Part shown: one piece after another, positions 1 through 64,000 of the stretch | Position numbering within the stretch: the stretch's first letter is position 1 | Layout: each line of letters starts with the position of its first letter | From: an uncultured Coriobacteriaceae bacterium | GTDB lineage: Bacteria > Actinomycetota > Coriobacteriia > Anaerosomatales > CAZWGV01 | Assembly (NCBI GenBank): GCA_964633595.1 | Contig: CAZWGV010000001.1 | Span: 33,083 to 97,082, forward strand | Reading direction: 5' to 3' | Length of the DNA stretch: 64,000 nucleotides | Translations under genes and position numbers: made by a program | Notes under the pieces: generated by a model | What the model saw: only the letters and a program-made list of their open reading frames with translations | Databases searched by the model: none | What the model was told of the DNA's origin: nothing

Positions 1-405
1 CTCACGAGTGACGAGGCGGAAGAGGTTTTGCGGATGCCGCCCGCCGTCACTGTCTTGGGGCTTTCGCAACTCATAGCGCATTCGGTAGTAGCCTTCTGGC
101 GCCTCGTCTACCCAGGTGCTGCCCACCCCTCCGCCGATGGTGAGTCCGGCGCCCGAGACCAGCCACCATGCAGGGCTCGGGCTGCGAGTGACGTACATGG
201 ACTCGTTCACCTCGGCTGAGCCTTCGAACGTCTCCACCAGGCGAGGTATCCAGGTGCGCTGGTCCGAGATGGCCGAGTCCGGGCGGGCACGCGCTGCCGA
301 GGCGGCCATGGTACCGGCCGTGGCGATCGCGACGATCGCAAGCGTGACCAGCATCGTGGCGGAGAGCGCGAGCATCCGTCGCGCAGAGAGCCCGGTTGTG
401 TTCAT
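1..405 (-). CDS. hypothetical membrane-anchored/secreted protein, partial (3' end outside window)
   Basis: Absent from the ORF track because it has no stop in the window. A reverse-strand ATG at 405-403 opens a frame that stays open to base 1 (135 codons: MNTTGLSARRMLALSATMLVTLAIVAIATAG..., an N-terminal hydrophobic anchor). This ATG overlaps the TGA (404-402) of the upstream deacetylase gene (ATGA coupling). Confidence 0.55.
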   Translation of the reverse strand, partial: MNTTGLSARRMLALSATMLVTLAIVAIATAGTMAASAARARPDSAISDQRTWIPRLVETFEGSAEVNESMYVTRSPSPAWWLVSGAGLTIGGGVGSTWVDEAPEGYYRMRYELRKPQDSDGGRHPQNLFRLVTRE

Positions 406-2099
406 CGGCGCGCCTCCCCTCCTTTGCCGGGGATCTCCAGTGTGCTCGCCGCCGCTGATGCGACTTCCGCCGGGCCGAGCGGAACGACCTCGAACTCCGC
501 GAGATCCAGGTTGGCCGGGGCTCCGGCCGCCGGGTCGATGCGCACAGCGAGCCCACCTCGTGCGAGCGCGGGGTCGAGACCGCGGGTGCGGGCCACCGTC
601 CACCCGTCGATCTCCAGCGTCGCCTCCAGTCCGTCAACCCGGAACGACACGCCTCTTAGGGATCCTGGTCCTGTGCCGAGGTCGACGTCCGCCTCGGCAA
701 GGGTCACGCGTCTGTTGTCGACGACCTGCTCGATCGAGGCATACCTGGAGCTGATCGTCGCGGCGATGTAGTCGCCTGGGCCTGCACGGCGCGCGACGAA
801 GCTGACCGTATCCCCGGCGCGCAGCGAGAAGCGCGCGCGGATCGCGTAGTCCTGCCACACGCGGCTGCCGTCGAGGAACGCCTCAGCGCGGCGCCGCGTG
901 GAGCGTCCACCGGTCGCCGACGCGAGCGCCCGGCCGTGCGGGGAGGTTGTCAGGACACCCGACGTAAGTGCCCAGCCAGAGGCGCCGAAGCTCGTGCGCT
1001 CCCTGAACGGGAGCTTTTTCGGCCTGCCCTGATCGAGGCGCTTCAGCAGGTCGGTAGCCGACATTCCCGAAGTGATGTAGATGCGCCGGAGCATATCACC
1101 ACGGTCGGAGGGGTAGTTGTAGGACTCGTCGATCGTCACCCCTACCTGCCGGAAGCTCAGCGGATAGATGGACGCGGCTATCGCGGGGAGGCGTTCTCGG
1201 ATCAGAGGGTCGAAGGACAGCGCTCCGTGATCGCCCCACGGGAAGGCGAGCGCGATCACGGGCTCGCCCGTCAGCCGGGCGAGTTCGTTGCGGGCGGTCC
1301 GGAGGTCGGCCGTCACGCGCTCCAGATACTCGTCGTCGCTCTCTAGACGCTCTGCGTCGAGGAGCCATTGCCTCGTTGCTAGCGCGCGATCAGCGTCGCC
1401 CAACGGACCGGCTGGGATGAGCACGTGCGAGTCAGCGGTGTGGGACTGCACGTCCCAGCGTCCGGTGCGAGCCATCATGGCGGTCTCAGGCTCTGTCAGG
1501 TAGAAGGCCTTGCCGGAGTGCGTGTTGGCCAGCACGGAGAACATGCTCGCGTGCATGCCGAGGCGCGCAAGCACTGGGTCAGCGCCGACGAAGCTGTCTG
1601 TCCGGCCGTCGTCGAAGGTGACAAGAACACTCTGCTCGGCCGGTCGCCCCGTCCCTTCGATGAAGGCCCGGAACTCGGCCATCGTGAGTGTCTTGTATCC
1701 GGCGGCCTTCAAGGCGCTCATGTGATCCTGGAACGTCTCCGGCGTCACGTTGCAGTCGGTGCCGTTGGGCTCGATGCCGTGGTAGACGAGCACGGGCAGA
1801 CCGATCGCGGTGCCGCCGGAGTTGGCGACCGGAGTCACCTGCAAGTTTGCGGTCGGGAGCAGGACCCGAGTGAACTGCCACGGACGGATGCTGGTGACGA
1901 GGCTCTGACGCGAGTGGAAGGCCCAGAGCGCGAGCCCGAGGGCGGCGAGCACGGCTATTAGCACCACTCGGCGACGCGCGGACTCGCGCGACACGGCGAT
2001 CGCGGCGGCCGGGCCGAGAGTGCTCGACAGGTTCTCGGGCGCTGCGGCTCCGGACGTGCTCGCAGTGGCCCGGCGGCCTGGCCAGCTCGGCAGTCTCAT
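402..2099 (-). CDS. polysaccharide deacetylase (CE4/NodB domain) with N-terminal TM anchor and C-terminal LamG/concanavalin-like domain
   Basis: ORF 402..2153. CE4 motifs VLVTFDDGRTDSF and HTADSH are present, with a TM helix VVLIAVLAALGLALWAF. I placed the start at the internal ATG 2099, which forms an ATGA overlap with the GT2 stop. Confidence 0.8.
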   Translation of the reverse strand: MRLPSWPGRRATASTSGAAAPENLSSTLGPAAAIAVSRESARRRVVLIAVLAALGLALWAFHSRQSLVTSIRPWQFTRVLLPTANLQVTPVANSGGTAIGLPVLVYHGIEPNGTDCNVTPETFQDHMSALKAAGYKTLTMAEFRAFIEGTGRPAEQSVLVTFDDGRTDSFVGADPVLARLGMHASMFSVLANTHSGKAFYLTEPETAMMARTGRWDVQSHTADSHVLIPAGPLGDADRALATRQWLLDAERLESDDEYLERVTADLRTARNELARLTGEPVIALAFPWGDHGALSFDPLIRERLPAIAASIYPLSFRQVGVTIDESYNYPSDRGDMLRRIYITSGMSATDLLKRLDQGRPKKLPFRERTSFGASGWALTSGVLTTSPHGRALASATGGRSTRRRAEAFLDGSRVWQDYAIRARFSLRAGDTVSFVARRAGPGDYIAATISSRYASIEQVVDNRRVTLAEADVDLGTGPGSLRGVSFRVDGLEATLEIDGWTVARTRGLDPALARGGLAVRIDPAAGAPANLDLAEFEVVPLGPAEVASAAASTLEIPGKGGEARR

Positions 2100-3475
2100 C
2101 GCGTCCCCCACCTCCCGTCGCGCAGGGTGAGGACCGCTGCCGGAAGCTGCCACACGAGGATGATGGTGGAAAGCCCGGCGAACATGAGCCCGAAGAGCCA
2201 GTCCCTGTCCTTGGTGTGCACGTAGTAGTAGAAGCCGTAGATCATCGCCATGATCCCGACTCCGAACATGTATGGGAGAGGCGGGTGCTGCAGTGTGAGA
2301 GGTATCCAGAGGAGGCAGCGCGCGACCACGGCGGGCGAGACGAGCGGCAGTATGAGGCCGGCGTAGAACGAGGCGGCCATGACCGGGTTACGGCGCCACA
2401 TGAAGGTAGCCGCGATGAGGCTCTCGCGCACCCACGACTTCTTCCAGCGCATCTGTTGGCGCAAGAAGACGCTCCAGTTGTCGGGCACCACGGTGCTGGA
2501 GAGCGCGTCGGGCATGTAGACCGTCCGATAACCCAGCCGGAGCAGGTGGTTCGTGAGGCTGCGGTCGTCGCCATAGGTGCACTGGACGCCAAGGAATCTC
2601 TGCGTGCGCCACTTCTCGAGCACTTCCTCCAGAGAAGAGCGGCGATAGGCCGAGCAGCAGCCGGAACAGCACGTCACTGACCCGAATACCGCCTCGGCGG
2701 CCTTGTAGACGTTGAACGCGATGTAGTAGCGGACGTGCTGCATCTTGGTGAGCAGGTTGGTGTCCTTGTTGTGCACTCGCGCGTGACCCGCCGCGGCCGC
2801 CACGCGCGGGTCGCCGAAGTAGCGCACTAGCTTGTGCACGGACCCCTGCTCCAGGAAGCTGTCCGAGTCCACCATCACCACGATCTCGCCGCCGGTCTGC
2901 CGAACTCCCTCGGCCATGGCCTCGCGCTTGCCCCGGTTCACCTGCCAGTCGATGACCACCGTCCTGATGCCGGCCGCGCGCGAGATGAGCGCGCCCTCGC
3001 GGATCTCGGCGAGGCTGTCGTCGTCGGAGCCGTCGTTGATGACGCAGACGTCCATGAGGTGGCGCGGATAGCCGACGGCCAGGAGATTCAGCATCGTGCG
3101 CTGGATGTTGTCCTGTTCATTCTTGCAAGGGATCACGAACGAGACCGATGGCAGGCTGCCGGCCCCTGGGACCTCCTTGGGCGTCACGTGGAGATACGAC
3201 AGCAGGAACCGCGAGAGGATGTAGGTGGACACCAGCAGGCTGTAGAGGCCGAACACGGGACCTTCGGGAAGTTGACGCAGAGTCACGAGCTTCACGGCGA
3301 GGACGACGTATACGAGGAAGAAGAACGCCGACCAGCATCCGTAGTCGCGCAACCGGCCAAAGGTACCTGTGAATGGAGCGCCCGGTTCACGAGAGGTGGG
3401 CGAGGAGTGACCGAGGAGCGGTCCGAAGATCCTCCTGCGGTGTGCGTTCTGCGGCGTAGTGTTGCGAGTAGACAC
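2096..3475 (-). CDS. processive family-2 glycosyltransferase (HasA/NodC/chitin-synthase-like)
   Basis: 459-aa ORF with multiple TM helices flanking a GT2 core. Motifs seen: VIPCKNEQ, INDGSDD, VDSDS, and QQMRWKKSWVRES (the QxxRW processivity motif, closest in form to hyaluronan/chitooligosaccharide synthases). Confidence 0.85.
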   Translation of the reverse strand: MSTRNTTPQNAHRRRIFGPLLGHSSPTSREPGAPFTGTFGRLRDYGCWSAFFFLVYVVLAVKLVTLRQLPEGPVFGLYSLLVSTYILSRFLLSYLHVTPKEVPGAGSLPSVSFVIPCKNEQDNIQRTMLNLLAVGYPRHLMDVCVINDGSDDDSLAEIREGALISRAAGIRTVVIDWQVNRGKREAMAEGVRQTGGEIVVMVDSDSFLEQGSVHKLVRYFGDPRVAAAAGHARVHNKDTNLLTKMQHVRYYIAFNVYKAAEAVFGSVTCCSGCCSAYRRSSLEEVLEKWRTQRFLGVQCTYGDDRSLTNHLLRLGYRTVYMPDALSSTVVPDNWSVFLRQQMRWKKSWVRESLIAATFMWRRNPVMAASFYAGLILPLVSPAVVARCLLWIPLTLQHPPLPYMFGVGIMAMIYGFYYYVHTKDRDWLFGLMFAGLSTIILVWQLPAAVLTLRDGRWGTR

Positions 3476-3713
3476 CGAGGACGGACCTCGTAGCTGACGG
3501 GGCGGACTCGTTGAGGCTCGGCGGGGGGACGAACCTTGAGGTCAGTGTCGTGAGGTAGCCCAGGATTCCGCCGAGCCTCAATGGGTCTATCGGCCCCTGG
3601 TGACCCGGACTGTGTGAGAGGCGTCACGGGAAGAGGAGTTTCCGATGAGCGGCGTCGGCGGAAGCGTGCTCCAATGCTGTCGCGGCCGGGGGAGTAGGGG
3701 TAGAGTCCGCATC

Positions 3714-4181
3714 ATGACCACCCTCTACATCGACGCCGATGCCTGCCCGGTCACTCGTGACGCAATCTCCGTGGCTAGAGCTGCTCGGGCCCCCGTTGTC
3801 CTGGTCGGCAATGAGACTCAGAACCTCGCCCGCTTCACCGGGAGGCCGGGCGTCAAGGCGCTTCAGGTGAGTTCGGGACGCGACGCGGCGGACTTTGCGA
3901 TCGTGGAGCAGCTCGCCGCCGAGGACGTGGTGGTCACCGCCGACATCGGGCTCGCCGCGATGGTGCTCGGCAGGGGGGCTACAGCGATCAGCCCTCGTGG
4001 CCGCGTGTTCTCTCCGGTAACTATCGATGCCGAACTTGCCGTCCGGCATGCCGAGCAGCGCCATAGGCGCGCCGGAGGCCGCACGCGCGGACCAGCGGCT
4101 TTCGAGGACGAGGACCGCGAGCGTTTTCGGGAGGTCCTGGAGGGCTTGCTGCGCGAGGGGCGTCCGAGGCGGCCGGCGTGA
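3714..4181 (+). CDS. YaiI/YqxD family protein (DUF188)
   Basis: MTTLYIDADACPV... is the typical N-terminus of the family. The ATG at 3714 lies inside ORF 3645..4181, and the stop overlaps the next gene's start. Confidence 0.7.
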   Translation: MTTLYIDADACPVTRDAISVARAARAPVVLVGNETQNLARFTGRPGVKALQVSSGRDAADFAIVEQLAAEDVVVTADIGLAAMVLGRGATAISPRGRVFSPVTIDAELAVRHAEQRHRRAGGRTRGPAAFEDEDRERFREVLEGLLREGRPRRPA

Positions 4182-5404
4182 GGGACACGCTCGCCGACAC
4201 GATGCGCGATTACCTGCGCGAACTCACCGAGCATCCTGATCGGCACGTAGGCGGGCCGGGCAACCGGGCCGCTACCAGGATGTTCGCCCAGCGCCTTACC
4301 GGGCTGAACTTCGACGTGACCATCGAGCCGTTCGACTGCGTGGAGTGGGAGTACGGGAGCGCTTCGCTGCGAGTCGCAGGCCAGCACGTACCGCTGCACG
4401 TCGGCCCCTACTCTCTCCCGTGCGATCTTAGCGCGCGCCTCGTCGCTGCTTCGACCGTGGACGAGATCGAGAGCGAGTCCGTTCGGGGCGCCGTGCTTCT
4501 CCTTCACGGGGAGGTGGCCTCGGGCCAGTTCATGCCGAGGAACTTCACGTTCTACAACCCGGAGAGCCACAAGCGCGTCTATCGCGCCCTCGACACCTAC
4601 TTGCCGGCCGCCGTGATCGCGGCCACGGGCACCGATCCGCAGCTCGTTGGCGGCCAGTACCCGTTCCCTCTATTCGAGGACGGCGACCTGGACATCCCCA
4701 ATGCGTACCTGAAAGACGCGGAGGGCGAGAAGCTGCTCCGGCACGCGGGTGAGGATGTGGCCGTGCGCATCGTGTCCAGACGGGTACCCGCCACCGCCGA
4801 CCACGTGGTGGCGAGACTGCACGGCGAGATTCCCGGACACATCGTCGTGTTCGCTCACATCGACAGCCGGAAGGGATCCCCCGGTGCGCTCGACAACGCG
4901 AGCGGAGTTGCCGCGCTGCTCGGCATAGCGCATCTGCTCGCCGAGCGTCGCGAGGAAGCGCGGCTCGGCCCGTCGATCGAGATCGTGCCCCTGAACGGCG
5001 AGGACAACTACGCCAACCCCGGCGAGATGCTGTGGTTCGAGGCGAATCGGGAGCGTGCGGACGACATCATCCTGGGCATCAACGTCGACGATGCCGGACT
5101 CGTGGGCGACGACACCCACGTTTCACTCTACGACGTTCCCGAGGAGCTGCGGCGGACCGCACTCGACGCGATCGCCCGCAGACGCGACTTCGCCGAGGGA
5201 CCACCTTGGGTACAGGGCGACCACGCGATGTTGGGCATCTTGGGGAAGCCCGCGATCGCGGTGGCGTCGGCCGGGATGGGGCGCTTCATGGCCGAGTACG
5301 CGCATACCGCGCGCGACACGGCTGACCTGGCCGATCCGGGCAAGATCGCCGAAGTGGCGAGGTTTCTCGCTGACGTCGTGACGCGTATCGGCCAACGAGC
5401 CTGA
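4178..5404 (+). CDS. M28 family metallopeptidase/aminopeptidase
   Basis: 408-aa ORF carrying VVFAHIDSRKGSPGALDNASGVAALLGIAHLL, the M28 zinc-ligand region. Confidence 0.7.
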   Translation: MRDTLADTMRDYLRELTEHPDRHVGGPGNRAATRMFAQRLTGLNFDVTIEPFDCVEWEYGSASLRVAGQHVPLHVGPYSLPCDLSARLVAASTVDEIESESVRGAVLLLHGEVASGQFMPRNFTFYNPESHKRVYRALDTYLPAAVIAATGTDPQLVGGQYPFPLFEDGDLDIPNAYLKDAEGEKLLRHAGEDVAVRIVSRRVPATADHVVARLHGEIPGHIVVFAHIDSRKGSPGALDNASGVAALLGIAHLLAERREEARLGPSIEIVPLNGEDNYANPGEMLWFEANRERADDIILGINVDDAGLVGDDTHVSLYDVPEELRRTALDAIARRRDFAEGPPWVQGDHAMLGILGKPAIAVASAGMGRFMAEYAHTARDTADLADPGKIAEVARFLADVVTRIGQRA

Positions 5405-5440
5405 CGCGTCTCGGCCCGCAGGGGCTCACTCCCTGGTGAC

Positions 5441-6037
5441 TTGCGCACGCAACGATCGCGCTCTAACGTAGGGCGCAGACACCCATCTCTCAAGGCCGGA
5501 GGAATCATGTGCGCTAGCGATGAAGCGACCATGGCAGAGGGGGGCCTGTCGATCCCCTCGGCCTCCTCGTCCTGTTCGGACACGACTCATGGGCCCAAGA
5601 CCCAGCTGTCCTTCTGTCGCCTCGTCTATCACCTGGAGCGTCAGCGGCGGCTGTTCTACGATCGCCTTCTGGAGCAGCACGGCATCGGGGCGCCACACGT
5701 GCCCGTCTTGGCGCTGCTCTGGCACGACCACGGTCGCGATACCCAGGCCACCCTGGCCGAGGAGCTCGGGGTGGACCCCGCGACCATCACTCGATGCCTC
5801 ACTCGCATCGAGCAACTCGGCTACGTCACGCGAGACATCTCAGCTCGGGATACCAGGGCGTACCTGGTCAAACTCACGGAGCCCGGTCGAGACGCCGCTC
5901 GTGCAGCAGTGAGGGCGAGTGGTGCCTGGAACGAGACGCTCGTCACCGGCTGGCCCGACGCACGACGCCGCGAGGCGCTGGTGGCCATGAGCGACATGCT
6001 CGCCAATGCGCGGCGCAGTCACCTCGAGGGCGACTAG
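5441..6037 (+). CDS. MarR family transcriptional regulator
   Basis: Winged-helix region TLAEELGVDPATITRCLTRIEQLGYVTRDISARDTRAYLVKLTEPG. The true start is probably an internal Met, since the N-terminal 40 aa are atypical. Confidence 0.7.
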   Translation: MRTQRSRSNVGRRHPSLKAGGIMCASDEATMAEGGLSIPSASSSCSDTTHGPKTQLSFCRLVYHLERQRRLFYDRLLEQHGIGAPHVPVLALLWHDHGRDTQATLAEELGVDPATITRCLTRIEQLGYVTRDISARDTRAYLVKLTEPGRDAARAAVRASGAWNETLVTGWPDARRREALVAMSDMLANARRSHLEGD

Positions 6038-6278
6038 CCGCAGGTCGCTTCTCTGATGGCCGCTGGGCCGGAAGCGGCCAGCTCCCTCCATCACCCGATC
6101 GCGGCGAGCTAACCGCGGTGACCCTCGGGTGCGTCGTGAATCCCCAGGATGGGCATGATGCCTGATAGCGGGGGTGTGCGCACTATCGCTGCGTGGCACT
6201 CTCATTGCTCACTCGGTGCCGAGTCCATGCGCCAACAGCCTCAAACGTACGCCCAGGTTGCTCGGATGGGAGCTCTGT

Positions 6279-7037
6279 ATGACCGAGCCGCAGACGCCCG
6301 AAGAAGAGCGCGCCCCTGCCCGTGTGTGGGAATCGCTGCAAGACCCCCTCACTCGCAAGCTTGCCTACGCGAGCGCGGTGGTCCTCTTGTTGTGGTTGCT
6401 GAGCTTCGCTGCCGCGATGATCATTGGTGTGCTGCGGCCCGCAGTCCCCAGGACGTCCACAGAGCGTGCCTTGATGGTCTACGAGGGCCAGGTGAACTCG
6501 GGCGAGGCGGACCTCAGAGTATGGGCTGCGTACATCAGAGCGCTCATAGGCGCGAAGCAGTACTCGGATGCCGAATCGGCTATCGAGCGCGCTTTGGCGA
6601 GCGCTCCCGAGGAGAGATCGACCATCCTCGTCGAGCGTGCACGACTGAGCTTCTCGCGCGGCGACTACGCGCAGGCGGTCGAGGTATGCGACGAGACGCT
6701 AGCGGCTGTTGAGGCTGAGCTCAGGGAGAGGGAATCGGTCACTCCGGCGAGCCAGCTACCGACTGAGAGCGTATTGCCAGAAGCGTACGGGCCGGCCCTG
6801 CTGATCAAAGCCGACTCGCTGCGAGAGCTGGGGGACGCGCAGAGGGCGCTGGAGACGTACGACACATACCTCGAAAGGTGGCCGACCGCCGCTGACGTGC
6901 TCGTTCGCCGCGGCGACATCAAGGCGTTGATCGGCGACGAGTCCGGCGCCGAGGACGACTACCGCAAAGCGCTCTCCTTCGGCGACTATGAGCCGGCGAA
7001 GGAAGGGCTCGAGCGGATAGGAGCTGATCCGCGATGA
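6279..7037 (+). CDS. membrane-anchored TPR repeat protein
   Basis: ATG 6279 is preceded by GGGAG. One TM helix (AVVLLLWLLSFAAAMIIGVL) is followed by TPR-like helical repeats (AESAIERALASAP.., GDYAQAVEVCDETL.., GDAQRALETYDTYL.., AEDDYRKALSF). The stop overlaps the NHL gene start (ATGA). Confidence 0.7.
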   Translation: MTEPQTPEEERAPARVWESLQDPLTRKLAYASAVVLLLWLLSFAAAMIIGVLRPAVPRTSTERALMVYEGQVNSGEADLRVWAAYIRALIGAKQYSDAESAIERALASAPEERSTILVERARLSFSRGDYAQAVEVCDETLAAVEAELRERESVTPASQLPTESVLPEAYGPALLIKADSLRELGDAQRALETYDTYLERWPTAADVLVRRGDIKALIGDESGAEDDYRKALSFGDYEPAKEGLERIGADPR

Positions 7038-8359
7038 GCGCCCGGCAGCAGGACAGCAGGGCATCGCGCACCAGGCGCGGGCTCGCCGCGGTGCTCGCAC
7101 TCCTCCTCGTTCTCCTCGCCGCCACTTCCCTCTACCTGATAGGAGTTGTGCGTCCGCCAGGGTCGGAGGACATCGAGAGATCGGCGCGCGCCGGGAATCT
7201 CGAGTGGGTCCGCTCTATCTACGGATTCGGCTCCACTCAGGAGGAGCAGCTCAACGCCCCCAACGACGTCGCTGTCGGGCCCGAGGGCACGATCTGGGTT
7301 GCAGATCAGGCCAGGGCGCGGGTACTGGGGTTCGGGCCCGACGGATCCTACGAAACCGTGTTGCACAGAGGCCCCAGGGGCTCTTCAGAGGACGCACTGG
7401 CCTTCCCGGCCTCGCTCGCGGTGGATGAGGATGGGCTCATCTACATAGGAGACATGATGAAGGACAGGGTCGTCGTCATGTCTCGCGACAACGAGATCCT
7501 GCGGGAGTACTACGTTCCGGGTCCTCTCTCGGTGGACGTGCGAGGGGATCGCATCGTCGCCGGATCAGCGGCGGGCTTCGTCATCTTCGACAAGCAGGGA
7601 GAGGTCGTCCGGCTCGTCGGCACCAGGGGGCAGGGTGACGGGCAGTTCGACGGTGTGCGGGGTGTGGCTATCGCGCCCGACGGCGCCATCTTCGTAGTCG
7701 ATCAGTACAACAACCGCATCAGCGCGTACGACTCCGAGGGCGAGCGCCTTTGGATGAGGGAAACCGGTATCCCGGCGAACAGGTCGCGGATGGCCGAGGG
7801 TGAGACCTCCTTCGAGACTACCGCCGAGGCCGGACTGATCCTGCCCGCTCGGATCGAGGTGGACGGCTCGGGACGCCTCGTGATCGTGGACCCGTTCGAT
7901 TTCTCGATCGCCGTCCTTGATGCGGAGGATGGCAGCCTGATCGCCAAGCACGGTACCTATGGGGGCACCGACGGGCAGTTCCTGTATCCAACGGGCATCG
8001 CGTTCGACCCTGGACGCGACTGGTTCGTCGTTGCTGACACCGGGAACAGCAGGGTGCAGATAGTGCGTATCTCGGGATCGGGTGGTAGCGCGACTGCAGT
8101 GGTCAGCCGTACCCTCGCCGGGCCCTTGAGCGCGTGCGCCCTCCCTCTGTCTGGGCTGGTTCTGTTGGTGGCCTTGATCCTGCTGGTGCGAGCCATGCGA
8201 AGTCGAAGAGGCTCGCGAGGCGGTGAGGCCCCCGCTGATCGCGACTCTGCGGTCGTGGTCGGGGACTCGGGTGCGGTCACGGAACCCAGCGAGAAGGCCG
8301 ACGTAACGCAGGGTCAGGACTCCTCCGTCGACGTGTCGGCGGATGGCGGGGACGAGTAG
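7034..8359 (+). CDS. NHL-repeat six-bladed beta-propeller protein with N- and C-terminal TM helices
   Basis: Six NHL-like blades are visible (VAVGPEGTIWVADQARARVLGF, LAVDEDGLIYIGDMMKDRVVVM, GVAIAPDGAIFVVDQYNNRISAY, IEVDGSGRLVIVDPFDFSIAVL, GIAFDPGRDWFVVADTGNSRVQIV). N-terminal TM LAAVLALLLVLLAATSLYLIGVV, C-terminal TM LSGLVLLVALILLV, and an acidic tail. Confidence 0.85.
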   Translation: MSARQQDSRASRTRRGLAAVLALLLVLLAATSLYLIGVVRPPGSEDIERSARAGNLEWVRSIYGFGSTQEEQLNAPNDVAVGPEGTIWVADQARARVLGFGPDGSYETVLHRGPRGSSEDALAFPASLAVDEDGLIYIGDMMKDRVVVMSRDNEILREYYVPGPLSVDVRGDRIVAGSAAGFVIFDKQGEVVRLVGTRGQGDGQFDGVRGVAIAPDGAIFVVDQYNNRISAYDSEGERLWMRETGIPANRSRMAEGETSFETTAEAGLILPARIEVDGSGRLVIVDPFDFSIAVLDAEDGSLIAKHGTYGGTDGQFLYPTGIAFDPGRDWFVVADTGNSRVQIVRISGSGGSATAVVSRTLAGPLSACALPLSGLVLLVALILLVRAMRSRRGSRGGEAPADRDSAVVVGDSGAVTEPSEKADVTQGQDSSVDVSADGGDE

Positions 8360-8428
8360 CAGTCCCGCCGCCCCGATCGGGATCAGCGCGACCCGTCAAT
8401 CTGCGTTAAGGATGGCACACCATTCGCA

Positions 8429-8434
8429 TATACT
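8429..8434 (+). promoter_or_regulatory. candidate -10 element TATACT (would give a leader of roughly 375 nt for the hexahaem cytochrome gene)
   Basis: The hexamer with its context (TATACTCCT) recurs just upstream of ffs (56943) and dnaX (57111). No experimental support. Confidence 0.3.
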
Positions 8435-8814
8435 CCTATGCCCGACTGAATAGGCGTCAGTGGGTAGAAACACAGCGGTACGAGTTCGGATCGTTGATAT
8501 GGAGGATGCAAGGCCGAGATCGGTGAGTCCGGCTGGGCCACGGAAAACCTCCAGCTAGAGAGCGCAATCTGTACTCCGCGGTCGCAGTACGACGGTACCC
8601 GTCGTCCCGGTGCGCGGACCTGGCTAGGCACCTCCCTGCATAGCGGTCCGCCTGCAACCAAACCAGAACGCATATGCATACCGGCGCTCTCACAAGAACG
8701 GAACGTTGCGACCGCAAGAATCGCCGGTGATGCGGATCTCAGGAAGGAGGGACGGCCGTGATCGGGAGAGCGCATCAGCAGGACCCAAGGAAGACCAGAA
8801 CTGAAGGAGGCAAG

Positions 8815-9924
8815 ATGAAGAAGACCTTGTTCGTAACCATCCTGGCCACAGTATTCGTGCTCGCCTTCGCATCGAGCGCGTTTGCCGGGAAGTCGTCCGT
8901 GATGGTTCGCTCGGGTGACACGACCGTGACCGCGCCGATCGCGACGTACAACGACTGGTCCGGTACGTCCACCACGACCGCATTCGCGAACTTCCCCGGC
9001 AACGCTGGATCGACCTCACCGCACGGCGGATACGCCACTGCGACGGTGAAGTGCGCCGTTTGTCACGCGGCTCACGTGGCGGCTCCCTCGGGTGACACCC
9101 TGCTGCGTATGAAGGCCTCGGACTCGTGCGTCTACTGCCATGTAGCTACTGGTTCGAGCGTCCCTGGTGCGGTGGTGTACGGCGGTGACGCTGCCATCGC
9201 AACGGCGTCCGGCGACGATCACCACACCATCGGTAGCAACTGCAGCATCTGCCATGCGTCGGTTCACGGATCGAATGCGATCAAGAACATCCCGTCGCTA
9301 ACGGGCGTCCTTCTGAAGTCGGATTCGAACAACACCGCCGTGGATCTGCCAGCTATGGCGAACTTGCTCGACACGAGCGGGGCGCTGGCCACACGTCTGA
9401 CGACCGTGAACGACACGGCCACCCGTCGGGCAGCCATCGGCATCTGGTGCGGTACGTGCCATAACAATGCGTACTTCGTAACGAAGGCCAGCCAGAACGC
9501 GGCCTTCCAGTGGTCCTCCGGCACTGGCTGGACGTTGCGTACCGGCAGTGCTGCCAGGACGGGTCACCGGGTTGAAGCGGTGGCCAATGACGACTGGAAC
9601 GTAGGCAACAGCGTCTCCTCCAGCACTAAGGTGACCGGTCGCGTGGCCTGGGCACCTGCGACCGATTGCTGGTCGTGTCACGATGCCAAGAACGGTCTCA
9701 CTGGCGCATCTGAGGCTCCGGGCTTCCCGCACTACTCCCCCGGCGCCGGAAGGTTCCTCACCGCGGCTGGTGACGTCACTGGGCCCAAGACCAACGTTGG
9801 CGCTGTGACGTACGCTGCTGGTGGCGGAGACGGTGGACACTTGCGCTACTACACGCTGAAGGATGGCGTGTGCCTGAAGTGCCACAAGGGTTCGGCAACG
9901 ACAGGTGTGGGCTACAACTACTAG
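8815..9924 (+). CDS. secreted hexahaem c-type cytochrome
   Basis: ATG 8815 is preceded by GGAGG. Sec signal MKKTLFVTILATVFVLAFASSAFA/GK. Six CxxCH sites: CAVCH, CVYCH, CSICH, CGTCH, CWSCH, CLKCH. Eight additional His are available as distal ligands. The sequence is Gly/Thr/Ser/Ala-rich. Confidence 0.9.
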   Translation: MKKTLFVTILATVFVLAFASSAFAGKSSVMVRSGDTTVTAPIATYNDWSGTSTTTAFANFPGNAGSTSPHGGYATATVKCAVCHAAHVAAPSGDTLLRMKASDSCVYCHVATGSSVPGAVVYGGDAAIATASGDDHHTIGSNCSICHASVHGSNAIKNIPSLTGVLLKSDSNNTAVDLPAMANLLDTSGALATRLTTVNDTATRRAAIGIWCGTCHNNAYFVTKASQNAAFQWSSGTGWTLRTGSAARTGHRVEAVANDDWNVGNSVSSSTKVTGRVAWAPATDCWSCHDAKNGLTGASEAPGFPHYSPGAGRFLTAAGDVTGPKTNVGAVTYAAGGGDGGHLRYYTLKDGVCLKCHKGSATTGVGYNY

Positions 9925-9962
9925 TATCCGAGACTGACGGCCTTTGGCCGAACTGATGGCTA

Positions 9963-9990
9963 CAGGGCCGGCTCTCGAGAGCCGGCCCTG
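9963..9990 (+). terminator. perfect GC-rich palindromic hairpin downstream of the hexahaem gene
   Basis: cagggccggctctcgagagccggccctg is a 13-bp perfect inverted repeat lying 39 nt after the stop. There is no clear T-tract, which is common in high-GC genomes. Confidence 0.55.
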
Positions 9991-10144
9991 TGCGCATGCA
10001 CAGGCCCCGGCTTCGGTCTCGCCTGGTGTCGATGTACGCGGGATCGGTCGAACTGTGTCACGTGGTCAACGTGCGCACTGGCTGGGAACATATGGTATGG
10101 CGTCACCGGCCTGACCGGCGGCCTATCCTGAGGAAACCGAGACG

Positions 10145-11113
10145 GTGCAGCGACACTTCTACATCGGGCTCACCCGGTTGCTCCCCGTGGGGCTTGCCGT
10201 GGCAGCACTCGTTGCGCTTTTCGCTGTGGGCGTGACGGCAGCTACGCTGCCCGCCTGCACCTCTTGCCACGGGTCCGACCCGCTTGCCGAAGAGACCGAG
10301 GCCAGCAGCCACTCCGAGATACGGTGTGTTCGATGCCATGTCGCACCGGGGGTGGCGTCTCGCCTGACCTTCGGCTCGAGGCAGCTGTTTGGAATGACGC
10401 TCAGATTCGTGCCAGTTGGGGGGAGGGCGATCGCGAGCGTTCCGGACGCGACTTGCCTCTCATGCCACGAGCAAGTGCTCGGTGAGGTCTCGAGCTCGAA
10501 GGGCCTCAGGATCGCGCACGTCACATGCGCTGTGGGGCGTACCTGCGGTGACTGCCACTCCGGCACTGCGCATGGGTCTGCTGTCGCCTGGCTCAGGATC
10601 GCCGAGATGGAGAAGTGCCTCGAGTGTCATGGGACGGGCGAAGTATCCGCTGACTGCGGCAAGTGCCACGACCCCAGGACGCAGCGAGAACGTCTCGGCG
10701 TAGGCGCGTGGCGCGTCACACACGGGGCCGAGTGGGAGACCACTCACGGCATGGGCAACTCGGACACGTGCGCAGCGTGCCATCCCAGTAACTACTGCGC
10801 TCGCTGCCACGGCATCGATCTCCCCCATGAAGCCGGTTTCCTCGAGAGCCACGGGCAGACCGCGAAGGAGTCGCCGAGTTCGTGCGGCACGTGTCATCGC
10901 CGGAACTTCTGCGACGATTGCCATGGTCTCGAGATGCCTCACCCGGCGGAGTTCACGCCTGCTCACTCTGCTATTGCCAGCGGGACTGCGGATGTCGTCT
11001 GCGCCACCTGTCACGTCGCCAGTGACTGCAGCGGCTGCCATGTGAAGCATGTCCACCCGGGCGGAGCTATCGGAGGCGCTCCCGCCGGGACTCTCCCCGG
11101 GGGCGGTCTGTGA
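10145..11113 (+). CDS. membrane-anchored dodecahaem c-type cytochrome (NapC/NirT/NrfH-like N-terminal module)
   Basis: GTG start. N-terminal TM LLPVGLAVAALVALFAVGV. Twelve CxxCH sites in 322 aa: CTSCH, CVRCH, CLSCH, CGDCH, CLECH, CGKCH, CAACH, CARCH, CGTCH, CDDCH, CATCH, CSGCH. Confidence 0.9.
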   Translation: MQRHFYIGLTRLLPVGLAVAALVALFAVGVTAATLPACTSCHGSDPLAEETEASSHSEIRCVRCHVAPGVASRLTFGSRQLFGMTLRFVPVGGRAIASVPDATCLSCHEQVLGEVSSSKGLRIAHVTCAVGRTCGDCHSGTAHGSAVAWLRIAEMEKCLECHGTGEVSADCGKCHDPRTQRERLGVGAWRVTHGAEWETTHGMGNSDTCAACHPSNYCARCHGIDLPHEAGFLESHGQTAKESPSSCGTCHRRNFCDDCHGLEMPHPAEFTPAHSAIASGTADVVCATCHVASDCSGCHVKHVHPGGAIGGAPAGTLPGGGL

Positions 11114-12324
11114 TGATCGCTGCCCAAGTTGCGGACATCTCGCAAGTACTCCAGTCGATCCCGGAGATCATTCGTGATCCCGGGGCCGACCCGCGAGCCA
11201 CGGCCGCCCTGCTGGTGGCTGCGGTACTAGTGGCACTCATCATCGCTGTGACCGTGGCTCTGCTCCTTGTTGGCCCATCCGACCAGGAGGAAGAGGGGGC
11301 TGAGGGGGGTGAGATAAGCGAGGAAGACGAAGTGGGCGGATCTCCCGCGCCAGGGGCCGAGGGGCGGCCACGAACTCCCGCCCGGACCAGAATCGTTGGC
11401 ATTGCCGTAGTGGTGACGCTGCTCGCGGTGGTGGCCTGGGCCGCAACCGGGATCGCAACAGGCACGCGGTCGGTGTGCTTGTCGTGCCACGAGAGCAATC
11501 CGCACGCGGGTTCCGCTGCCGTAGACCCCCACGCGGACGTGGCCTGCGTTCGGTGCCACGAAGTCGGGGACGCGGTGACCCTCGCCGTGTTCACGCTCCC
11601 CGATAGAGCCGCCCACTTCCTGGCTGGTGTGAGCGAGACGGGGGCGGCCGCTGGTTACGGGCACCCGATCTCATCACTGGCATGCGAGGCCTGCCACGAG
11701 GGTTCCTTGGACAGCCCGTCGACGAGCGAGCGCACAGGGGTGCGCATGTCGCACGCGGAGCCGCTGGACGCGGGGTCGGAGTGTATCGATTGCCATGCTC
11801 TAAGGTCGGGAGTCGTGTCGTTAGCGAATGTCGGCATGACACCGTGTCTACGCTGTCACGATGGAGTAGCTGCCTCGGCGGAGTGCGAGACGTGTCACAC
11901 CAGAGACCCGTCGCTGGCCATCGCTTCAACCGAGCCAACGGCGGGCACTCTCGCCAAGGTTCAAGTGCCCCTGCCGCAGTGCGATGGATGCCACGTTCAG
12001 GAAGAGGAGGGGTGCGACGACTGCCACGGGATTAGGCTGCCGCACACGCGCGAGTTCGTTCAGTACGCGCACGCGCGGCCAGCGGTCATCGATATCTGGG
12101 ACGGGGGAGGCATCGCATGCGTCAGGTGTCACTACCCAGGTCGTCGAGACTGCAGTGAGTGCCACGACCCCTTCCCCTCTCACGGGTACTCTTGGGAGAC
12201 CGAGCACGGCATCGGAGTACGTTTCACTGCCGAGTGCGGCTGTCATAAGTTCAAGGCATACGCCGCCGAGAGGCAGTTCTGCGAGATCTGTCACGACACC
12301 GAGCCTCCAGGCACGCTCCGCTAG
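11110..12324 (+). CDS. membrane-anchored undecahaem c-type cytochrome (paralogue of the preceding gene)
   Basis: The start (GTG 11110 or ATG 11113) overlaps the preceding stop. Two TM helices flank an acidic low-complexity loop. Eleven CxxCH sites: CLSCH, CVRCH, CEACH, CIDCH, CLRCH, CETCH, CDGCH, CDDCH, CVRCH, CSECH, CEICH. Confidence 0.9.
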   Translation: MMIAAQVADISQVLQSIPEIIRDPGADPRATAALLVAAVLVALIIAVTVALLLVGPSDQEEEGAEGGEISEEDEVGGSPAPGAEGRPRTPARTRIVGIAVVVTLLAVVAWAATGIATGTRSVCLSCHESNPHAGSAAVDPHADVACVRCHEVGDAVTLAVFTLPDRAAHFLAGVSETGAAAGYGHPISSLACEACHEGSLDSPSTSERTGVRMSHAEPLDAGSECIDCHALRSGVVSLANVGMTPCLRCHDGVAASAECETCHTRDPSLAIASTEPTAGTLAKVQVPLPQCDGCHVQEEEGCDDCHGIRLPHTREFVQYAHARPAVIDIWDGGGIACVRCHYPGRRDCSECHDPFPSHGYSWETEHGIGVRFTAECGCHKFKAYAAERQFCEICHDTEPPGTLR

Positions 12325-12472
12325 GGTGCGGGTGACGCTCGGCCAGGGCGTCCGGACCTGCATCCCAAACGGCACACCGTCGCCGCCTGGCGCCCGGTCG
12401 CGGTGGTAGTGCCTCGGGTTCGTCGGGAATGGATGCCTCGGCGAACGACACGGCCGAGGGAGGTTGGACCTG

Positions 12473-13231
12473 ATGGCGGAGGTTGAGGCAAGGTTTCGCA
12501 GACTTCGTCTCTACAACGTGGTGATGGGGTTGTTCCACGCGGCGCAAGGTGTCGCGATCCTCGCGCTCGCGACAGACTTCACGCTGCCGGTGACCGCGAG
12601 CTTCCTGGAGGGCCCGCCGGGTACACCCGCCGAAACTACCGTGCTCTTCGACCTGAGCATCGCCTGGGGCGTCGCGGCGTTCGTGTTCCTTTCGGCGATA
12701 GCGCACTTCCTAATCGCCTCCCCGGGTGTGTTCGGCTGGTACGTTGCCAACTTGCGGCGGAACCGCAACTACGCGCGCTGGATCGAGTACTCGCTGAGCT
12801 CGTCGGTCATGGTGGTGCTAATAGCGCTGCTGCCGGGCATTTCGGATGTCGCCGCCCTGGCTGCCATCTTCGGCGTCAACGCCTCCATGATCCTGTTCGG
12901 GCTGCTGCAGGAGCACTACGAGGATCCGGGCAGCGGTCACTGGCTGCCCTTCTTCTTCGGCTGTATTGCAGGGCTGGTGCCGTGGATAGGGGTCGGTATC
13001 TACATGTGGAGCCCGACGACCGATGCCACGCCGCCCGAGTTCGTGATCGCGATCTTCGTGAGCATCTTCCTGTTCTTCAACAGCTTCGCGCTCAACCAGT
13101 GGCTCCAGTACAAGCGCGTGGGACCGTGGCGCGACTATCTGTTCGGCGAGAGTACCTACATCCTGCTGAGCCTTGTAGCGAAGTCCGCTCTCGCGTGGCA
13201 GGTGTTTGGCGGAACGCTGACGCCCCAGTAG
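12473..13231 (+). CDS. heliorhodopsin (7-TM retinal protein)
   Basis: Long near-identical blocks to the prototype heliorhodopsin 48C12 as I recall it: FHAAQG.AILALA.DF, WIEYSLSSSVMVVLIA (counter-ion Glu), IFGVNASMILFG, FFGCIAGLVPWIG, LFFNSFAL, YILLSLVAKSALAWQ (Schiff-base Lys). ATG 12473 sits about 9 nt after GAGGGAGG; the ORF track opens at TTG 12464. Confidence 0.9.
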   Translation: MAEVEARFRRLRLYNVVMGLFHAAQGVAILALATDFTLPVTASFLEGPPGTPAETTVLFDLSIAWGVAAFVFLSAIAHFLIASPGVFGWYVANLRRNRNYARWIEYSLSSSVMVVLIALLPGISDVAALAAIFGVNASMILFGLLQEHYEDPGSGHWLPFFFGCIAGLVPWIGVGIYMWSPTTDATPPEFVIAIFVSIFLFFNSFALNQWLQYKRVGPWRDYLFGESTYILLSLVAKSALAWQVFGGTLTPQ

Positions 13232-13261
13232 AGCCGCAGGGCAACCTGTGAGGAGGTTCTC

Positions 13262-13654
13262 ATGGCGACGAAGGGCGTGAAGAACCCCGACCTGATACCC
13301 CTCTTCAAGAGCGCCAAGAAGCTCCTGGAACCCTACGCGAAGCGTCTCTCGGTTCGGCGGGACGAGCCAGGCTACTACGACCTCTGGTCGGACAAGGAGG
13401 TAGAGATCGCGGGGCGCAAGCGCAAGGACGTCTTCTTCGCGAGCCTGATCATCCAGAAGAGCTACGTCGGCTTCTACTACATGCCGGTATACACGCACCA
13501 GGAGGCCAGGGAGTTCTTCGGCCCCGAGTTGCTCGCGCTGCTCAAGGGCAAGTCCTGCTTCTACCTGAAGGAGCTCACGCCCGAGATCCGTCGTCAGATG
13601 ACGCGCGCCTTGAAGGAGGGGTTCAACCTCTACAAAGAGCGCGGTTGGGTCTAG
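13262..13654 (+). CDS. small soluble protein, DUF1801/YdhG-like (tentative)
   Basis: 130-aa ORF starting 30 nt after the heliorhodopsin stop, with GAGGAGG as RBS. VFFASLIIQKSYVGFYYMPVY resembles the DUF1801 core. The family assignment comes from memory only. Confidence 0.45.
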   Translation: MATKGVKNPDLIPLFKSAKKLLEPYAKRLSVRRDEPGYYDLWSDKEVEIAGRKRKDVFFASLIIQKSYVGFYYMPVYTHQEAREFFGPELLALLKGKSCFYLKELTPEIRRQMTRALKEGFNLYKERGWV

Positions 13655-13666
13655 GCCCGTCCCCGC

Positions 13667-14443
13667 CTACTCAGCGTAGATGGTTCCCTCGGGCGCACCA
13701 CCGCTGCACGCGATCGTGTACTGCCCCGGCTCGAGAGCCGGGAGCTTGACGGTGCCACCATTCGTGATGTCTTGGGTGATGCCGAGGTCGGGGAAGACCA
13801 CGCCAACACGGCACTCCGTGCCCGGGCCGAAGACGATCTCAACTGGCACGCCGCTCTTCACGCGTATGAGGTTGGGCCGAAAGCCCCCTTCGTCGACTAT
13901 CTCGATGCGCTGCACCTTGCCGTCCGCCGACAGCTTGGCGGCGGTGGCATCTTCGCGAGCAGGCGCAACGTAGCCCACCTCCACCAGCTTCTTCCTGATG
14001 GGCTCGGGATTGATGGACGCCGAGTCGTACGCGACGGTGAGCTCGAGCGTTGATGTATCGAGGGAGGCCTTCCCGATTCCCACGAGCTGCGTGAGCGCCT
14101 CGAACATGTGAGTCGCCTCATGGGCGGCGTCGCCGTTCTCTATGAGTCGCGTCTGGAATGTCGTCTCCGAATCGGTCGAGACGACCGCGATGGTCTGCGT
14201 GATCACGTTGTCGGCAGTTGTCCGCTCGCCAGGCTGCGACGAGAGCAGCTGGGGGACGGTGAAGGCGGCCACAAGCAGCGCGATGGCGCCGAAGATGACG
14301 TGCTTCGGCTTGATGCGCGGAGCGGGGGGTGGCTCCTCGACGCCCGTCGGCTCCTCAGCGGCCTGCTCCTCGGTGACCTGCTCCTCGACGCCCGTCGGCT
14401 TCTCAGCGGCCTGCTCCTCGGTGATCTCGTTCTCGTCGACCAT
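13667..14443 (-). CDS. membrane-anchored protein with HMA-like (no CxxC) and C-terminal cupredoxin-like domains
   Basis: ATG 14443 with AGGAG RBS; the longer 367-aa ORF would overlap azlC. Acidic 16-aa tandem repeat, TM helix HVIFGAIALLVAAFTV, then a beta-rich C-terminus (RIEIVDEGGFRPNLIRVKSGVPVEIVF...GQYTIACSGGAPEGTIYAE) typical of cupredoxin_1-type domains. Confidence 0.6.
   Translation of the reverse strand: MVDENEITEEQAAEKPTGVEEQVTEEQAAEEPTGVEEPPPAPRIKPKHVIFGAIALLVAAFTVPQLLSSQPGERTTADNVITQTIAVVSTDSETTFQTRLIENGDAAHEATHMFEALTQLVGIGKASLDTSTLELTVAYDSASINPEPIRKKLVEVGYVAPAREDATAAKLSADGKVQRIEIVDEGGFRPNLIRVKSGVPVEIVFGPGTECRVGVVFPDLGITQDITNGGTVKLPALEPGQYTIACSGGAPEGTIYAE
14333..14428. repeat. 48-bp in-frame tandem duplication (2 copies, about 3 mismatches)
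   Basis: ctcctcgacgcccgtcggct[c/t]ctcagcggcctgctcctcggtga[c/t]ct.. occurs at 14333-14380 and 14381-14428. It encodes EEQAAE(K/E)PTGVEE.. in the cupredoxin-domain gene. Confidence 0.85.
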
Positions 14444-14657
14444 GCTCACTCCTGATCGCCTGCTATGCGTTGGGCTATCTCGACGTGCCCTCTTGGGGCA
14501 GTTGAGCATGGAGTATGGCATATCCCCGCCCGGTTGCGGGGGAAGTGCCTGTGTCACCGGACCGCTCGCACATGTGCGACCATGACCGATACCCGCCGTA
14601 TCCGGCAGACTTGGCTTGGTGGAGCGCCTCACTTGTGGAGGACCTGGGAGAGCCGTG

Positions 14658-15347
14658 ATGGGTCGAAAGCGTGCCAGCTTCCTCGCAGGGATGCGGGACA
14701 TCGCCCCGCTCGTGCCGGCTGGCATCGCCGTGGGGCTGGTTGTGGGAGCCGCAGTTGCCGAGGTAGGCATGGGCCTGCCCGAGTCGGTGGGGATGTCGGT
14801 ATTCGTTTACGGGGCGTCCGCCCAGCTCGCGGCGACCCTCCTGTGGGGCCAAGGCGCTCCGCTCCTGGTCACGGTCGGCACGGCCCTAGTGATCAACGCT
14901 CGGTTCTTCATCTACAGCGCGTCGCTTGCGCCGCTGCTCGATCCGCCGACGACACGTTCGGCTGTCGCGCAGGGCTACTTGATCCGTGATGCGGCATACG
15001 CGGCCACAGTCTCGCGTGCCCTGCGCGATCCGGAGATGGACAAGACTGCCTACTACACTGGGGCGTCACTGCTCGACTGGCTGGTCTGGCTCGTGGGAAC
15101 CTCGGCGGGCGCGCTTGGCGCCTCTTTGCTGCCGGCGTCGTGGTCGCTCGACTTCATGGTGCCCCTGGTTTTCGTTGGTCTGCTCGTGGGCGCGGTTCAC
15201 GGTCGCGCTTCTGCCGAGGCGGCGGTTGTGGCCGCTGTCGGCTCCACGATCCTGGTTCCACTCCTGCCGATGAGAGCGGGTCTTCTCGCGGCGATCGCAC
15301 TAGGCATGGTCTGGGGCTTCGTAAGGCAGGAGGAGGTCGGACGTTGA
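14658..15347 (+). CDS. azlC: AzlC family branched-chain amino acid transport protein
   Basis: Polytopic membrane ORF with the N-terminal FLAGMRDIAPLVPAGIAVGLVVG pattern typical of AzlC, followed by a coupled azlD. The start is uncertain (14616 or 14658). Confidence 0.7.
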   Translation: MGRKRASFLAGMRDIAPLVPAGIAVGLVVGAAVAEVGMGLPESVGMSVFVYGASAQLAATLLWGQGAPLLVTVGTALVINARFFIYSASLAPLLDPPTTRSAVAQGYLIRDAAYAATVSRALRDPEMDKTAYYTGASLLDWLVWLVGTSAGALGASLLPASWSLDFMVPLVFVGLLVGAVHGRASAEAAVVAAVGSTILVPLLPMRAGLLAAIALGMVWGFVRQEEVGR

Positions 15348-15667
15348 GCAGCGGGTCCTTCTGGCTCGTCATCGCTCTGGCTGGCTCTGGAACGCTGGCG
15401 ATGCGCCTGGTGCCCTTCCTGGCCCATGGCCGAGTAGCACTTCCGAGTCGTGTGCAGAGACTTCTGGGAACCGTGCCGGCCGCCGCGGTGGCGGCGCTGG
15501 CCGTTCCGGGCTCGGTCATTGTCGGTGCCGGTGAAGGATATGTCGTGGAGCCCGAGCGAGTTGTTGCGGCGGCAGTTGCACTGCTGGTGGCGATCAGGAC
15601 CAAGAACTTCCTGGTCACGCTCGCCGTCGGGATGACAGTCCTGTGGGTACTGCGGGCGGTCTCCTGA
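15344..15667 (+). CDS. azlD: AzlD family branched-chain amino acid transport protein
   Basis: TTG 15344 overlaps the azlC stop (TTGA). 107-aa hydrophobic protein (FWLVIALAGSGTLAMRLVPFL...). The upstream part of ORF 15140..15667 overlaps azlC and was rejected. Confidence 0.65.
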   Translation: MSSGSFWLVIALAGSGTLAMRLVPFLAHGRVALPSRVQRLLGTVPAAAVAALAVPGSVIVGAGEGYVVEPERVVAAAVALLVAIRTKNFLVTLAVGMTVLWVLRAVS

Positions 15668-15725
15668 AGGCGGTATCCTGCTCGGCAACTACGTGTTGCC
15701 CGGCTTGCGTGAAGGGAGGGTCCGG

Positions 15726-16337
15726 ATGGCAGAAGGCGCGCTAGACGCTGCTCGGCAGCTCGCCTCGGCCATAGCGCCTGGCAAGGCCGCCGAGAGAGCT
15801 GGGTGTGTCTTCGAGGGCGACGAGGAGGCGGGAGTCTTCCGCGTCGGCTTTCTTGGCGAAGAGGTCAGTGTTACCTACCCCGAGTTCGAGGTGATGGGGG
15901 GCGCCGGTCCCATCCCACCTCATGTGGCGGCGCTGCTCGTCTACTACCTGGGGACGACTGACGGGACTGCTCCTGAGGGGCGCTGGGTGTCCTTCGCCGA
16001 GCTGCCAGACGGCAGCTTCTACTCGCGAGCGTTCCGGGGCTACACCGGCGAGCTTCTGGCGGCGCGGTTTGGCGACGACTTCCCAGCGCTCGGAGCGGCG
16101 GCGGCCACGCTAGGTGGCGCGGAGCTAGCAGGACTGGCAGACGCGGCTTGGAGGCTCGTGGCTCTCCCGCGCGTGCCGCTAGCTGTGCTGTGGTGGGCAA
16201 GCGACGAGGAGTTCCCCGCTCGCGCGGACATCCTCTTCGACTCATCAGCTACGCGACATCTGCCGCTGGATGGGTGCGCCGTGCTCGGGTCTTGGGTGAC
16301 CGCGAGGCTGGCGAGAGCGCACGCCGGGCAAGCGTGA
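15726..16337 (+). CDS. DUF3786 domain protein
   Basis: ATG 15726 follows GGGAGGG. GRWVSFAELPDGSFYSRAF and LWWASDEEFPARADILFDSSATRHLPLDG match the DUF3786 pattern as I remember it. This family is often near Wood-Ljungdahl/corrinoid genes. Confidence 0.55.
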   Translation: MAEGALDAARQLASAIAPGKAAERAGCVFEGDEEAGVFRVGFLGEEVSVTYPEFEVMGGAGPIPPHVAALLVYYLGTTDGTAPEGRWVSFAELPDGSFYSRAFRGYTGELLAARFGDDFPALGAAAATLGGAELAGLADAAWRLVALPRVPLAVLWWASDEEFPARADILFDSSATRHLPLDGCAVLGSWVTARLARAHAGQA

Positions 16338-16670
16338 GTGGCGCGAACTGCTCCGAGGCACCGCTGCCCGGTGAGTCCGACGATGGTACTTCGCGAGAAC
16401 CAGCGAGTTCGGCGGTACGTCTGAAGGCCGTCATGAGGGGACCGACCGTCTGGGCGGCAGACCGCGCGCTCGAGAGTGCGAGCGGGGGGCCGGTGGGCGC
16501 GCTCGTGATGTACGGTGGCGTCCTGGTGCTCTCGGCTTCAGGAGCCGCCGTGGCGATCTCTCGATACCGCGCAGGTATCGCAGTGTGGCGGACGCCGCTT
16601 GCGCCGCGCTCGCATTCTTGCTTGCTTGGCTGGCGGGGGCTGCTGATACTCACGGCTGGTATCCTCCTGA

Positions 16671-16708
16671 GCGCGAGGTAGCGCGAGGTAGCGCGAGGTA
16701 GCGCGAAG
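16671..16708. repeat. 10-bp tandem repeat gcgcgaggta x3.8
   Basis: Read directly: gcgcgaggta gcgcgaggta gcgcgaggta gcgcgaag. It lies in the intergenic region 84 nt upstream of the ybaN-like start. Confidence 0.9.
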
Positions 16709-16791
16709 TCGGTGGTGGCCCCCCACTCGGGGCGCAAAGGCATCCAAGATGCACTTGCGGCGACCCAGGGGGCCTCGAGAGGACGTCCGCC

Positions 16792-17256
16792 GTGACAGCG
16801 ATAGTGCGCCCGATACTCCTGCTAGTGGGGTCGCTCTCGCTAGCTCTGGGTGTTCTCGGCATCTTCCTGCCGATCCTGCCGACGACGCCGTTTCTGCTCC
16901 TGGCCGCGGCCTGCTTCCTCCGTTCGTCAGGGCGGCTTCACAAGTGGCTCGTTGGGCACCCCACGCTGGGACCACACCTAGCCGGCTTCCTGTTCGGCGG
17001 CGGCGTGCCCCGTTCGGCGAAGCGCTCGGCGCTGCTCACCCTTTGGCCTGCGATCGCCCTCTCCTGTGCCATTGTCGTGTTGCGTGCACCCTCACCCGCA
17101 CTCCGGCTCTGGGTACCGGTCTCGCTCGTGGCCATCGCCGGCGCCGTGAGCGCCTACATCGTCACCCGACCGGAATGCGAGGACGTGACTCGTGGAAGTG
17201 CGCCGGCCGGCGGGGTGTGCGCGCTACGTGACGACGAGGATGAGGAGTCCACATGA
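16792..17256 (+). CDS. YbaN/DUF454 family inner-membrane protein
   Basis: GTG start. LGVLGIFLPILPTTPFLLLAAACFLRSSGRLHKWLVGHPTLG is the DUF454 signature. Confidence 0.75.
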   Translation: MTAIVRPILLLVGSLSLALGVLGIFLPILPTTPFLLLAAACFLRSSGRLHKWLVGHPTLGPHLAGFLFGGGVPRSAKRSALLTLWPAIALSCAIVVLRAPSPALRLWVPVSLVAIAGAVSAYIVTRPECEDVTRGSAPAGGVCALRDDEDEEST

Positions 17257-17810
17257 ACGAACGCGGCTCAGGGCGCGAGGAACCCTATCGTTCCGACGAG
17301 AGCGAACTGCATCGATCGCGTCGAGAGACGCGTGCGGCTTTCGAGAACAGAGCGCACATCTACCGGCACCTCCTGGACGTGCTCGACGCAGAGCTTGGTT
17401 CGGAGCGTGCGGAGGAACTCGTGTCGCGGGCGATCCGTTGCAGGGGGCTGGAGACGGGCGAGAAGTACGCTGAAGCGCTGGCGACGGGTGGCCTGGAAGC
17501 CGTGGGCAACCTCTTCTGCGAGGGCTCGCCTTGCGGTGGCGTACTCTTCCGCCCGAGCGTGGCCGAGCACGAAGGCGATGAGCGCATCGTGCTGAGGATG
17601 GAAGCCTGTCCGCTGGTGGACGCTTGGGAGATCGCCGGGCTCTCACCGGAGGAAGTGGATCGACTCTGCCGGGTGGCCGCAGCAGTCGATGAGGGGACGT
17701 TCGAGCGGGCTGGCTTGCAGCTCACGTTTCTGGAGCGCAGGGGTGTGCCGGGGCATGAGCGCTGCCTGTTGGAGCTGCGGATTCCCCAACGCCACTCGAG
17801 GGAGCGCTAG
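17253..17810 (+). CDS. ATC-hydrolase-like family protein (L-2-amino-thiazoline-4-carboxylate hydrolase family, tentative)
   Basis: ATGA-coupled to the ybaN-like gene. Carries the CPLVDAWEIAGLSPEEVDRLCRVAAAVDEG...CLLEL pattern. Confidence 0.45.
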   Translation: MNERGSGREEPYRSDESELHRSRRETRAAFENRAHIYRHLLDVLDAELGSERAEELVSRAIRCRGLETGEKYAEALATGGLEAVGNLFCEGSPCGGVLFRPSVAEHEGDERIVLRMEACPLVDAWEIAGLSPEEVDRLCRVAAAVDEGTFERAGLQLTFLERRGVPGHERCLLELRIPQRHSRER

Positions 17811-17966
17811 CGTACTAGGACAGGTGTGCCGATCGGCGCCCAGTTGTAGACTCCCCGCGCAGGAGGATCGGCCTCGTGGGCCTGTCTTCGGCCTGGTGCC
17901 GACGAAGGGAACTCCACCTGCTCACGGGAGTGTATCGCACGCGGGGCGTGGGCGGCACCGCTCTGC

Positions 17967-18755
17967 CTACACGGCGATCACCACGCTCGCCGCAGGGTCG
18001 AGCGGATTGGTCCGCGCGGCGAGGGAGTACAGGTAAGGGTACTTGTCTCTGAGATGCCTGGCGTGCTCCAGCCACTCCACGCCCAGGAGGGCGTAGGCGC
18101 GCTCCACGTCGCCGGCCAGGTGTTTCAGATCGCTCTCGGGCAGGTCAGCGAAGGTCTCGCGATGCTCGAGTTCCTCGGTCAGGTGGAAGACCGCCCACAG
18201 AAGGTCGGTGAACGTCTCGTGTTCGAGCAGGTTGGGATTCTCCAGGAGGCGTAGCAGGAAGGAGCGCTTCTCCACGAGCAAGGCCCGAAGCCCCTCGGCC
18301 TCATCGGCGTCCAGTGCGATGTCGTGGCTGGCGCTCGCGAAGCGGCGCTTGGCGCCATCGAAGTCCCGGTCGGTCCAGTCGGGCGAGATCCTGTACCCCG
18401 CGGCGTTTGTCTCGGCCGAACCGGCCAGCGCAGTGAGCCGCGCCAGGAGATCCGATCCCACCTCGGAGAAGAAGGCGCCGATCACCATGTTGAGCTTCTG
18501 GAGCATTGCCCGCTTGGAGCGGCTCTCCAGGAGTTCGTGGATGATGAGTGTGACGATCAGGACTTCGAGGGGCAGAAAGGCGGCGTCGCCGAGACCATAG
18601 ATGGCAATGTGGTGCCAGTCGCGGAAGATTAGGTAGTGGGCGACGTACAAGGCGAAGAAGGCGGCGAGCAACACTCCGCCAACTATCGTCCGCCATCGTG
18701 GCATCCTCATGTTGAGACCTCCCGTTCCTTGCTGTCGGTCAGTGACTGTTGCCAT
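17967..18755 (-). CDS. hypothetical membrane protein (2 N-terminal TM helices plus helical soluble domain)
   Basis: 262-aa ORF with good coding appearance and no family I recognise. The start may be the internal MRMPRW (18710). Confidence 0.45.
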   Translation of the reverse strand: MATVTDRQQGTGGLNMRMPRWRTIVGGVLLAAFFALYVAHYLIFRDWHHIAIYGLGDAAFLPLEVLIVTLIIHELLESRSKRAMLQKLNMVIGAFFSEVGSDLLARLTALAGSAETNAAGYRISPDWTDRDFDGAKRRFASASHDIALDADEAEGLRALLVEKRSFLLRLLENPNLLEHETFTDLLWAVFHLTEELEHRETFADLPESDLKHLAGDVERAYALLGVEWLEHARHLRDKYPYLYSLAARTNPLDPAASVVIAV

Positions 18756-18903
18756 CTCATCGAGTACTTGAATACTGCGGGCTCATGGGGTCGTGTCCGC
18801 TGCTCTTTGATACCCCTTGGCGTCACTCAGCGGGACCTCTGAGCCGCTGTCATCGAGCGTGTGTCCGAGCGCTATGAGCTCGCCGGGCCGCGGACGAAGA
18901 GTT

Positions 18904-19560
18904 CTAGGGCGGCCAGAAGCTGTCGCGCAAGGTCCCGAGGCGCTCGGGCGAGACGGCGAGGGCGCTCTCGTCGAACCATGGATCGGTCAGGTGGAGGACG
19001 CGGTTCATCTCGATCTGGATCCAGGGCAGGTCGCCGGCCCCGTGACCGCGAGTGATCCACCCTCCCCTGAACGGCCGGTTGTGCGCTACGTGGTCTCTTG
19101 GCACACCGAACGCCTCGGCCATGGCATCGCCGAGCACATCGAGCATCGGAGCGGGACATGTTCGTCCGTGACCGTTTGAGATGAGAAGAGAGGTAGGCTT
19201 GACGCTTCGCGATCGGGAGCGTTATCGGGTGGAACCTCTGCCATCGAGTGACAGTCGAGTCCCACCAGGAGCCCCGGTCGGGTGGCTGCGCGTGCCAGCC
19301 GGGTCGGCCAGGGGGAGCGTGGGGTCGATGTCCGCGCAGACCGTAGCGGCGAGATCGTGAGCAAATCTCCTGGAGAGGAGCTTCTTCTCTCGGACCTGAG
19401 GATAGGTGTTGGGGTCGAAGGGACGGTCCAGCCGCTGCAGGAATGCCTTCCCGAACGTCTCGGCCATGAAGTGGGCCCGCTCGGATGCTGAGTCCGCGAG
19501 GAAACTCGACGGCAGGCGCTCGAGCTGGGGACCGTAGTCGCACGATAGCCTGTGCGCCGC
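18904..19560 (-). pseudogene. N-formylglutamate amidohydrolase (FGase)-like gene broken by at least 2 frameshifts
   Basis: Family-like segments lie in three different minus-strand frames: ..REKKLLSRRFAHDLAATV.. (frame of ORF 19222..19467); ..GLLVGLDCHSM.. (frame of ORF 19086..19871, the HSM motif); KPTSLLISNGHGRTCPAPMLDVLGDAMAEAFG...NRPFRGGWITRGHGAGDLPWIQIEMNRVLHL (frame of ORF 18904..19146, the C-terminal FGase signature). Confidence 0.45.
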
Positions 19561-19571
19561 TCACCGCGCCC

Positions 19572-19871
19572 GAAGCGCTCGATGTGCGCCAGCGACGGCG
19601 CCCCGCTCGAGCCATCCAGAGCGACAGTGCGCCCGTCGGGGTGCAGGACGCCCAGCGTCTGCCCGCCGAGTCCGCTGGCCTGAGGCTCACACATGCACAG
19701 CGCCAGACCGGTTGCACAGGCGGCGTCGGCGGCGTTTCCTCCCTGGGCTAGCATCTCCGCGCCGGCGGCGGTGGCCGCTGGGAAGGCGGACGCCACCATG
19801 CCGCGCGCCGAGATCGCCGCCTTGCCGTCATCGCTCGGCTCGAATGCGCTCTCGATGCGTCTGACGAACAC
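19572..19871 (-). pseudogene. gamma-glutamyltranspeptidase N-terminal remnant (about 100 aa)
   Basis: GMVASAFPAATAAGAEMLAQGGNAADAACATGLALCMCEPQASGLGGQTLGVL is a clear GGT N-terminal signature. The similarity then ends and the frame runs into the FGase-like debris. No catalytic Thr region or small subunit is present. Confidence 0.5.
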
Positions 19872-19880
19872 GCCGCAGCC

Positions 19881-22049
19881 TCAGGCGCTCGTTCGACGGC
19901 ACTGATCGATCGTGAGGGCGAGCAACGAGGCGCGATCGGTCAGCGATCCGCGCAGGATGTGCTCGTCGGGCGTGCGCTCAGAGGTGCCCGCCGGGCCAAA
20001 GCCGTCCAGCGTCGGGGTATCGGGGGGCACGAAGCAGATGCTCGAGGAGTGCCAGCGATGCGCAGTGGGCACGTTGAGATTGAGTTCGCCAGCGAGAGAG
20101 GCCACGGAGTCGGCGAATGCAAGGGTGAACTCCGACGCCTGTCGCGGAGGTCTCCGCTGGCCTCCGCGAACCTCGAAACGCGCGGGGCCGCGATTTCGCT
20201 TGAAGATGCGGCGTACACGCTCGTCCAGCTCAGCAGCCAGCTGCGGCTCGTTGAATCGCAGGGTGAAGGCGATCTGCGCCTCATCGGGCAGGCGTGAGAA
20301 CGCACCAGCGAGTCGGAGATCGGTGATGGCTACCCGCACCCCGGCGTCGGCGTCCATGAGGCCCAGCACTGAGTCGACTCGACGCGACGCCGCTCGTACT
20401 ACCTCGGCGGCCTCCTCGGGGGAGGCCTCGGCTCGCTCGCTCGCCGTGAGATCGGCGTGGTAGGTGCTCCTGCCAGATCTGGACACCACGACACCACCGT
20501 CCAGCTCTCCGGCCTTCAGACCGATGACATAGCGTGCTCGCGCGGCCGAGGTCTCCACCAGTGAGCGGCTCCTCGCTCCGCCGAGGGTCTCGTCGGCGAT
20601 CAGCAGGATCCCCACGCGCGCCCGGCGCAGCGCGCGCCCGTAGCGCAGTGCCCGGAGTGCCGAGAGCATGACCGCGAGTCCGCCCTTGTGCTCGGCGACG
20701 CCGCTCCCGAAGATGCGTACGCCCTCGGCGGCGAATCTCCTGAACCGCGAACCCGCAGCGGTATCGAGATGTCCGAAGAGCAGCACGTCGAAAGCGTCAC
20801 CGTCACCGTTGGCGAACAGGAGGGAGTCACCCGTTTCGTGGTGGGCGTGGACCTCCCGCTCGAATCCGAGGGTTCGCAGCTGGCCTGATATCCAATCGCC
20901 GAACGCGTTGACTTGCTCCGGGTCGGCTGCTCTGGAGCGCATGTCCACCATGCGCCTGAGAACCTCGACGCAGGTTGTCTGATTGCTGCGAACATGGCTG
21001 CGCACCTGCGTAGACAGTTTGGGTGGAGCGGCTCGGCCAGCCGTATCCCGCTGCCGCTCATCCAGGTAGCTCGTGCCGAAGTAGCGGACTGCGGCGACGT
21101 CCAGGATGCGGGCGACCAGATCCGCGTAGGAGTAGCCAGCCGCCTTCGCTGCGTGCACGTAGCTGCCGGTGGTCCCCAGGCTCGCCATCGAGTTGATCTC
21201 GAGCACGTGCATGCGCCCTTCGGCGTCCATGCGGACATCGATGCGAGCGAAGTCGTACAGGCCGAGGCTGCCGAACGAGCGCTGTGCCAGGGCCCTGAGC
21301 TCCTCGGCTCGGGCCTCCTCGAGCGGTGCTGGGCAGATCTTTGCCTTGGGTGCCGAGAGCTTGTTGTCCGCCGTCTGGATGGCGTTGGGATCACCTTCGA
21401 GGTCGAACTCCACGATGGGGAGGACCTCCGGGGGCGAGTTGCCGAGCAGCCCCACCGCGAACTCCCTGCCGGGGATGAACTGCTCCACCAGCACGTGCTG
21501 CTGGAACTCGGCCATGATCTCGGCGACAGCCGTATGCAGCTCGTCCCAGTCGTGCACTACCCTGATGCCGTAGGAGACGGCTTCCATCTTGGGCTTCACG
21601 ATGACCGGGAACTCCAGGTCGTCGAAGCGGGCATCGGGTGTGGAGAAGTTCCAGAAGCGCGGCGTTGGGATGCCCTCGGCGTCGAAGACCATCTTGGCTA
21701 TGACCTTGTCGAGAGCCAGGCCGTGAGCCTGGGGGCCGGAGCCCACGTAGGGGACTCCGAGCATCTCGAGCATCGCCGGAAGGTGTGTGTAGCGTGAGAC
21801 GCCCTGGATGCCGTAGGCCATGTTGAAGACCATCCCGGGGCGCTCTCCTGCCATGACGCGAGGCATGAACTCTCGGAGCTGGTCGATCACGTGCATGTTG
21901 CCGTCGATGACGCGGACCGTGTGCCCAGCGGTCTCCAGCGCCGAGGCGACGCGCTCTACGGTCTTAGGGTTGTAGCGCTCGCGATTCTGGATGCCGAACA
22001 CGTTGATGACGCCGCTGGTGTCCTGGTTGTGCACGACCGCAACGCGCAT
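19881..22049 (-). CDS. fusion protein: D-Ala-D-Ala-ligase-like ATP-grasp domain (N) plus M20/M25/M40 metallopeptidase-like domain (C)
   Basis: 722-aa intact ORF. The N-terminal roughly 330 aa are Ddl-like (MRVAVVHN..., FPVIVKPKMEAVSYGIRVV, VLVEQFIPGREFAVGLLG, ARIDVRMDAEGRMHVLEINSMASL). The C-terminal roughly 370 aa are M20-like (LLFGHLDTAAG, GSGVAEHKGGLAVMLSALRAL, ILLIADETLGG). Confidence 0.8.
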   Translation of the reverse strand: MRVAVVHNQDTSGVINVFGIQNRERYNPKTVERVASALETAGHTVRVIDGNMHVIDQLREFMPRVMAGERPGMVFNMAYGIQGVSRYTHLPAMLEMLGVPYVGSGPQAHGLALDKVIAKMVFDAEGIPTPRFWNFSTPDARFDDLEFPVIVKPKMEAVSYGIRVVHDWDELHTAVAEIMAEFQQHVLVEQFIPGREFAVGLLGNSPPEVLPIVEFDLEGDPNAIQTADNKLSAPKAKICPAPLEEARAEELRALAQRSFGSLGLYDFARIDVRMDAEGRMHVLEINSMASLGTTGSYVHAAKAAGYSYADLVARILDVAAVRYFGTSYLDERQRDTAGRAAPPKLSTQVRSHVRSNQTTCVEVLRRMVDMRSRAADPEQVNAFGDWISGQLRTLGFEREVHAHHETGDSLLFANGDGDAFDVLLFGHLDTAAGSRFRRFAAEGVRIFGSGVAEHKGGLAVMLSALRALRYGRALRRARVGILLIADETLGGARSRSLVETSAARARYVIGLKAGELDGGVVVSRSGRSTYHADLTASERAEASPEEAAEVVRAASRRVDSVLGLMDADAGVRVAITDLRLAGAFSRLPDEAQIAFTLRFNEPQLAAELDERVRRIFKRNRGPARFEVRGGQRRPPRQASEFTLAFADSVASLAGELNLNVPTAHRWHSSSICFVPPDTPTLDGFGPAGTSERTPDEHILRGSLTDRASLLALTIDQCRRTSA

Positions 22050-22147
22050 TCACATACCTCCCTTGGGTTGCGGTCCATTCTATCCGAGGGTACCCAGGTC
22101 GCTGTTGGGCCGAGACAACGTACACGACGACTGGCTACCATGAGCAC

Positions 22148-22537
22148 ATGCCGCCGGAACTCATCCTGCCCGCTACCCTTGTGAGCCTCGCGCTCGTCTT
22201 CTACACGCTCGGGGTCTGGGCCGAGAGGGTCCAGCGCTACCTGCACCCATGGCATCTGGTGGCTTTCTGGCTCGGCCTGGGCTTCGATGCGGCTGGGACC
22301 TACGCGATGGAGCTGCTGCTGGAGGGCGTCCGGTGGGACATGCACACACTGACCGGGCTGGCCGCTTTCGTCCTGATGCTGCTGCACGCTGTCTGGGCGT
22401 CTTGGGTATTGCTCCGCGGCAGTGAAGCGGCGCGCCACGGCTTCCACAGGTTCAGCCTGCTCGTGTGGCTGGTGTGGCTCGTTCCATACCTCGGCGGGAT
22501 GTACGCGGGCATCACATCCGGGGCGGGAGCGCTGTAG
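22148..22537 (+). CDS. small 4-TM membrane protein, HsmA/TIGR03987-like (tentative)
   Basis: 129 aa with FYTLGVWAERV...WHLVAFWLGLGFDAAGTYAM...HTLTGLAAFVLMLLHAVWA pattern. Confidence 0.5.
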   Translation: MPPELILPATLVSLALVFYTLGVWAERVQRYLHPWHLVAFWLGLGFDAAGTYAMELLLEGVRWDMHTLTGLAAFVLMLLHAVWASWVLLRGSEAARHGFHRFSLLVWLVWLVPYLGGMYAGITSGAGAL

Positions 22538-22545
22538 GGGGAGCG

Positions 22546-22599
22546 CAGGGCGCGGTGAGCGCGCGGTCAGGGCGCGGTGAGCGCGCGGTCAGGGCGCGG
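22546..22599. repeat. 22-bp tandem repeat cagggcgcggtgagcgcgcggt x2.45
   Basis: Read directly. It lies between convergent genes and covers the stop codon (22589-22591) of the minus-strand membrane protein gene. Confidence 0.85.
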
Positions 22600-24340
22600 C
22601 GGCCGACACATCCCAGATACGGAAGAGATCGCCCTCACTCACGAGCGCCGCACCCTCGAGCAGCCACTCGTCGGCCGCGCCGTGCGGTGCGCCCGACGGG
22701 GGCGCGAAGAGGTCGGAGCGGATGGCGCTGTCGGGTTGGGAGTCGCGAGGCGGAGGGGGGCCAGGCGACGGCATGCCGCGCCGTGTTTGTCCTCCAGCCT
22801 CGAGGATCGTCGCGCCCGAACCACCTTCCGGCGCTCTTCGCTGCACGAGGAGTGCTGTCTGGGATCCGCCGAGAGCTGCGGGGTCCAGACCCTCGGCCTC
22901 GGTGGCTCGCACATCCAGCGCCCACCCGCACCACCACTCGAGTCCGTGTCTGGCGATCACCAGGGTCTTGTCCGGATCGCTCACCAATGGCCTCGCGTCC
23001 TGAAGCTCGGCGAGTTCAGCCTGGGTTACTTGAGCTGGCTGTACCGCCGCCACAGCTCCTGGGAGTCCGAGCAGGACCAGGGCGAGCAGAGCGGCGGACG
23101 CCCAAGTGGCTGCGCGGGTGCTCGCTACGTTAAGCAGTGCGTACGCGATGACGATGGATGCCGGCAAGTAGGCCATCAGCAGGAGTCGCCACGCCCACTC
23201 AGCGCCGATGAACGGGGAGGCCAGGACCAGCGTACATGCGGAGGCACCAGCCACCACGGCGCGCGAGGCTGCAGGGGTGGTCTTCCAGCGCGCGGCGACG
23301 AGGACGAGGCCGACAAGCGCGAGCGCACTCAGCGCGACGTGGTCCTGGATCTGACTCGGCAGGAGCGCGTCTCGGAAGGCTGGGGCCTGCCCGAACAGCG
23401 TTGCCGGTGTCGGGCCCTCAAAGAGCTGGAGCGGCCGAGCGGCCAGGCCGGCGAGCCACCGAAGACGCGAAGCCCCCGGAAGCCCGAGCGCGAACCAGCC
23501 CACCCCGCCTAGCATGACGCCGGTTGTGGACGCTAGCGCGAGAAGCAGAGCCCTGCGTGACGGCCACCCTTCCCCCGCGAGACCCGCCAGCAAGCCGACA
23601 GCGATCATGATGAGCGTTGCGGCGAGAGCGCCCACGTGAGTCATGGCCGAGGCCGCCACGAACCCCGCCAGCAGCGCCCAGCGCCAGCCCGAATCCCGGT
23701 CGTCGAGCGCGGCGTGCAGGGCCCACGCTGCGCACGCGAGCAAGACCATGCCAAGCGAGTTCTTCTGCAGATCCCCGATCATGCGCAGCGGCGAGGCCGA
23801 GAGAGCCACCAGGGACGCCACGGCGAGTCCCGGGAGCGCGAGGGGCCTCTCGGCACCCCACCGCAGCATCAGAGCGAACAAGGGCAGGATGACGGCGGCA
23901 GGCAACATGGTGTCCGCGATCTTGGTGGCTGTGAGCGCTGCCGCTTCTGCACCGATACCCCTCACGGTGAGTACGCGGGCGAGTGCGGCTTGCAGGAGGA
24001 AAGTCAGAGGGAGATCGGATTCGGCGAGTCGGCCGCCTGTCAGAAGAGCGCGGACCTGATAGGGATAGTAGGCGCCGTCAACACCGGGGATGAGCGCGGA
24101 GTTTGCGTGAACCCAAGCCCGGACAGCTATCGTCACTGCCAGGGCGACAGCGGCCGGCCACCAGCGCTTGAGGCGAGACCAGCGAGCTTCGGTGGAGTTG
24201 GTCGTATCGGGTTCATGTCCGGGTGCGGTCCACATGTCAGGCCTCGTTGCTTCTTTGTCCCAACCCTCCGACGACAGTACGATGCTACGTGGCGCGGCAC
24301 CAGCCGTCGGAACCCGGCCCGGGCCTCGGCTGGGCGCCAT
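22589..24340 (-). CDS. polytopic membrane protein, GT-C-fold (ArnT/PMT-like) glycosyltransferase candidate
   Basis: 583-aa ORF with more than 10 predicted TM helices, an early loop IPGVDGAYYPYQVRALL, and a soluble C-terminal domain of about 140 aa. Start uncertain (the internal MWTAPG is possible). Confidence 0.5.
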   Translation of the reverse strand: MAPSRGPGRVPTAGAAPRSIVLSSEGWDKEATRPDMWTAPGHEPDTTNSTEARWSRLKRWWPAAVALAVTIAVRAWVHANSALIPGVDGAYYPYQVRALLTGGRLAESDLPLTFLLQAALARVLTVRGIGAEAAALTATKIADTMLPAAVILPLFALMLRWGAERPLALPGLAVASLVALSASPLRMIGDLQKNSLGMVLLACAAWALHAALDDRDSGWRWALLAGFVAASAMTHVGALAATLIMIAVGLLAGLAGEGWPSRRALLLALASTTGVMLGGVGWFALGLPGASRLRWLAGLAARPLQLFEGPTPATLFGQAPAFRDALLPSQIQDHVALSALALVGLVLVAARWKTTPAASRAVVAGASACTLVLASPFIGAEWAWRLLLMAYLPASIVIAYALLNVASTRAATWASAALLALVLLGLPGAVAAVQPAQVTQAELAELQDARPLVSDPDKTLVIARHGLEWWCGWALDVRATEAEGLDPAALGGSQTALLVQRRAPEGGSGATILEAGGQTRRGMPSPGPPPPRDSQPDSAIRSDLFAPPSGAPHGAADEWLLEGAALVSEGDLFRIWDVSAAAP

Positions 24341-24381
24341 TGCGTGTGAGGCCGAGGGGATCTGGCAGCGAGGGAGCGCAC

Positions 24382-24819
24382 TTGAACCTCTACGTTCACT
24401 CTCAGCTCACTAGGGAGTGGGCGATCGACGAGGGCTTCGGACCTGAAGATGCCGCCGAGATCGCCCGCTGGAACACGCAGGTAGACGTTGCCTGGCCCGG
24501 TCGGCGCCTGAAGTACCGCCGCTTTCACCTGCGACCGTGCGGCGCGACACGCATAGGGGAGGCGTACTGGCGCGCCGCGGTCCGGGAGCGGAGTCTGCCA
24601 CATCTGGGTGTGGCCCTCCACATGATCCAGGACGCGATCGGACACGGACTCATAGGGGCGATCGTCCACGTGCCCGTGATCGACGCCTGGGAGCGGCGCT
24701 CAGCGCGCGTGCGGGAGCGCATCGAGGCCGAGAGCAGGCGCATTATGCGCGCTTATCGCTCGGGAGTAGCGCCCGAGGTGAGCGGCAGCGATCCGCCCAC
24801 GCCGCTTCCTCCAGCCTGA
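24382..24819 (+). CDS. hypothetical protein
   Basis: TTG 24382 follows AGGGAG. The upstream part of ORF 24223..24819 overlaps the divergent membrane gene. The His-rich motif LHMIQDAIGHG hints at a metal site. No family assigned. Confidence 0.35.
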   Translation: MNLYVHSQLTREWAIDEGFGPEDAAEIARWNTQVDVAWPGRRLKYRRFHLRPCGATRIGEAYWRAAVRERSLPHLGVALHMIQDAIGHGLIGAIVHVPVIDAWERRSARVRERIEAESRRIMRAYRSGVAPEVSGSDPPTPLPPA

Positions 24820-24884
24820 GCGTACTCCGTCGCCCCGGTCCGGTCTCACGACTCCGACTCCTGGGAAGATCGATCCGCCCCCGG

Positions 24885-25991
24885 CTACTCGATCGGCTGG
24901 AACCGGTCGCGCAGCCTTTCCTCCACCATCGGCATCGTCGTGTACTCCATCTCATCGAGCGAGAGCCGATGCGGCTCGAACGGTCCGTGACGGCGCATGT
25001 AGTCGGCGACGTCGAGCGCCAAGGCGCGCGAGTTGTCGAAGCTGATGTCACCCAGCATGTCGTGTGGACGCCCCAGCCTGCCGTCTTCCAGCAGCTGAAG
25101 TCCGTAGGCGACAACGCGAGGCGGACCGTCGAACCGGCTCGGCGTGTCATCGTCCCACGAGACCGGCATCAGGGGACCGTGGTGACTCCCGCGCATCCAG
25201 CCGGCAACGGTGTGCGGGAAGGCGAATGGCTCGAGCGCTTCGCCCACCGCCGGCAGACCGCTCTGGCAGCGGACTATCATCACAGGGTCGTCCTTCCCAA
25301 CATAGCGTCCCGCTATCAGTGAGAGCCTCTGGGTCGACGTCGCTGCCGCGATCTCCCCGTCGCTCTTGCGAAAGACGTGCTTGATCACATAGCGCGCCGG
25401 TGCGCCTACGTAGACGAGCAGGTCGTATATCTCGTCTGGGGCGTCGAAGGAGACCTTCTTCTCCTCGAAGAGATCGTGAACCTCGAAGACGAAGCCGCCG
25501 TGCATGTTGGGATCTATGACCAGCCCGGCGGTGTTGAACGGATCGGCGAACATCTTGTACAGAGGCAGATTCCAGGCTCCTGGCTCGGTCTTGTCGGCGA
25601 GGAACACGATGATGGGTTCGCTCGGCCGGACCTCGATCTCCATCTCTGCGCAGCCCGGTCCCATTCCCCGTACATTGCCCGAGAAAGAATCGGCCAGCAG
25701 ATCCTGCCCCGCACCGTACTGACCGAGCTCTCTGGCCTTCTCGGTCATCGCTACGAACGTGTCCCAGGCGAACTCGTGGATGTCGGAGGCGTCGATCCCC
25801 CTGCGGTGCGTCATGATGAGCGCTGTGTCATCGCCGACGCGGCCGCGCAGTCCATCCAGGATCACTCCCGCGCCCTTAGCCTCCTCCAGTCGCTCCTCGG
25901 CCAGTTCACAGATCTCCGGGTGGACGCTGCAGTGGCCCACCCATCCGCCGATGTCGGCCTTGATCACGCTGAGTGTCAGCTTCTGTGGCAT
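24885..25991 (-). CDS. fbp: bifunctional fructose-1,6-bisphosphate aldolase/phosphatase (class V FBPase, archaeal type)
   Basis: MPQKLTLSVIKADIGGWVGHCSVHPE... is the hallmark N-terminus, and the 368-aa length is typical. Confidence 0.88.
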   Translation of the reverse strand: MPQKLTLSVIKADIGGWVGHCSVHPEICELAEERLEEAKGAGVILDGLRGRVGDDTALIMTHRRGIDASDIHEFAWDTFVAMTEKARELGQYGAGQDLLADSFSGNVRGMGPGCAEMEIEVRPSEPIIVFLADKTEPGAWNLPLYKMFADPFNTAGLVIDPNMHGGFVFEVHDLFEEKKVSFDAPDEIYDLLVYVGAPARYVIKHVFRKSDGEIAAATSTQRLSLIAGRYVGKDDPVMIVRCQSGLPAVGEALEPFAFPHTVAGWMRGSHHGPLMPVSWDDDTPSRFDGPPRVVAYGLQLLEDGRLGRPHDMLGDISFDNSRALALDVADYMRRHGPFEPHRLSLDEMEYTTMPMVEERLRDRFQPIE

Positions 25992-26102
25992 GTCGCCCCC
26001 TCACTGCTCGCTCGGCCACTCCCGGCCGAGCAGGTCCTTCCAGTGACGCCCATCAAGCGGGGGCACAGCTCCGGTGTTCTGCCGTGCCCCTCAAGGAGTC
26101 GT

Positions 26103-27140
26103 TCAAGGAGCAGCGCGCGCCATCGAGCTCGCTCGTGAGAGCGCGCCCTCGAGGTTCACGTTGCCTCGGACGGTCACGAGCGGGGTCGACGCCAAGAGGT
26201 CAGCGTGCACTTCGTTCGCCGAGTACTCCTCCCCGATGCCGCCGCGCATGAGGTAGGACAGATTCTCGGTGGTGGTTGCACCGCCGAGGAATACGCCCGC
26301 GCAGGGGAGGAAGGCCAATGCCATGATCTGACAGAAGCGTCCGACGCAGCGGTAGTAGACGTCGAGGGCACGGTGTGCTGCCGTGTCGCCGCCCTCGATG
26401 GCGGCTCGCGATATGCCAGCCGCATCAGTGATGGCTGCGGGTCGCGGGGCGACGAGCCGTCCATCCTGGCGGGCTATCTCGTAGAGTCTCGCGAGACCCG
26501 TGCCTGACACGATGTCCTCCCATGTCGGCGCTCGGCCTAGCGCGTCGCGCAGACGCACGATGAGCATCGCGACATCGGGGGAGAAGACCGGTACCGGTGT
26601 GTGCTGTACCTCGCAGCCCACTGCGACGTGTCGGGCACCCGATGGGTCCGTGCGCACCAGTGCCGATGCGCCGAGTCCGGTACCCGGAGTCACATAGGCC
26701 AGATTGCCGCACGCGGGGTCCGGAAGTTCGCCGCTCGGCGAAGAGAGTACCTTGAAGCGATGGCTCTCACCGCGCGCCAAGGAGTCGAGCAGCCCGTGCG
26801 CCCCCGCGACGACGTCGTTCATCATCTCTGTTCGATCAGCAGGGAGCCCGGCCCCGATCAGATCGCTGAGCTCGACCCGAACTCCCTCGCCCCAGTTCGT
26901 CATCCTGACACGTTCGCCATCGACTACAGGTCCCGCAAAGGCAAGAGTTGCTGCCACCGGATCACCGGCGCTCTGGAGGACTTCGGCTACGAAGCCGAGA
27001 AGCTCGTCTTTCGAGGTGACTCGGGCGGAGAACGGTGCCTCGGAGGCTTGCTGTGGCTCTCGCTGCGCCGAACCGCCGACTTCGGCGATGAGCGCCCGGC
27101 TATTCGTCCCGCCGATGTCGAACGCGACGATCTTCGCCAC
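26103..27140 (-). CDS. glk: glucokinase (Glk family)
   Basis: MAKIVAFDIGGTNSRALIAEV, LAFAGPV, MTNW, MMNDVVAGAHG, PGTGLGAS, VFLGGA: ordered Glk-family motifs. Confidence 0.75.
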   Translation of the reverse strand: MAKIVAFDIGGTNSRALIAEVGGSAQREPQQASEAPFSARVTSKDELLGFVAEVLQSAGDPVAATLAFAGPVVDGERVRMTNWGEGVRVELSDLIGAGLPADRTEMMNDVVAGAHGLLDSLARGESHRFKVLSSPSGELPDPACGNLAYVTPGTGLGASALVRTDPSGARHVAVGCEVQHTPVPVFSPDVAMLIVRLRDALGRAPTWEDIVSGTGLARLYEIARQDGRLVAPRPAAITDAAGISRAAIEGGDTAAHRALDVYYRCVGRFCQIMALAFLPCAGVFLGGATTTENLSYLMRGGIGEEYSANEVHADLLASTPLVTVRGNVNLEGALSRASSMARAAP

Positions 27141-27289
27141 TCGACCCTCCAGCTAGCGTCACACAGGAGTCATTACCCACTGACTCACGGAAAGCCCAAC
27201 GAGGTCGCGTGGCGGCGATGTCCTCGAGGGCCGACGATGTTCGCGAGGGTGGGCCTGTCCAGCACTGCCCCCTTCGGTGCTCGCCCGCT

Positions 27290-29635
27290 CTAGCGCAGCG
27301 GTCTGCGAACTCCTCCTGCGGGTCGCTCGCAGAGCGGCGTCATCGACTCTCTGTACTCGAGCAAGGCGTCCTCTCCGAACCAGAAGCGGCCGAGCTCGCC
27401 GGCACGGCGCTCTATCGCCTCCCGCACACCCGCATCCGCCTCCTGGAACAGAGTGACGATCACAGTGGGGGAGTCCTTCTCGGCGATGTCCCAGACACCG
27501 ATCACCTTGCCGTTGACCAGCACCACCGAGGTCACATTGCCCGAGCGGTCGAACACGAACGGCCGATGCTCGTCAGCGACATAGCGGCCGCGCTCCGCGT
27601 AGCCCATTGTGAGCGGATCGAAGCTGGGCAGGAAGGAGACCTCCGGGCCTTCCATGAGCGTCGCCGACGTCAGCTCGTCGGTATCCGTTGCGTGCATGAG
27701 GTGGATCTCCTCGGAGTCGTCCAGCGAAACCTCGACGATCTCGTCCTCAAGATGTCGAAGTGCCCATTTGACGCGGGTCACGCCGACCCCGCTCCACCAG
27801 GCGGCATCTCTCTTCGTGACGGGGCCGAAAGCGCGGACGTACTGCCTCATCAGCTCGATCAAGGCGTTATCCCCGGTTATCGAGTCGAGGCTCACATCAG
27901 GTAGCGCTTTGGACAGAGGCACGTAGGTGTAGCGCCGGTCTTGCCAGCCGCCACGCGGGCGATCCCTGAGCAGCGACCCCTCGGCGGATAGCAGAGTGAT
28001 CAGGGCGGCTATGTTGACAGTGCCGCCCAGTCGTCCTCGGAGCTCGTTGGTTGTGAGTGGCTCCTCGGCTAGCAGGTCGAGGATCCTGGACGCTGACGCC
28101 TCATACACCTCGGGTGTCACACCGCGGGCCAGGGCGAAGGCACGCGCGTGCCTCACTACCGCGCGTGTGGTGGCCGCATGAACCACGGGCAGCATCTCGC
28201 GGCGAACCGCGTAGACGGTGCCCCTCATGCACCGGAAGAGCACCAGCGTCTTCCGGTCGAAGAGCGCCGAGTCGAGCGAGTCGCGCGTCATGTCGGGCTG
28301 GCGAGCAAGAAGAGACAGGTAGGGGCTCGTGGGTTCTCCAGCGTGGAGGCCGACTATGTCGGAGACGACGGACTCGATACTGTCGTGATCTCGCCACTGC
28401 CTCCCGGTGAGGTGATGCCTCGTCAGGACCCGCGCTGTCGCTCGCACTGCTCGATAGGTGCGGGCTTGGGGCGGCACGGGGCAGTACGCAGGTTCTCCTC
28501 TCTGGCCGCGCGGCGGCATCGCCATGCCCGAGCCTCCCTTCGAGCTCGGCAGCCTGGACACATCGACGGAGGCGATCTGGTCGGCCAGGTCGCCCAGGCG
28601 CGCGAGCGCCGCCAGCGCCCGGGCGGTCGCAAAGGGCGAAGGCGCACGCTTGGCCCCGAAAGAGAACCGCTCGAAGCCGCGGTAGATGCGCCTAGGCGTG
28701 ACTCGACCTTCGTCGTCGAAGTTGTAGGCGATCAGGCATGCTGCCAGCTCCGCGAGTGCCTGGCGGTCCTCCTCGCGCACGGAGTCTCCGCGCCAGAGGT
28801 AGGGGTAACGGCCAACTGTCTCCAGTACCCAGAGCACGTCGTACCAGAAGTTCGGCCACTTCACGCTCTTGAACTGGTAACCATGGCCGAACGAGTATGG
28901 CCGCTCCTCGGTTCTCCTTCGCCAGATCTCCAGCGGTGTTCGAGCTGCCTCAAGGACTCTGGCCGGGCGCGCGTCGGGCGGAGCATGCGACCAGGCTCTA
29001 AGCCCCTCAAGAGTCACCTGGGGGCACGCGTCCACGATGCGATTAGGCCGCAGGACGGGGCGTCGCTCGGGTACGCACCGCCAACCGGGTCCCTGAGGAG
29101 TGTTGGCGAGGTCCTCGGTCATCCGGCGGAGGGACCGGATGATGTGCCGCTCGCCTCCTCTCCCAAAACGCAAGATCGTGTCGGTGATGACGTTGGTGTC
29201 GCAAAGCAGCGAGCCGCGCTCGGGTTTGCGCCTGCGGCCGGCGATCTCCGGCGTCCGGAAACGTCCCTGGTTGTCTCGGGTCATGAGCAGGCTGTCTATC
29301 AGGGCATCGACTCTGGGCGAGTCGCCGCTTCTGACGCCCATGTCGGCGAGCAGGTTCAGGTGGTTGGGCATGAACTTGGGACTGTGATGATCCGAGTATC
29401 CGGGATCTGTGGGATCGGGCAGTTCGGATTTGAGGGCCGTCACCCTCGGATCGGACAAGGTGGCCTCACGAGCGGCGTGCACCTCCGGGTCATCGTCGGG
29501 TCTTCCCAGGACAGCCGTTAATGCTGCCCAGCGCGCATAGGGCTCGTCCGACGAGAGCAGCCACGGGAGGGGGTCTGCGCCATGAAGCACCGTCTTGATG
29601 ACGGCGTGAACATCACCTGCGACGCTCTTGTGCAT
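27290..29635 (-). CDS. fusion protein: N-terminal alpha/alpha-toroid-like domain plus C-terminal winged-helix YcaQ/AlkZ-like (HTH_42) domain
   Basis: ATG 29635 chosen; the longer ORF reaching 29803 overlaps the upstream gene. The C-terminal roughly 380 aa match the YcaQ/AlkZ pattern (VGLHAGEPTSPYLSLLAR, RCMRGTVYAV, GWQDRRYTYVPL, VLVNGKVIGVWD). The N-terminal roughly 400 aa (SPKFMPNHLNLLADMG, YSFGHGYQFKSVKWPNFWYDVLWVLE) resemble prenyltransferase/terpene-cyclase-like toroid proteins; that call is tentative. Confidence 0.7.
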   Translation of the reverse strand: MHKSVAGDVHAVIKTVLHGADPLPWLLSSDEPYARWAALTAVLGRPDDDPEVHAAREATLSDPRVTALKSELPDPTDPGYSDHHSPKFMPNHLNLLADMGVRSGDSPRVDALIDSLLMTRDNQGRFRTPEIAGRRRKPERGSLLCDTNVITDTILRFGRGGERHIIRSLRRMTEDLANTPQGPGWRCVPERRPVLRPNRIVDACPQVTLEGLRAWSHAPPDARPARVLEAARTPLEIWRRRTEERPYSFGHGYQFKSVKWPNFWYDVLWVLETVGRYPYLWRGDSVREEDRQALAELAACLIAYNFDDEGRVTPRRIYRGFERFSFGAKRAPSPFATARALAALARLGDLADQIASVDVSRLPSSKGGSGMAMPPRGQRGEPAYCPVPPQARTYRAVRATARVLTRHHLTGRQWRDHDSIESVVSDIVGLHAGEPTSPYLSLLARQPDMTRDSLDSALFDRKTLVLFRCMRGTVYAVRREMLPVVHAATTRAVVRHARAFALARGVTPEVYEASASRILDLLAEEPLTTNELRGRLGGTVNIAALITLLSAEGSLLRDRPRGGWQDRRYTYVPLSKALPDVSLDSITGDNALIELMRQYVRAFGPVTKRDAAWWSGVGVTRVKWALRHLEDEIVEVSLDDSEEIHLMHATDTDELTSATLMEGPEVSFLPSFDPLTMGYAERGRYVADEHRPFVFDRSGNVTSVVLVNGKVIGVWDIAEKDSPTVIVTLFQEADAGVREAIERRAGELGRFWFGEDALLEYRESMTPLCERPAGGVRRPLR

Positions 29636-29750
29636 GGGCGCGGCCGATCTGGGCGCGGATCGGATGGTTCGAACCGTACGATACCGCGACCGCAGCCTGG
29701 CGTCGCGAGAGGGGACCCATCTCCCTCCTGGCGGATCGGGTCGCTGCACC

Positions 29751-30407
29751 TCACCTGGCCGCGAAAGCTCGAGCAGCCTCCCAGGCCGCGTAGACACCCG
29801 CAAGCGTGAGTATCAGCGTGCCCACCAAGCGGCCCTTGCTCTCCACCCACCGCTTGAGGGATTCCAACAGGCGCGTCGCTCGGTTAGGGAAGGCTGCGTG
29901 CACAAACAGAGGCACCGTCAGCATGAGCTGGAGGCTGACGACGAAGAGGGCGAGCAGCACCAGCTTCGGCTGTGTTGAGAGCCCGGAGCTTGCGAGGATT
30001 CCCATGCCGGCCAGGAAGTAGACGTACTGCGCACCCGGTGCCGCCACCAGCAGCACCCCGAGCCCGAACGCAGCGGCAGGGCGAGTCCGTTCAAGGGTGG
30101 ACATCCAGCGCGGGTTCGATCTGCTCGGCTGATCCGGCCTCGACCAGGCGAGGACGGCCAGGCCCAGCAGAAGTGCGGCGGACGCCGTTATCAGCCAGGG
30201 GTCACGAGGGATGGTTGGGTCGGCGATACCCTCTGCGGCCAGCTCCTCGAATCCGAAGAGGACAGCGATGCCCAACGTGGCGCGGAAGGTGGCGTTTCCC
30301 AAGATGAATGCGAGAGCGTTCTGGCGCGGCCTGCGCGTGCCCAGCAGCACCACGACAACCAAGGTCCAGGTTGGCAGGAAGGCTCCCGCCACTGCGAATG
30401 GCATCAT
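29751..30407 (-). CDS. GAP (Sap-like) family membrane protein (tentative)
   Basis: Start set at MMPFAVAGAFLPTWTLVVVVLLGTRRPRQNALAFILG. Six hydrophobic segments follow. The upstream 79 codons of the ORF look non-coding. Confidence 0.45.
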   Translation of the reverse strand: MMPFAVAGAFLPTWTLVVVVLLGTRRPRQNALAFILGNATFRATLGIAVLFGFEELAAEGIADPTIPRDPWLITASAALLLGLAVLAWSRPDQPSRSNPRWMSTLERTRPAAAFGLGVLLVAAPGAQYVYFLAGMGILASSGLSTQPKLVLLALFVVSLQLMLTVPLFVHAAFPNRATRLLESLKRWVESKGRLVGTLILTLAGVYAAWEAARAFAAR

Positions 30408-30570
30408 CTCGGCAAGGGTCCACCACACAACCAGTCCCCTCTCGCTCCATGTTTGATGTACCCAGCACGCGAGACGCGGAGCCGACCAGCCAGCCTCCCA
30501 GACGGGCAATGCAGGCAACGGGGGGTTCCTGGACACCGTCTGGGCGGGTAGGTTCACTTCGGCGATCCCT

Positions 30571-31641
30571 GTGACCAGAGGTGTCCCGATGACAGCGAAG
30601 GGACTTCCGAGAACTGAGGTGCTCGACGGGCGATGCGCGGACACGGCATCGGCAGTCCCCCCTTGCGGACCCTGGCATCACCCGAGATCGCTGGCTGCGA
30701 TGGCGGTCGTGGCTGTCATCGCTCTCGCTGCGGCGACAGGATGCGCGCAGCAGCAGGCGGAGGGAGAGAACAGGCGGTTCGCGGGCGTGGGGCTGGAGAC
30801 GGACACGTCCCAGCACTCCGTGGAACTCGACGAACTCCTTCCAGGTGGGCCGCCGAAGGACGGCATACCCGCGCTCACGTCTCCGAAGATGGTGTCACTG
30901 GCTGAGGCGGACATCCCGGAGGGCACCAGGGGCGCACTGCTCGATATCGGTGGCGAGCGACGGTACTACCCCTCCAGCATCTTTGTCTGGCACGAGATCG
31001 CGAATGACGAGGTGGGAGGGAAGGCGGTGGCCGTGACCTTCTGTCCGCTCTGCGGGAGCGCGGTACTCTTCGACGGGGTGGTAGCGGGCAGAGAGCTCGA
31101 GTTCGGTGTTAGCGGACTGCTCTACGAGTCCAACCTGGTGATGTACGACAAGGGGACCGAGTCGCTGTGGTCACAATCGCTCGGCGAAGCCATAGTTGGC
31201 GAACTCACGGGCACGCGCCTCGAGCTGCTGCCCGTGCAGATGCTCGATGTGGCTGAGGTCAGGGAGAAGTACCCCGATGCGCTCGCGCTGAGCACGGACA
31301 CAGGGCATCAGAGGGACTACGAGAACAACCCGTATGCGGGATACGAAGACACTGAGCAGATGTACTTCCCGGTGTCGGTCAACGACAAGCGGTTCGGCGC
31401 CAAGGAGCTGATGTACGTCTTCCGCTTGGGTGACCGCTCGGTGGCCACTCTCTACGACGGCATCCCGCAAGGGCGTACGCAGGCGAGCATCGAGCAGACC
31501 GAGGTGGGGATCGATCGCAGCGGCGGTGAGGTGACAGTGACCTCGTCCGGTGCGAGGCTGCCCGGCTACTTCGAGATGTGGTTCTCCTGGGCCACCCAGC
31601 ACCAAGGCGACGGCGTGGTTTGGGAGCCCGAGGATGAGTGA
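30571..31641 (+). CDS. DUF3179 domain protein (probable lipoprotein)
   Basis: GGPPKDGIPALTSP, VWHEIANDEVGGKAVAVTFCPLCGSAVLF, EFGVSGLLYESNLVMYDKGTESLWSQ are DUF3179 signatures. A possible lipobox is AATGC. Start uncertain (30571-30700). Confidence 0.75.
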   Translation: MTRGVPMTAKGLPRTEVLDGRCADTASAVPPCGPWHHPRSLAAMAVVAVIALAAATGCAQQQAEGENRRFAGVGLETDTSQHSVELDELLPGGPPKDGIPALTSPKMVSLAEADIPEGTRGALLDIGGERRYYPSSIFVWHEIANDEVGGKAVAVTFCPLCGSAVLFDGVVAGRELEFGVSGLLYESNLVMYDKGTESLWSQSLGEAIVGELTGTRLELLPVQMLDVAEVREKYPDALALSTDTGHQRDYENNPYAGYEDTEQMYFPVSVNDKRFGAKELMYVFRLGDRSVATLYDGIPQGRTQASIEQTEVGIDRSGGEVTVTSSGARLPGYFEMWFSWATQHQGDGVVWEPEDE

Positions 31642-32431
31642 GGCGTCCTCAGTCGCCCCGCTCATCTCGGCGTATCTGGCCGCTCTCGCAGCGGTGTTCA
31701 CCTACATGACCGCAGCGTTCCTTGTTGCGCTGCGTCTGGGCAGGAGCGATATCGCCGACGTCGCATGGGGACTGGGCTTCGTAGGCGTCTGTGCCACGAT
31801 GCTGCTGGGATCTGGAGGCGGGGCGGGGCGGGGCCGCCTGCTGCTCATGTCCGTGCTGACGACGATCTGGGGTATCCGACTTGCGTGGCACATAGCCTCG
31901 CGTCGCCGAGGCAAGCCTCAGGACTTCCGCTATGCGGGGCTGGAGCCGGGCTGGTGTGCCGCCGCCAGGATGTATGTCCGTGTCTTCCTGGTCCAGGGCG
32001 GCTTCATGCTGCTGGTTTCGGCCCCGATCGTCTTCGCTGGCGCCTATACGGGGCCTTCGCTGGGTTCCACCGAGGTCTTGGGCGTCGCCATCTGGGTATT
32101 CGGCTTTGCGTTCGAGGCGATCGCGGATGCTCAACTGGCGGCTTTCAAGCGGAAGGGGAGCGACTCGGGTCGCGTCATTCAGACCGGCCTGTGGTCGTGG
32201 AGCAGGCACCCCAACTACTTCGGTGAGACGGTGCTCTGGTGGGGCGCGTGGATCATCGCCCTGCGGGTTCCCTATGGGTGGGCGGCCGTCATCGGCCCGC
32301 TAACCATCACTTGGCTGCTGCTCGGGATCTCAGGAATCCCGATGCTCGAGCGCCGATACGCTGACGACGCCGAGTATCAGGAGTACGCTCGCAGGGTGAG
32401 CGTGTTCCTGCCGAGACCGCCCAGAGGATGA
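31634..32431 (+). CDS. DUF1295 / steroid-5-alpha-reductase-like membrane protein
   Basis: ATG 31634 overlaps the previous stop. GLWSWSRHPNYFGETVLWWGAWIIAL motif is present. Confidence 0.75.
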   Translation: MSEASSVAPLISAYLAALAAVFTYMTAAFLVALRLGRSDIADVAWGLGFVGVCATMLLGSGGGAGRGRLLLMSVLTTIWGIRLAWHIASRRRGKPQDFRYAGLEPGWCAAARMYVRVFLVQGGFMLLVSAPIVFAGAYTGPSLGSTEVLGVAIWVFGFAFEAIADAQLAAFKRKGSDSGRVIQTGLWSWSRHPNYFGETVLWWGAWIIALRVPYGWAAVIGPLTITWLLLGISGIPMLERRYADDAEYQEYARRVSVFLPRPPRG

Positions 32432-32497
32432 AGTGGTCTGTCCGGGTGGACGCACCGTCAACTCTGAGCCGTCGCACTAGATGGAGGGGAGAGCGCG

Positions 32498-33361
32498 ATG
32501 ACCGAGCCTGCGATCCAGGTACAGGACATCAGTTACTCGTACGGGGACGTTGAGGCGGTGCGCGGCATCAGCTTCGACGTGGCCGAGGGGGAGATCCTCG
32601 GCTTCCTCGGCCCCAATGGTGCCGGCAAGTCGACAACCATCAAAGTGCTGACCGGACAGCTTGCGCCGAAGTCCGGCAAAGCGAAGATCCTCGGCCGGGA
32701 CGTGGGCAGGGACGACCCGGAGATCCAGCAGTACATCGGAGTCTGCTTCGAAGAGAAGAACCTCTACGCCAACATGTCCGCCGAGGAGAACCTGAGGTTT
32801 CACGCCAGCCTTTTCGGCATCGCACGGCCCGACACGGACGCCCTCTTGCGTCGCGTGGGACTGGGTGACCGCGCGAAGGACCGCGTGAGCGCCTACTCCA
32901 AGGGTATGAAGCAGCGCCTCATGATGGCGCGAGCGCTGGTGAACTCGCCCAAGGTCCTCTTCCTCGACGAGCCCACAGACGGACTCGACCCCGTCTCCTC
33001 CCGGGCGATACGCCAGGCGATCAAGGAGGAGTCCGAGAGGGGGGCCGCAGTGCTCCTCACGACGCACGACATGTGGGAAGCCGACGAACTCTCGGATCGC
33101 GTCGCGTTCATCAACGAGGGCAAGCTCTATGCGGTGGACACTCCGGAGAACCTGAAGCTCGAGCACGGAGAGAGGGCCGTGAAGGTCCGCATCCGCGAGG
33201 ACGGCGAGGTGCGCGAGGAGACCGTCGCCCTCGACGCTCCCGATACCGGGGAACGCTTGAAGGCGGCGGTGGGTGCGCAGGGCCTGCTCACCATACACAC
33301 GGAGGAGTCCACGCTGGAGAACATCTTTGTCGAGATGACAGGCAGGGGGCTCGCGGGATGA
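32498..33361 (+). CDS. ABC transporter ATP-binding protein
   Basis: Walker A GPNGAGKST, signature YSKGMKQRL, Walker B LFLDEPTDGLD. Confidence 0.9.
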   Translation: MTEPAIQVQDISYSYGDVEAVRGISFDVAEGEILGFLGPNGAGKSTTIKVLTGQLAPKSGKAKILGRDVGRDDPEIQQYIGVCFEEKNLYANMSAEENLRFHASLFGIARPDTDALLRRVGLGDRAKDRVSAYSKGMKQRLMMARALVNSPKVLFLDEPTDGLDPVSSRAIRQAIKEESERGAAVLLTTHDMWEADELSDRVAFINEGKLYAVDTPENLKLEHGERAVKVRIREDGEVREETVALDAPDTGERLKAAVGAQGLLTIHTEESTLENIFVEMTGRGLAG

Positions 33362-34512
33362 GCGGCAGAGTCTCTCGCGCCAGCGTCATCGGCGCCATCC
33401 TGCGGAAAGACTTTCAGGCCTACACGCGCGACCGGCTGTGGATATTCCTGACGGCTTTCGGGCTCATCATGTTCGCGGTCGTGTTCTGGGTGCTGCCCGA
33501 CTCGGTGAACGAGACCATCACCGTCGGGGTCTATCCCGCCGATCTCGCGAAGTCGCTGGAGCGGTTGGGGGAGAGCGAGGACGGCCAGGGTGAAGCCGCC
33601 GCAGCGGGACTCGAGGTAGTCTCCTTCGATTCTGTGTCCGAACTCGAGGCGGTGGTCTCCGGTGAGACGGAGGCCGAGGGAGCCCGGGGCGACATCTCGA
33701 TAGGCCTGGCGTTTCCCGAGGACTTCACACAGGGCATCGCGGATGGCCGAAGGGTACAGGTCACCGTCTTTGTCGACAGCGGGGTTCCCGCCGAGGTGCG
33801 CGACGCGATGTCGAGCGCGGTGAGGGAGATCGCGTACCTTCTCTCGGCGGCAGCATCGGGTGAGGATCTGGCGCTGGCCGTTCCTATTGAGGAGAAGACC
33901 GTCATCCTTGGGGAGGATCGAGCGGGCATACAGGTCCCGTTCCGGGACAAGATGAGGCCGATGCTCGCTTACTTCGTGCTGATGATGGAGGCGCTTGCGC
34001 TCGCGTCGCTCATCGCGCTCGAGATCCAGCACCGGACGCTCACGGCGCTGATGGTCACCCCGGCTCGCCTCTCCGACGTGCTGGCCGCAAAGTCGATCCT
34101 AGGCACGACCCTCGCCTTCTCGCAGGCTCTCATCATGCTGGCGGTGACCAACTCGTTCGGCGGAGAGGTGGCCCCGCTGCTATTGGCGACTCTGCTGGGT
34201 GCCATCATCGTGACGGGGATATCCCTCATCTCTGGTGCCGCGGGCAAGGACTTCCTGGGTACGCTCTTCTACGGCATCGCGTTCATGATCCCGCTCGCGA
34301 TCCCCGCGTTCAGCGTGCTCTTCCCCGGCTCCGCCGCAGTCTGGGTGAAGGCGCTGCCGACGTGGGGTGTGGTTGAGACCATGGTCGGCTCGATCGCGTA
34401 CGGGCGCACTCTTGGCGAGCTGTCCGGTCCTCTGGGTGCGGCCGCGGGCTGGTGTGTGGCGGTGTTCGTTGTCGGCCTCGTGATCTTGAAGAGGAAGGCG
34501 GAGAGGCTATGA
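33358..34512 (+). CDS. ABC-2 type transporter permease
   Basis: ATG 33358 overlaps the ATPase stop (ATGA). One N-terminal TM, a large external loop, then 5 TM helices. The upstream part of ORF 33073.. was rejected. Confidence 0.7.
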   Translation: MSGRVSRASVIGAILRKDFQAYTRDRLWIFLTAFGLIMFAVVFWVLPDSVNETITVGVYPADLAKSLERLGESEDGQGEAAAAGLEVVSFDSVSELEAVVSGETEAEGARGDISIGLAFPEDFTQGIADGRRVQVTVFVDSGVPAEVRDAMSSAVREIAYLLSAAASGEDLALAVPIEEKTVILGEDRAGIQVPFRDKMRPMLAYFVLMMEALALASLIALEIQHRTLTALMVTPARLSDVLAAKSILGTTLAFSQALIMLAVTNSFGGEVAPLLLATLLGAIIVTGISLISGAAGKDFLGTLFYGIAFMIPLAIPAFSVLFPGSAAVWVKALPTWGVVETMVGSIAYGRTLGELSGPLGAAAGWCVAVFVVGLVILKRKAERL

Positions 34513-35576
34513 GCATCCGGCGCGTTCTCAAGATCTTCCGGAAGGACATGCGTCTTGGTCCCCGCTCTCCAGTCTTTCTGTACGCACTCCTCCTACCCGT
34601 GATGATGACGTTCGTCATACAGGTGGTGTTCGCGAGTTTGTTCAACCCGGTTCCCCGGCTCGGGATCGTGGACAAGGGCACATCGGCGCTCACCACAGAC
34701 GCCCAAGCACTCGAAGGTATCGAGGTGACGCTCCTCGACGATGCAGAGGAACTGAAGGCACAGGTTGAAGCGAACGACCTCGACGCGGGCGTGGTGCTGC
34801 AGGCGGACTTCGATCGCGCGGTGCGCTCGGGCGAGAGGCCCGACCTCGAGTTCTACATCGGCGGCGAGAGCCTCGCCTCGAACAGGGTGATCCTCGGCGT
34901 GACGGCGCTAGACCTGGTTCGCGAGGTGGAGGGCAAGGTCTCGCCTGTGGATGTGGTGATCAACGACTTCGGCGAGGCCGTGCTCCCTCTCTCCAGGCGT
35001 CTCATCCCGCTGGTACTCATGTACTCGTTCATCATGGCAGGTGTCTTCCTTCCCGCGTTCGCAGTTGCCCAGGAGCGCGAGCAGCACACGTTGAGCGCCC
35101 TCGTCGTGACCCCCGTTCGTCTGCCCGAGATACTCGCGGGCAAGGCACTCATGGGCTTGACGATGGCGGTGGCCATGGCGGTTGTGACCCTGGGTCTCAA
35201 CCAGGCCCTGGGTGCATCTCCGGTTGCTTTGATCGCGGCGATAGTCGTCGCCGCGATCATGTCTACGATGATCGGATTGGTCTTCGCCACGGGTTCCAAG
35301 GATGTGACCATGCTGTACGCGCTCATCAAGGGCACGGGGATCTTGATCATGGGACCAGTGGTCTTCTACATCTTCCCGAGCTGGCCACAGTGGATAGCGA
35401 AGCTGTTCCCCACCTACTGGTTCATAGACCCCATCTATCAAGTGGCGATCCGTGACGCGGCGCTGAGCGACGTGGCGGGGAGTCTGGGGGTCGCTCTCGC
35501 GATCAGCGCGGTCCTCGTTCTGCCGGTGATCTTCCTCGCACGTCGTCTGCAAGGTGCGCTCGCAGCGGAGGGGTGA
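34509..35576 (+). CDS. ABC-2 type transporter permease (second)
   Basis: ATG 34509 overlaps the previous stop (ATGA). Same topology as the previous permease. Confidence 0.7.
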   Translation: MSIRRVLKIFRKDMRLGPRSPVFLYALLLPVMMTFVIQVVFASLFNPVPRLGIVDKGTSALTTDAQALEGIEVTLLDDAEELKAQVEANDLDAGVVLQADFDRAVRSGERPDLEFYIGGESLASNRVILGVTALDLVREVEGKVSPVDVVINDFGEAVLPLSRRLIPLVLMYSFIMAGVFLPAFAVAQEREQHTLSALVVTPVRLPEILAGKALMGLTMAVAMAVVTLGLNQALGASPVALIAAIVVAAIMSTMIGLVFATGSKDVTMLYALIKGTGILIMGPVVFYIFPSWPQWIAKLFPTYWFIDPIYQVAIRDAALSDVAGSLGVALAISAVLVLPVIFLARRLQGALAAEG

Positions 35577-35700
35577 GCAATCTCCCGGACGGATGACGTC
35601 TCGGGGTTAGCGCCGGTGGTCCGCACCGGTCACCAGGGGGAAGTGTGACGCAGGTCACACCGTAGTAGTATATGGGACGCTCGCGAGCCGCAGTCCCGCA

Positions 35701-37263
35701 ATGGAGGGCATGTTGTCCGAGAAAGCCGTCCGCGCAACCAAGGCCGCGATAGCCGTCATCTCGCTGGTCGGCGTTGTCGCGGTCGTGGGCTTGCTGGTGC
35801 TCCCGGTGCTGGTGGGTTCTCCGTCCCTTCCCGGGAGCGGGCGTGCCACATCGCGAGGCTCCGATGCTGCGTCATCCCCGCTGGACGGTGATGCAGATGT
35901 TCGTCGACCCTCGGCTAGAGCAGGATCGCCGGATGCGGCGGAGGGCTCGGCCGACGGCGAGGATCTCCTCGCGTATCACGAGCCGACGACCCCTGGAGCG
36001 AGGGCCTCTGTAGGTCGCGAGCCTGGCCCGAGAGCCGCTTCAAAGACGCGGGACGACGACCTGATCGGCGTTGGCGGAACGGCTTCCGGTGGCTCTGGCG
36101 AGACAGGAGGCTCCGGGAACTCGGATGTCCCCGGCGAATCCGTGCCTGGCGGTGGCAGTGTCGAGCCCGGTCCCGGTGAGGCAAGTGGTAGTTCCTCGGA
36201 CGGGTCCCCCGGCGGTGCCTCACCTGCGGGCAGCGGCTCAAGCCAGCAGTGGCCGAACGGTTCTGACGCATCTGGCGGCGGACGTCCGCAATCGGGTGCA
36301 GCACCGGCCGCAGACAAGAGCCCCCCTGCTGCTCCGGCTGCGTACGCGACACTCAGCGGCAGGGTGGCCCACGAAGTCTGGGGCGTGCCCGTCTCCGGTG
36401 TGCGCATCGTGCTCTCCGGTCGTGCGACCGCCGTTAGCGGCTCGGACGGGATCTACAAGCTCGTAGTTCCGGCAACCGGCGAGCTGGGGACCATCGCACT
36501 CGACCTATCAGGAACGTCGTGGCTGACCCACGGGGCGTCGGTTGGCGTTGTGGCGCTCGCGCCGGGCACTTCGGTCCGCGACTTCTCCGTATATCACAGC
36601 GATGAGGCGCAGGGGGATTCCCAGAACTCAACCGGCTGGTGGAAGAACTGGGGTTTTCGGATCACCAGACCTCAGATGGATGCGATCGCGGGGAGAGTCA
36701 GGTCAGCCTCCCGCACCTTCCCGTCTGTCGGTTCCGACTCGGTGAGCGGGGTAGTGTCGGGCAGGGGTTCCCCCTCTACCGAGACACGAGCAAAGGGCGA
36801 GCTGCTCGCTATGTGGCTGAATGTTGCCTCCGGGAGACTGGGCTTCGACACAGCTGTCGATGTGTCCAATGTGTCCGGTTGGGCCGAGGCTGTGCCGAGC
36901 GCCAACACTCACGGGCGGACATCAGCCCTGCGCCTCGTCAGGGATCTGGACAACCTCGCCGCATCGGGTGCTCGCGGAGGGACACTTTGGAGCGCTGTCT
37001 CAGGCTGTGCGTCTCCGCGCGCATTGGGGCCGACTGCCGCCAGCGCCGCCGGATTCGATCCCGTGGCGCCCGTTGTCCCAGCGCAGCCGATCATCAGCGA
37101 GGAAGCCCCACCCCCATCGCCTGCGCCTTCTCAGCAGGTTTCTGTGCCCGACAAGTCCGGCGGCGGCGGTGCGATGGAGTCCACCAGATCCGGGGACTCC
37201 CAAACCAAATCTCGTGAGGTTCCCGGACTCGCCCGCGGGCACCAGAACAAGCTAGCGCGCTAG
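35701..37263 (+). CDS. membrane-anchored Gly/Ser/Pro-rich surface protein with CarboxypepD_reg-like domain
   Basis: N-terminal TM AIAVISLVGVVAVVGLLVL, a long low-complexity linker, the beta-sandwich motif LSGRVAHEVWGVPVSGVRIVLSG...SGSDGIYKLVV, and a WWKNW...ELLAMWLNVASGRLG module shared with the 701-aa protein at 44303. Confidence 0.5.
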   Translation: MEGMLSEKAVRATKAAIAVISLVGVVAVVGLLVLPVLVGSPSLPGSGRATSRGSDAASSPLDGDADVRRPSARAGSPDAAEGSADGEDLLAYHEPTTPGARASVGREPGPRAASKTRDDDLIGVGGTASGGSGETGGSGNSDVPGESVPGGGSVEPGPGEASGSSSDGSPGGASPAGSGSSQQWPNGSDASGGGRPQSGAAPAADKSPPAAPAAYATLSGRVAHEVWGVPVSGVRIVLSGRATAVSGSDGIYKLVVPATGELGTIALDLSGTSWLTHGASVGVVALAPGTSVRDFSVYHSDEAQGDSQNSTGWWKNWGFRITRPQMDAIAGRVRSASRTFPSVGSDSVSGVVSGRGSPSTETRAKGELLAMWLNVASGRLGFDTAVDVSNVSGWAEAVPSANTHGRTSALRLVRDLDNLAASGARGGTLWSAVSGCASPRALGPTAASAAGFDPVAPVVPAQPIISEEAPPPSPAPSQQVSVPDKSGGGGAMESTRSGDSQTKSREVPGLARGHQNKLAR

Positions 37264-37281
37264 CAGCTGCCGAGGAGTTCC

Positions 37282-38928
37282 TTGTCCTACTACGATCTGC
37301 CGCATAGGCGGAAGATGATAATCCTTGGCGGCGTGCTTCTGGGCATGCTGCTGGGTGCTATGGATCAGACGGTCGTGAGTACCGCGATGCCGCGCATCGT
37401 CCGCGATCTCGGCGGCATCCAGCTCCTAGCCTGGGTCTTCACTGTCTACGCGCTGACCAGCACGGTGGCGACGCCTATCGCTGGCAAGCTCTCAGACCTG
37501 TACGGCCGGAAGTGGCTCTACCTGGGCGGGATAGTCATCTTCGTCGGCGCTTCCGTCGCGTGCGGGTTCTCGCGAGGCATGACTGAACTCATCGCTTGGC
37601 GCGGCGTGCAAGGCATCGGCGGCGGGGCGATGATGGCACTGGCGATGGCGCTCGTCGGGGACCTCTTCCCGCCGCGGGAACGCGGTCGCTACCAGGGGGT
37701 GTTCGGAGCCGCATGGGGAATAGCCTCTGTCGTGGGACCCCTTCTCGGTGGATTCCTCACCGACGCCCTGTCCTGGAGATGGATCTTCTTCATCAACCTG
37801 CCTCTAGGTGTCGTTGCGGTGGCCGTGCTCGTCAGGGTCGTCCCGGCCCCAGAGCGCGGGCAGAGGCACGCGATCGACTGGTGGGGCAGTCTCGCGCTCG
37901 TGATCGGATTGGTGCCACTCATGCTCGCGCTGAACCTCGGAGGTGCGCAGCTCGGATGGACCTCGGCCACGACGATCGGTCTCGTGGCGCTCGCGGTTGG
38001 CGCACTAGGGGCCTTCATCCTCATCGAGAGGCGACATCGAGAGCCCGTCATCGATCTGGCGAGCTTCCGTCACGGCGTCTTCGCGGTCTCCGCCGTGGCG
38101 TCCTTCTTGTCCGCTTCGGGCATGTTCGGCTCGATCATGTTCATCCCGCTATACCTCCAGGTGGTGATGGGTCTCAGCGCAACGCGCTCGGGGATCGCCC
38201 TGACACCCCTCGTGCTCGGGATGGTGGCATCGTCTATCACTGCGGGTCAGATCATCAGCCGGACGGGCAGATACAAACGGCTGGGGGTGGCCGCATCGGT
38301 ACTTGCCGCCTCGGCTATGTTCCTGATGTCCCGCATAACGCCCGATACGTCGATGGCGCTGCTGTTCGCGGTGGCCTTCGTTCTCGGTGCCGGTATCGGA
38401 GTTGGTATGCCGCTGTTCACGGTGGCGGTCCAGAGCGCGTTCCCGAGGCGGATCGGCTCGGCCACCGCCTCCTTGCAGTTCTTCCGTTCGATCGGGGGGA
38501 CTGTGGGCGTGGCTCTGCTCGGCGGAGTCATGAACGTCACGCTGCGGTCCAGCCTGCGTCAGTCAGTTGCCGAGCACACCGCGATCTTGGAGCCGATAGC
38601 CGGCCAGCTGCGCGAAGCGCTCATGCAGCCCGAGCGGCTTCTCAACGAGGGTGCCCTGGACGCGCTCGCGGCAGAACTGCCTCCCGGCTCGAGCCAGGCT
38701 TTCGCCGTGTTCGCGGCTGACCTGCAGGGTTCTCTCGCCGAAGCGATCAGCTCCACATTCGGCTGGGCGTTCATACTGCTCGTGGGGGCGGCATCAGTCA
38801 TGATGTTCATGCCGGAGATACCTCTCTCGGAAGGTCATCCTAAAAGGTCGCCTGCCGAGGAGGCTGGTGTAGAGCTACTGGCGGATGAGACCGTCCTGCC
38901 AGCCGAGCACCAGCCCGAGGTAACCTGA
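37282..38928 (+). CDS. MFS transporter, DHA2 (14-TMS EmrB/QacA-like) family
   Basis: TTG start after GAGGAG. Motifs [40 protein letters not shown]; about 14 TM segments. Confidence 0.85.
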
Positions 38929-38940
38929 GGAAGCAGCGAC

Positions 38941-39354
38941 ATGTCCTACCAGCAAGACTACATACTGCGCCTGATCGAGAATGTTGGCGTGATGCTGCAG
39001 CGAATCATGGATCTCATGCAGCGGGGCAAGGCCGCAGAGGCGCTGGTGACTACGGATGAGGCCGTGGGCATTCTCGTAGGGGTGGATTCGCCCGTGGTGG
39101 ATAGCATGACGGTGTCCAGCGTAGCCACGTTCCTCATGGTGGGAGCTGAGCTGGACGTTCCCCGATGCATCCTGCTCGCGCGCCTGTGGGCGGAGAGGGC
39201 CGAGGCCCTGGAGGTCGAAGGGGACGCCGAGGGTGGCAGGAGGCAGCGCGTCCGGGCGGCAGAGCTGCTGCGCCTCGCGACGGATGAGGCGAGAGGCGAA
39301 GAGGCCGAAGAGATCCGTACCGCGCTGGCGGAGATCTTCGCCGCCGAGGAGTGA
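38941..39354 (+). CDS. hypothetical helical protein
   Basis: 137-aa ORF starting 12 nt after the MFS gene. No recognisable family. Confidence 0.4.
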   Translation: MSYQQDYILRLIENVGVMLQRIMDLMQRGKAAEALVTTDEAVGILVGVDSPVVDSMTVSSVATFLMVGAELDVPRCILLARLWAERAEALEVEGDAEGGRRQRVRAAELLRLATDEARGEEAEEIRTALAEIFAAEE

Positions 39355-39367
39355 GCCGGAGCCGGTG

Positions 39368-39787
39368 CTAGCTGTTCGGCCAGCCGAGATAGCGTGCGGC
39401 GAAGTACCCGGCTGTGGAGACCGTGCCGGTGAGCACTGCTCCCCATACCAGGTCGACTGCGGTGACGACGCGCGACCAGTCCTTTAGCGTGGCCAGGTTG
39501 GTGAGGTCGTACGTGCCATACGCCACCAGTCCGAACAGCGCGCCGTACAAGATAGCCCGGCTGGCCGACGCGGTCTCGGCCGCGGGCAGCGTCGCCAGCA
39601 CCATGACGCCGAACACGTAGAGCAGGTAGAAGCCGATGGCCACAGGCCAGTTGGGGCTATCCAGCATGAGGTGGCCGAGGTTGTCTCGGTAGAAGTTGCG
39701 TGCCACCACGCCCAACCAGATCATGTCGATGATGAAGAAGACGACGACCATGAAGAGGTATAGCCAGACGTACTTCACAGGCTGCAT
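39368..39787 (-). CDS. DUF2177 family membrane protein
   Basis: Start at MQPVKYVWLYLFMVVVFFIIDMIWLGVVARNFY; YGTYDLTNLATLKDW motif is present. Confidence 0.65.
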   Translation of the reverse strand: MQPVKYVWLYLFMVVVFFIIDMIWLGVVARNFYRDNLGHLMLDSPNWPVAIGFYLLYVFGVMVLATLPAAETASASRAILYGALFGLVAYGTYDLTNLATLKDWSRVVTAVDLVWGAVLTGTVSTAGYFAARYLGWPNS

Positions 39788-39887
39788 GTGGGCCTCCTGA
39801 GGCGCGCCGGTACCCTCGTCACCATGAACTACCCCAGCGGGTGTGTTACAGGAAACGTGATCTCGGGCTGATGAGGGTGCGCTGTGG

Positions 39888-40334
39888 CTAGACGAACCAG
39901 TCGTGACGGCTGACAAGTCCGCGAACCTGGTCGCTCCGGTCGAGCTTCTCCAGGTTCAGCTTCTCGAGCGCTTCGTCGACCTCGCGGATGCGGGAACTCA
40001 TCTTCCGGAGGATTCCCCACACCATGGGCGTCGAACAGAGCTGTTCGAACTCGGACTTGTCGACGACCTCTAGCTCAACGTCGCCGATAGCTGCGACAGT
40101 GGCGGAACGAGGCTTCTTGTCGAATAGCGCCATCTCGCCGAAGTGCTCGCCCTGGTTGAGCGTCGCCAGGGTCGTGCGCTTGCCGTCGCGCACCCTGAAG
40201 ACGCTCACCTTGCCACGCTTGACCAGGTACATCTTGTCTGCGGCGTCGCCCTCGTGAAAGAGGACCTCCCCGTCGGCGAGACGTACCGTCCGGCCTGAAT
40301 GCATGCTCATCCGCCAACCCCCCTCAGGCTCCAA
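39888..40334 (-). CDS. stand-alone cyclic-nucleotide-binding domain protein
   Basis: LFHEGDAADKMYLVKRGKVSV...GEHFGEMALFDKKPRSATVAA is a cNMP-binding beta-roll with the FGE..A...RSA motif. No HTH or other output domain. Confidence 0.75.
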   Translation of the reverse strand: MEPEGGWRMSMHSGRTVRLADGEVLFHEGDAADKMYLVKRGKVSVFRVRDGKRTTLATLNQGEHFGEMALFDKKPRSATVAAIGDVELEVVDKSEFEQLCSTPMVWGILRKMSSRIREVDEALEKLNLEKLDRSDQVRGLVSRHDWFV

Positions 40335-40453
40335 GTGAGTGCCGGGCCACCATTCTACACCCGTAGCAGCCGGATGCCGCAGGAGGCCGGGTGGTACGGC
40401 CCGGCCTCCTCGGCGTGAGATAGCTGCGGACGAGGTCGATGACCCCGCCAGCT

Positions 40454-43400
40454 CTACTTGTGCGGCACCACGATGTTGCCGCCCCGGATACTGACGGCAT
40501 TGGCGCTCACGCTGGGAGAGCGGCCGAGCGACAGGTCGCCGATGACCGCGCTCTCCTTGTCGCGTGTCTCGATCCAGAATCTGTCTACACCGGTGCCGGG
40601 CTCATTGCGATCCTCGACGTACGCGGTGAAGCTGTGGTTGCCCTCGGGCAGCGCCATCGTCGGGGACTGGTATGTCGCCCGGCCGGTGAACGACGCCCAG
40701 CCGAAGCCGCTGTTGGTCGGTGAACTGAGCGCTAGCCCGCCCAGAGCGTTGCTCTTCACGCGGTAGATGGTGCCGTCGGGCATGTGCCGGATGAGCAGCA
40801 GGCTGCCCTGAACGTTCGTGCCGTTCTTGTTGTACTTCATCGTATAGCCGAAGTTCGTCTTGTCGCCCTTGTTCGTGCCGTTCTCGGAGTCTGGCCAGTA
40901 GAACCAGCCGCCGCCGGTAGTGAACCCGAGGCTCGGGTCGTAGACGGTGACGGCGCCCTCGGTGTAGCCGGTGTAGTATCGGCCGTTCACCGTCACCTCG
41001 ACAACGTAGGTGTTCACAGCCAGGTTCGCTGGCACTGCGATCGTGAACTTGCCTTCGGCGTCAGGGCCGGTCACCACTCCCGCGCATCCGGAACCAGGAC
41101 CGATGGGGACGAGTCTCGCGGTCACGACGGCTCGCCTGCGGTCGCCGATCTCGGCCGTGTCATCCTCGTGCAGCCACGCGATGAGCGTGAAGGCCGGGGC
41201 AGAGCCACCAGGCTTGGTCACCTGGACCGCCGCCGGGCTGTTGTCGTCGAACACGACCTTGGCCCTCTCGCACGATACGACGAGCTGGACCGCTGCGTTC
41301 ACTGATGTGGCACCGTCGCTCACGGCGCAGTTCATGTTGTAGGTACCCTCGGGCTCCATGGCGCGGCCCGCGATGCGGAAGGTCTTGCGCACACCATCAC
41401 CGGTCGTCGGGTCGCTCATCGGCGTCGATGAGGGCGAGCCATAGGCGAGGTCCGCACACAGACTGCCGGATATCGTGAGGTCGGGCGAGTCGATGTCCTC
41501 GGCAACGATGACGATCGGAGTGACCGAGTCGCTGTACTGCTTGGTCTGAGTTGACGGAGTGACCGAGACGACCACCGGCGCGTCGTTCACAGGCGTGACG
41601 TTGATGGTGAGGGTGTTGGGCGTCGGGTCGAGGTCGACACCGCCGCGCTCAGTGCCGCCGTTGTCCTGCACCTGGAAGGTGAAGGATGTGTACTGCGAGC
41701 CGTTCTCATCGGCGACGGGGCTGAAGCGGAGCTTGCCGTCCGCGATGTCGGCTGCGGAGATGAAGTCGCCTTCCGCGACCGCCGCCCCATTGCTGCGAAG
41801 TACGCCCTTGGCCGGCAGGGTCGCGATCTTGACTGCTGCTAGCACGTTGTGCGCGATGGAGTCGTTGGGGTCGGTGAAGCCGAAGTTGGCCGCTGCGAAG
41901 GTGTATGTGGTGTCCTCGAGCGTAGTGACGGTCTTGTCGGTGCCGGCCGGGGCGTCGTTGACGGAACGCACGGTGATGGTGACTGTGGCGATCGTCGAAG
42001 TGTCGTCGTCGAGAGCTTCGTACTTGAAGCTGTCGGTCCCGTGGAAGTTCGGGCTGGGCGTGTAGGTAAAGGAGCCGTCTGCGCCGACCGTGACAGTACC
42101 GTGCACAGGATTCGAGACCTTCGCCGCACTGAGCGGGAGGTCGGCGGGCACGTCGCTGTCGTTGGCTAGTACGCCTGGGGCGTCGACGCTCAGGATGCCG
42201 TCTTCGTTGACCGAGTAGCTGTCGTCGGTAGCGTCTGGAGCCACGTTGGCGACCGTGACAGCGAGCGTGTCGCGGCTCGTCTCATCGTCGTCCGTGACGG
42301 TCACGGTCACCACATAGCTGCCGTCCTGCTCGTATACGTTGGACAAGGAGAACGTCTTGCCGGTGAGCGTGAGCGGGACCTCTCCCGCGCCCTCGCCGTA
42401 GTCCACGGTGGCCGTCCAGCTGTCGTCGCCGGGATCGGTGAAGCTGCCGGACTGGGAGAACGTGTCGCCCTCGTCTATGGCGGCGTCGGCTCCGGCGTCT
42501 ACCGAAGGAGCCACGTTGGCGACCGTGACAGCGAACGCAGCGCTCCCGGAGCGACCTGTTGAATCCTCAACTGTAACGCTGACCGGCCGAACCGCGGGCC
42601 CGTCAGCGTAGGTATGTACGCGAGTTCCAAGCGAACCAGCCGAACCTGTTGTGAAGACATCATTCGGCGTCCCGTCGCCCCAGGCTACCGTCACGGTCCA
42701 CGGACCCCCGTCCGGATCGCTGAACGAACCCAGCGAGAAGGACTTGGCGACGCCCTCTGTCGCGATCTGCGAGGCGGGTGCAGTGACCTTTGGTGTCGTG
42801 GGTGCCGCGACGGCCACCGTCACGGTGGCTGCCTTGCTCGGCTTGTAGTACGCATTGCCGACGAACCTCGTCACCAGCTTGTAGGTACCGCCGTCCGAGG
42901 GGAGTGTCATCGCGGGCGAGCCCGTTGTCTTGCCGGTTGCGTCGACGTTCGCCAACACGGGGCCGGCTTCGCGAACCGTCTCAGCCGAGTTGAACAGCTC
43001 GAACGTCGCCAGGTTCGCACCGGCGAGGTTCGGATCGGGGGAGATGGTGCCATTCAAACCACCCGGCGGCGCCGGACTCCCACCGTCAAGATCCGCCACA
43101 GTAGCGGCGAGAGCCAGTGGTGTTCCCGCGATACCGGACGTCGCGCCACCGTAGGTGACACGAGTATCTTCCTTGTCGACGTGCGAGAAGGCTGTCTGTG
43201 GTGTGTTCCGAGCTCCGACATGCGACACAACGAAGGTGTATCTCGTCGCGTCGCTCGTCGGATCCGAGGGCAGGCAGCGCAAGGGAACGTCGACCGTGAA
43301 CGTTGCGGCCTTGTTTTGCCCGCCGGTGGACCACGACGGCCCCGTGAGGGTGGTGACCACCGAGTCCTCGTAGTCGAGGTAGTCGCCATCGCGATTCCCG

Positions 43401-43939
43401 TCAAGGCTAACCGTGACTGGCTTGCTACCCGGTTCGTCATCCTTGGTGGTGCTCTCAAGCTTTCCTGTCACCCTCGCGAAGTCCGAGTAGTCCGGTCCGG
43501 GAGAGGGCGGGGATACGGCGGTGGGACCGATCTCAATGAAGTACGGATCGAACTCGGTCACGAACACCGCGCCCGAGGCCTGTCCGGTGGCGATCACGAG
43601 GTAGATGCCGGCGGGCGCAGTGTCATACATGAAGAATGTGTCGAGGAACTCCCCGGCTTCGTTCGCGAAGACGGTGTTGTACTGCTCTAGGCTGCCCTCG
43701 GGCGCGTAGACCTCCACGACTACGGGCTCGCTCGGCCACATCTCGTCGCCGAAGATGTGCACCGTATCACCCCAGTCATAGAAGAAGCGCGGGAACTCCT
43801 TGTAGTACTCCCGCGTGTTCTGGTCGTCTCCGGTCCATACGGCGGCGTGCGCCGCCAGGACGCCAAACGAGAGCACGATCGCCAGCGTGACGACTGCGAG
43901 AGCCGCTAGACGACCAAAGTGCCGTCTCCGCATGCGCAT
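40454..43939 (-). CDS. large secreted multi-domain surface protein (Ig/PKD/cadherin-like repeats)
   Basis: 1161-aa ORF with signal MRMRRRHFGRLAALAVVTLAIVLSFGVLAAHA/AV. Repeated VANVAP / VNDAP linker motifs, a PKD-like WGDGT segment, and a C-terminal GGGWF...NFGYTMKY...DRNEPGTGVDRFWI module. No LPXTG. Confidence 0.8.
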   Translation of the reverse strand: MRMRRRHFGRLAALAVVTLAIVLSFGVLAAHAAVWTGDDQNTREYYKEFPRFFYDWGDTVHIFGDEMWPSEPVVVEVYAPEGSLEQYNTVFANEAGEFLDTFFMYDTAPAGIYLVIATGQASGAVFVTEFDPYFIEIGPTAVSPPSPGPDYSDFARVTGKLESTTKDDEPGSKPVTVSLDGNRDGDYLDYEDSVVTTLTGPSWSTGGQNKAATFTVDVPLRCLPSDPTSDATRYTFVVSHVGARNTPQTAFSHVDKEDTRVTYGGATSGIAGTPLALAATVADLDGGSPAPPGGLNGTISPDPNLAGANLATFELFNSAETVREAGPVLANVDATGKTTGSPAMTLPSDGGTYKLVTRFVGNAYYKPSKAATVTVAVAAPTTPKVTAPASQIATEGVAKSFSLGSFSDPDGGPWTVTVAWGDGTPNDVFTTGSAGSLGTRVHTYADGPAVRPVSVTVEDSTGRSGSAAFAVTVANVAPSVDAGADAAIDEGDTFSQSGSFTDPGDDSWTATVDYGEGAGEVPLTLTGKTFSLSNVYEQDGSYVVTVTVTDDDETSRDTLAVTVANVAPDATDDSYSVNEDGILSVDAPGVLANDSDVPADLPLSAAKVSNPVHGTVTVGADGSFTYTPSPNFHGTDSFKYEALDDDTSTIATVTITVRSVNDAPAGTDKTVTTLEDTTYTFAAANFGFTDPNDSIAHNVLAAVKIATLPAKGVLRSNGAAVAEGDFISAADIADGKLRFSPVADENGSQYTSFTFQVQDNGGTERGGVDLDPTPNTLTINVTPVNDAPVVVSVTPSTQTKQYSDSVTPIVIVAEDIDSPDLTISGSLCADLAYGSPSSTPMSDPTTGDGVRKTFRIAGRAMEPEGTYNMNCAVSDGATSVNAAVQLVVSCERAKVVFDDNSPAAVQVTKPGGSAPAFTLIAWLHEDDTAEIGDRRRAVVTARLVPIGPGSGCAGVVTGPDAEGKFTIAVPANLAVNTYVVEVTVNGRYYTGYTEGAVTVYDPSLGFTTGGGWFYWPDSENGTNKGDKTNFGYTMKYNKNGTNVQGSLLLIRHMPDGTIYRVKSNALGGLALSSPTNSGFGWASFTGRATYQSPTMALPEGNHSFTAYVEDRNEPGTGVDRFWIETRDKESAVIGDLSLGRSPSVSANAVSIRGGNIVVPHK

Positions 43940-44231
43940 ACGGAGCCACCTCCTTGCTCAGCCCTGTCGCCGGCCGGACGACGGGGCACCCCCGGATCTC
44001 CCGCGCTCGCCTCGGCAGTCGCCGAAGAAGCGCAGGCTCGACGGCGCAACGCGGAGGCTGCGTCGCCGAGCGGTTAGTATCTTATGTCGAGCGACACCTC
44101 TCGCGCGTCGTCCATGAGGCTGATTCAGGGATGATTTGCGGGTCATACCACTCTCTAGTCGCAATCTCCGCTCATCGGCGCCACCGCACCCACTCGTCCG
44201 CCTCTGATTACCGAGTATCTGGAAGATGAAA

Positions 44232-44259
44232 GGAGCCCGCCGGTGGCCCGGCGGGCTCC
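44232..44259 (-). terminator. rho-independent-type hairpin after the 701-aa gene
   Basis: ggagcccgccgg-tggc-ccggcgggctcc forms a 12-bp perfect stem with a 4-nt loop, 44 nt downstream of the stop on the minus strand, followed on that strand by TTTCATCTT. Confidence 0.65.
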
Positions 44260-44302
44260 TCCACGATTCCCATGGAACTCTAGCTGCGACTTGCCTCAGT
44301 GC

Positions 44303-46408
44303 CTACTCGTAGACGACAGGACACGGCTCTGGACATACTGTACGGACGCCGTCGTTGTTGTTGAACCAGTCGAGCATCGCCGCCATGTCACCCTGCTGTG
44401 CGGCGCTCCCGCTCTCCCAGCAGGCGACCGCCATCGAGATTACCGCTGACGCGGCGATGCGCCTGCCATCGGGCATTTGAACGGATACGTCACAACTGCC
44501 CAACCGATGCCGGACGTTGAACACGAAGGCGAGCAACTGCTGAGCGAGTTGCTCTCTCGGGTCACCGCCGGCGTTCCTGTCGACCAGGAAGTGCGACACC
44601 TCGGCCTTCCACGATCCGGCGGGTGCGATCCCTTCGGCCCAGGCACCGTTCGCTGCCGCCACTGGCGTGCCGTCGGCGAACAAGCCGTCGAATGGCTCGT
44701 CTCCCGAATCGCAGTAACTCGACGCCGATGAGTACGGCGACAGCGAGTTCGCAAAGTCGCGATCAGCCTGGGTCAGCTCGGAGAGCCCGTTCTTGTTGTG
44801 CCAGTAGCCCTTGGTGTCGAAGTCGCAAGTGCTCTCGCAGGCGTTGCCGAAGATGCGAGTCTCGCAGCCTCCCTCGGGCAGCTTGATCACAGCCGACATA
44901 GCGGTGGTGGCGAACCATCCGCCTGAGGTGGGGAGCACCTCTCTGAGTTCGTAGTCGCCAGGCAGCAGGCCCTGGAACTTCACCCAGCCGGACGAGTCGG
45001 TGTGACCCGTGATGGGCCCAACCGAATCGCCCCTGTACGTCGTCCCGATGAGGATGAAGCGAAAGCCCTCTATCGGCTGCTCGCCGTCGTCCCACTCGCG
45101 GTTCGTGTTGCGGTCGTAGAACTTGCGACCCTTGATGCACGCGTACCGCGCGTTCCCGAACGACCTTCTGGGTGATCCGCCCTCGGCAAGGCTGACCGCC
45201 CACTCAGTATCGGTCGTCGGGAACCACCCGTCCGGGACTGTCTCGGTGACCTTGTAGTCCCCAGGCAGCAGATTGCAGAAGCGCGCCCAGCCGTTGGTGT
45301 CGGACTCCTTGGACTCGTTGACGGTCTCGCCCCGGATGTTGACACCCGTCAGCGTGAACGTGACGCCGGACTTCGGCACCTCGCCGTCGTCCCACTCACC
45401 GTTCACGTTGGCGTCGTGGAACTTGCGGGCACTGACGCAGCCTAGTTCGATGTTGCCGAACCACACCTCGTGCGTCTCGCCTGAGGTTCCCGCCACCGCC
45501 ACGATCGCGCACTGGGAGACGGCTTGCGGGACCCCATCGATGATCAGTGCGGTCTGCCGCCAGCCATCCTTCAGCTCCTCGCAGATCTTCCAGTCGCCGG
45601 TGGGAAGTGCGTTGTCCACGGTGAAAGGCATGGTCTGGGGCCCGCCGCGCCACTCGGCACCGAGCGGGTCTTCCACGCTGGCCGTCCAATCGAAGAGCTC
45701 GGGCTCACCGTCGTCGCGCACGCCGTTGGCGTTGGTGTCGCGGAACTTCCTCACCGTGATCTTCGGCGGGATCGTCCTGCCACGGACCTTGAAGTTGTCA
45801 GTCTTGCTCCACCGCGGCACGAAGCCGTGGAAATGGTCTGGGTTGTCCATGAGCGACGGGTCACCGACGAACTTGTCCACCGGCGTTGCCCACACCTTGT
45901 AGACGCCGCCGCGGTTGGGTGTGTCGTCGTAGGGCATGAGCTGGACCGTGATCGCTCCGAGCCCCGAGTGGTCGCGGTCGATGCCTGTCAGGTGCGTGTG
46001 ACTAGCCACCCGCGTGCTAGGCGCAGCCCTGCCCTTGCCTTTCCCGGCGGGGCTCACGTCGCCCGGTCCCGTGCAGTCACAGATCCAGACCCGTTCGATG
46101 ACCCCATGCCGGTTGACGTAGAAGCGGCGGCACTTCACTGGGTCCGTCGAGAGCAGCACTTTGCCCGACGGGTCAGTGACTTGGAAGTAGTACCAGCCTT
46201 CCGGCAGGCCCGCGGCCTTCGATGGAGCGTTGGGCCCCGGTCCGCCATCAAGATATACGTCCTCCTTCGCCTGGTAGATGTTCGCGTTGACACGGCTGCC
46301 ATCTGCGGTCGTGGTGAAGATGGCTCCCGAGACCGCGGCGTATGCCGGTTGCGCGGCGAACAGCAGGATCAGGACGGTTAGGAGGGCGAAGAGAACACCT
46401 TTCTTCAT
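44303..46408 (-). CDS. secreted protein with SdrD-B/Cna-B-like repeats
   Basis: Signal MKKGVLFALLTVLILLFAAQPAYA/AV. Three or more repeats of RKF(R/H/Y)D.N.N(G/R)..DDGE...G, which are Ca-binding SdrD B-like repeats. The C-terminal module is shared with the gene at 35701. Confidence 0.8.
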   Translation of the reverse strand: MKKGVLFALLTVLILLFAAQPAYAAVSGAIFTTTADGSRVNANIYQAKEDVYLDGGPGPNAPSKAAGLPEGWYYFQVTDPSGKVLLSTDPVKCRRFYVNRHGVIERVWICDCTGPGDVSPAGKGKGRAAPSTRVASHTHLTGIDRDHSGLGAITVQLMPYDDTPNRGGVYKVWATPVDKFVGDPSLMDNPDHFHGFVPRWSKTDNFKVRGRTIPPKITVRKFRDTNANGVRDDGEPELFDWTASVEDPLGAEWRGGPQTMPFTVDNALPTGDWKICEELKDGWRQTALIIDGVPQAVSQCAIVAVAGTSGETHEVWFGNIELGCVSARKFHDANVNGEWDDGEVPKSGVTFTLTGVNIRGETVNESKESDTNGWARFCNLLPGDYKVTETVPDGWFPTTDTEWAVSLAEGGSPRRSFGNARYACIKGRKFYDRNTNREWDDGEQPIEGFRFILIGTTYRGDSVGPITGHTDSSGWVKFQGLLPGDYELREVLPTSGGWFATTAMSAVIKLPEGGCETRIFGNACESTCDFDTKGYWHNKNGLSELTQADRDFANSLSPYSSASSYCDSGDEPFDGLFADGTPVAAANGAWAEGIAPAGSWKAEVSHFLVDRNAGGDPREQLAQQLLAFVFNVRHRLGSCDVSVQMPDGRRIAASAVISMAVACWESGSAAQQGDMAAMLDWFNNNDGVRTVCPEPCPVVYE

Positions 46409-46937
46409 CTCGCGCCCCTAGGTTTGCGGTTGTCAAGGTTCCTGCGGCCCACCGGAGCGGGCGTGTGAGCGCGTGGGTCGTTGGGGCGCACTTCCTGGCG
46501 GGTCAGCGAGCGTGGACGCGCTTCCTGGCGCTCCAACACGCGGATTTGCGACGCAACCGCTCCGCTCGAAGTGCGTACGTCGCCCGCTCGTCGCGTGTTC
46601 TTGTGCCGAGTAGCTGTGCCGTCGCTTGTGAGCCCGCGCGGATGTGCAGGCGTGAGCGAATGCGTCAGGTCGAGATGGAGGCCCCCCTGAGGCGACCGCC
46701 CGCGCCAACTCTCGCGTGTCAGTGGCCGCGCTCTCCCGAAGCGTAGCCGAAGCCACACAGTTGCGGTGCGCCGTTCGTCGGAAAGCCGCGCGTTCTGACG
46801 AACGGCACCTTCCTCCGCGAGCATCCACACACTTGGGAGGTTCACCAAGGGGCTGATGCGCATCGACAGCCGCGAGCGGAGGGAATACATGTCACTGTAG
46901 TGCCATCGAGAACCGGCGATGGGAAGGGACCGCCCAT

Positions 46938-47180
46938 ATGAGCGACGACAGCACCCCAACACGCACTCTCGACTGCCTGGGGCTCTACTGCCCCGAGCCG
47001 CTCTTCCAGGCTCGGGAAGGTATCGACTCCATCGAGGTCGGTGAGGTGCTCGAGGTACTCGCGGATGACCCTGCCGCCGAGGAGGACCTCACGCGCTTCG
47101 CGAAGCGCGCCGGACATGAGGTCGTCGCTCTGGAGAAGGATGGCGGCCAGCTTAGGGTACTGCTCAGGCGCCTGAAGTAG
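46938..47180 (+). CDS. tusA: TusA/SirA-like sulfurtransferase
   Basis: 80 aa. LDCLGLYCPEPLFQAREGI contains the conserved CPxP cysteine motif. Confidence 0.8.
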   Translation: MSDDSTPTRTLDCLGLYCPEPLFQAREGIDSIEVGEVLEVLADDPAAEEDLTRFAKRAGHEVVALEKDGGQLRVLLRRLK

Positions 47181-47255
47181 GTTGAGCTTGCCCGAAGACC
47201 CCGCGCCCCCGCATCGCTCGCCGAGGGCGAGCCAAAGGAAGGAAGGAGCGGCACG

Positions 47256-47618
47256 ATGAGAAACGAGCGGAGCATCTTGTATGTACAGACGAGCGATCAG
47301 CCCGAGAGGCAGTACTCGCCCCTAGTGCTGGCGCAGACGGCCAAGGCGATGGACCTAGAACCCGCCATGTACTACCTCGGGCAGGGTCTACGAGTCCTCA
47401 GGCCAGGTGAGCTCGACAAGATCAAGCTTGGGTCGTTCCCTAGCGCCAAGGAGATGCTCGACCGATGCATGGAGGTGGGCATCACGGTCTACGCGTGTGA
47501 AGCCTCCAAGCAGATGCTCGGCTGGGACGAGGTTGAGCTGGCGGAGGGCGTGAAGGTCGTCGGTGCGGGAACCTTGAACGACCTAGCCCTCGACGCCGGC
47601 GCGACGATGTGGTTCTAG
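47256..47618 (+). CDS. DsrE/DsrF-like family protein
   Basis: 120 aa with a DsrE-like fold pattern; a conserved Cys lies in VYACEASKQM. Confidence 0.6.
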   Translation: MRNERSILYVQTSDQPERQYSPLVLAQTAKAMDLEPAMYYLGQGLRVLRPGELDKIKLGSFPSAKEMLDRCMEVGITVYACEASKQMLGWDEVELAEGVKVVGAGTLNDLALDAGATMWF

Positions 47619-47633
47619 GGAGCCCCGTCGCCC

Positions 47634-48863
47634 ATGTCAGGTGGCGTCAATAGCGATCGCACTGAAGTGGAAAGCCGGTGCGTGCCGCCGGTGCAAAACG
47701 ACCTCATCTACCTCGACTACCAGTCCTCCAAACCGGTGGACCCCCGAGTCGTCGAGGCGATGCTGCCGTACTTCACCCAGCGCTTTGGCAACGCGTCTGC
47801 CCTTCACGGGGTGGGCGACGAGGCCACCGAGGCGCTGCAGAGCGCACGTGAGCGCGTGGCCCGCGCTTTCGGGGCCCTGCCCGACGAGGTGATCTTCACG
47901 GCCGGAGCGACCGAAGCGAACAACCTGGCTCTACTCGGCTACTGCCGACGCAATAGGCGCAAGGGTGATCACGTCGTTATCACCGAGGCCGAGCACATCT
48001 CGATCCAAAACCTCGCAAAGCAGCTAGAGAAGGAGGGCTTTCGGGTAAGTCGCGTCCCCCTCGACGCGTTCGGCCGAGTGTCGCCAGACAAACTCCGGTC
48101 GAGGATCACAGAGGACACGCTGCTCGTTTCGGTGGGGTGGGCGAGCAACGAGATCGGGACCATCCAGCCGATCGAGGCCATCGCCGAGATGCTCGAGAAT
48201 ACCGACGTCGCACTACACAGCGATGTTGTGGCGGCAGAGGGTCTCCTGCCCATCGATCTCTCTCAGGTGTCGGTAGGTCTAGTGAGCCTATCCAGCAATG
48301 ACATCTACGGGCCGCGCGGCGTTGGGACGCTCATCGTGCGCAAGGGTATCTCGGTCGCTCCCGTGATCATCGGCGGAGGGCAGGAACGCGGTCTGCGCTC
48401 GGGAACCGAGGACATCGCCTCGATCCACGGCTTCGGTGTGGCAGCGGAGATCATGGCCGAGGAGATGCCCGCCGAGGTCGAGAGAGTGCGTTCAATGCGC
48501 GACCGGCTGGTTGAGCGTGTGCTCGCGGAGATCCCCGACTCGCACCTCAACGGGCATCCGTCCGAGCGGCTCGCGAACAACGCCCACTTCCGTTTCGACG
48601 GCGTCGAAGGAGAGGCGATGGTACTCTCGCTGCGTGACGCTGGCATCGCGGCTTCGACCGGGTCCGCGTGTTCCAGCAAGACGCTGGAGCCCTCGCGCAC
48701 GCTCATTGCGTGTGGTCTGCTGCACGAGGAGGCGCACGGCTCCCTCGAGTTCACATTCGGCCGCTTCAGCCAGGAGGAAGAAGTGGACGCGGTCATGGAC
48801 AGGTTGCCGAGCGTGATCGCGAGACTGCGGGTCCTGTCGCCGCTGTACCCTTCGGCGGGGTGA
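47634..48863 (+). CDS. cysteine desulfurase (NifS/IscS class)
   Basis: IYLDYQSSKPVDPRV, FTAGATEANN, the PLP-Lys region, and the active-site loop STGSACSS. The start may lie a few codons downstream. Confidence 0.85.
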   Translation: MSGGVNSDRTEVESRCVPPVQNDLIYLDYQSSKPVDPRVVEAMLPYFTQRFGNASALHGVGDEATEALQSARERVARAFGALPDEVIFTAGATEANNLALLGYCRRNRRKGDHVVITEAEHISIQNLAKQLEKEGFRVSRVPLDAFGRVSPDKLRSRITEDTLLVSVGWASNEIGTIQPIEAIAEMLENTDVALHSDVVAAEGLLPIDLSQVSVGLVSLSSNDIYGPRGVGTLIVRKGISVAPVIIGGGQERGLRSGTEDIASIHGFGVAAEIMAEEMPAEVERVRSMRDRLVERVLAEIPDSHLNGHPSERLANNAHFRFDGVEGEAMVLSLRDAGIAASTGSACSSKTLEPSRTLIACGLLHEEAHGSLEFTFGRFSQEEEVDAVMDRLPSVIARLRVLSPLYPSAG

Positions 48864-48899
48864 GCCGTCACACGGAGGAGGCAACACGCGCTGGAGGGA

Positions 48900-49799
48900 A
48901 TGAGGGCGATGAAGTCCACAAGCTACTCGGCCAAGACGCTCGACCACTTTCGCAATCCGCGCAATGTGGGGACGCTAGATGGCGACGACATCGCTGTAGG
49001 CCGAGTCGGCAATCCGGTATGCGGCGACCTGATGGACATCTACATACAGGTGGTGGATGAGCGCATCGCCGATATTCGGTTCCAGACGTTCGGGTGTGGC
49101 TCGGCTGTAGCGACCAGCAGCATGATCACTGAGCTGGTAAAGGGGATGACCCTGGACGACGCCCTTACTGTCACTCGCTCCGACGTCGCTGACGCCCTCG
49201 ATGGCCTACCACCGATCAAGATGCACTGCAGCAACCTCGCCGCCGACGCACTGCACGCCGCCATCGAGAACTGGCGGGCTGGTGTGCGCCCGGAGGAAGT
49301 CACGAGTCAAGTGGCGACCCCGGCATGTGAAGCAGGGGCGGCCATCGCACAGAAGCTCGAGGAGGCGTCGTCGGGCGCCAGTGAGGGCAAGCATGAGAGC
49401 GCCGCAGATGGTGGAGGAAAGGGCGAACTTCTTGGCCCAGGCGGCATCGCCGGTCTTGATGACTTCGCGGGGTCCGGAGCGTTCACGACAGCGGCCGCCA
49501 TCGGCGGCCTTGAGGGGCAGAGAGTTGTCGTGGTGGATGGGGGTGATCCTGCCGCCGAGTTGGCGGTGAAGCTGGCGGGCAGCGCAGGGAGGGTAGTGTT
49601 CATGACGCCCGGCAAGGATCTCGCCGGTCTCGGGCATGACGTGCGCGCGGCGCTCAAGACCTCCGACGTTAAGATCCTCTACGAGGCCCAACCTCTGCAG
49701 GTGCTCGGTGAAGGCGAGGTTGAGCGCATACTCGTCCACGATCTCAACGAGGACGAGGAGTACGAGCTTGCGGCCGACGCGATCGTCGTGCTCGAGTAG
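48900..49799 (+). CDS. IscU/NifU-N Fe-S scaffold fused to a degenerate thioredoxin-reductase-like NAD(P)H-domain
   Basis: N-terminal 135 aa: FRNPRNVG, NPVCGDLMDIY, FQTFGCGSAVATSS, MHCSNLAADAL, so all three scaffold Cys are present. C-terminal roughly 120 aa: GSGAFTTAAAIGGLEGQRVVVVDGGDPAAELAVKLAG..RVVFM...ILYEAQPLQVLGEGEVERILV aligns by eye to the TrxR NADPH domain but lacks CxxC and the GGGxxA motif. Confidence 0.75.
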   Translation: MRAMKSTSYSAKTLDHFRNPRNVGTLDGDDIAVGRVGNPVCGDLMDIYIQVVDERIADIRFQTFGCGSAVATSSMITELVKGMTLDDALTVTRSDVADALDGLPPIKMHCSNLAADALHAAIENWRAGVRPEEVTSQVATPACEAGAAIAQKLEEASSGASEGKHESAADGGGKGELLGPGGIAGLDDFAGSGAFTTAAAIGGLEGQRVVVVDGGDPAAELAVKLAGSAGRVVFMTPGKDLAGLGHDVRAALKTSDVKILYEAQPLQVLGEGEVERILVHDLNEDEEYELAADAIVVLE

Positions 49800-49805
49800 C
49801 GGAAG

Positions 49806-50240
49806 GTGCGAGTGGCGACCGGCTCCTTCGGAGTGAAGCTCCTGCTGCGATGGTTGGTGACCGCCATCGCTCTAGTTGTGGCCCTCATCCTGCTCCCAGG
49901 CATATCCGTTGAGGAGAACGCGTGGCTGGCAGTGGGAGTCATGGCCGCGGTCCTCTCGTTCCTCAACGCCTATCTGCGCCCGATGCTCCACATGGCGGCT
50001 TGCGGCTGTATCGTGATGTCGTTGGGTCTGGTGCTGCCAGTCATCAACGCCCTCACCCTCTTGCTCGCCTCCGAGATCTCCACCGGCTGGCTCGGCGTGG
50101 GTTTCCGGGTGGACGGGTTCTGGCCGGCGCTATGGGGTGGGCTGATCGTGAGTGCGGTTTCGTTCCTCCTGAACCTGTTCGTCTACGATGAGCAAGCAGA
50201 GCGTGCAGTTCGCCTCAGGATAGGTCCGCCCAGCGACTGA
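49806..50240 (+). CDS. phage-holin-superfamily-IV/DUF360-like 4-TM membrane protein
   Basis: LLLRWLVTAIALVVALILLPGI...VLSFLNAYLRPML...LTLLLAS pattern is typical of the family. Confidence 0.5.
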   Translation: MRVATGSFGVKLLLRWLVTAIALVVALILLPGISVEENAWLAVGVMAAVLSFLNAYLRPMLHMAACGCIVMSLGLVLPVINALTLLLASEISTGWLGVGFRVDGFWPALWGGLIVSAVSFLLNLFVYDEQAERAVRLRIGPPSD

Positions 50241-50306
50241 TGCCGACGACGACCGGCGAGCAAGGTGTCCACCGTGGCGCATGAGTGCTAGAGGGGAGGC
50301 CGTCTG

Positions 50307-51122
50307 TTGCCCATAGCCGACGTACACACGCATGTCTTCCCGGACGACATAGCCGCCTCGGCGATATCCGTTTTGGAGGCCGAGGGCCACGGCATCAAGG
50401 CGACGTTCGACGGGACCATCTCCGGCCTGCTCGAGATCATGGATGCCTCGGGTATCGACATCGCAGTCACGCAGCCGGTCGCGACCAAACCTGGGCAGGT
50501 GAAGAGGATCAACGATTGGGCGGCCAAGGTCGGCAGTCCACGCATAGTGCCCTTTGGTGCCATGCATCCCGATCTCGAGCGGCCCGATATGGAGATCGCC
50601 CGCATGGCATCGATGGGGCTGCGCGGATTCAAGCTGCACTCGGAGTACCAGCGGTTCGCGCCGGACGAAGAGAGAATGGCGCCGATCTACGAGTCGGCCA
50701 GAGAGCACGGGATGACCATCCTCTTCCATGCCGGGCTGGACATCGGGATACCGACACTGCATGGCACACCAGAGTCCTTCTCGAGGATGCTGGATGCGTG
50801 GCCCGGCCTCAGCGCGATACTCGCGCACATGGGTGGATTCAGGCTGTGGGAGCGTGTCAGGGAGTGTCTGATCGGGCGAGATGTCTACATGGACACCTCG
50901 TACTCCCTCAAGTTCATGTCGTCGGATGCATTTGTCGACCTGGCGCGTGCGCACGGTGTCGACCGGGTTCTCTTCGGCACGGACGCTCCCTGGGAGGATG
51001 TTTCAGCTGAGGTGGCTCGGATCCGGGAGGCTGGACTGACCTCCTCAGAGCTGGACGCGGTCATGTGGCATAACGCGGCGCGGCTGCTCTCACTAGCTGG
51101 ACCAGACCCGGCCCTTTCCTGA
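50307..51122 (+). CDS. amidohydrolase-2 family TIM-barrel metal hydrolase
   Basis: MPIADVHTHVFPD (the HxH metal motif), then AMHP..., HAG..., ILAHMGG, and GTDAPW. Confidence 0.7.
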   Translation: MPIADVHTHVFPDDIAASAISVLEAEGHGIKATFDGTISGLLEIMDASGIDIAVTQPVATKPGQVKRINDWAAKVGSPRIVPFGAMHPDLERPDMEIARMASMGLRGFKLHSEYQRFAPDEERMAPIYESAREHGMTILFHAGLDIGIPTLHGTPESFSRMLDAWPGLSAILAHMGGFRLWERVRECLIGRDVYMDTSYSLKFMSSDAFVDLARAHGVDRVLFGTDAPWEDVSAEVARIREAGLTSSELDAVMWHNAARLLSLAGPDPALS

Positions 51123-51240
51123 GCGCCAGATAGATCCGCAGCTAGAAGGCGGTGTAGATACGGCCAGCCTGTGCTATGCTTCGCGCAGGCGGGTGGCCGT
51201 GTCACCGGGTCGTGACTCGGCCTAATGCGGCGGGGGACCC

Positions 51241-52917
51241 ATGGCAAAGTGCTGGACCTGCGGAACCGAGGTCGGATCGCCCGCCTATACCTGCGACTCC
51301 TGTGAGAGCAGCAGCGCACTTGCGGCCTTGAGGCGGCGCGCGGCCGAGAACACCGAATCCGACGTTGCGGGAGAACTCGAGCGGCTTCAGGAAGAGGGCG
51401 CCCACGAACTCCGTGACGCGATGCGCAGCCTGAGCCGCGTCTCATCCGTGATGCCAGAGTGGCGCTCCGTGATGACGCGCATGCTGGAGGATCGTGGCGT
51501 GACCGGTCTGGCTACCGCTATCCGGTGGGGTTTCGGGGAACTCACGTGGCGCGCTCACCAGGCGTCCGACGTGCTCACAGACATCGATCACTCGCTTCGC
51601 ACGCCGAGTGCCACCCAGGCCGACGAGTGGCGGCGGATGGCGGAGGAGCTGCGCCGCCGAGGGGTACTAGACGAGTCCGAGGAGTTCTACCTAAAAGCCC
51701 TGGAGCTGAACCGGCTCGACTATCGATTGTACGTGGGTCTCGCCGAGACGTACATCCGAGACTCCCGCTTCGACCAGGCCAAGGAGATGCTCGAGCGCAG
51801 CCTGGCGCACGCGCCGCGAGATGACATCGACTATCGGAGTCACTCGTATCGCCTCCTCGGGCATATCCACGAATGCGAGGGGGAACTGGACCGGGCCTGC
51901 GAAGTCCTGTCCGAGGCCGTCGAGATGTCCCCCGGTTATGTCGAGGCTCGCTACGACTTCGCGCAGTACGCCGCCCAAGCCAGCCTTGCAGACGAGGCTC
52001 TGGCCTCGCTTAGGGAGGTGCTCCTGGCCCGTCCGAGCTACTGGTATCTGGCCAACGTCGAGCCCAACTTCGATCCTCTGCGCGCAGACGTGGACGATCT
52101 GCTGGACGACCTGCGTGTCGAGGCGAGAAGCGCCGCTTCAGAGTCGGTAGCTCGCGCCGAGGAGGCCATCCGCGAGGCGGGGACTGAAGTTGAGGCCGCA
52201 CGGCGTGAGGCCGAGGAGCTGGGTATCGAGCTCGAGTCCGCGGTCAGGTACGAGCAGGCGGTGGCCGAGGCCGAGAGGTCGCTCACCGACATGCAGTCCG
52301 AGGACTACCTCACAGTGCTCGGCGCTGCCGACTCGGCTCGCGAGGCTCTCGAACTCGCCACCGGGGTAGGCACAGCCGCGATGGCCGAGGTCCGCGATCT
52401 TGCCGATGCGCGCACTTGCGAGGCAGTTGCCGAGGAGATCGCTGCGGACAGCGGTCTTGCCGCTTCGTCCTCGACACAGAGGGCCGCAACCGCAGTTGCG
52501 AGCGCGGACGAGGACCAGGGAGCCGTGATGGAGCCCGAGTTCGTCGCGTCAGTCGCGGCCGCGCCGTCGAGCGCGGAGCCCGCTCAGGGACAGGTCATGT
52601 CTCCCCACCCCGTTGCGCACGCGCCAGCCACGCCCAAGCCAGCGGTGGCCTCAGCTCGAGTGACCGACCCAAGGACCGTCAGTGCTCTGGTGAGCGGGTT
52701 GCGTGCGGCTGCGGTTATCACTCCGATCGCGGCCTTCGTGTGCGCAGTCATTGGCTTCATGCACGGGTCGATGGTGATGAGCATCGAAAACCTTGACGCG
52801 CCCTTCGTCTACCTGTGGGAGTACGTCTCCTACGGAACCGGGGTAGCGGCCGTAGTCACCTTCGGCTACGGAGTGCTTCGCGGCAGGGGTCGCTCGGATA
52901 TGAGAGCCGGAGTCTGA
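51241..52917 (+). CDS. zinc-ribbon / TPR / coiled-coil protein with C-terminal TM helices
   Basis: MAKCWTCGTEV...YTCDSCES (a CxxC...CxxC pair), TPR-like repeats (EEFYLKALELNRLDYRLYVGLAETY..), a long acidic coiled-coil, and 2 C-terminal TM segments. Confidence 0.55.
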   Translation: MAKCWTCGTEVGSPAYTCDSCESSSALAALRRRAAENTESDVAGELERLQEEGAHELRDAMRSLSRVSSVMPEWRSVMTRMLEDRGVTGLATAIRWGFGELTWRAHQASDVLTDIDHSLRTPSATQADEWRRMAEELRRRGVLDESEEFYLKALELNRLDYRLYVGLAETYIRDSRFDQAKEMLERSLAHAPRDDIDYRSHSYRLLGHIHECEGELDRACEVLSEAVEMSPGYVEARYDFAQYAAQASLADEALASLREVLLARPSYWYLANVEPNFDPLRADVDDLLDDLRVEARSAASESVARAEEAIREAGTEVEAARREAEELGIELESAVRYEQAVAEAERSLTDMQSEDYLTVLGAADSAREALELATGVGTAAMAEVRDLADARTCEAVAEEIAADSGLAASSSTQRAATAVASADEDQGAVMEPEFVASVAAAPSSAEPAQGQVMSPHPVAHAPATPKPAVASARVTDPRTVSALVSGLRAAAVITPIAAFVCAVIGFMHGSMVMSIENLDAPFVYLWEYVSYGTGVAAVVTFGYGVLRGRGRSDMRAGV

Positions 52918-52928
52918 GCGGACTCGCC

Positions 52929-53666
52929 TCACTGTCTGGAACAGGTCGCCAAGGTATGGGCTGCCGATAGCGGTTCTGGGACCTTGTGGCGACCAGTCGA
53001 CCAGGCAAGGCACAGGTCGACAGCGGTAGCCAGATCTGTGCGGTGCCCGGGCGAGACGTAGACGGGCTTCACTCCCGACCTGAGCCGGAGCGCTGCTCCC
53101 TCGGCCCCCCACTCCTTAGCCAGCACGAGGAAGGACCCTCTCTCGCGCTCGGGCAGGCGCTCGATGGCATGGAAGGGCGTCTTGGGGACACCCACCGTCG
53201 GCACGTCCAGCAGGACTCCAACGTGAGAGGCCAGTCCCAGCCCACGCTCGTGAACCACGCCGTGCCCGTCTACGAAGACCACATCGGGAGCGCGGCACAG
53301 ACCCAGGAGCGCTGCCACTGTCAGCCTTCCCTCTCGGTAGGCAAGGAGTCCGGGAGCGTAGGGACGATCAGGAACCCCGGTCACAACGCATGTGTCCACG
53401 ACTCGGAAGGACGGATCCATCAGCACGGCAGCCGCCCAGGCTCTCGCGCCGTCCTTCGAGTAGGCCACGTCGACACCGGCAGTCTGACGCGGGGCGCCTG
53501 GTCCACGAGCGGGCAGGGGCGCCAGTATCACCTTCTCGGCCAGGAGGGACTGAGTGCGCTTCGCCAGCTCGGTCGCAACCTGCCAGGGGTGCTCGATGTC
53601 CTGGCGTACCGAGAGGGGCGTCTCAGCGCGAGCGCGCGTCGATGTCGGCTGAGGGTACACAGACAT
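52929..53666 (-). CDS. nfi: endonuclease V
   Basis: AGVDVAY...AAAVLMD, PYAPGLLAYRE, DVVFVDGHGVVHERGLGLASHVGVLLDVPTVGV, VYVSPGHR. Start chosen at MSVYPQ (53666); 53696 is also possible. The longer ORF overlaps the GYD gene. Confidence 0.75.
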   Translation of the reverse strand: MSVYPQPTSTRARAETPLSVRQDIEHPWQVATELAKRTQSLLAEKVILAPLPARGPGAPRQTAGVDVAYSKDGARAWAAAVLMDPSFRVVDTCVVTGVPDRPYAPGLLAYREGRLTVAALLGLCRAPDVVFVDGHGVVHERGLGLASHVGVLLDVPTVGVPKTPFHAIERLPERERGSFLVLAKEWGAEGAALRLRSGVKPVYVSPGHRTDLATAVDLCLAWSTGRHKVPEPLSAAHTLATCSRQ

Positions 53667-53714
53667 TGTGTGCCGTCGACGAGGTACGGTGCCCATAGCT
53701 AGGGGGTAGGACCA

Positions 53715-53999
53715 ATGCCAGTCTACGTCATGCTGTCCAAGCTCACCGAGGATGGCGCCAAGACCGTGAAGAGCAATCCGGATCGGATTGCGCAGGTAGA
53801 CCAGGAGATGGAGGGATTCGGCGTGAGAGTCCTCCATCAGTACGCGGTACTGGGCGAGTACGACTTCGTCACCGTGGTCGAGGCACCAGACAACCTGAGC
53901 GTGGCGAAAGCGTCGCTGGAGCTGGGCTCGAGGGGTAGCGTACGGATCCAGACGCTCCCAGCCATACCCACGGATGAGCTGATCTCTGGGATCCGCTGA
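53715..53999 (+). CDS. GYD domain protein
   Basis: MPVYVMLSKLTEDGAKTV...YAVLGEYDFVTVVEAPD is the GYD family signature. Confidence 0.7.
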   Translation: MPVYVMLSKLTEDGAKTVKSNPDRIAQVDQEMEGFGVRVLHQYAVLGEYDFVTVVEAPDNLSVAKASLELGSRGSVRIQTLPAIPTDELISGIR

Positions 54000-54009
54000 G
54001 CGAGACAGG

Positions 54010-55011
54010 GTGCTGACGCACTACTCGGCGGTAGACGCGGGGCAGGAACCACCAGCGTACGTTAGGACGAGGTCGCTGCCGACGTGCGTTGAGGACGTCG
54101 GCGCTTTGTCCGCAGAGCGGCTTTGGGAGGCCCACGACTCCGCCCTTCGCGGGGAGCGTGGAGACGACAGCGTGATCGCCGGTGCGGGGGCGAGCCTGCT
54201 CGCGCTCAAAGCCGAACTCGCGAGGCGGGCGCTGTCCTGTTGCCGGCTGTGCGGACACAGGTGCGGTGCCGATCGCGCTTCCGGGGTCCGCGGATCGTGT
54301 GGTGTGGGTGTCACCCCGCGCGTGGCGTCGGCCTTTCTGCACGGTGGAGAGGAGCCGGAGCTGGTGCCCTCGCACACCGTGTTCTTCGCCGGCTGCACCA
54401 TGGGCTGCGACTACTGTCAGAACTGGGATATCGCCTTTCGACCTGAGGCAGGGAGCCCCACCGATGCCCCCGCGCTCGCTCGGCTCTTCGAGGCCGGCCA
54501 GGCGAGCGGGGGCCGCAACCTCAACCTGGTCGGAGGCGACCCGACACCCAACCTACACACCATCCTCGAAGCGCTCGCTCTCACCGCCGCAGCCACCCCC
54601 GTTGTCTGGAACAGCAACATGTACATGGAAGAGGAGGCGGCCCGCCTCCTAGACGGGGTGGTCGATGTGTACCTGGCGGATCTCCGTTATGGCAACGACG
54701 AGTGCGCCAGGCGCCTGTCGGGAGTGGGGCGGTACTCAGAAGTCGTCCGACGAGCGGTGGGTGAGGCGCATCGCCAGACCGACGTGATGCTCCGCCACCT
54801 CGTCCTCCCCGGCCATGTCGAATGCTGTACGCGGCCGGTCATCGAGTGGGTCGGGGCGAACATCCCGGGTGTCTACTTCAACCTGATGTTCCAGTACAGA
54901 CCGTGCCACTTCGCCGCACGCCATCCAGAACTCGGGCGAGGCCTCACGTCAGGGGAGCGTGAGCTTGCCCTGAAGCTGGCGCAAGCTGGGGGGCTTGCAC
55001 TGGCGGGCTAG
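54010..55011 (+). CDS. radical SAM protein, PflX-like (putative glycyl-radical-enzyme-activase family)
   Basis: CTMGCDYCQNW is the CxxxCxxC motif. The upstream CRLCGHRCGADRASGVRGSCG motif is typical of COG1313-type proteins. Confidence 0.75.
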   Translation: MLTHYSAVDAGQEPPAYVRTRSLPTCVEDVGALSAERLWEAHDSALRGERGDDSVIAGAGASLLALKAELARRALSCCRLCGHRCGADRASGVRGSCGVGVTPRVASAFLHGGEEPELVPSHTVFFAGCTMGCDYCQNWDIAFRPEAGSPTDAPALARLFEAGQASGGRNLNLVGGDPTPNLHTILEALALTAAATPVVWNSNMYMEEEAARLLDGVVDVYLADLRYGNDECARRLSGVGRYSEVVRRAVGEAHRQTDVMLRHLVLPGHVECCTRPVIEWVGANIPGVYFNLMFQYRPCHFAARHPELGRGLTSGERELALKLAQAGGLALAG

Positions 55012-56186
55012 TCGCCAGTAGCGATCCGCTCGGCCTGATAGCGCAGGATAGCCGCCATGGCGGTGTCGGGCGCAACCTCGGCCACCCAGACCTCGCCCCC
55101 GTGGAGGATGGTGTGAGTGGTGGCCAGATCCACCAGGTCCACGTCGTCCGGGCCGCGCTCCTCATGTACCTCGACGTCGCCCATGTCCTGGTCGAAAGCG
55201 CCCCACAGGCTGGCGTCTGCTCCGACGAAGAGCGAGTCCACCTGCCCGTAGGCGGACGCTCGGACTATGGAGGGCGCCTGTGTCGTTGTGGCTGAGGAGC
55301 CACCGAGCTCCCTGAAGCGGGCGACGGCCTCCTCCCGCCGGCGTTCGAAGACGGCTCTCGCGATCGGCCAAGCTTTGGAGTGCATGGCCTCGACCGACAT
55401 GTTGTCTGGGTTGCCCGTGACACCCTCGGCGGTCACGGAGTGGTATGTGTCGGCTTCACGGTACATCGGGATCAGATACTCCACCGCAGCCACTATCACC
55501 GGGACGTTGGCATCCTTGAGAACTCTGCGTATGCCAGTCGAAACCCGCTTGCAGTACTCGGTCAGGTATCTGCTGGTCAGCCCGGTATCAGGTCCGCTGC
55601 CGTGGAAGATCGCGGCGCGCCGCCCGGCTCCCGACCTCGCCCCTCCCGTCCCGGTGTGGAACTGCAGTTGCTCGTCGAACCCGTCGTTGCGCAAGGCGTC
55701 CTGGATGTTGCGGGGCATGTCCCCCAGAGGTACGTCGACCAGGCCGTTTCGGTCTCCGAGGAACAATCTGACGCTCTTCTGGCTCAGTCCCAGCACATAG
55801 AAGCGCTCCCCCCGATCCACTGTGGGCAGGAGGGGCCGTATGTGGAAGCGGTCGCTCACCACCACCCGGTCCTCGAATGCGGCAGGCAGCCTGAAGACCC
55901 GCATGCTCTCGTGCGCTATGAAGACCGCGAGCCCTCCCGGTTGGGGTCGCCAGAACAGACCGTCATCCACCAGGTCCTTCCCTGGGTGAAGCAGGCGGTC
56001 GGCTTCGGCGCCGCGTGTCCCCTTTGCCCGCAGCTCATCTGCCGCCTGGCGCAGCAGGCTCTTCAGCTTGCGCGGGTCTTGGAGGTTGTCGGGTGCGGCG
56101 GGATGGGTGCTCATGAAGAGCGAGACGTGCTGGCCTCCTCGTGACTCACTCAGCGTGCGAAGCTCGTCCTGGGTTAGGGTGTCCAC
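55008..56186 (-). CDS. hypothetical protein, possibly baeRF (bacterial eRF1-like) family
   Basis: 392-aa intact ORF. The N-terminal LRTLSESRGGQHVSLFMSTHPAAPDNLQDPRKLKSLL pattern resembles baeRF-type proteins I recall. Weak assignment. Confidence 0.35.
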   Translation of the reverse strand: MDTLTQDELRTLSESRGGQHVSLFMSTHPAAPDNLQDPRKLKSLLRQAADELRAKGTRGAEADRLLHPGKDLVDDGLFWRPQPGGLAVFIAHESMRVFRLPAAFEDRVVVSDRFHIRPLLPTVDRGERFYVLGLSQKSVRLFLGDRNGLVDVPLGDMPRNIQDALRNDGFDEQLQFHTGTGGARSGAGRRAAIFHGSGPDTGLTSRYLTEYCKRVSTGIRRVLKDANVPVIVAAVEYLIPMYREADTYHSVTAEGVTGNPDNMSVEAMHSKAWPIARAVFERRREEAVARFRELGGSSATTTQAPSIVRASAYGQVDSLFVGADASLWGAFDQDMGDVEVHEERGPDDVDLVDLATTHTILHGGEVWVAEVAPDTAMAAILRYQAERIATGD

Positions 56187-56239
56187 CTGCGGCTGTCCCC
56201 CTTCTAGCGATCATCCTTCGTCAGGAAGGCTCGGCAACA

Positions 56240-56872
56240 TCATCTCTCGAAGATTCCCGTCGCGGTAGCGGATCCCAGCGTCACACCCGCAATAGCCTGC
56301 TCGAACTGGCCCAGAGACGCGTCTTCGGCGATGGTGACCTCCTCTTCAGCCAGCGCGTAGAGCGTGAACTCGTACGTATGGGGACCGCTGTCAGGTGGAG
56401 GCTGCGGACCGCCCCAACCGGGACTGCCAAAGGAGTTTTGCAGCTCTCGCGCGCCCTGCGGCATCCGGTCGCCGGATGCATCTTCCGGCAAGCCGGAGAC
56501 GCCTGAGGGTATGTCGACGATGAGCCAGTGCACCCAGTTGTCGGCCACTGGGTGTCTGTCCACCGCCGCCAGCGCGAATGAGCGTGTACCCTCGGGTGCC
56601 CCGTTCCAGCTGAGCGCTGGTGACACGTTGGTGCCCCCGTCAACCCGCTCGGTGGCGAGGCGGGGCGGCATGACGCCCCCACCTTCGAAGTTAGAGGACG
56701 ATAGCTCAAACATGCTTGCCTCTCCGCCCGGGCGGTCCGCCGCGGCCGGGGCTTCGGCTGGCGCACCGGTCTCGCTGGCGGGCGTGCATGCGAGAATCGC
56801 CGACAACGATGCCAAGAGGAGCGCCGCCATCGCAGTTCGTGCGCCGAGCAGATGCGCAGCGGGATGTCTCAC
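56240..56872 (-). CDS. YbhB/YbcL (PEBP) family lipoprotein
   Basis: ALSWNGAPEGTRSFALAAVDRHPVADNWVHWLIVDIP...GWGGPQPPPDSGPHTYEFTLYAL is the PEBP signature. Lipobox LSAILAC. Start is GTG 56872 or ATG 56830; the upstream part of the 315-aa ORF was rejected. Confidence 0.75.
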   Translation of the reverse strand: MRHPAAHLLGARTAMAALLLASLSAILACTPASETGAPAEAPAAADRPGGEASMFELSSSNFEGGGVMPPRLATERVDGGTNVSPALSWNGAPEGTRSFALAAVDRHPVADNWVHWLIVDIPSGVSGLPEDASGDRMPQGARELQNSFGSPGWGGPQPPPDSGPHTYEFTLYALAEEEVTIAEDASLGQFEQAIAGVTLGSATATGIFER

Positions 56873-56942
56873 ACTCCTTTGATTCCCATCGTGGCGCGAT
56901 CGACGCATTCGAGGTCGCATGGTGCGCCGAGCGGTGGGGGCG

Positions 56943-56948
56943 TATACT
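56943..56948 (+). promoter_or_regulatory. candidate -10 element TATACT for ffs
   Basis: Located about 11 nt upstream of the first base of the SRP RNA closing helix. Confidence 0.4.
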
Positions 56949-56959
56949 CTGCGGCGCGG

Positions 56960-57074
56960 GCGGCGCCTCCGGTCGGGTCTCGGGCGGCGGCATGTCGTGA
57001 ACCTGGTCAGGCCCGGGAGGGAGCAGCCATAAGCGGCCTCTGTCGGGTGTCCGGGATCCGACCGGGGGCGCCGC
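56960..57074 (+). ncRNA. ffs: small (4.5S-type) signal recognition particle RNA
   Basis: The core ACCTGGTCAGGCCCGGGAGGGAGCAGCCATAAGCGG matches the E. coli 4.5S helix-8 ACCAGGUCAGGUCCGGAAGGAAGCAGCCAAGGCAG, with a GNRA loop GGGA. The 5' gcggcgcctccggtcgg (56960-76) pairs with the 3' ccgaccgggggcgccgc (57058-74). Position upstream of dnaX-ybaB-recR is conserved synteny. Ends are accurate to about 5 nt. Confidence 0.85.
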
Positions 57075-57110
57075 TTCAAGCTCCGCTCGTGTCGGCTCGG
57101 CTCGGCTCGG

Positions 57111-57116
57111 TATACT
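57111..57116 (+). promoter_or_regulatory. candidate -10 element TATACT for dnaX operon
   Basis: Located 29 nt upstream of the dnaX ATG, with GAGGAAGG RBS between them. Confidence 0.4.
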
Positions 57117-57144
57117 CCTGTGCGCACACTCAGAGGAAGGTCCA

Positions 57145-59043
57145 ATGGCGCACCGCTCCCTGTATCGGAAGTACCGTCCCCAATCATTCGAGGACGTAGT
57201 CGGGCAGTCGCACGTCACCCGCACGCTGCGCAACGCGGTGCGAGACGGCGCGGTAGCGCATGCGTACCTCTTCGCCGGGCCTCGCGGTACTGGCAAGACC
57301 ACCACGGCACGCATCCTCGCGAAGGCGTTGCTCTGCGAGTCCGGCCCTACTCCAGATCCGGACAACACATGCGACCAGTGTGTCGAGGTCGCCGAGGGCA
57401 GACACCCGGATGTATACGAGCTCGACGCGGCGTCCAGGACGGGCGTGGAGAACGTCCGGGAGGAGATCATCGGCCGGGTCGCCTTCGCGCCCTCTCGGGG
57501 CCGCGGCAAGGTGTACATCATCGACGAGGTGCACATGCTGTCGGTCTCGGCTTTCAACGCGCTTCTGAAGACGCTGGAAGAGCCGCCGTCTCACGTCTAC
57601 TTCATCCTGTGCACCACCAATCCGGGCAAGGTTCTCGAGACGATCCAGTCCCGCTGCCAGCGCTTCGACTTCCACCGCATCGGTATCGAGGACATCGTCT
57701 CGCGCCTGGAGTGGATCGCCGAGGCCGAGGGAATCTCGGTCGCCGAGGGCGCTCTGACACTCGTCGCCAAGCATGCTTCTGGCGGGATGCGGGATGCCAT
57801 CGGTGCCCTGGAACAGCTCGCTTCCTTCACGGGCAACGCTATCGCGATGGCGGACGTCGAAGGCTTGCTGGGAGAGGTCGACAGCGCTCTGCTGTTCGAG
57901 GTTGTCGACCTCGTGGCGGCTCGAGACGTAGGCGGGGCTTTCCGCTTCTCCGCGGCCCTGGCGACCACAGGAGTGGACATACCAGAATTCGCCAGGAGCC
58001 TGGCTGGTCACTTCCGGGACTTGTTCATCATGGTGTCGGTTGGGGATGCTCACGGGATCGTCGATCGCCCCGAGGACGACGTCGCTCGTCTGTCGGGGCA
58101 GGCGCGCGATCTTGGGCACGACAGGCTCACCAGGTGCCTCGATATCCTCGGTGAACTCTCGGCCGAGATGCGCTGGACCTCCGACCCCAGGCTCGGTCTG
58201 GAAGTCGCCTTGGCTCGGATGTGTCGACCGTCCGGAGACCTCACGCTAGAGTCGCTTGCCGAGCGGGTGGCCGCCCTCGAGGCTTCGGCGGCCCTGAGCG
58301 GGGCGGTCTCTCGGGCTGCGACCACGCCGCTGAGCGCAACCCCCGAAACCCCCGCCCTCCCAGCCACCGGACGGCCGGAGGAAGACCCTGCGACGATAGC
58401 GGACGCCGAAGCTGCACCCGAGTTGGCAGAGCAAGACATGCGAGCGTCCACCGTCGGCGCCGATGAGGACCAGCCATCCGGGTCCGATGAGCGGGGACCG
58501 GATTCGGTCGGGGAAGCGGCCGTCACCGAGCATGGGGTGTCTGCCAGGGCCCCCGGAGCAGCGCTCGACAGGGCGGCCGCCAAGCGCGCTTGGCCGGCAG
58601 TGGTCCAGGAGATGCGCAAAGTGCGGATGTCGCGAGCACAGCTGTTCACGGCTACGGAAGTCGACGTTGACAACGACGGGGCCACGCTGGTGGTGGAGTT
58701 CGGCAGCGACCAGGGCTTTGCGCTTCAGCGAGCTCGCGACCCCGAGAGCCTGATGGTGCTGCGCAACGCTCTGGCAAGCGTCTTGGGAACAGTCCCGCCG
58801 GTGCGGTATCAGCTAGGCAGGGGTCCTGTTAGGCCAGCGGTCGAACCCGTTCCCGTTGCTCATGGAGCGCGAGTGGACGTCCCCGCAGCCACGGTGCCCG
58901 ACGAGACCGGTGGCGTGCCGCAAGCCGCAAGAGCGGACTCGGAAGATCGACGCAGTCTCGAGAAGCAAATACTAGAAGACCTCGGTGCGGAGGTCGTGGT
59001 TGAACACGGTCATGATGAAGGCGGTCGAAAGGACGACGAGTGA
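57145..59043 (+). CDS. dnaX: DNA polymerase III subunit gamma/tau
   Basis: YRKYRPQSFEDVVGQ, GPRGTGKTT, the zinc module CDQCVEV, IIDEVHMLS, and SRCQRFDF. Confidence 0.92.
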   Translation: MAHRSLYRKYRPQSFEDVVGQSHVTRTLRNAVRDGAVAHAYLFAGPRGTGKTTTARILAKALLCESGPTPDPDNTCDQCVEVAEGRHPDVYELDAASRTGVENVREEIIGRVAFAPSRGRGKVYIIDEVHMLSVSAFNALLKTLEEPPSHVYFILCTTNPGKVLETIQSRCQRFDFHRIGIEDIVSRLEWIAEAEGISVAEGALTLVAKHASGGMRDAIGALEQLASFTGNAIAMADVEGLLGEVDSALLFEVVDLVAARDVGGAFRFSAALATTGVDIPEFARSLAGHFRDLFIMVSVGDAHGIVDRPEDDVARLSGQARDLGHDRLTRCLDILGELSAEMRWTSDPRLGLEVALARMCRPSGDLTLESLAERVAALEASAALSGAVSRAATTPLSATPETPALPATGRPEEDPATIADAEAAPELAEQDMRASTVGADEDQPSGSDERGPDSVGEAAVTEHGVSARAPGAALDRAAAKRAWPAVVQEMRKVRMSRAQLFTATEVDVDNDGATLVVEFGSDQGFALQRARDPESLMVLRNALASVLGTVPPVRYQLGRGPVRPAVEPVPVAHGARVDVPAATVPDETGGVPQAARADSEDRRSLEKQILEDLGAEVVVEHGHDEGGRKDDE

Positions 59044-59354
59044 AGCCCAACTTCGGCGACATGATGAAGCAGGCCCAGAAGATGCAGGCCGAGATGGCGC
59101 GCGTGCAAGAGGAACTCAGGGACGAGCGCGTCGAGGCTTCGGTTGGAGGGGGGGCGGTGCGCGTTGTGATGACCGGTGATCTCAAGGTGGACAACGTGGT
59201 TATCGACCCCGCCGTCGTCGACCCCGACGAAGTCTCGATGCTCGAAGACATGATGGCTGCAGCTTTCAACGAGGCCGCCCGGATGGCCCAGGAGCTTGCC
59301 TCTCAGAAGATGGCTACGGTCACCGGCGGGTTCAACATCCCTGGACTGATGTAG
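59040..59354 (+). CDS. ybaB: YbaB/EbfC nucleoid-associated protein
   Basis: 104 aa: MMKQAQKMQAEMARVQEEL...GGGAVRVVMTGDLKV. It overlaps the dnaX stop. Confidence 0.88.
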   Translation: MKPNFGDMMKQAQKMQAEMARVQEELRDERVEASVGGGAVRVVMTGDLKVDNVVIDPAVVDPDEVSMLEDMMAAAFNEAARMAQELASQKMATVTGGFNIPGLM

Positions 59355-59362
59355 GGGCCCGC

Positions 59363-59962
59363 ATGTCGCTGTACCCAGCAGCGGTCGCTCGACTCATCGA
59401 GGAGTTGGAGAGGCTTCCAGGCATAGGGCCCAAGTCGGCGCAGCGTCTGGCGTTCCACATTCTGCGTGGAGAAGATGAGGCGGCCGGTCGGCTCGCTGAG
59501 TCGCTAGTCGAGGTCAAGCGGTCCGTTCGGTTCTGCTCGCGCTGCTTCAACTTCGCACAGGGCGATCTCTGTGACATATGTGTCGACCCCGAGCGAGACA
59601 CTACGGTGCTGTGCGCTGTTGAGGAACCGCGTGACGTCGTGGCCATCGAGCGGACGGGCGAGTTCCGGGGGGCTTATCACGTCTTGCACGGAGCGCTGTC
59701 CCCGATGGACGGGATCGGGGCCGACCAACTCCGGATACGAGAGCTCATCCGGAGGATCGAGAGCGATGGGATAGAGGAGATCGTGGTTGCGACGAACCCG
59801 AATGTTGAGGGCGAGACCACCGCGCTCTACCTAGCCAAGCTCATCAAGCCACTGGGCGTCAAGGTCACGCGCATCGCCTCCGGCTTGCCGGTAGGAGGAG
59901 ATCTCGAGTACGCCGACGAGGTGACTCTCGGTCGCGCGCTCGAAGCGCGACGAGAGATGTGA
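59363..59962 (+). CDS. recR: recombination protein RecR
   Basis: LPGIGPKSAQRLAFHIL, Cys4 zinc finger CSRCFNF...CDIC, and Toprim motif VVATNPNVEGETTALYL. Confidence 0.92.
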   Translation: MSLYPAAVARLIEELERLPGIGPKSAQRLAFHILRGEDEAAGRLAESLVEVKRSVRFCSRCFNFAQGDLCDICVDPERDTTVLCAVEEPRDVVAIERTGEFRGAYHVLHGALSPMDGIGADQLRIRELIRRIESDGIEEIVVATNPNVEGETTALYLAKLIKPLGVKVTRIASGLPVGGDLEYADEVTLGRALEARREM

Positions 59963-60154
59963 AAGCCAGACACGAGCACCCGCTCTTGCTGCCGCATCCG
60001 TTGTGGTAAGCTCACGGTCCCGACGCGCCCGGGAAGTTGAACTCGGCAGACCTCCTGTTTGAAGTCTCCGAGGGCGGGTGACGGGCGGGCTCGGTGCGGA
60101 CCCTCTAGGGTCCGCTCACTGTATGCGGCGGACGAACATTCGAAGGGAGAGGAC

Positions 60155-60727
60155 ATGCAGCGGCTGACGGAGATCCGCTGGCATGCGCGGGCCGGGCAGG
60201 GAGCAGTGACTGCGGCGAAGCTTGTCGCGGAGACCGCTCTCGAGCTCGATCAGTACATGCAGGCAATGCCCGAGTACGGGCCGGAGCGCATGGGTGCCCC
60301 CATACAGGCATTCACGCGCATCAGCGACGCCCCGATAGAGATCCGCAACAACATCGAGAACCCTGACGTCGTGGCCGTGCTCGATGAGACGCTGTTGCCG
60401 ATCGTTGACGTCACGAGCGGGCTGGCTGCGGACGGTGTGGTCATGGTCAACACGTGCAGCCCTCCTGAGCAGGTGCGCGAGAGGCTCGGGTTGGCGGGCG
60501 GGACCGTAGCTAGTGTCGATGCCACCGGCATAGCCAAGGAGACACTCGAGCGCGACATGCCTAACACCCCTATGTTGGGGGCGCTCGCCAAGGTGACCGG
60601 TCTGTTCACACTCGATCAGCTCACCGATCACGTGGCAAAGATGTTCGGCAAGAAGTTCTCACAGCAGGTGGTGGACGCCAACGTCGCAGCCGTCGCGCGA
60701 GCGTACGAGGAGGTTCAGACCTCATGA
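60155..60727 (+). CDS. 2-oxoacid:ferredoxin oxidoreductase gamma subunit (pyruvate/2-ketoisovalerate type)
   Basis: ATG 60155 follows GGGAGAGG. IRWHARAGQGAVTAAKLVAE is the typical gamma N-terminus. Confidence 0.85.
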   Translation: MQRLTEIRWHARAGQGAVTAAKLVAETALELDQYMQAMPEYGPERMGAPIQAFTRISDAPIEIRNNIENPDVVAVLDETLLPIVDVTSGLAADGVVMVNTCSPPEQVRERLGLAGGTVASVDATGIAKETLERDMPNTPMLGALAKVTGLFTLDQLTDHVAKMFGKKFSQQVVDANVAAVARAYEEVQTS

Positions 60728-61044
60728 AGTGGGACATCTCAAAGATCAACTCGTGGAAGTCGGACGAGTTCCCCCGCGGGGCGATCATCCCCGAGGCGGG
60801 CAACTCGCACTACTACTCGACCGGAGGCTGGCGCAGCGAGCGGCCGCACCGCGACGACGACACGTGTAACCAGTGCCTTTTGTGTTGGATATTCTGCCCC
60901 GACACCGCAGTGGTCGTCCGCGACGAGAAGGTGGTCGACTTCGACCTGGATCACTGCAAGGGATGCGGCATCTGCGCCAACGAGTGCCCAGTGGAGGCGA
61001 TCACCATGTCTCCCGAGGGCTGCGAGCTTCCGGAGGTGGGATAG
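60724..61044 (+). CDS. 2-oxoacid:ferredoxin oxidoreductase delta subunit (2x[4Fe-4S] ferredoxin)
   Basis: CNQCLLCWIFCP and CKGCGICANECP cluster motifs. It overlaps the gamma stop. Confidence 0.85.
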   Translation: MKWDISKINSWKSDEFPRGAIIPEAGNSHYYSTGGWRSERPHRDDDTCNQCLLCWIFCPDTAVVVRDEKVVDFDLDHCKGCGICANECPVEAITMSPEGCELPEVG

Positions 61045-62232
61045 ATGGCCGAGCAGACAACGGTAGCGATCACGGGTAACGCTCTGCTCGCCGAGGCCAT
61101 GCGGCAGTGCAGGCCAGAGGTCGTGGCCGCCTACCCCATCACCCCCCAGACAAACATTGTCGAGGACTTCGCGAAGTTCGTCGCCGAGGGCAGCGTGCAG
61201 TCCGAGTACGTAACGGTGGAGTCCGAGCACTCGGCGATGAGTGCCTGCATCGGTGCGTCATCGGCGGGAGCGCGCGTCATGACCGCGACGTGCGGCCCCG
61301 GGCTCGCCCTCATGTGGGAGCTCCTGTACGTTGCTTCGGGCATGCGGCTGCCGATCGTCATGGTCAACACGAACCGGGCGCTCTCGGCCCCCATCAACAT
61401 CCACTGCGATCACAGCGACGTGATGGGCGCGAGGGACTCCGGGTGGATCATCCTCTTTGCCGAGACCGCCGAGGAGGCGTACGACAACACCATCATCGCC
61501 ATGCGCGTTGCCGAGCACGGTGACGTCCTGCTCCCCGCGATGAGTTGCGTGGATGGGTTCATCATCACGCACGCGATCGACCGAGCGCAGCTGATGGACG
61601 ATGAGACCGTTGCGACGTTCGTGGGCGAGTACCAGCATCAGTTCTCGCTGCTGGATGAGGGATCACCGTCAAGTCACGGCAACTTCGCCGGACTGGGCGG
61701 GCCGTACTTCGAGTTCAAGAAGGAGCAACGCAAGGCTATCGACGCCTCGATGCCCGTAGTCAAGAGCGTCGGCGCCGAGTGGTCGTCCATCTGCGGTCGT
61801 CCGTTCGACGTCGTTGAGGGGTTTGGGATGGACGATGCCGAGGTCTGCATCGTCATCCTCGGCTCCTCCGCCGGCAACGCACGCCATGTCGCCAGACAGC
61901 TCCGCGCTGAGGGCGTCAAGGCGGGGGTATTGAAGATCCGCTGCTTCCGCCCCTTCCCGGCGGAGGAGATTCGGAACGCCCTTGGGGGCCGTCGAGCTAT
62001 CGCTGTCCTAGACCGGGCCGACTCTTTCGGTGCTGAGGGCGGCCCACTCTACGGCGAGATCCGGAGCGCACTCTACGAGCTGGAGCAGAGACCCCCCGTC
62101 GTGAACTACGTCTACGGGCTCGGCGGTGCAGATGTCCGCCTAGAGCTGATGGAGGAGGTCTTCTCGGACCTGTCGAAGATCGCCTCGGGTGCGGCCAGTC
62201 CGTTCGGCATGCGTTACCTAGGCACAAGGTAG
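61045..62232 (+). CDS. 2-oxoacid:ferredoxin oxidoreductase alpha subunit
   Basis: GNALLAEAMRQC..VVAAYPITPQT, ESEHSAMSACIGAS.AGARVMTAT.GPGL. Confidence 0.88.
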   Translation: MAEQTTVAITGNALLAEAMRQCRPEVVAAYPITPQTNIVEDFAKFVAEGSVQSEYVTVESEHSAMSACIGASSAGARVMTATCGPGLALMWELLYVASGMRLPIVMVNTNRALSAPINIHCDHSDVMGARDSGWIILFAETAEEAYDNTIIAMRVAEHGDVLLPAMSCVDGFIITHAIDRAQLMDDETVATFVGEYQHQFSLLDEGSPSSHGNFAGLGGPYFEFKKEQRKAIDASMPVVKSVGAEWSSICGRPFDVVEGFGMDDAEVCIVILGSSAGNARHVARQLRAEGVKAGVLKIRCFRPFPAEEIRNALGGRRAIAVLDRADSFGAEGGPLYGEIRSALYELEQRPPVVNYVYGLGGADVRLELMEEVFSDLSKIASGAASPFGMRYLGTR

Positions 62233-62241
62233 GAGGACGAA

Positions 62242-63171
62242 ATGGCTTCCCTCAAGGAACTCACACACCGGGAGGACCGGCTAGCCAGCGGGCACCGTCT
62301 ATGCGCTGGCTGCGGAGCGTCCATAGCGATGAGGCAGATCATGCTGGGGGCGGGGACAGATCCGCTTGTGGTGGGATGCGCCACCGGATGTCTCCAGGTA
62401 TCGACCTCGATCTACCCCTACTCCTCGTGGAAGTGCTCCTATATACACAGTGCTTTCGAGAACTCGGCGGCCACTGTCTCCGGCATCGAGGCGGCGTTCC
62501 AAGGGCTCAAGCGGGCTGGGAAGATCCCCACGGACAAGCCTTTCAAGTTCATGGCTGTCGCAGGCGATGGCGGCAGTTATGACATCGGTTTCCAGTCGCT
62601 CTCGGGTGCGATGGAGCGCGGACACGACATGGTCTACGTCTGCTACGACAACGGCGCCTACATGAACACCGGTATTCAGCGGTCGTCGGCAACGCCCAAG
62701 TACGCCTGGGCGACGACGTGTGAAGTTGGCTCGGCCCAGCAGGGCAAGATACAGCGGCGCAAGGATTTGACCGCGATCATGGCCGCGCACAACATCCCCT
62801 ATGTCGCGCAAGCATCGATCAGCCACTGGAAGGACCTCACGACGAAGGCGGCAAAGGCGTTCGCGGTGGAGGGGCCAGCCTTCCTGAACGTGTTCGCGCC
62901 TTGTCCGCGTGGCTGGCGGCTTGCATTCAACAAGGCGGTCGAAAGCGCTAAGACGGCAGTCCAGACGGGCTTGTGGCCCCTGTTCGAGGTCGAAGACGGT
63001 GTATGGCGGCAGACGGTCAAGGTACGCGAGCGCAAGCCCGTAGATGAGTTCTTGAAGCCGCAGGGTCGTTTCAAGCACCTCTTCAAGCCGGAGAACGCCG
63101 ATCTGCTGTCTGAGATACAAGCCGACGTCGATCGCAACTGGGAGAGCCTGCTGGCGAAGTGTGCCGAATGA
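62242..63171 (+). CDS. 2-oxoacid:ferredoxin oxidoreductase beta subunit (TPP-binding)
   Basis: CAGCG..., GDGGSYDIGFQSL, and YVCYDNGAYMNTGIQRS (the TPP/Mg motif). Confidence 0.88.
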   Translation: MASLKELTHREDRLASGHRLCAGCGASIAMRQIMLGAGTDPLVVGCATGCLQVSTSIYPYSSWKCSYIHSAFENSAATVSGIEAAFQGLKRAGKIPTDKPFKFMAVAGDGGSYDIGFQSLSGAMERGHDMVYVCYDNGAYMNTGIQRSSATPKYAWATTCEVGSAQQGKIQRRKDLTAIMAAHNIPYVAQASISHWKDLTTKAAKAFAVEGPAFLNVFAPCPRGWRLAFNKAVESAKTAVQTGLWPLFEVEDGVWRQTVKVRERKPVDEFLKPQGRFKHLFKPENADLLSEIQADVDRNWESLLAKCAE

Positions 63172-63193
63172 TAGTAGTCTGAGCCTGGTCACC

Positions 63194-63223
63194 AAGGGGG
63201 GGTTCGGCCGAGCCGAGCCCCTT
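63194..63223 (+). terminator. candidate hairpin terminator after the oxidoreductase operon
   Basis: aagggg...cggc-cga-gccg...cccctt followed by cttcctttcc. An imperfect stem. Confidence 0.35.
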
Positions 63224-63280
63224 CTTCCTTTCCGGAATGGCCGAGGTTGCCCGCTTGGCGGCTCCGACGAAGGGCTTCGC

Positions 63281-64000
63281 ATGGGCTCCAGACGACGCCG
63301 ACTCGCTGCGCTTCTGGCAGTCCCCGCGCTTGCCAGCGCGATAGCCTGCACGCAGGAGCTGCCCAGCGATCTGTCATCCAGCCGGGGCAGGGTGTCCGTC
63401 AAGGTAGCGGGCTCTGACGCGTGCCTGAAGTTGGTGCGCCTGCTCGCCGAGGAGTATCAACGAACCAATCCCGGCGTCGACTTCGTGTACCTTCCCGGAG
63501 TTCACTCGGGTGAGGGTATCGCCGGCGTTGCAGATGGGCACCTCGACCTGGGAGCAGTCTCGCGACCTCTCAATGCGGATGAAGAGGACCTCGGCCTCCG
63601 ACACGCTGTACTGTCCGAGGATGCGATCGCTCTCTTGGCCCACGTCAGTGCCGGGGTCGACGGCATCACGACCCAGCAGGTTCAGGACATCTACCGGGGG
63701 TCGTGCATGAACTGGAATGACCTTGGTGGTCGCAATATGCCCATCGTCGTGCTGGATCGACCGGAGGGCACATCATCCAAGGCGGCGTTTCGGAAGCATG
63801 TTCTCGGGGAGATCCATGTCGCTCGTCGCGCCATTGTTGTGGAGAGGGAGGGCGACGCCCTGGAGGCTGTTCGTTCTACGAAGGGGGCGATCGGATACAT
63901 ATCGCTCGGCTTGACCAGGTCCGATGTACATCAGGGTGGACTTCGATACCTTGCGCTTGACGGCGTTCGGCCAGAGGTGGAGAACGTTGTCGGCGGAAGT
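63281..64000 (+). CDS. PstS-like (PBP type 2) phosphate/anion-binding lipoprotein, partial (3' end outside window)
   Basis: Absent from the ORF track because it has no stop in the window. ATG 63281, MGSRRRRLAALLAVPALASAIAC (lipobox), then VKVAGSDACLKLVRLLAEEYQRTNPGVDFVYLPGVHSGEGIAGVADGHLDLGAVSRPL...ITTQQVQDIYRG...WNDLGG...GAIGYISLG, a PstS-family pattern. Confidence 0.7.
   Translation, partial: MGSRRRRLAALLAVPALASAIACTQELPSDLSSSRGRVSVKVAGSDACLKLVRLLAEEYQRTNPGVDFVYLPGVHSGEGIAGVADGHLDLGAVSRPLNADEEDLGLRHAVLSEDAIALLAHVSAGVDGITTQQVQDIYRGSCMNWNDLGGRNMPIVVLDRPEGTSSKAAFRKHVLGEIHVARRAIVVEREGDALEAVRSTKGAIGYISLGLTRSDVHQGGLRYLALDGVRPEVENVVGGS

Follow-up and report, generated by a model that had tools for sequence, protein, structure and literature searches.

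A conserved five-gene multihaem cytochrome module of Coriobacteriia as a candidate cell-envelope electron conduit

We have found that five genes encoding a TPR protein, an NHL-repeat protein and three multihaem cytochromes (here cyt6, cyt12 and cyt11) form a conserved module of Coriobacteriia, and we hold with moderate confidence that this module is a cell-envelope electron conduit. Most likely it carries electrons between the membrane and the cell exterior. Our observations concern the gene content of the module, its topology signals, the conservation of its haem sites and ligands, its synteny, a hairpin within it and its transcript ratios on a cathode. All five proteins are exported, or are membrane-anchored with a domain outside, as judged from their topology signals. 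We favour a conduit because the proteins carry no catalytic haem signature (CxxCK is absent and distal histidines are conserved in cyt6 and cyt12), because the closest solved relatives of cyt6, MtrA and OcwA, are extracellular electron transfer proteins, and because NHL propellers accompany extracellular cytochromes in four other lineages (Geobacter, in the form of GSU2505, Desulfovibrio ferrophilus, Tenderia and Dethiobacter).

Features of the module and its flanks (positions in the window, the whole 64-kb stretch of DNA analysed)
Feature	Position	Strand	Details
MarR-family gene	5441..6037	+	Pfam MarR_2 9.4e-10; directly upstream of module
TPR gene	6279..7037	+	252 aa; alternative start GTG at 6174
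NHL gene	7034..8359	+	441 aa; ATGA overlap with TPR stop
Gap upstream of cyt6	8360..8814	+	455 nt; sequence read
cyt6, hexahaem gene	8815..9924	+	369 aa; ATG start; RBS GAAGGAGG; alternative GTG 8758
GC-rich hairpin	9956..9997	+	13-bp perfect core stem 9962-9991; GAGA loop
cyt12, 12-haem gene	10145..11113	+	322 aa
cyt11, 11-haem gene	11110..12324	+	404 aa; GTGA overlap with cyt12
cyt11 CxCH	12235..12246	+	C376-G-C378-H379; C, C and H 100% conserved
Heliorhodopsin gene	12464..13231	+	Pfam Heliorhodopsin 1.5e-102; directly downstream of module

Reading of the ORFs places the five genes at 6279-12324, all in one direction and in the order TPR, NHL, cyt6, cyt12, cyt11. A motif count gives 6, 12 and 11 CxxCH sites for the three cytochromes, 29 altogether; since a six-frame count across the window finds only one more (29 of 30 lie inside these genes), the clustering is far beyond chance. 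A motif search found no CxxCK in the window, and Pfam searches covering 38 further genes of the window, with some dozen small ORFs left out, returned neither nap, nrf, hao or molybdopterin genes nor cytochrome c maturation genes. The window cytochromes themselves match the Pfam families Cytochrome_C7 and Cytochrom_NNT. About half of 39 orthologues of cyt11 have a canonical CxxCH where the window protein has its CxCH motif, and the motif also aligns with the CAACH site of cyt12, which suggests that this motif is probably a twelfth, non-canonical haem attachment site and hence that the module probably carries 30 haems. The 29 haems proposed in an earlier, sequence-only reading of this DNA are thus right as a count of CxxCH motifs but probably one short as a count of haems.

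The TPR protein (Pfam TPR_16, 9e-13) most plausibly starts at 6279 and not at the upstream GTG, because its orthologues measure 245-290 aa. Its hydrophobic segments indicate one N-terminal TM helix, and one TM is found in 51 of 52 orthologues, which carry more K+R ahead of this segment than behind it; the TPR domain is predicted from sequence to lie outside the membrane. The NHL protein (Pfam NHL, 1.8e-20) has six blades that can be read straight from its sequence, and its best PDB matches are the six-bladed propellers of TRIM-NHL proteins and PknD (6d69_A, 6.8e-31; 1rwi_B, 9e-9). It has a TM helix at each end (residues 20-38 and 367-385), the second followed by an acidic cytoplasmic tail; 58 of 63 orthologues likewise have two TMs, whose cytoplasmic flanks are positively charged.

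The cyt12 protein consists of an N-terminal TM, an NrfH/NapC-like tetrahaem head and four di-haem CxxCH-x5-9-CxxCH units, and 52 of 55 orthologues have 12 CxxCH sites. Its residues 19-121 align with residues 21-133 of NrfH (2j7a_C, 1.7e-7), its charge pattern indicates a single TM with the N-terminus inside, and its orthologue alignment contains 11 invariant extra histidines together with conserved M84, M155 and M264. The cyt11 protein is a paralogue of cyt12 (30% identity, E = 1e-18) that also matches NrfH (2j7a_C, 5e-4). It has TM segments at 36-54 and 95-113, with two TMs in 36 of 43 orthologues and a charge pattern that agrees, and is predicted on this basis to have its N-terminus outside, a loop inside and its haem domain outside. 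Fewer of its histidines are invariant than it has haem sites. The likeness to NrfH is weak, the Pfam Cytochrom_NNT match of cyt12 standing at threshold (24.8 bits, the cut-off being 24.1) and the NCBIfam NrfH score at 31.6 against 134 bits. In addition, CxxCHxM is absent from haem 1, where the sequences are CTSCHGS and CLSCHES. The NrfH/NapC/CymA proteins likewise place a tetrahaem module after an N-terminal TM helix; they differ in having 4 haems against 12 haem sites in each window protein, and no docking reductase, be it NrfA, NapAB or another, is present in the window.

The cyt6 protein has a cleavable Sec-type signal peptide (AFA|G), and we could read no lipobox, LPXTG or other membrane or wall anchor in its sequence. 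Its six CxxCH sites are matched by six distal histidines (H70, H87, H137, H151, H251 and H306), each kept by 98% or more of 58 orthologues, and a C-terminal tail, DGxCLKCH...GVGxx[YF], is also conserved. The closest PDB entry is MtrA (6r2q_A, 8e-6; 1.6e-7 with a profile), followed by OcwA (6i5b, 3e-3). The likeness to MtrA/DmsE lies in a CxxCHxxH...CxxCH...CxxCHxxxHG block, in which cyt6 residues 92-173 align with MtrA 248-324; MtrA, however, has 10 haems at ~33 residues per haem, whereas cyt6 has 6 at ~57, lacks a porin partner and scores 27.6 bits against the TIGR03508 cut-off of 192. An AF2 model of cyt6 (pLDDT 77.5) gave no PDB match in Foldseek. Median identity across orthologues is 30.5% for cyt6 and 41-42% for NHL and cyt12; cyt6 identity falls below that of cyt12 in 42 of 43 loci, making cyt6 the fastest-diverging member, which fits an exposed protein. 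In relatives of 800-1574 aa, the cyt6 domain is joined to surface domains of Ig-like type, to additional cytochrome modules and to an S8 protease. These analyses agree with the sequence-only reading in its description of the module, namely five co-directional genes with 6, 12 and 11 CxxCH sites and no CxxCK, a TM-anchored TPR protein, an ATGA-coupled six-bladed NHL protein with TMs at both ends, a Sec-signal hexahaem cytochrome, two GTGA-coupled NapC-like anchored cytochromes and no catalytic partner or haem-maturation gene nearby. Its proposal of a cytochrome wire needs qualifying, since we could detect no similarity in sequence or fold between cyt6 and OmcS, OmcE or OmcZ; a wire is therefore proposed by analogy only.

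The gap upstream of cyt6 presumably contains a promoter and 5' leader belonging to this gene. The alternative GTG start of cyt6 sits in the gap and has its own RBS; when the gap was aligned with those of relatives only the RBS-proximal TCTC(A/G)G(G/A)AAGGAGG was conserved, and the gap itself gave no Rfam match and no sigma-70 consensus match. Beginning ~30 nt past the cyt6 stop is a hairpin that probably serves to end transcription internally or to stabilise the mRNA; the fold of 9915-10150 has z = -3.16 and its best 45-nt hairpin reaches -33.8 kcal/mol. Of 83 cyt6 genes, 78% have a hairpin at least as stable as -25 kcal/mol after the stop, compared with 2% for TPR, 11% for NHL, 0% for cyt12 and 16% for cyt11, and across loci the structure is kept while the sequences differ. 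A conserved strong hairpin that follows cyt6 only would account for an excess of the cyt6 transcript. Such an excess is seen in published RNA-seq of EMTCatB1, a Coriobacteriaceae sp. on a working methane-producing biocathode (PMC7943316 Table S5), whose genes are identified as this module by the flanking leuC, leuD and leuB, and in which the TPR orthologue (1d0123) is annotated 'nrfG, FOG: TPR repeat'. The cyt6 orthologue (1d0125) reaches a TPM of 10917 in closed circuit, in noisy replicates (CC1 3108 vs CC2 18726), and is the top cytochrome transcript and 7th of all CDS (PMC7943316); it drops ~2.5-fold in open circuit or with BrES. Its four partners stand at 270, 152, 100 and 86, a 40-125-fold excess.

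The complete set of five genes is present in 43 of the loci fetched, nearly all of them labelled as Coriobacteriia or Actinomycetota MAGs. NHL lies directly upstream of cyt6 in 63 of 81 cases and TPR upstream of such an NHL gene in 50 of 61; cyt12 and cyt11 pair within 3.5 kb in 41 of 65, and the ATGA and GTGA-type overlaps are seen again in relatives. The sequence-only reading had asked whether the TPR and NHL genes are conserved with the cytochromes and whether homologues lie inside reductase operons. Because the five genes form a conserved module the first question does not tell against it, and in homologue loci with annotated neighbours no nitrite, nitrate, hydroxylamine or sulfite reductase lies beside the module.

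The host lineage is monoderm, as had been proposed, its relatives being labelled Coriobacteriia and cultured Anaerosomatales having a Gram-positive wall (PMC9686372). Among the latter, Parvivirga hydrogeniphila depends on Fe(III) reduction as an obligate Fe(III) reducer and has three clustered multihaem proteins, one MtrA-like and two quinol-oxidase-like. Against a conduit, Anaerosoma tenue is reported to have the same three-cytochrome cluster yet does not reduce Fe(III) (PMC9686372), and cytochrome c maturation genes are absent from the window. We liken the clusters of these isolates to the window module by description, not by sequence. The idea of a quinol-to-surface conduit survives in part: the module is conserved, exported and expressed on a biocathode, but its quinol entry step is weakened because quinones were undetected in both of two cultured Anaerosomatales strains (PMC9686372). 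Cyt12 and cyt11, translationally coupled and each with eight haem sites beyond its tetrahaem head, would probably pair up and exchange electrons with the membrane, perhaps through menaquinol or a membrane dehydrogenase, move them ~10 nm off the membrane and give them to, or receive them from, cyt6. Electron flow could run either way, since the strongest expression data were obtained on a cathode, at which cells take electrons up. Secreted, unanchored, apparently all-bis-His and expressed far above its partners from what is presumably a transcription unit of its own, closed by the hairpin, cyt6 would fill or span the peptidoglycan zone and may there meet an external partner such as a mineral, an electrode, a shuttle or another cell. 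Present at low level on the outer face of the membrane, the NHL protein and its translationally coupled TPR partner might contact cyt6 so as to dock, retain or assemble it.

The composition of the module, which the sequence-only reading did not know to be described in high-GC Gram-positives, has precedents in NHL, TPR and multihaem proteins of the monoderm Dethiobacter alkaliphilus (PMC10376724) and in three cytochromes already noted in Anaerosomatales (PMC9686372). The Dethiobacter clusters 1-Fe-T, 2-Fe-T and 3-Fe-T, which we liken to the window proteins by description, not by sequence, combine MtrA-like and CymA-like multihaem proteins with NHL/TPR proteins proposed to aid cytochrome secretion and orientation, and their cytochromes are overexpressed on ferrihydrite or thiosulfate (PMC10376724). 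They belong, however, to low-GC Bacillota and contain more genes of more varied kinds, flavoproteins and ABC transporters among them, and no Dethiobacter record appears among the best 80 genome matches. Thermincola potens and T. ferriacetica, also monoderms, use a chain of ImdcA, PdcA, CwcA and OcwA in which a membrane-anchored multihaem protein is the proposed quinol oxidiser and CwcA, a secreted hexahaem protein, the proposed bridge across the peptidoglycan (PMC7911101). The parallel extends to haems that are all low-spin, with no catalytic reductase involved, and to the weak similarity of cyt6 to OcwA. CwcA, though, is an OmcS homologue; the Thermincola membrane step is decahaem whereas the window has a pair of 12-haem NrfH-headed paralogues; we found neither a separate soluble decahaem protein nor an OcwA-like terminal reductase in the module; and PMC7911101 mentions no NHL or TPR partners. 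In Geobacter sulfurreducens the secreted hexahaem OmcS, a major subunit expressed in large excess, adjoins the NHL-repeat gene GSU2505, as the sequence-only reading had stated, and this gene is thought necessary for OmcS assembly or expression (PMC9070056). The Geobacter host is a diderm, OmcS is unlike cyt6, and the window NHL protein differs in being held by TM helices at both ends. The Geobacter osc assembly machinery includes the OscD beta-propeller and others. NHL beta-propellers also belong to multihaem clusters of Desulfovibrio ferrophilus IS5 and 'Ca. Tenderia electrophaga' (Uet), where they are expressed together with the extracellular cytochromes and are proposed to stabilise the complex, and the Tenderia cluster includes a TPR/NrfG-like gene; both are diderms with porin or outer-membrane components and unrelated cytochromes, and Tenderia has its own CcsAB inside the cluster.

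We consider it unlikely, though worth keeping in view, that cyt6 is instead an abundant c3-like shuttle pool of the inner wall zone, connecting the membrane with a hydrogenase or formate dehydrogenase that faces the outside, with cyt12/cyt11 acting as a cytochrome:quinone oxidoreductase like Desulfovibrio Qrc, Tmc or Hmc; electrons then need not leave the envelope. The cyt6 transcript level is of the order of a carrier pool, EMTCatB1 co-expresses NiFe hydrogenase and formate dehydrogenase at a high level, H2 or formate supports growth of cultured relatives and A. tenue apparently has the cluster without Fe(III) reduction (PMC9686372), and every haem looks bis-His, as in c3-type carriers. However, a monoderm has no outer membrane to hold a free 35-kDa protein, the spacing of haems in cyt6 is far above that of c3-type carriers, and its closest solved relatives are MtrA and OcwA, not c3. 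Its fusion to Ig-like surface domains and its faster evolution than its partners also count against a pool, and no hydrogenase or FDH genes adjoin the module in the loci inspected.

It is very improbable that the genes share only a history of co-location, the NHL/TPR pair having an unrelated envelope role such as wall or polysaccharide biogenesis with a Wzy_C-like membrane protein, which lies near the module in 31 of 85 sources. TPR and NHL are generic interaction domains, and the module is often located within a leucine operon that is functionally unrelated; nevertheless, TPR-NHL-cyt6 stays contiguous and co-directional even when cyt12/cyt11 are inverted or replaced, has been duplicated as a unit (a second trio in L082 and L018), and NHL genes stand beside extracellular cytochromes in the four unrelated lineages named above. 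Least probable of all is a reductase that respires nitrite, hydroxylamine, sulfite, tetrathionate or polysulfide as a soluble substrate, with cyt6 catalytic and cyt12/cyt11 as NrfH-type quinol dehydrogenases, for although heads of the NrfH type usually work with a catalytic partner such as NrfA, nitrite reduction is reported to be encoded by EMTCatB1, relatives reduce sulfur compounds (PMC9686372) and the shortfall of invariant histidines in cyt11 would allow one open or unusual haem, cyt6 has a conserved distal histidine for each haem and no CxxCK, the cytochromes match none of NrfA, HAO, Otr, MccA or SirA significantly (NrfA 1oah_A, E = 1.4-4.3), a docked enzyme has no need of a 12-haem extension on each head, and such a transcript excess over its quinol dehydrogenase is unexpected for a catalytic subunit.

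Lastly, the MarR and heliorhodopsin genes are adjacent genes outside the conserved module: a MarR homologue lies near it in 0 of 78 loci, and a heliorhodopsin homologue lies near a cyt6 gene in one locus, L049.

We have found that five genes read in the same direction here, encoding a TPR protein, an NHL propeller, a secreted hexahaem cytochrome (cyt6) and two further cytochromes with twelve (cyt12) and eleven (cyt11) CxxCH motifs, fit the description of an extracellular electron transfer (EET) conduit in a monoderm: anchored and secreted multihaem cytochromes lie outside the cytoplasm, no catalytic subunit accompanies them and the lineage is Gram-positive. That this module is an envelope electron conduit is the best-supported reading, and one we consider probable. 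Reading of the ORFs reproduced the layout drawn in the sequence-only reading, including the gene coordinates, the ATGA and GTGA couplings and the 6, 12 and 11 CxxCH motifs with no CxxCK (see the table); 29 of the 30 CxxCH motifs in all six frames of the 64-kb window fall in the three cytochromes. The lack of a nearby catalytic partner or maturation gene, also remarked there, held in a Pfam scan that took in 38 other window genes, all but about a dozen small ORFs: no nap, nrf, hao or molybdopterin enzyme and no cytochrome c maturation protein was found among the 38. An Rfam search of window positions 5000-13500 gave no match. Two genes have alternative starts. The TPR start at 6279 is favoured because it fits the orthologue lengths. 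For cyt6 a strong Shine-Dalgarno sequence precedes both candidate starts, the second being a GTG at 8758 with its own ribosome-binding site, and some members of the family may genuinely use the longer form, since many homologues have, ahead of the MKK signal peptide, a conserved N-terminal stretch of about 19 aa (MKEMI..NTTNQG..).

Coordinates of the module, its associated elements and its neighbours (window positions unless a homologous locus is named)
Feature	Position	Strand	Details
MarR gene	5441-6037		Pfam
TPR gene	6279-7037	+	alternative upstream GTG 6174
NHL gene	7034-8359	+	ATGA overlap with TPR stop
cyt6 gene	8815-9924	+	ATG preceded by GAAGGAGG
Hairpin after cyt6	9962-9991		13-bp perfect GC stem, about 30 nt past stop; -33.8 kcal/mol
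cyt12 gene	10145-11113	+	
cyt11 gene	11110-12324	+	GTGA overlap with cyt12
CxCH site of cyt11	12235-12246		C376-G-C378-H379, invariant
Heliorhodopsin	12464-13231		Pfam 1.5e-102, 342.5 bits
Wzy_C neighbour	L002 13417-15441; L031 5855-7792; L082 2770-4563		absent from window

The module is conserved as a unit. In a 90%-clustered protein collection 146 relatives of cyt6 are detectable, the few named ones being labelled Coriobacteriia, and a scan of one genome per species yielded 76 loci; nearly all of these bear the labels Coriobacteriia, Actinomycetes or Actinomycetota MAG, and Coriobacteriaceae bacterium EMTCatB1 is the source of one. In comparisons of the five window proteins with the fetched loci (tblastn and ORF-level blastp), cyt6 is immediately preceded by the NHL gene in 63 of 81 assessable cases; the TPR gene lies upstream of the cyt6-adjacent NHL gene in 50 of 61, and the cyt12-cyt11 pair at most 3.5 kb downstream of cyt6 in 41 of 65; the complete five-gene set is present in 43 loci, as the sequence-only reading would have led one to look for in a genome survey. 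Twelve CxxCH motifs are kept in 52 of 55 cyt12 orthologues (8-11 in the remaining three), whereas the number is mostly 9-12 in cyt11 and mostly 6 in cyt6. Four-nucleotide gene overlaps recur among relatives, and in some loci the cyt12-cyt11 pair is inverted as a unit. In 37 of 80 loci, including L002, L031 and L079-L082, the module is embedded in a leucine operon, in the leuC/leuD or leuD/leuB interval. The window is an exception to this setting, with the module placed between a MarR gene and a full-length heliorhodopsin gene (residues 14-252 match profile positions 1-242 of 242). No MarR homologue occurs near the module in any homologous locus and a heliorhodopsin does so in one only; the two are therefore accidental neighbours, and we reject both as functional partners.

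The expression of the module has in effect been recorded already, in an orthologous locus. Two organisms dominate a thermophilic electromethanogenic biocathode, and EMTCatB1 is one of them (PMC7943316). The gene order at the EMTCatB1 locus (L031: leuC, then a membrane protein of 645 aa, then TPR, NHL, hexahaem, 12-haem, 11-haem, leuD, leuB) matches the published locus tags one for one: 1d0121 leuC, 1d0122 hypothetical, 1d0123 'nrfG, FOG: TPR repeat', 1d0124 hypothetical, 1d0125-127 multihaem cytochromes, 1d0128 leuD and 1d0129 leuB (PMC7943316). The cyt6 orthologue, 1d0125, reached a TPM of 10917 on current-consuming cathodes, seventh of all CDS and the top cytochrome, with 3942 in the presence of bromoethanesulfonate and 4287 at open circuit, and TPMs of the four other module genes were 270, 152, 100 and 86 (PMC7943316 Table S5). 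It thus stands 40- to 125-fold above its partners in every condition, in data whose replicates are noisy (3108 and 18726). We note that a hairpin follows cyt6 in the window, and that 78% of 83 cyt6 genes have one of -25 kcal/mol or lower within 120 nt of the stop, against 2% for TPR, 11% for NHL, 0% for cyt12 and 16% for cyt11. A scan for promoters and terminators missed this hairpin because it has no U-tract, and it was found by folding; the stem sequences differ between loci, and so it is the structure that is conserved. Together with a 455-nt gap upstream of cyt6, the conserved hairpin indicates three expression units, namely TPR-NHL, cyt6 and cyt12-cyt11. The conserved RNA hairpin probably sets the stoichiometry, with cyt6 made in bulk like the major subunit encoded in a pilus operon.

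The product itself is a 369-aa precursor with six CxxCH motifs and a cleavable signal peptide (cleavage between AFA and G), which is the size and haem number of OmcS/CwcA-type cytochromes; it has no lipobox and no LPXTG motif. Exactly six further histidines (H70, H87, H137, H151, H251 and H306) are conserved in at least 98% of orthologues, so that nothing in the sequence suggests an open catalytic haem and all six haems would be bis-His ligated; H70 belongs to an SPHG motif and H306 to FPH. Searches of all PDB sequences, by phmmer and with a 35-sequence profile, gave significant matches only to the decahaem-type protein MtrA (6r2q_A, which is mislabelled in the PDB file; 8e-6, profile 1.6e-7), to photosynthetic reaction-centre cytochrome subunits and to the Thermincola cytochrome OcwA. 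OmcS and OmcZ were absent at E <= 10 by either method, and OmcE (7tfs) appeared at a non-significant E = 2.5; for want of such sequence homology we do not assign cyt6 to the OmcS/CwcA family. Neither does it belong with MtrA/DmsE, having six haems and not ten and scoring 27.6 bits against a cut-off of 192.2 for TIGR03508; a single local module is common to cyt6 and MtrA. An AF2 model reached a pLDDT of 77.5 from a 116-sequence alignment (a 35-sequence alignment gave an unusable 50). A profile search of 1.84 billion representatives found 202 relatives at E <= 1e-30 and 527 at E <= 1e-10, and in several proteins of 800-1574 aa a cyt6-like domain forms the C-terminal module behind Ig-like domains and further cytochrome modules (Big_13/Big_7/Big_5 with cytochrome modules in P0337, P0347, P0372, P0248, P0335, P0340, P0351 and P0365); in P0337 what precedes it is an S8 subtilase that carries a fervidolysin prodomain and a MAM domain. 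Judged by their domains, these larger proteins have the architecture typical of proteins found at the cell surface or outside the cell. Within the module cyt6 diverges fastest: its median identity to the window protein is 30.5%, where NHL and cyt12 have 41-42%, and in 42 of 43 loci it is less conserved than cyt12.

Two cultured Anaerosomatales strains bear on how this cytochrome might be used. The obligate Fe(III) reducer Parvivirga hydrogeniphila has a cluster described as 'an MtrA homologue and two quinol-oxidising multihaems', and it makes pili-like appendages on ferrihydrite only, soluble Fe(III) citrate giving none; Anaerosoma tenue is reported to carry the same cluster, yet does not reduce Fe(III), and quinones were detected in neither strain (PMC9686372). 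The quinone result bears on the reading of the membrane cytochromes as quinol-linked and the ferrihydrite-only appendages on that of cyt6 as a wire. We infer that the loci MCK8115470-72 and MCL4078710-12 of that study are the same module as that in the window. Carriers are available in culture, which makes the hypothesis directly testable. A role in the use of minerals or electrodes is at present correlative, resting on the expression of the biocathode orthologue and on an Fe(III)-reducing cultured relative. We tentatively raise a further possibility, which we regard as doubtful, that in Gram-positive Actinomycetota cyt6 assembles into cytochrome filaments, or into polymers that span the wall, of a family not recognised before and with no sequence relationship to OmcS, OmcE or OmcZ. 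A dedicated NHL/TPR platform would nucleate and anchor them at the membrane, and cyt12 and cyt11 would feed them; the ferrihydrite-induced appendages of P. hydrogeniphila could then be a cyt6 polymer. Alternatively, cyt6 might form a c3-like pool of carriers linking an extracytoplasmic hydrogenase or formate dehydrogenase to the membrane, which would suit both its abundance and the phenotype of A. tenue. We think this unlikely, as there is no outer barrier to retain such a pool, and neither the fusion of cyt6 domains to Ig-like domains nor the fast divergence of cyt6 is what it would predict.

The envelope conduit that we favour also has to accommodate the two proteins that contain no haem. 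The TPR protein (Pfam TPR_16 48.9 bits vs 32.7, TPR_14 40.9 vs 23.5, TPR_2 38.4 vs 27) has one TM helix by hydropathy, and the charge around it in orthologues places the TPR domain outside. No NrfG or CcmI model was among its NCBIfam or Pfam matches, and the 'nrfG' label on the EMTCatB1 gene is a generic COG name; with no specific homology and no maturation genes nearby, we reject a role as an NrfG/CcmI-type haem-lyase chaperone. The NHL protein (Pfam NHL 72.3 bits, cut-off 20) is, as first proposed, a six-bladed propeller with a TM helix at both ends: six blades can be read directly in the sequence, solved six-bladed propellers are matched (6d69_A 6.8e-31, TRIM71 1e-26, PknD 9e-9), and hydropathy gives two TM helices in 58 of 63 orthologues, the charge distribution placing the propeller outside and both termini inside. 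TPR domains commonly bind C-terminal peptides, and the TPR protein might bind the strongly conserved GVGxx[YF] tail at the C-terminus of cyt6. That the pair merely happens to lie beside the cytochromes and is otherwise unrelated to them is very unlikely, because the TPR-NHL-cyt6 trio is kept together and, in some loci, duplicated as a unit (tandem duplication of cyt6 also occurs).

Cyt12 and cyt11 share 30% identity (E = 1e-18) and are paralogues. Cyt12 has one TM helix by hydropathy and, from its charge distribution, an external haem domain; cyt11 has two hydrophobic segments, with two TM helices in 36 of 43 orthologues, and its charges place the N-terminus outside, the loop inside and the haem domain outside. 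The first 100 or so extracytoplasmic residues align with NrfH (2j7a_C; 1.7e-7 for cyt12 and 5e-4 for cyt11), and the rest consists of repeated di-haem units. The original description of both as NapC-like anchored proteins therefore stands for the TM anchor and for a homologous tetrahaem module (PF03264 24.8 and 25.1 bits, cut-off 24.1) but not beyond: they fall below the TIGR03153 NrfH equivalog level (31.6 and 28.4 bits vs 134.2) and lack a CxxCHxM first haem (first motifs CTSCHGS and CLSCHES), and whereas NrfH-type quinol dehydrogenases have four haems and a catalytic partner alongside, cyt12 and cyt11 have 12 and 11(+1) sites, and no reductase gene was found in the window scan or in the annotated homologous loci. 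For its twelve haems cyt12 offers eleven invariant extra histidines and three conserved methionines, and cyt11 has six or seven and one, respectively. An invariant CxCH in cyt11 lines up with a canonical CxxCH in roughly half of 39 orthologues and with the CAACH site of cyt12, which makes a twelfth haem site the likeliest reading; the haem might be bound through a strained thioether or through just one. The 29 CxxCH motifs counted originally would then correspond to 30 haems. The CxCH may be an undescribed kind of haem site with a one-residue spacer or a single thioether; the term 'CXCH' was not found as a haem motif in the literature searched. It is also very unlikely that the module reduces a soluble substrate, given fully ligated haems, no reductase signature and a stoichiometry that is inverted for an enzyme; nor does a catalytic reductase adjoin the module in annotated homologous loci, although homologues lying in reductase operons had been named at the outset as evidence to watch for.

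We propose, as a model of the envelope conduit, that cyt12 and cyt11, probably paired, would connect the membrane, through menaquinol or a membrane dehydrogenase, to a chain of some 24 haems reaching about 10 nm outward. Abundant, unanchored and with all haems bis-His, cyt6 would occupy or cross the wall and meet the external partner, and the low-level, doubly anchored NHL propeller and its TPR partner would dock, retain or nucleate it. Electrons may flow in either direction, and the expression evidence comes from a cathode. The Thermincola chain ImdcA-PdcA-CwcA-OcwA is a functional analogue, in which the hexahaem CwcA, an OmcS homologue, has been modelled as a polymer in peptidoglycan (PMC7911101); by sequence, cyt6 differs in lying outside that family. 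NHL propellers are already known as partners of extracellular cytochromes: in Geobacter the NHL gene GSU2505 adjoins omcS (PMC9070056), in agreement with the sequence-only reading, and similar pairs occur in Desulfovibrio ferrophilus (PMC5815863) and, as UetH and UetI, in Tenderia. In the monoderm Dethiobacter alkaliphilus NHL- and TPR-repeat genes accompany MtrA-like and CymA-like multihaems (PMC10376724), so the composition, of which the sequence-only reading knew no described example in high-GC Gram-positives, is not without precedent. For Coriobacteriia, the cytochromes have been flagged in two papers (PMC9686372, PMC7943316), neither of which describes the five-gene unit, the proteins accessory to it or how its expression is organised.

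How electrons pass through a thick monoderm wall is known in outline only, from a few Firmicutes such as Thermincola and Carboxydothermus, and we know of no molecular model for wall-crossing electron transfer in Actinomycetota, for which the module is a compact and conserved five-gene candidate. Coriobacteriia of the OPB41/Anaerosomatales group and their relatives are widespread in the subsurface. A carrier lineage is co-dominant on an electromethanogenic cathode (PMC7943316). Our analysis singles out a bulk component, cyt6, and two low-abundance anchored partners, NHL and TPR. Partners of this kind turn up beside extracellular cytochromes in bacteria unrelated to one another; what they do there is a question in nanowire biogenesis for which the module offers a clean system.

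Several other features were seen in and around these loci. A Wzy_C membrane protein of 600-670 aa (O-antigen ligase / O-oligosaccharyltransferase-like) neighbours the module in 31 of 85 sources. PglL/PilO-type enzymes glycosylate pilins, and by analogy one might speculate that this neighbour glycosylates the Ser/Thr/Gly-rich cyt6. In a variant of the module (L015, L039, L053, L059 and L067) TPR-NHL-cyt6 is followed by a giant NHL-repeat protein of 978-1740 aa and not by cyt12 and cyt11; in L039, L059 and L067 a short NrfH-like gene lies directly downstream of cyt6 on the opposite strand. Beyond the heliorhodopsin in the window are a 130-aa protein without a Pfam or NCBIfam match (13262-13654, +) and a 367-aa protein (13667-14770, -) that combines a hydrophobic segment and a weakly CopZ/HMA-like stretch with a cupredoxin-like domain at its C-terminus and is a possible extracytoplasmic copper redox protein. 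Two further genes encode large secreted surface proteins, one with cadherin-like, PKD and Big_9 domains (40454-43939, -) and one with SdrD-B and SpaA prealbumin-like domains (44303-46408, -); neither has a C-terminal LPXTG, the one related motif being an internal LPTSG, and sorting of cyt6 or of neighbouring surface proteins by LPXTG was rejected, none being found at a C-terminus. Upstream of the module region (402-3475, -) two overlapping genes encode a GT2 chitin-synthase-like glycosyltransferase and a polysaccharide deacetylase, a pair that looks like one for the synthesis of a PNAG/chitin-like exopolysaccharide. Lastly, a radical SAM protein (54010-55011, +) adjoins a protein (55008-56186, -) resembling baeRF, the bacterial archaeo-eukaryotic release-factor-like family, and the 3' ends of the two genes overlap by 4 nt.

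Follow-up and report, generated by a model that had tools for sequence, protein, structure and literature searches.

The window, i.e. the whole 64,000-nucleotide stretch of DNA analysed here, carries a gene for a predicted secreted cytochrome with six haem-binding motifs (hereafter the hexahaem), which lies within a cassette whose order is conserved among relatives: TPR protein, NHL propeller, hexahaem, 12-haem ImdcA-like cytochrome and 11-haem cytochrome. The features of this locus are:

6174..7037, + strand: TPR-repeat protein, cassette gene 1 (Pfam TPR_16, E 9e-13)
7034..8359, + strand: NHL-repeat beta-propeller with N- and C-terminal TM helices, cassette gene 2 (Pfam NHL, E 1.8e-20)
8360..8814, + strand: intergenic region of 455 nt, with a conserved upstream Shine-Dalgarno core (8744-8750) and an in-frame GTG (8758)
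8815..9924, + strand: hexahaem c-type cytochrome, predicted secreted (369-aa precursor, 345 aa mature)
9962..9991, + strand: perfect palindrome of 30 nt, a GC-rich stem-loop 38 nt past the hexahaem stop
10145..11113, + strand: ImdcA-like NapC/NirT-type cytochrome with 12 CxxCH and an N-terminal TM helix (Pfam Cytochrom_NNT)
11110..12324, + strand: second membrane-anchored NapC/NirT-like cytochrome with 11 CxxCH, its start overlapping the stop of the 12-haem gene

The hexahaem reading frame runs from an ATG at 8815 to a TAG at 9922-9924 and is preceded by the Shine-Dalgarno sequence GGAGG (8806-8810, + strand). Positions 8815-8886 code for the signal peptide, MKKTLFVTILATVFVLAFASSAFA with GK following the cleavage site; it is of the Sec type, with an AxA site that is conserved in the hexahaem family. 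Upstream lies a second in-frame start, GTG 8758, with its own AAGGAGG (8744-8750). Since this upstream Shine-Dalgarno sequence and in-frame start are kept in 7 aligned loci of hexahaem relatives, the real start codon may be GTG 8758 instead of ATG 8815. The gene is presumed to have its own promoter within 8360..8814. A scan of this region for the sigma-70 consensus found none, an Rfam scan of 5800-13500 gave zero matches, and a scan for terminator consensus returned nothing relevant.

The initial annotation had described a secreted protein of about 345 residues when mature, with six CxxCH and neither a membrane anchor nor LPXTG, and the sequence bears this out: the motifs lie exactly where it had placed them, at mature positions 56, 81, 119, 188, 261 and 329 (58 aa per haem), a sequence scan found no LPXTG, and no hydrophobic run occurs outside the signal peptide, C-terminus included. 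A sortase-anchored surface protein was considered and rejected for lack of both LPXTG and a C-terminal hydrophobic run. The C-terminus, GVGYNY, fits the family motif GVGxx[FY]. Glycine, threonine, serine and alanine make up 47.8% of the mature protein, which has 20 D/E and 23 K/R, in line with the composition rich in these residues and low in charge that had been reported. The sparseness of the haems, which had been noted in the initial annotation, is not distinctive, as CwcA of Thermincola has one haem per ~55 aa and OmcS of Geobacter one per 68.

Eight histidines lie outside the motifs (H70, H87, H136, H137, H151, H251, H306 and H342, precursor numbering), as many as had been counted before. 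Among them, H70, H87, H137, H151, H251 and H306 are invariant or at least 90% conserved across 140 hexahaem relatives. Six conserved distal histidines are enough for bis-His ligation of all six haems, as had been proposed, and thus no open coordination site is left. This argues against a catalytic multihaem enzyme of the nitrite, hydroxylamine, sulfite or tetrathionate reductase type, a reading which we consider most improbable. It can draw on weak profile matches in the PDB, to HAO-like 6h5l (E 3.7e-6) as well as NrfA-type proteins, and on the nitrite respiration encoded by EMTCatB1, which has a syntenic hexahaem homologue. But CxxCK and other atypical motifs are absent, no curated enzyme family was matched in Pfam or NCBIfam, and the conserved context consists of TPR, NHL and NapC/NirT wires without enzyme maturation genes.

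That context was examined in the neighbouring genes and in the loci of relatives. The 3' end of the TPR gene and the 5' end of the NHL gene share 4 nt. The TPR protein, as read from its sequence, begins with a cytoplasmic stretch, which is followed by one TM helix and by TPRs predicted to lie outside; the start of its gene is uncertain, with an internal ATG at 6279. The NHL propeller is homologous to Tfer_0074 of Thermincola (BLASTP 9e-10), the 12-haem cytochrome matches Thermincola ImdcA over its full length (BLASTP E 1e-15) and is presumed to be a menaquinol dehydrogenase, and the 11-haem cytochrome matches Tfer_0071 of the same genus (BLASTP E 2e-11). In 59 of 69 loci the hexahaem is immediately preceded by an NHL gene, 55 of these 69 have a TPR gene upstream on the same strand, and the ImdcA-like gene (within 4 kb) and the 11-haem gene are each found downstream in 43 of 63 loci. 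No porin was found among the genes neighbouring the hexahaem, and no other secreted cytochrome belonging to the module within the window. Two window ORFs of like length (13667-14770 and 24885-25991), considered as paralogues, are not cytochromes. Genes for surface proteins of the Gram-positive type are also present in the window. In some relatives, the hexahaem module is fused to secreted subtilase and Ig-like domains, which would fit an extracellular location of the module.

The palindrome at 9962-9991 consists of a 13-bp stem and a 4-nt loop, with no T-run/U-tract after it, and the 91-nt region that contains it has a folding energy of -45.2 kcal/mol (z = -4.06). Its probable role is that of a terminator or an mRNA-stabilising element. 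A hairpin with dG < -30 is present within 120 nt of the hexahaem stop in 73% of 66 loci, compared to 0-7% after four neighbouring genes, and hence its conservation is specific to the hexahaem 3' end. For EMTCatB1 on a biocathode, the syntenic hexahaem homologue (1d0125) reached 10,917 TPM, while its neighbours stood at 100 (TPR), 86 (NHL), 270 and 152 TPM. This is an excess of 40-130x over the neighbours, with a jump of ~127-fold from NHL to hexahaem. The hairpin had been taken earlier as a mark of high expression, which agrees with its gene-specific conservation and with ~11,000 TPM against 86-270. Together, the EMTCatB1 excess and the conserved hairpin suggest that the hexahaem is made in stoichiometric excess, as structural subunits are.

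The family of the hexahaem is large and has no name; it comprises 247 cluster representatives at E<=1e-30, almost all of them from Coriobacteriia/Actinomycetota MAGs. We compared it with CwcA (Tfer_0075 in Thermincola ferriacetica, TherJR_1122 in T. potens), whose sequence was traced via ImdcA to a T. ferriacetica contig and whose identity was confirmed by the record name and published primers. HHalign of the family profile against CwcA gave a probability of 98.9% and a score of 124 over 281-286 aligned columns, running end to end from family residues 1-360 to CwcA residues 1-343. In hmmsearch with the family profile, CwcA scored 71 bits as against at most 19 bits for six other multihaem proteins. 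By sequence, the hexahaem is a Coriobacteriia full-length relative of Thermincola CwcA.

The relationship to OmcS (Geobacter sulfurreducens GSU2504, PDB 6EF8/6NEF) is more remote. With a broad profile of 140 family sequences, OmcS was the best of 177,635 PDB sequences (E 1.8e-10), only ~8 bits above OcwA; with a narrow family profile, OmcS was missing from the PDB matches at E <= 10. Profile-profile HHalign of the family against OmcS scored 98-104 with all six haems collinear, whereas a control that kept the CxxCH columns and shuffled all others scored 36.8 +/- 7.4 (maximum 56.6), and a real ImdcA-family profile scored 53-57. The OmcS score is therefore about twice the multihaem background; the HHalign probability, in contrast, is inflated for multihaem families, with ImdcA reaching 92% despite its unrelated architecture. 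When the family profile was aligned to the single OmcS sequence, the score was 36.8, no better than the controls, so that OmcS stands out from background only when profile is compared with profile. Pairwise BLASTP between the hexahaem and OmcS gave scattered motif matches that are not significant (best E 0.01). Detectable remote homology at the profile level thus places the hexahaem and OmcS in the same remote superfamily. The likeness to OmcS noted in the initial annotation stands in this form, with OmcS as top PDB match and collinear motifs, but does not extend to membership: against an OmcS-family HMM the hexahaem scored -1.6 bits and the best of the 140 family members 15 bits, with none past default filters, and it is thus not of the OmcS family proper. 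The local motif resemblances fared similarly. HHalign puts KCAVCHAAH on ECEGCHTMH, IWCGTCH on EWCANCH and VCLKCHK on LCNKCHAK of OmcS, but does not put SPHGG on FHSGG; its histidine aligns instead with that of YYHGD in CwcA.

Foldseek searches of the PDB with models of the hexahaem (pLDDT 66.6 and 83.5 (pTM 0.81)) returned nothing significant, OmcS included, coil-rich multihaem folds being a known weak spot of this method. The best match of the pLDDT 83.5 model was MtrA, at a non-significant E = 2. MtrA also came up in sequence comparisons, where the N-terminal three haems of the hexahaem match the C-terminal three of MtrA (6r2q_A) with E 6.5e-6 for the single sequence and 1e-7 for the profile, and the hexahaem matches TIGR03508 (DmsE) at 27.6 bits. 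The two share the unit CxxCHxxH...LLK...CxxCH...CxxCHxxVHGSN and all-bis-His haems. One could therefore picture the hexahaem as an insulated wire of the MtrA type, present in single copy across a defined barrier and sheathed by, or running along, the NHL propeller instead of a beta-barrel. In cultivated OPB41 strains, a cluster of two quinol-oxidising multihaem cytochromes and an 'MtrA homolog' has been reported (PMC9686372), and we infer that this cluster is the same as that of the hexahaem. Nevertheless, we regard such a wire as improbable. The match covers ~80 residues and three haems only, and its 27.6 bits compare with a TIGR03508 cutoff of 192.2. MtrA (6R2Q chain A) is a decahaem protein of diderm bacteria that is enclosed by a porin, whereas the hexahaem has six haems, is without a porin nearby and is found in monoderm relatives; its full-length match is CwcA, and OmcS heads the solved structures for the broad profile. 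Membership of the MtrA/DmsE family was thus rejected on haem count, score below cutoff and absence of a porin.

The probable role of the hexahaem is to conduct respiratory electrons through the cell wall. Our preferred reading, to which we give a probability of roughly 0.6, is that it is the counterpart of CwcA, i.e. the Sec-exported, unanchored, all-bis-His component that lies outside the cytoplasm in an extracellular electron transfer module of five genes, stacked into an OmcS-like wire. A wall-embedded conduit was already considered in the initial annotation, and the idea fits both the full-length homology to CwcA and the TPR-NHL-hexahaem, ImdcA-like context. The 12- and 11-haem NapC/NirT-type cytochromes would oxidise menaquinol on the membrane's outer face and hand the electrons to the hexahaem, which would conduct them across the wall to acceptors that are insoluble or external; an inward flow, as on a cathode, may also occur. 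The hexahaem would be located within the peptidoglycan of a monoderm cell, which would fit the Coriobacteriia/Actinomycetota origin of its relatives and the surface protein genes of the Gram-positive type in the window, and would be made in large excess over its partners by means of its own promoter and the conserved 3' hairpin. On the basis of the promoter, hairpin and excess, a head-to-tail stack appears most likely, with many copies across the wall forming an OmcS-like haem wire. The membrane-anchored NHL propeller may be the base or scaffold of this wire, and the TPR protein a chaperone or assembly factor. In this scheme, the sequence features, homology, synteny, hairpin conservation and the expression ratio of a homologue are observed, while we infer where the hexahaem is located, which way electrons flow, that it polymerises and what the NHL and TPR proteins do.

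The same module can be read with the hexahaem as an abundant carrier or terminal reductase that does not polymerise, either a monomer that diffuses within the wall or docked to the NHL propeller, fed by the 12- and 11-haem cytochromes and reducing soluble or colloidal acceptors or shuttles. We consider this possible but doubtful. Nothing in the data points to an inter-subunit interface, Foldseek found no filament match, the six conserved distal histidines can serve six haems within one chain, and the N-terminal extension and fusions of the family are easier to fit to a monomer; high expression also agrees with an abundant monomer, and the hexahaem would be the outermost redox protein of the window module whatever its oligomeric state. 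Against this stands the matter of length. One six-haem chain spans ~5 nm, as given by the OmcS subunit rise. Because the Gram-positive wall measures 20-80 nm (PMC7911101), a single hexahaem would be too short to cross it. A monomer also sits less well with the 40- to 130-fold transcript excess over the redox partners combined with a conserved hairpin, and the characterised homologues differ from it, OmcS being a polymer and CwcA having been obtained only in insoluble form (PMC7911101).

Returning to the CwcA-like stack, a wider and rather unlikely version of it is that TPR, NHL and hexahaem make up an ancient wire-assembly system common to OmcS (as the NHL-hexahaem pair), CwcA and the Coriobacteriia family. 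Here, the doubly anchored NHL propeller would nucleate or anchor a hexahaem homopolymer that extends across the peptidoglycan, the TPR protein would chaperone or load subunits by binding their free C-terminal GVGxx[F/Y] peptide, and subtilase or Ig-multihaem fusions that end in the hexahaem module would dock as tip or accessory subunits. If true, this would be the first Gram-positive cytochrome nanowire system with identified assembly factors.

To our knowledge, electron passage across a thick wall is known only from the Thermincola model, and the assembly pathway of OmcS is incompletely understood. CwcA, the key Thermincola component, has resisted purification, and the hexahaem family offers many further targets: its diverse Coriobacteriia sequences number in the hundreds, and cultured Anaerosomatales contribute some of these. 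The homologue of EMTCatB1 ranks with the most strongly transcribed genes on a working biocathode. The NHL propeller, apparently shared with OmcS, and the TPR protein are concrete candidate partners. Additionally, OPB41-type Coriobacteriia are widespread in the subsurface, which gives the module a possible part in iron cycling and electromethanogenesis. A February 2026 review lists no Gram-positive bacterial cytochrome filament among the solved ones.

Compared with OmcS, the hexahaem shares six haems, a Sec signal without lipobox, CxxCHxxH at haem 1, GxxLL...SxCxxCH, WCxxCH and a final CxKCH near the C-terminus. Haem motifs and distal histidines are collinear in order, and five of the six distal-His positions correspond. 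The second histidine of the haem-1 CxxCHxxH in OmcS (H16) reportedly ligates haem 5 of the next subunit, according to the 2019 structure papers. The CHxxH histidine at haem 5 of OmcS and CwcA is absent from the hexahaem, which has FPH (H306) 17 residues later in its place. OmcS is ~60 residues longer and its mature N-terminus begins at the first histidine, whereas the hexahaem family has an N-terminal extension of ~40 residues and some large N-terminal fusions, which might be at odds with OmcS-type packing. OmcS hosts are diderm and omcS has no adjacent TPR gene. Of the two, only OmcS has been shown to form filaments. The gene immediately before omcS encodes an NHL propeller, as does the one before each of three other OmcS homologues, and the window propeller matches these GSU2505-like proteins upstream of omcS at an HHalign probability of 96.7%. 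A link between GSU2505 and electrode respiration has been reported, along with the suggestion that OmcS depends on it for assembly or expression (PMC9070056).

CwcA is the closer of the two. It proved insoluble and has been modelled as an OmcS-like polymer (PMC7911101). Pairwise similarity to the hexahaem is significant over the first 49 residues only (39% identity, E 5e-7), and the ~40-residue extension between signal peptide and first histidine, together with the conserved C-terminal GVGxx[F/Y], is found in the hexahaem family but not in CwcA. At haem 5, CwcA has the CHRAH histidine, whereas the hexahaem lacks it and uses FPH where CwcA has FPR. The two NapC/NirT genes of the window come after the hexahaem, but those of Thermincola are upstream of CwcA, and the 17-haem, 14-haem and 2,108-residue multihaem genes beside CwcA are absent from the window locus. 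We know of no experiment in which CwcA polymerisation was shown. Both proteins are secreted and have six CxxCH, ~330-345 mature residues (CwcA itself is 353 aa) and monoderm hosts, and all six CxxCH of the hexahaem family are collinear with those of CwcA. Distal histidines align at YYHGD/SPHGG, at CHxxH of haem 1, at CHxxH or CHxxxH of haem 3 and at YMHRM/TGHRV, and a fifth (H137) matches by order only. Thermincola shares the TPR-NHL-CwcA order, with a TPR gene at the same position (214 aa, weak CcmH/CycH-TPR match of 38.8 bits), and its cluster also contains an ImdcA-type and a second NapC/NirT-type cytochrome.

The best-supported reading of the secreted six-haem cytochrome encoded at 8815-9924 (+) is that of a CwcA-type wall cytochrome (cell-wall cytochrome A of Thermincola, Tfer_0075) of the superfamily of OmcS, the nanowire hexahaem protein of Geobacter (GSU2504), and we put its role as an electron conduit at a probability of about 0.8. 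The ORF runs from ATG at 8815, preceded by GGAGG at 8806-8810, to TAG at 9922-9924, and its 369-aa precursor carries a typical Sec signal peptide (…AFASSAFA↓GK). The mature protein of 345 residues has CxxCH at mature positions 56, 81, 119, 188, 261 and 329, eight further His, 48% G, T, S and A, and a low net charge, while a sequence scan found neither LPXTG nor a second hydrophobic segment. The initial annotation, which had described the ORF in these terms (six CxxCH, eight extra His, no LPXTG), is thus borne out. A second SD, AAGGAGG, with an in-frame GTG at 8758 lies 57 nt upstream of the MKK start (8742-8760 and 8758-8814), and this arrangement is kept in seven aligned loci (including L002, L003, L006, L007, L008 and L010). 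The upstream start has the sequence ATGAA(A/T)GAGAT in five of these loci, encoding 'MKEM…' or 'MNEM…', and in the annotation of many family members 14-20 residues of the form 'MKEM…GGS' precede the signal peptide. Because the upstream SD and in-frame start are conserved, the precursor may carry a 19-residue N-terminal extension; the start could be a tandem start or belong to an extended signal-peptide n-region.

Five genes on the same strand form a cassette, with the hexahaem gene in third place:

6174-7037 (+), TPR protein
7034-8359 (+), NHL beta-propeller with TM helices at both ends
8815-9924 (+), hexahaem cytochrome
10145-11113 (+), NapC/NirT-like 12-haem protein with an N-terminal TM helix
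11110-12324 (+), 11-haem TM-anchored protein

The last three are adjacent and are the only ORFs of the 64-kb window with at least two CxxCH. The cassette recurs in differing chromosomal surroundings. Where a locus has sufficient flanking sequence, the hexahaem gene has the NHL gene immediately before it in 59 of 69 cases, a TPR gene is found upstream in 55 of 69, and genes for the 11-haem protein and a relative of ImdcA, the NapC/NirT-type quinol dehydrogenase of Thermincola, follow within about 4 kb in 43 of 63. About 140 nt past the 11-haem gene is a heliorhodopsin gene (12464-13231, +; Pfam PF18761, E 1.5e-102), which the cassettes of L002 and L003 do not include and whose exact protein sequence was not found in a 15-billion-protein collection. 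Surface-protein and cupredoxin-like genes occur at 40454-43939 (-), 44303-46408 (-) and 13667-14770 (-); the domains of the large surface proteins (PKD/cadherin-like and SdrD_B/SpaA) are consistent with a Gram-positive host, and the cupredoxin-like domain protein is encoded on the opposite strand 1.3 kb past the cassette.

A perfect 30-nt palindrome at 9962-9991 begins 38 nt past the hexahaem stop; the region is more stably folded than shuffled sequences (z = -4.06), and the hairpin is not followed by a T-run. Of 66 loci, 73% have a strong GC-rich stem-loop (best 50-nt window, dG < -30 kcal/mol) no more than 120 nt past the hexahaem stop, compared with 0-7% after the TPR, NHL, ImdcA-like and 11-haem genes, and the stem-loop sequences are not conserved across the hexahaem loci. 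One cassette, identified by synteny, belongs to Coriobacteriaceae bacterium EMTCatB1 (scaffold 1, 140096-157142), in the order leuC, hypothetical, TPR 'nrfG', hypothetical (NHL), three multihaem genes, leuD, leuB, ilvE. RNA-seq of this organism on a methane-producing biocathode gives the following values, with 1d0125 assigned as the hexahaem homologue by synteny.

Transcript levels of the EMTCatB1 cassette genes (supplement of PMC7943316)
TPR gene, 99.8 TPM
NHL gene, 85.9 TPM
hexahaem homologue 1d0125, 10,917 TPM
first downstream cytochrome, 269.6 TPM
second downstream cytochrome, 152.2 TPM

The value for 1d0125 is the closed-circuit mean of two replicates that lie six-fold apart, against 3,942 and 4,287 for open circuit and BrES (PMC7943316). 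Given the gene-specific hairpin and the transcript excess, the gene behaves as one would expect if it encoded a major structural subunit and had a promoter of its own and a terminator or stabiliser at its 3' end, in line with what had been guessed from the palindrome.

A word index returned 70 homologues. Among 1.84 billion cluster representatives, the family profile matched 1,576 with E <= 1e-3, of which 247 had E <= 1e-30; most members have 280-450 aa and exactly six CxxCH. All named members are 'hypothetical protein' from Coriobacteriia/Actinomycetes MAGs, and the 77 loci of a genome scan are nearly all from Coriobacteriia/Actinomycetota MAGs, with a few from 'Eubacteriales' MAGs and one from EMTCatB1. 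Pfam and NCBIfam contain no model of the family, and matches there are to generic multihaem domains only. In a 140-sequence alignment the six CxxCH and H70, H87, H151 and H306 (precursor numbering) are invariant, and H137 and H251 are at least 90% conserved. Six distal His for six haems imply, as the initial annotation had proposed for the window protein, bis-His ligation throughout and no catalytic site; that the protein is an enzyme we regard as very improbable.

The family tail extends 11-13 residues past the last CxxCH, ends in F, Y or W in 198 of 207 members, and matches G[VILAT]G..[FYW]-COOH in 184 of 207 (window protein C-terminus, 9880-9921). Where relatives have several domains, the hexahaem module nearly always comes last, at the very C-terminus. 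This C-terminus is highly conserved and has to be free; the motif, which is missing in CwcA and OmcS, might serve for recognition by the TPR protein of the cassette or for contacts between subunits. Metagenome relatives carry the module behind a subtilase (P0111; S8, prodomain and MAM) or after Ig-like Big_13 domains with 3-15 extra haems (P0081, P0085, P0120 and P0202), which suggests that it can act as a C-terminal docking or anchoring module of extracellular proteins. On a hydrocarbon-metagenome contig (L003, 10001-12559), two tandem paralogues (P0011 and P0018), each sharing about 40% identity with the window protein, sit between the NHL and ImdcA-like genes.

The closest characterised system is that of Thermincola. 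There, ImdcA is matched by the 12-haem protein along its entire length (E 1e-15; ImdcA sequence from the supplement of PMC7911101). The T. ferriacetica contig fetched with ImdcA encodes, in order, ImdcA, a NapC/NirT cytochrome of 407 aa, a protein with 17 haems, a TPR protein (214 aa), an NHL protein (321 aa) and a hexahaem protein of 353 aa. The last is CwcA, being named 'cell-wall cytochrome A' in the collection and matching published primers at both ends. Our family profile aligns with it end to end (HHalign 98.9%, score 124, 1-360 against 1-343), and in hmmsearch CwcA scores 71 bits and six other multihaem proteins at most 19. The NHL proteins of the two clusters are homologous, as are the second NapC/NirT proteins. 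Based on the full-length profile alignment and the homologous neighbours, the window protein is, by position and by sequence, the actinobacterial counterpart of CwcA. Unlike CwcA, it has an insertion of about 40 residues after the signal peptide, has lost the haem-5 CHxxH His, carries an invariant FPH (H306) where CwcA has FPR, and ends in a family-specific C-terminus.

The likeness to OmcS proposed initially was only partly upheld. BLASTP of the window protein against OmcS (an OmcS sequence identical to 6ef8_A) gave no significant match, the OmcS-family HMM fails to detect the family, and a narrow family profile did not find OmcS in the PDB. But with the broader 140-sequence profile, the best-scoring of 177,635 PDB sequences was OmcS (43.8 bits, E 1.8e-10); OcwA (35.8 bits) and MtrA (34.2 bits) scored lower. 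Profile-profile comparison with an alignment of the OmcS family scored 98-104, and greedy realignment placed all six haem motifs in order, the N- and C-terminal halves falling on the respective halves of OmcS. CxxCHxxH of haem 1, the GxxLL…CxxCH stretch and the His before haem 3 are also aligned, together with the WCxxCH and terminal CxKCH likenesses pointed out earlier. An OmcS alignment shuffled outside its CxxCH columns scored 36.8 +/- 7.4 (maximum 56.6, n = 40), and the differently built multihaem ImdcA family (40 sequences) scored 53-57 against the hexahaem family and 35 against OmcS; the OmcS signal is therefore about twice background. Because HHalign probabilities (here about 98%) are clearly inflated for multihaem proteins, we grade the relation as probable remote homology, not family membership. 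The OmcS profile scores 104.5 against CwcA, which thus bridges the two. AlphaFold2 reached pLDDT 66.6 with 52 sequences and pLDDT 83.5 (pTM 0.81) with 140, and for neither model did Foldseek give the suggested OmcS-type match or any other significant match in the PDB, the best being MtrA at E = 2. A single-copy, insulated wire like MtrA we consider improbable. The PDB sequence copy names 6r2q_A 'Cystathionine beta-synthase' and the Foldseek table 'Structure of the Mtr complex'; the former is wrong, since the aligned sequence is a multihaem cytochrome (MtrA).

Directly upstream of omcS lies the gene of GSU2505 (315 aa), an NHL propeller of divergent sequence (20.7 bits to Pfam NHL; E 1e-7 in BLASTP with the NHL protein of the window). 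A paper connects GSU2505 with respiration on electrodes and suggests that OmcS needs it for assembly or expression (PMC9070056). In MAGs of Anaeromyxobacteraceae and other Deltaproteobacteria, three further OmcS homologues are likewise preceded by proteins of about 320-330 aa (the four loci, omcS included, are L085 8809-9756, L087 4697-5695, L088 3980-5928 and L089 4490-5455). These upstream proteins (about 315-330 aa) have no confident Pfam match and are divergent NHL propellers, aligning with the cassette NHL proteins over 193 columns (HHalign 96.7%, although propeller repeats match one another easily). Since NHL propellers precede omcS, CwcA and the Coriobacteriia genes, the NHL-hexahaem pair appears common to Geobacter, Thermincola and Coriobacteriia. 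A YncE-like propeller lies downstream of some OmcS paralogues.

In extracellular electron transfer, the two membrane-anchored NapC/NirT-type multihaem quinol dehydrogenases would pass electrons to the hexahaem protein; alternatively, the direction could be uptake, as on the EMTCatB1 cathode. CwcA is an insoluble protein that has been modelled as a polymer (PMC7911101). For the window protein we infer a multi-copy, OmcS-like stacked wire as the most likely arrangement, because of the large transcript excess over its cassette partners, the homology to CwcA and to the proven polymer OmcS, and a six-haem chain of about 5 nm against a Gram-positive wall of tens of nanometres. Polymerisation itself falls somewhat short of even odds, and an abundant carrier, monomeric or docked to the NHL protein, is rather unlikely.

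The kind of protein is already known, CwcA since 2012, OmcS filaments since 2019 and the OmcS-based model of CwcA since 2021. Such a cluster was apparently noted in the OPB41 paper, with the third cytochrome labelled 'MtrA homolog' (PMC9686372), and no cytochrome filament of a Gram-positive bacterium is listed in a review of February 2026. New, as far as the searched literature shows, are the placing of a large family from Coriobacteriia in the CwcA/OmcS lineage, the TPR-NHL-hexahaem triad as a conserved unit with an NHL link to omcS, and the gene-specific hairpin, relocated distal His and conserved free C-terminus.

Follow-up and report, generated by a model that had tools for sequence, protein, structure and literature searches.

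A conserved pair of adjacent, paralogous multihaem cytochromes with NrfH-like heads in an uncultured Coriobacteriia bacterium

The route by which electrons pass from menaquinol to the outside across the thick wall of Gram-positive Actinomycetota is barely understood, and the only Gram-positive route that has been partly characterised is that of Thermincola, a Firmicute. The Thermincola chain for extracellular electron transfer (EET) includes a hexahaem wall cytochrome, CwcA, and ImdcA. The latter was isolated from membranes, its N-terminus uncleaved, displays low-spin haems together with a tentatively assigned high-spin signal, and has been proposed to oxidise the menaquinone pool (PMC7911101; PMC7096707). 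Anchored multihaem proteins that stand between the quinone pool and chains in the periplasm or outside the cell are also represented by CymA, NapC and TorC and by ImcH and CbcL (Shewanella, Geobacter), which offer a functional analogy for the proteins described here. Among them, TorC shows that a NapC head can carry an additional haem domain. In NrfH of Desulfovibrio vulgaris (PDB 2J7A/2VR0), an N-terminal membrane helix is followed by four CxxCH motifs within about 110-130 aa. A 20-haem “putative Q-oxidase” of Carboxydothermus ferrireducens (Ga0395992_02_135863_137242) also figures in the literature as a putative quinol-oxidising multihaem protein, with an annotation at BLAST level only. Finally, a cluster of “two putative quinol oxidizing multihemes” and an MtrA homolog has been reported in Anaerosoma and Parvivirga, and the sole multihaem cluster common to both isolates fits this description (Khomyakova 2022).

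The locus considered here lies in a window, i.e., the whole stretch of DNA analysed, of 64,000 nucleotides from an uncultured Coriobacteriia bacterium, and comprises two adjacent paralogous genes on the + strand, encoding cytochromes A and B (Table 1). A sequence-only reading had drawn attention to the pair; both of its ORFs are present where it placed them, and all the motif strings that it quoted occur in the proteins. Its count of 12 CxxCH in A is borne out and the same number is found in 113 of 120 A homologues. Its description of B as an 11-haem protein is right for the CxxCH motifs, 11 of which were counted, and falls short for the total, since a contracted CxCH makes a twelfth site and the pair is 12+12. 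Likewise, the gene overlap of 4 nt that it proposed stands if B starts at GTG 11110 and shrinks to 1 nt with the alternative start ATG 11113, which agrees with the database copy P0121 (403 aa). Among about 103 related pairs, 50 have an in-frame B start at –4 and a further 17 have one at –1, together 67. The start/stop overlap implies coupled translation; a promoter and terminator scan gave nothing usable. Related loci (119) were found with a degenerate DNA pattern for HG-x2-W-x3-HGMG-x4-CxxCH. In all of the 99 related loci with room downstream (Coriobacteriia/Actinomycetota), B directly follows A on the same strand, and the pair is present in 2-3 copies per genome, duplicated as a unit.

Table 1. 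Features of the cytochrome pair and of its cassette neighbours (window positions; haem sites are numbered from the N-terminus).
Feature	Position	Strand	Remarks
TPR-repeat protein, one TM helix (aa 69-87), first cassette gene	6174..7037	+	Pfam TPR_16 9e-13
NHL beta-propeller protein, TM helices at both ends (aa 20-38, 367-385)	7034..8359	+	Pfam NHL 1.8e-20
Secreted hexahaem cytochrome, 6 CxxCH	8815..9924	+	signal-peptide-like N-terminus MKKTLFVTILATVFVLAFASSAFA
Cytochrome A	10145..11113	+	322 aa, 12 CxxCH
A: single membrane anchor, N-in/C-out (aa 12-30)	10178..10234	+	hydropathy 2.6
A: NrfH-like tetrahaem head, haems 1-4 (C38, C61, C104, C134, with H143)	10256..10573	+	NrfH profile + Foldseek
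A: haem pair 5/6, CLECH-x8-CGKCH	10616..10669	+	both motifs invariant in A family
A: three tight di-haem modules, haems 7-12	10733..11056	+	CxxCH-x4-CxxCH-G-x2-[LM]PH-x3-F-x3-H
GTGA start/stop overlap of A and B	11110..11113	+	4 nt if B start is GTG 11110
Cytochrome B	11110..12324	+	404 aa, 11 CxxCH + 1 CxCH
B: conserved acidic N-tail + TM1 (aa 36-54)	11110..11271	+	amphipathic helix, [DN]P-x-[SA]-N cap, invariant Pro24
B: variable acidic loop (aa 55-94)	11272..11391	+	predicted cytoplasmic
B: TM2 (aa 95-113), N-in/C-out	11392..11448	+	9 residues before haem 1
B: NrfH-like tetrahaem head (C123, C146, C192, C225)	11476..11796	+	NrfH profile + Foldseek
B: haem pair 5/6, CLRCH-x8-CETCH	11845..11898	+	motif search + family alignment
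B: two di-haem modules	11980..12207	+	CDGCH-x6-CDDCHGIRLPH...H321 and CVRCH-x6-CSECH-x5-H358...H366
B: contracted haem-binding motif C-G-C-H, site 11	12235..12246	+	C376-G-C378-H379; conserved column
B: last haem motif CEICH, site 12	12280..12294	+	motif search + family alignment

That A and B are duplicates of one design, as had been supposed, is evident both from direct comparison (BLASTP, E=1e-18, 30% identity over 252 aa) and from the alignment of the two families, which is colinear over all 12 sites (hhalign, probability 100, E=1.8e-44). Both proteins begin with a membrane anchor that leads into a four-haem NrfH-like head; a haem pair comes next, and three tight di-haem modules follow towards the C-terminus. 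The paired-haem units are real internal repeats, as an HMM of module 1 matched module 2 at 1e-12 (35 bits) and the first module of B at 4e-10; module 3 is weaker (1e-5 to 1e-7) and lone CxxCH sites reach only 1-8 bits. The spacing within the last module is unlike between A and B. The C-terminal modules found no structural neighbour in Foldseek, and the AF2 confidence there is only 55-82 (mean pLDDT 76 for the whole of A and 74 for the whole of B). A search with the profile of the A di-haem region gave 2182 representative proteins (E<=1e-3), of which many contain 5-12 such modules, and the module profile found proteins with 13-32 CxxCH built from the A-type unit; P0119 (493 aa, 20 CxxCH) is a distant match of A. 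This unnamed repeat, common to about 2000 representative proteins, would merit a family definition and a structure.

The NapC/NirT/NrfH-like character ascribed to the N-terminal part holds for both proteins. PF03264 (NapC/NirT/NrfH) scores just above its cut-off of 24.1 bits (24.8 for A, 25.1 for B), and among PDB entries NrfH ranks first in the sequence-profile search (2j7a_C, 7e-12 over A aa 16-149 and 1.4e-12 over B aa 92-239, with all four haems in each case) and is the only structure found by Foldseek (probability 1.0 for A and 0.97-0.98 for B). As in NrfH, the four CxxCH follow a membrane helix, which directly precedes haem 1 at Cys38 in A and at Cys123 in B, whereas NrfH has 4 haems in about 160 aa, A and B have 12 sites each, and B carries in addition an N-tail and an extra TM helix. 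The NrfH equivalog TIGR03153 gives 31.6 bits for A and 28.4 for B, far below its cut-off of 134.2; the MtrA/DmsE decahaem family TIGR03508 gives 15.4 bits for A against a cut-off of 192.2, the TorC model is not significant (E=0.078), and no ImcH or CbcL model was returned for A/B from Pfam or NCBIfam. The NrfH-type quinol-binding pattern, proposed beforehand as a check, is not conserved in A/B. In NrfH it consists of Met49 (in CxxCHxM, the Met being the haem 1 ligand), Lys82 and Asp89. Neither window protein has CxxCHxM (A reads CTSCHGS and B CLSCHES), while CHxM is seen in only a few deep-branching members of the A family (P0085, P0096 and P0114) and is kept in distant relatives with 26-32 haems. 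No equivalent of Lys82 was found in A or B, its position in A falling in a gap or in a non-conserved column, and the position of Asp89 is occupied by Gln80 (phmmer) or Gly83 (profile) in A and by His169, conserved in 39/47, in B. As conserved alternatives, A offers Arg73 and Met84, and B offers Arg166 and Glu151. Quinol oxidation by ImdcA itself is only proposed, and that by A/B is putative.

N-terminal TM helices followed by CxSCH...CVRCH had been claimed for both proteins. The arrangement is found in both, with a single helix, then CTSCH...CVRCH, in A; in B two helices indeed bracket the acidic loop of about 40 aa and are followed by CLSCH...CVRCH. The helices, with K/R residues on their predicted inner side, imply an extracellular position of the haem domains, as opposed to a cytoplasmic one. 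The A anchor is flanked by R3 and R11 before the helix and by an acidic stretch after it, and aa 3-34 are modelled as a helix with pLDDT >90 (AF2). B has helices modelled at aa 2-22 and 28-53 (AF2), and 46 of 47 B relatives show two TM helices before haem 1. The B loop contains 11 D/E and 4 K/R in 40 aa, with 4 Arg grouped just before TM2; across the family it varies from 27 to 84 aa, with K/R exceeding D/E in the last 15 residues of most members, and it is modelled as disordered (AF2, pLDDT about 51-66). The loop is most likely cytoplasmic, because of the positive-inside rule and because the haems must be attached outside. A wall-facing loop was rejected on the same rule and on the two-TM geometry, so that it would not sit at a membrane-wall interface.

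The candidate axial ligands differ between the two proteins. For the 12 haems of A there are 11 conserved free His as well as Cys128 and 4 conserved Met, and 11 His would be expected if one haem, e.g., that of the quinol site, is not bis-His ligated; a catalytic reductase role for A was rejected, as these residues suffice for all 12 haems. For the 12 sites of B, only 7-8 His and 1-2 Met are conserved. At site 11 of B, C376, C378 and H379 do not vary within the B family; of the 47 aligned relatives, 20 have CxCH there and the other 27 a canonical CxxCH. The site aligns to the 11th CxxCH of A, C286ATCH (hhalign). This conservation supports a function of the contracted motif, at which haem attachment is putative, and the switch between the two forms offers a natural series on the limits of cytochrome c maturation. 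A contracted motif, CKCH, is also known in a tetrahaem cytochrome of Kuenenia stuttgartiensis (Ferousi et al. 2019, as described in PMC7096707); to the extent covered by that description, it resembles CGCH of B in having a single residue between the haem-motif Cys within a multihaem protein, and differs in that its family and organism are unrelated to B and that the B site is CxCH in some orthologues and CxxCH in others.

These differences in ligands, together with those in anchors (one versus two TM helices) and in last-module spacing, point to sub-functionalisation of A and B. They would also be in keeping with the absence of any A/B complex, i.e., with two independent anchored cytochromes that differ in potential or in partner and share a transcript solely for the sake of co-regulation. 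We consider such independence very unlikely, in view of the constant order and adjacency in 99/99 loci, the duplication of the pair as a unit and the coupled translation implied by the start/stop overlap. NrfH, moreover, reportedly dimerises in the NrfHA crystal. The invariable adjacency and the frequent overlap are compatible, as far as gene order can tell, with a 1:1 complex. A more far-reaching proposal, which on balance we do not expect to hold, is that A and B are obligate partners in a 24-haem heterodimer, where the ligand-poor B would receive axial ligands in trans from the ligand-rich A, in the way that haem 4 of NrfH receives one from NrfA. Site 11 of B would then be a functional CxCH, and the pair a short, duplicated form of a large superfamily with an NrfH head, 3-14 tandem di-haem modules and up to 32 haems. 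If true, this superfamily would be a general “anchored wire” taking quinol electrons across periplasm or cell wall, and the B family would be the first large one beyond the anammox bacteria to employ a contracted CxCH.

The usual cassette around the pair is TPR–NHL–hexahaem–A–B, which recurs with unrelated flanking genes. A TPR-like ORF is near the pair in 88 of the 119 loci, with an equivalent position in the loci L122 and L123, an NHL ORF in 72 of the 119, and a hexahaem homologue adjoins the pair in many loci; in the window, the NHL gene overlaps the TPR gene by 4 nt. For the hexahaem gene, a GGAGG lies 7 nt upstream of the ATG taken as its start (the mechanical ORF begins at 8758). Its product contains a Paired_CXXCH_1 domain, its PDB matches are weak and confined to the MtrA C-terminus (6r2q_A, 8e-6) and OcwA (6i5b, 3e-3), and it is the only multihaem ORF in the window besides A/B. 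The heliorhodopsin gene was rejected as a part of the system, being adjacent in 0/119 related loci. No Pfam match to an NrfA-like partner was obtained among the neighbours in the window cassette, L122 and L123. The sequence-only reading had the pair possibly spanning the membrane-wall interface. To cross a Gram-positive wall 12 haems are too few, and this probably requires the conserved neighbours, namely the secreted hexahaem protein and the NHL and TPR proteins with their membrane anchors.

The A/B family is restricted to Coriobacteriia/Actinomycetota MAGs, the nearest relatives being 47-61% identical, and includes Anaerosomatales (hexahaem-A-B in the MAG loci L022 and L044) and the biocathode organism EMTCatB1 (locus L019). 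The cassette is widespread in subsurface Coriobacteriia (e.g., OPB41/Anaerosomatales), groundwater and sediment MAGs and a biocathode organism. The cluster of Anaerosoma and Parvivirga mentioned above (MCK8115470-72 / MCL4078710-12) is probably of the A/B type. Fe(III) reduction is obligate in Parvivirga and absent from Anaerosoma tenue (Khomyakova 2022), and the presence of the cluster is therefore no predictor of iron reduction. The case of A. tenue, the homology of the head to NrfH/NapC and the 2-3 copies of the pair per genome, which would suit different acceptors, could all be accommodated if A/B were a general hub like CymA, feeding soluble wall-zone reductases (of nitrite, sulfur compounds or organics) with no dedicated extracellular conduit. 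This we hold to be distinctly unlikely, as no reductase gene (NrfA, molybdopterin enzyme, etc.) was found in the window cassette or in L122 and L123, and the constant neighbours are instead the secreted hexahaem and the NHL and TPR proteins.

Expression data bear on the direction of electron flow. Coriobacteriaceae sp. EMTCatB1 dominates an electron-consuming biocathode, where its authors inferred direct electron uptake via multihaem cytochromes (PMC7943316). Its three consecutive multihaem genes 1d0125-0127 had ~3-4 times more transcript under current-consuming conditions, with TPM values, circuit closed versus open, of 10917 versus 4287, 270 versus 67 and 152 versus 52, between replicates that differ about two-fold. 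To judge by gene order only, and as far as the genes are described in Kobayashi 2021, they would be hexahaem-A-B of L019. This expression suggests an inward rather than an outward flow, by which the cassette would reduce menaquinone with electrons drawn from a cathode, from Fe(II), from a mineral or from a partner cell, or else a freely reversible one. We regard this as rather unlikely, considering how the genes were mapped, the variation of the replicates and the report of such a cluster in Parvivirga. Haem wires are intrinsically bidirectional, and inward flow would thus be a question of physiology and not a different mechanism.

Taken together, A/B probably constitutes, in our moderately confident view, a heteromeric multihaem quinol dehydrogenase that faces outward, belongs to the NrfH/NapC/ImdcA lineage and has a haem wire to an extracellular chain. 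The sequences themselves show the numbers of haem sites, the paralogy, the NrfH-like head, the homology to ImdcA over its full length, the outward topology that they imply, the invariable pairing and the conservation of the five-gene cassette; the substrate, the heteromeric state, the partners and the direction and destination of the electrons are what we infer. In this scheme menaquinol would be oxidised (or menaquinone reduced) by the four-haem NrfH-like heads anchored at the outer membrane surface, and the eight further haem sites, i.e., one pair and three di-haem modules, would serve as a short wire into the wall zone. A and B, produced 1:1 from translationally coupled genes, would act as a heteromer and deliver electrons to the secreted hexahaem cytochrome encoded beside them, and the NHL propeller and TPR proteins, both anchored in the membrane, would be the scaffolds. 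The cassette would then be the inner part of an EET chain, possibly reversible, in monoderm Coriobacteriia, and two translationally coupled 12-site cytochromes are a compact candidate for its membrane step.

The closest characterised protein is ImdcA of Thermincola ferriacetica, with 24% identity over aa 13-290 (BLASTP, 1e-15) and full-length homology by hhalign (probability 99.3, E=3e-20). ImdcA (Tfer_0070 / TherJR_1117) and A/B are alike in the head motifs C..CH... and SSHS.IRCV.CH; they differ in that ImdcA has 10 CxxCH and A and B 12 sites each, and that ImdcA has single haems at the places of the tight CxxCH-x4-CxxCH pairs of A. In the published Thermincola pathway the partner of ImdcA is a soluble paralogue, PdcA, whereas in A/B it would be a second anchored subunit. 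As the A and B profiles pick up ImdcA and PdcA with much the same significance (1e-22 to 1e-25; ImdcA, 1e-24 to 1e-25), the A/B duplication appears, from these profile matches, to be independent of that of ImdcA/PdcA. Clusters of the A/B type appear to have been noted in passing for Anaerosomatales, and the strict A-B pairing, the contracted motif, the TM hairpin of B and the module repeat are not described in the earlier accounts of Anaerosomatales and Carboxydothermus, both of which annotate at BLAST level. In comparison with the systems known to date, the A/B system is an elaborated version of a known design and not a new kind of system.

Two adjacent ORFs, those of cytochromes A and B, are the sole long codon-biased ORFs within their interval, and the only other multihaem ORF in the 64-kb window is that of a hexahaem cytochrome, the likely start of which is ATG 8815, where a signal-peptide-like sequence begins, preceded by GGAGG. 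All motif strings quoted in the sequence-only reading were found in the A and B translations, and its count of haem motifs in A was the same here, but the 4-nt overlap that it gave for the two genes depends on the start of B: with GTG 11110 a GTGA overlap with the A stop is obtained, and with ATG 11113, which agrees with a 403-aa database copy of B (P0121), the overlap is 1 nt.

Coordinates and features of the cytochrome genes and of other genes in the window
Feature	Position	Strand	Description
Hexahaem ORF	8758-9924	+	immediately upstream of A
ORF A	10145-11113	+	322 aa, 12 CxxCH
A TM helix	aa 12-30		single TM, preceded by short basic N-terminus
A NrfH-like head			four haems: C38, C61, C104, C134
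A haem pair			CLECH-x8-CGKCH
A tight di-haem modules			three; CxxCH-x4-CxxCH-G-x2-[LM]PH-x3-F-x3-H
A Cys128	10526-10528		25th Cys of A, outside CxxCH, in H125-x-x-C128-A
ORF B	11110-12324	+	404 aa, 11 CxxCH
B N-tail			conserved, acidic; amphipathic helix, [DN]P-x-[SA]-N cap, invariant Pro24
B TM1	aa 36-54		
B acidic loop			variable; 40 aa here, 27-84 aa in relatives
B TM2	aa 95-113		
B contracted motif	12235-12246		CGCH (CxCH), aa 376-379
Heliorhodopsin gene	12464-13231	+	PF18761 1.5e-102, NCBIfam HeR 3e-101
Membrane protein	13667-14770	-	C-terminal cupredoxin-like domain PF13473 4e-8, weak HMA-like match
48-bp tandem repeat	14332-14424		in the cupredoxin-like gene; 1.9 copies, 97% match; encodes acidic EEQAAE.PTGVEE repeat
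Fructose-1,6-bisphosphatase gene	24885-25991	-	PF01950 (FBPase_3), 3.8e-172
Putative large surface protein	40454-43939	-	1161 aa; PKD, cadherin-like, Big_9 domains
Putative large surface protein	44303-46408	-	701 aa; SdrD-B, SpaA-like domains
Radical SAM enzyme	54010-55011	+	adjoins baeRF gene
baeRF protein	55008-56186	-	bacterial archaeo-eukaryotic release-factor-like
2-oxoacid:ferredoxin oxidoreductase	60059-63171	+	four subunits

The proposed paralogy of A and B was borne out by pairwise alignment, both by BLASTP (E=1e-18, 30% identity across 252 aa) and by hhalign of the A-family and B-family alignments (55 and 47 sequences; probability 100, E=1.8e-44), which is colinear from the membrane helix through the final haem. 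In the latter, motif 11 of A (C286ATCH) lies opposite C376-G-C378-H379 of B, a CxCH site whose two Cys and His do not vary within the B family; the column reads CxCH in 20/47 and CxxCH in 27/47 relatives. For these reasons the best description of B is a 12-site protein with one contracted, predicted haem site; the 11 CxxCH counted earlier are all present, but this twelfth site had been overlooked. A tetrahaem cytochrome of Kuenenia has been reported to carry a contracted motif, CKCH (Ferousi 2019, described in PMC7096707). The A family is highly uniform, with exactly 12 CxxCH in 113 of 120 homologues and CxCH in none of them.

The body of B follows the same plan as A, behind an N-tail and two TM helices bracketing the acidic loop, an arrangement found in 46/47 relatives. 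An HMM of module 1 of A matched module 2 at 1e-12 (35 bits) and the first module of B at 4e-10, far above the 1-8 bits reached by lone CxxCH sites, so that by their sequence the di-haem modules of A are true internal repeats, module 3 being more divergent. AF2 models (mean pLDDT 76 for A and 74 for B) are of high confidence for the anchors and heads and lower for the C-terminal modules. Haem attachment in c-type cytochromes takes place on the outer side of the membrane, and K/R residues are clustered at the TM2-side end of the B loop and scarce in the N-tail; this predicts a cytoplasmic location for the loop and an external one for the N-tail and haem domain, which argues against a position of the loop at the membrane-wall interface.

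The candidate haem ligands differ between the two families. The A family, with its 12 haems, conserves 11 free His, Cys128 (49/55) and Met84/155/203/264; the B family, with 12 sites, conserves only seven free His at ≥80%, along with Met243 and, each at about 72%, His132 and Met213. Neither B nor the deepest-branching relatives of A have Cys128, for which a role as His/Cys haem ligand or as redox-active thiol is conceivable. In B, either some haems would lack a sixth protein ligand or ligands would be donated by another subunit; the latter, speculatively, would favour a heteromer. A competing view is that A and B are two independent proteins, and it has to be set beside the conservation of the pair. 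A search of species-representative genomes with a degenerate DNA pattern of a conserved A motif retrieved at least 119 A-type loci. Nearly all bear the label of Coriobacteriia or Actinomycetota MAGs, which in a few cases seems to be wrong; among them are Anaerosomatales, Candidatus Aquicultor and EMTCatB1, a biocathode organism, and several genomes have two to three copies. Wherever a locus extends at least 1 kb downstream of A, the paralogue comes directly after A on the same strand (99/99); of about 103 pairs, 50 have an in-frame start at –4 and 17 have one at –1.

The pair belongs to a larger cassette. A hexahaem-like gene is a frequent neighbour across related loci, and NHL and TPR genes occur in at least 72/119 and 88/119, respectively, of the related eight-kb blocks; the called genes of two loci (L122 and L123) are co-oriented as TPR–NHL–hexahaem–A–B with unrelated genes flanking. 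The full cassette was also observed in Coriobacteriaceae sp. EMTCatB1 (L019, BDLO01000001.1 144001-152000). The TPR protein of the window carries a single TM helix and the NHL protein one at each end; just upstream there is a MarR-type regulator gene. In 20 loci of a more divergent sub-group, the A gene is separated from the multihaem gene upstream of it by a conserved ORF of ~250 aa (as in L005, 3198-4364, minus strand) that has no Pfam match and does not occur in the window. The heliorhodopsin gene, 140 bp downstream of B in this seemingly anaerobic Coriobacteriia genome, has a counterpart beside the pair in 0/119 related loci. PF01950 is the family of archaeal-type FBP aldolase/phosphatases, which thermophilic autotrophs typically possess; its member here and the 2-oxoacid:ferredoxin oxidoreductase both fit an anaerobic lifestyle.

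With moderate confidence, we regard A and B as together forming an outward-facing, membrane-anchored menaquinol dehydrogenase in which the NrfH-like heads would trade electrons with the quinone pool and the eight further haem sites per chain would form a wire taking electrons away from the membrane to the secreted hexahaem as acceptor; the NHL and TPR proteins would serve as scaffolds. The sequences show the numbers of motifs, the homology, the pairing and the conservation of the cassette, and they imply the topology; the quinol chemistry, the heteromer, its partners and the direction of electron flow are inferred. Khomyakova 2022 (PMC9686372) describes “two putative quinol oxidizing multihemes” clustered with an MtrA homolog; according to that study, no other multihaem cluster is common to the obligate Fe(III) reducer Parvivirga hydrogeniphila and to Anaerosoma tenue, in which Fe(III) reduction is lacking. 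Since Anaerosomatales MAGs (L022 and L044) carry hexahaem–A–B, this cluster is very probably the same cassette. Electron flow might instead be inward or reversible, a view to be weighed with data on EMTCatB1, which dominates an electromethanogenic biocathode. In the data of Kobayashi 2021 (PMC7943316), three consecutive multihaem genes, 1d0125-0127, which from gene order we infer to be hexahaem–A–B of the EMTCatB1 locus, show TPM of 10917/3942/4287, 270/94/67 and 152/43/52, respectively (circuit closed/BrES/circuit open), 2.5-4 times higher in current-consuming conditions.

A profile of the three modules of A, searched against 1.84 billion representative proteins, matched 2182 at E≤1e-3, of which 764 reach E≤1e-10; the best matches have 400-975 aa, 13-32 CxxCH and 5-12 tandem modules, and in many of them the N-terminus carries a TM helix and a CxxCHxM of NrfH type. 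A large set of unannotated proteins (P0222-P0367) combines an NrfH-like head with 5-12 tandem di-haem modules of ~38-40 aa. A distant match of A (P0119, 493 aa, 20 CxxCH) fits the same pattern, as does a Carboxydothermus ferrireducens protein with 20 haems that was described as a “putative Q-oxidase” (Gavrilov 2021). Neither Pfam nor NCBIfam holds a dedicated model for the module, and by sequence its bearers are a wider, unnamed superfamily.

Among solved structures, both A and B match NrfH best, a quinol dehydrogenase (2J7A/2VR0), in profile comparisons that cover all four haems (E=7e-12 and 1.4e-12), and NrfH is the only Foldseek match of their models; the PF03264 score barely exceeds threshold, and that against the NrfH equivalog model is far under it. 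Unlike NrfH, A and B have neither CxxCHxM nor an equivalent of Lys82, and Asp89 is matched in A by Gln or Gly, in B by His169, which is conserved. The earlier interpretation, a duplicated quinol-dehydrogenase-plus-wire design, is partly supported. A CymA-like hub serving soluble reductases is a rival to the wire. The closest characterised protein is ImdcA of Thermincola ferriacetica (sequence from the supplement of PMC7911101; BLASTP 1e-15 over the full length, hhalign E=3e-20), a membrane-fraction decahaem with an uncleaved N-terminus, low-spin haems and a tentatively assigned high-spin signal, proposed to oxidize the menaquinone pool (PMC7911101, PMC7096707). Since ImdcA and its soluble paralogue PdcA fit the A and B profiles about equally, the A/B duplication appears separate from theirs. 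The A/B pair is, as judged from these matches, a probable anchored multihaem quinol dehydrogenase of NrfH/ImdcA type, set apart by the obligate pairing of its paralogues, its tight di-haem modules, a subunit with a TM hairpin and a contracted haem motif.
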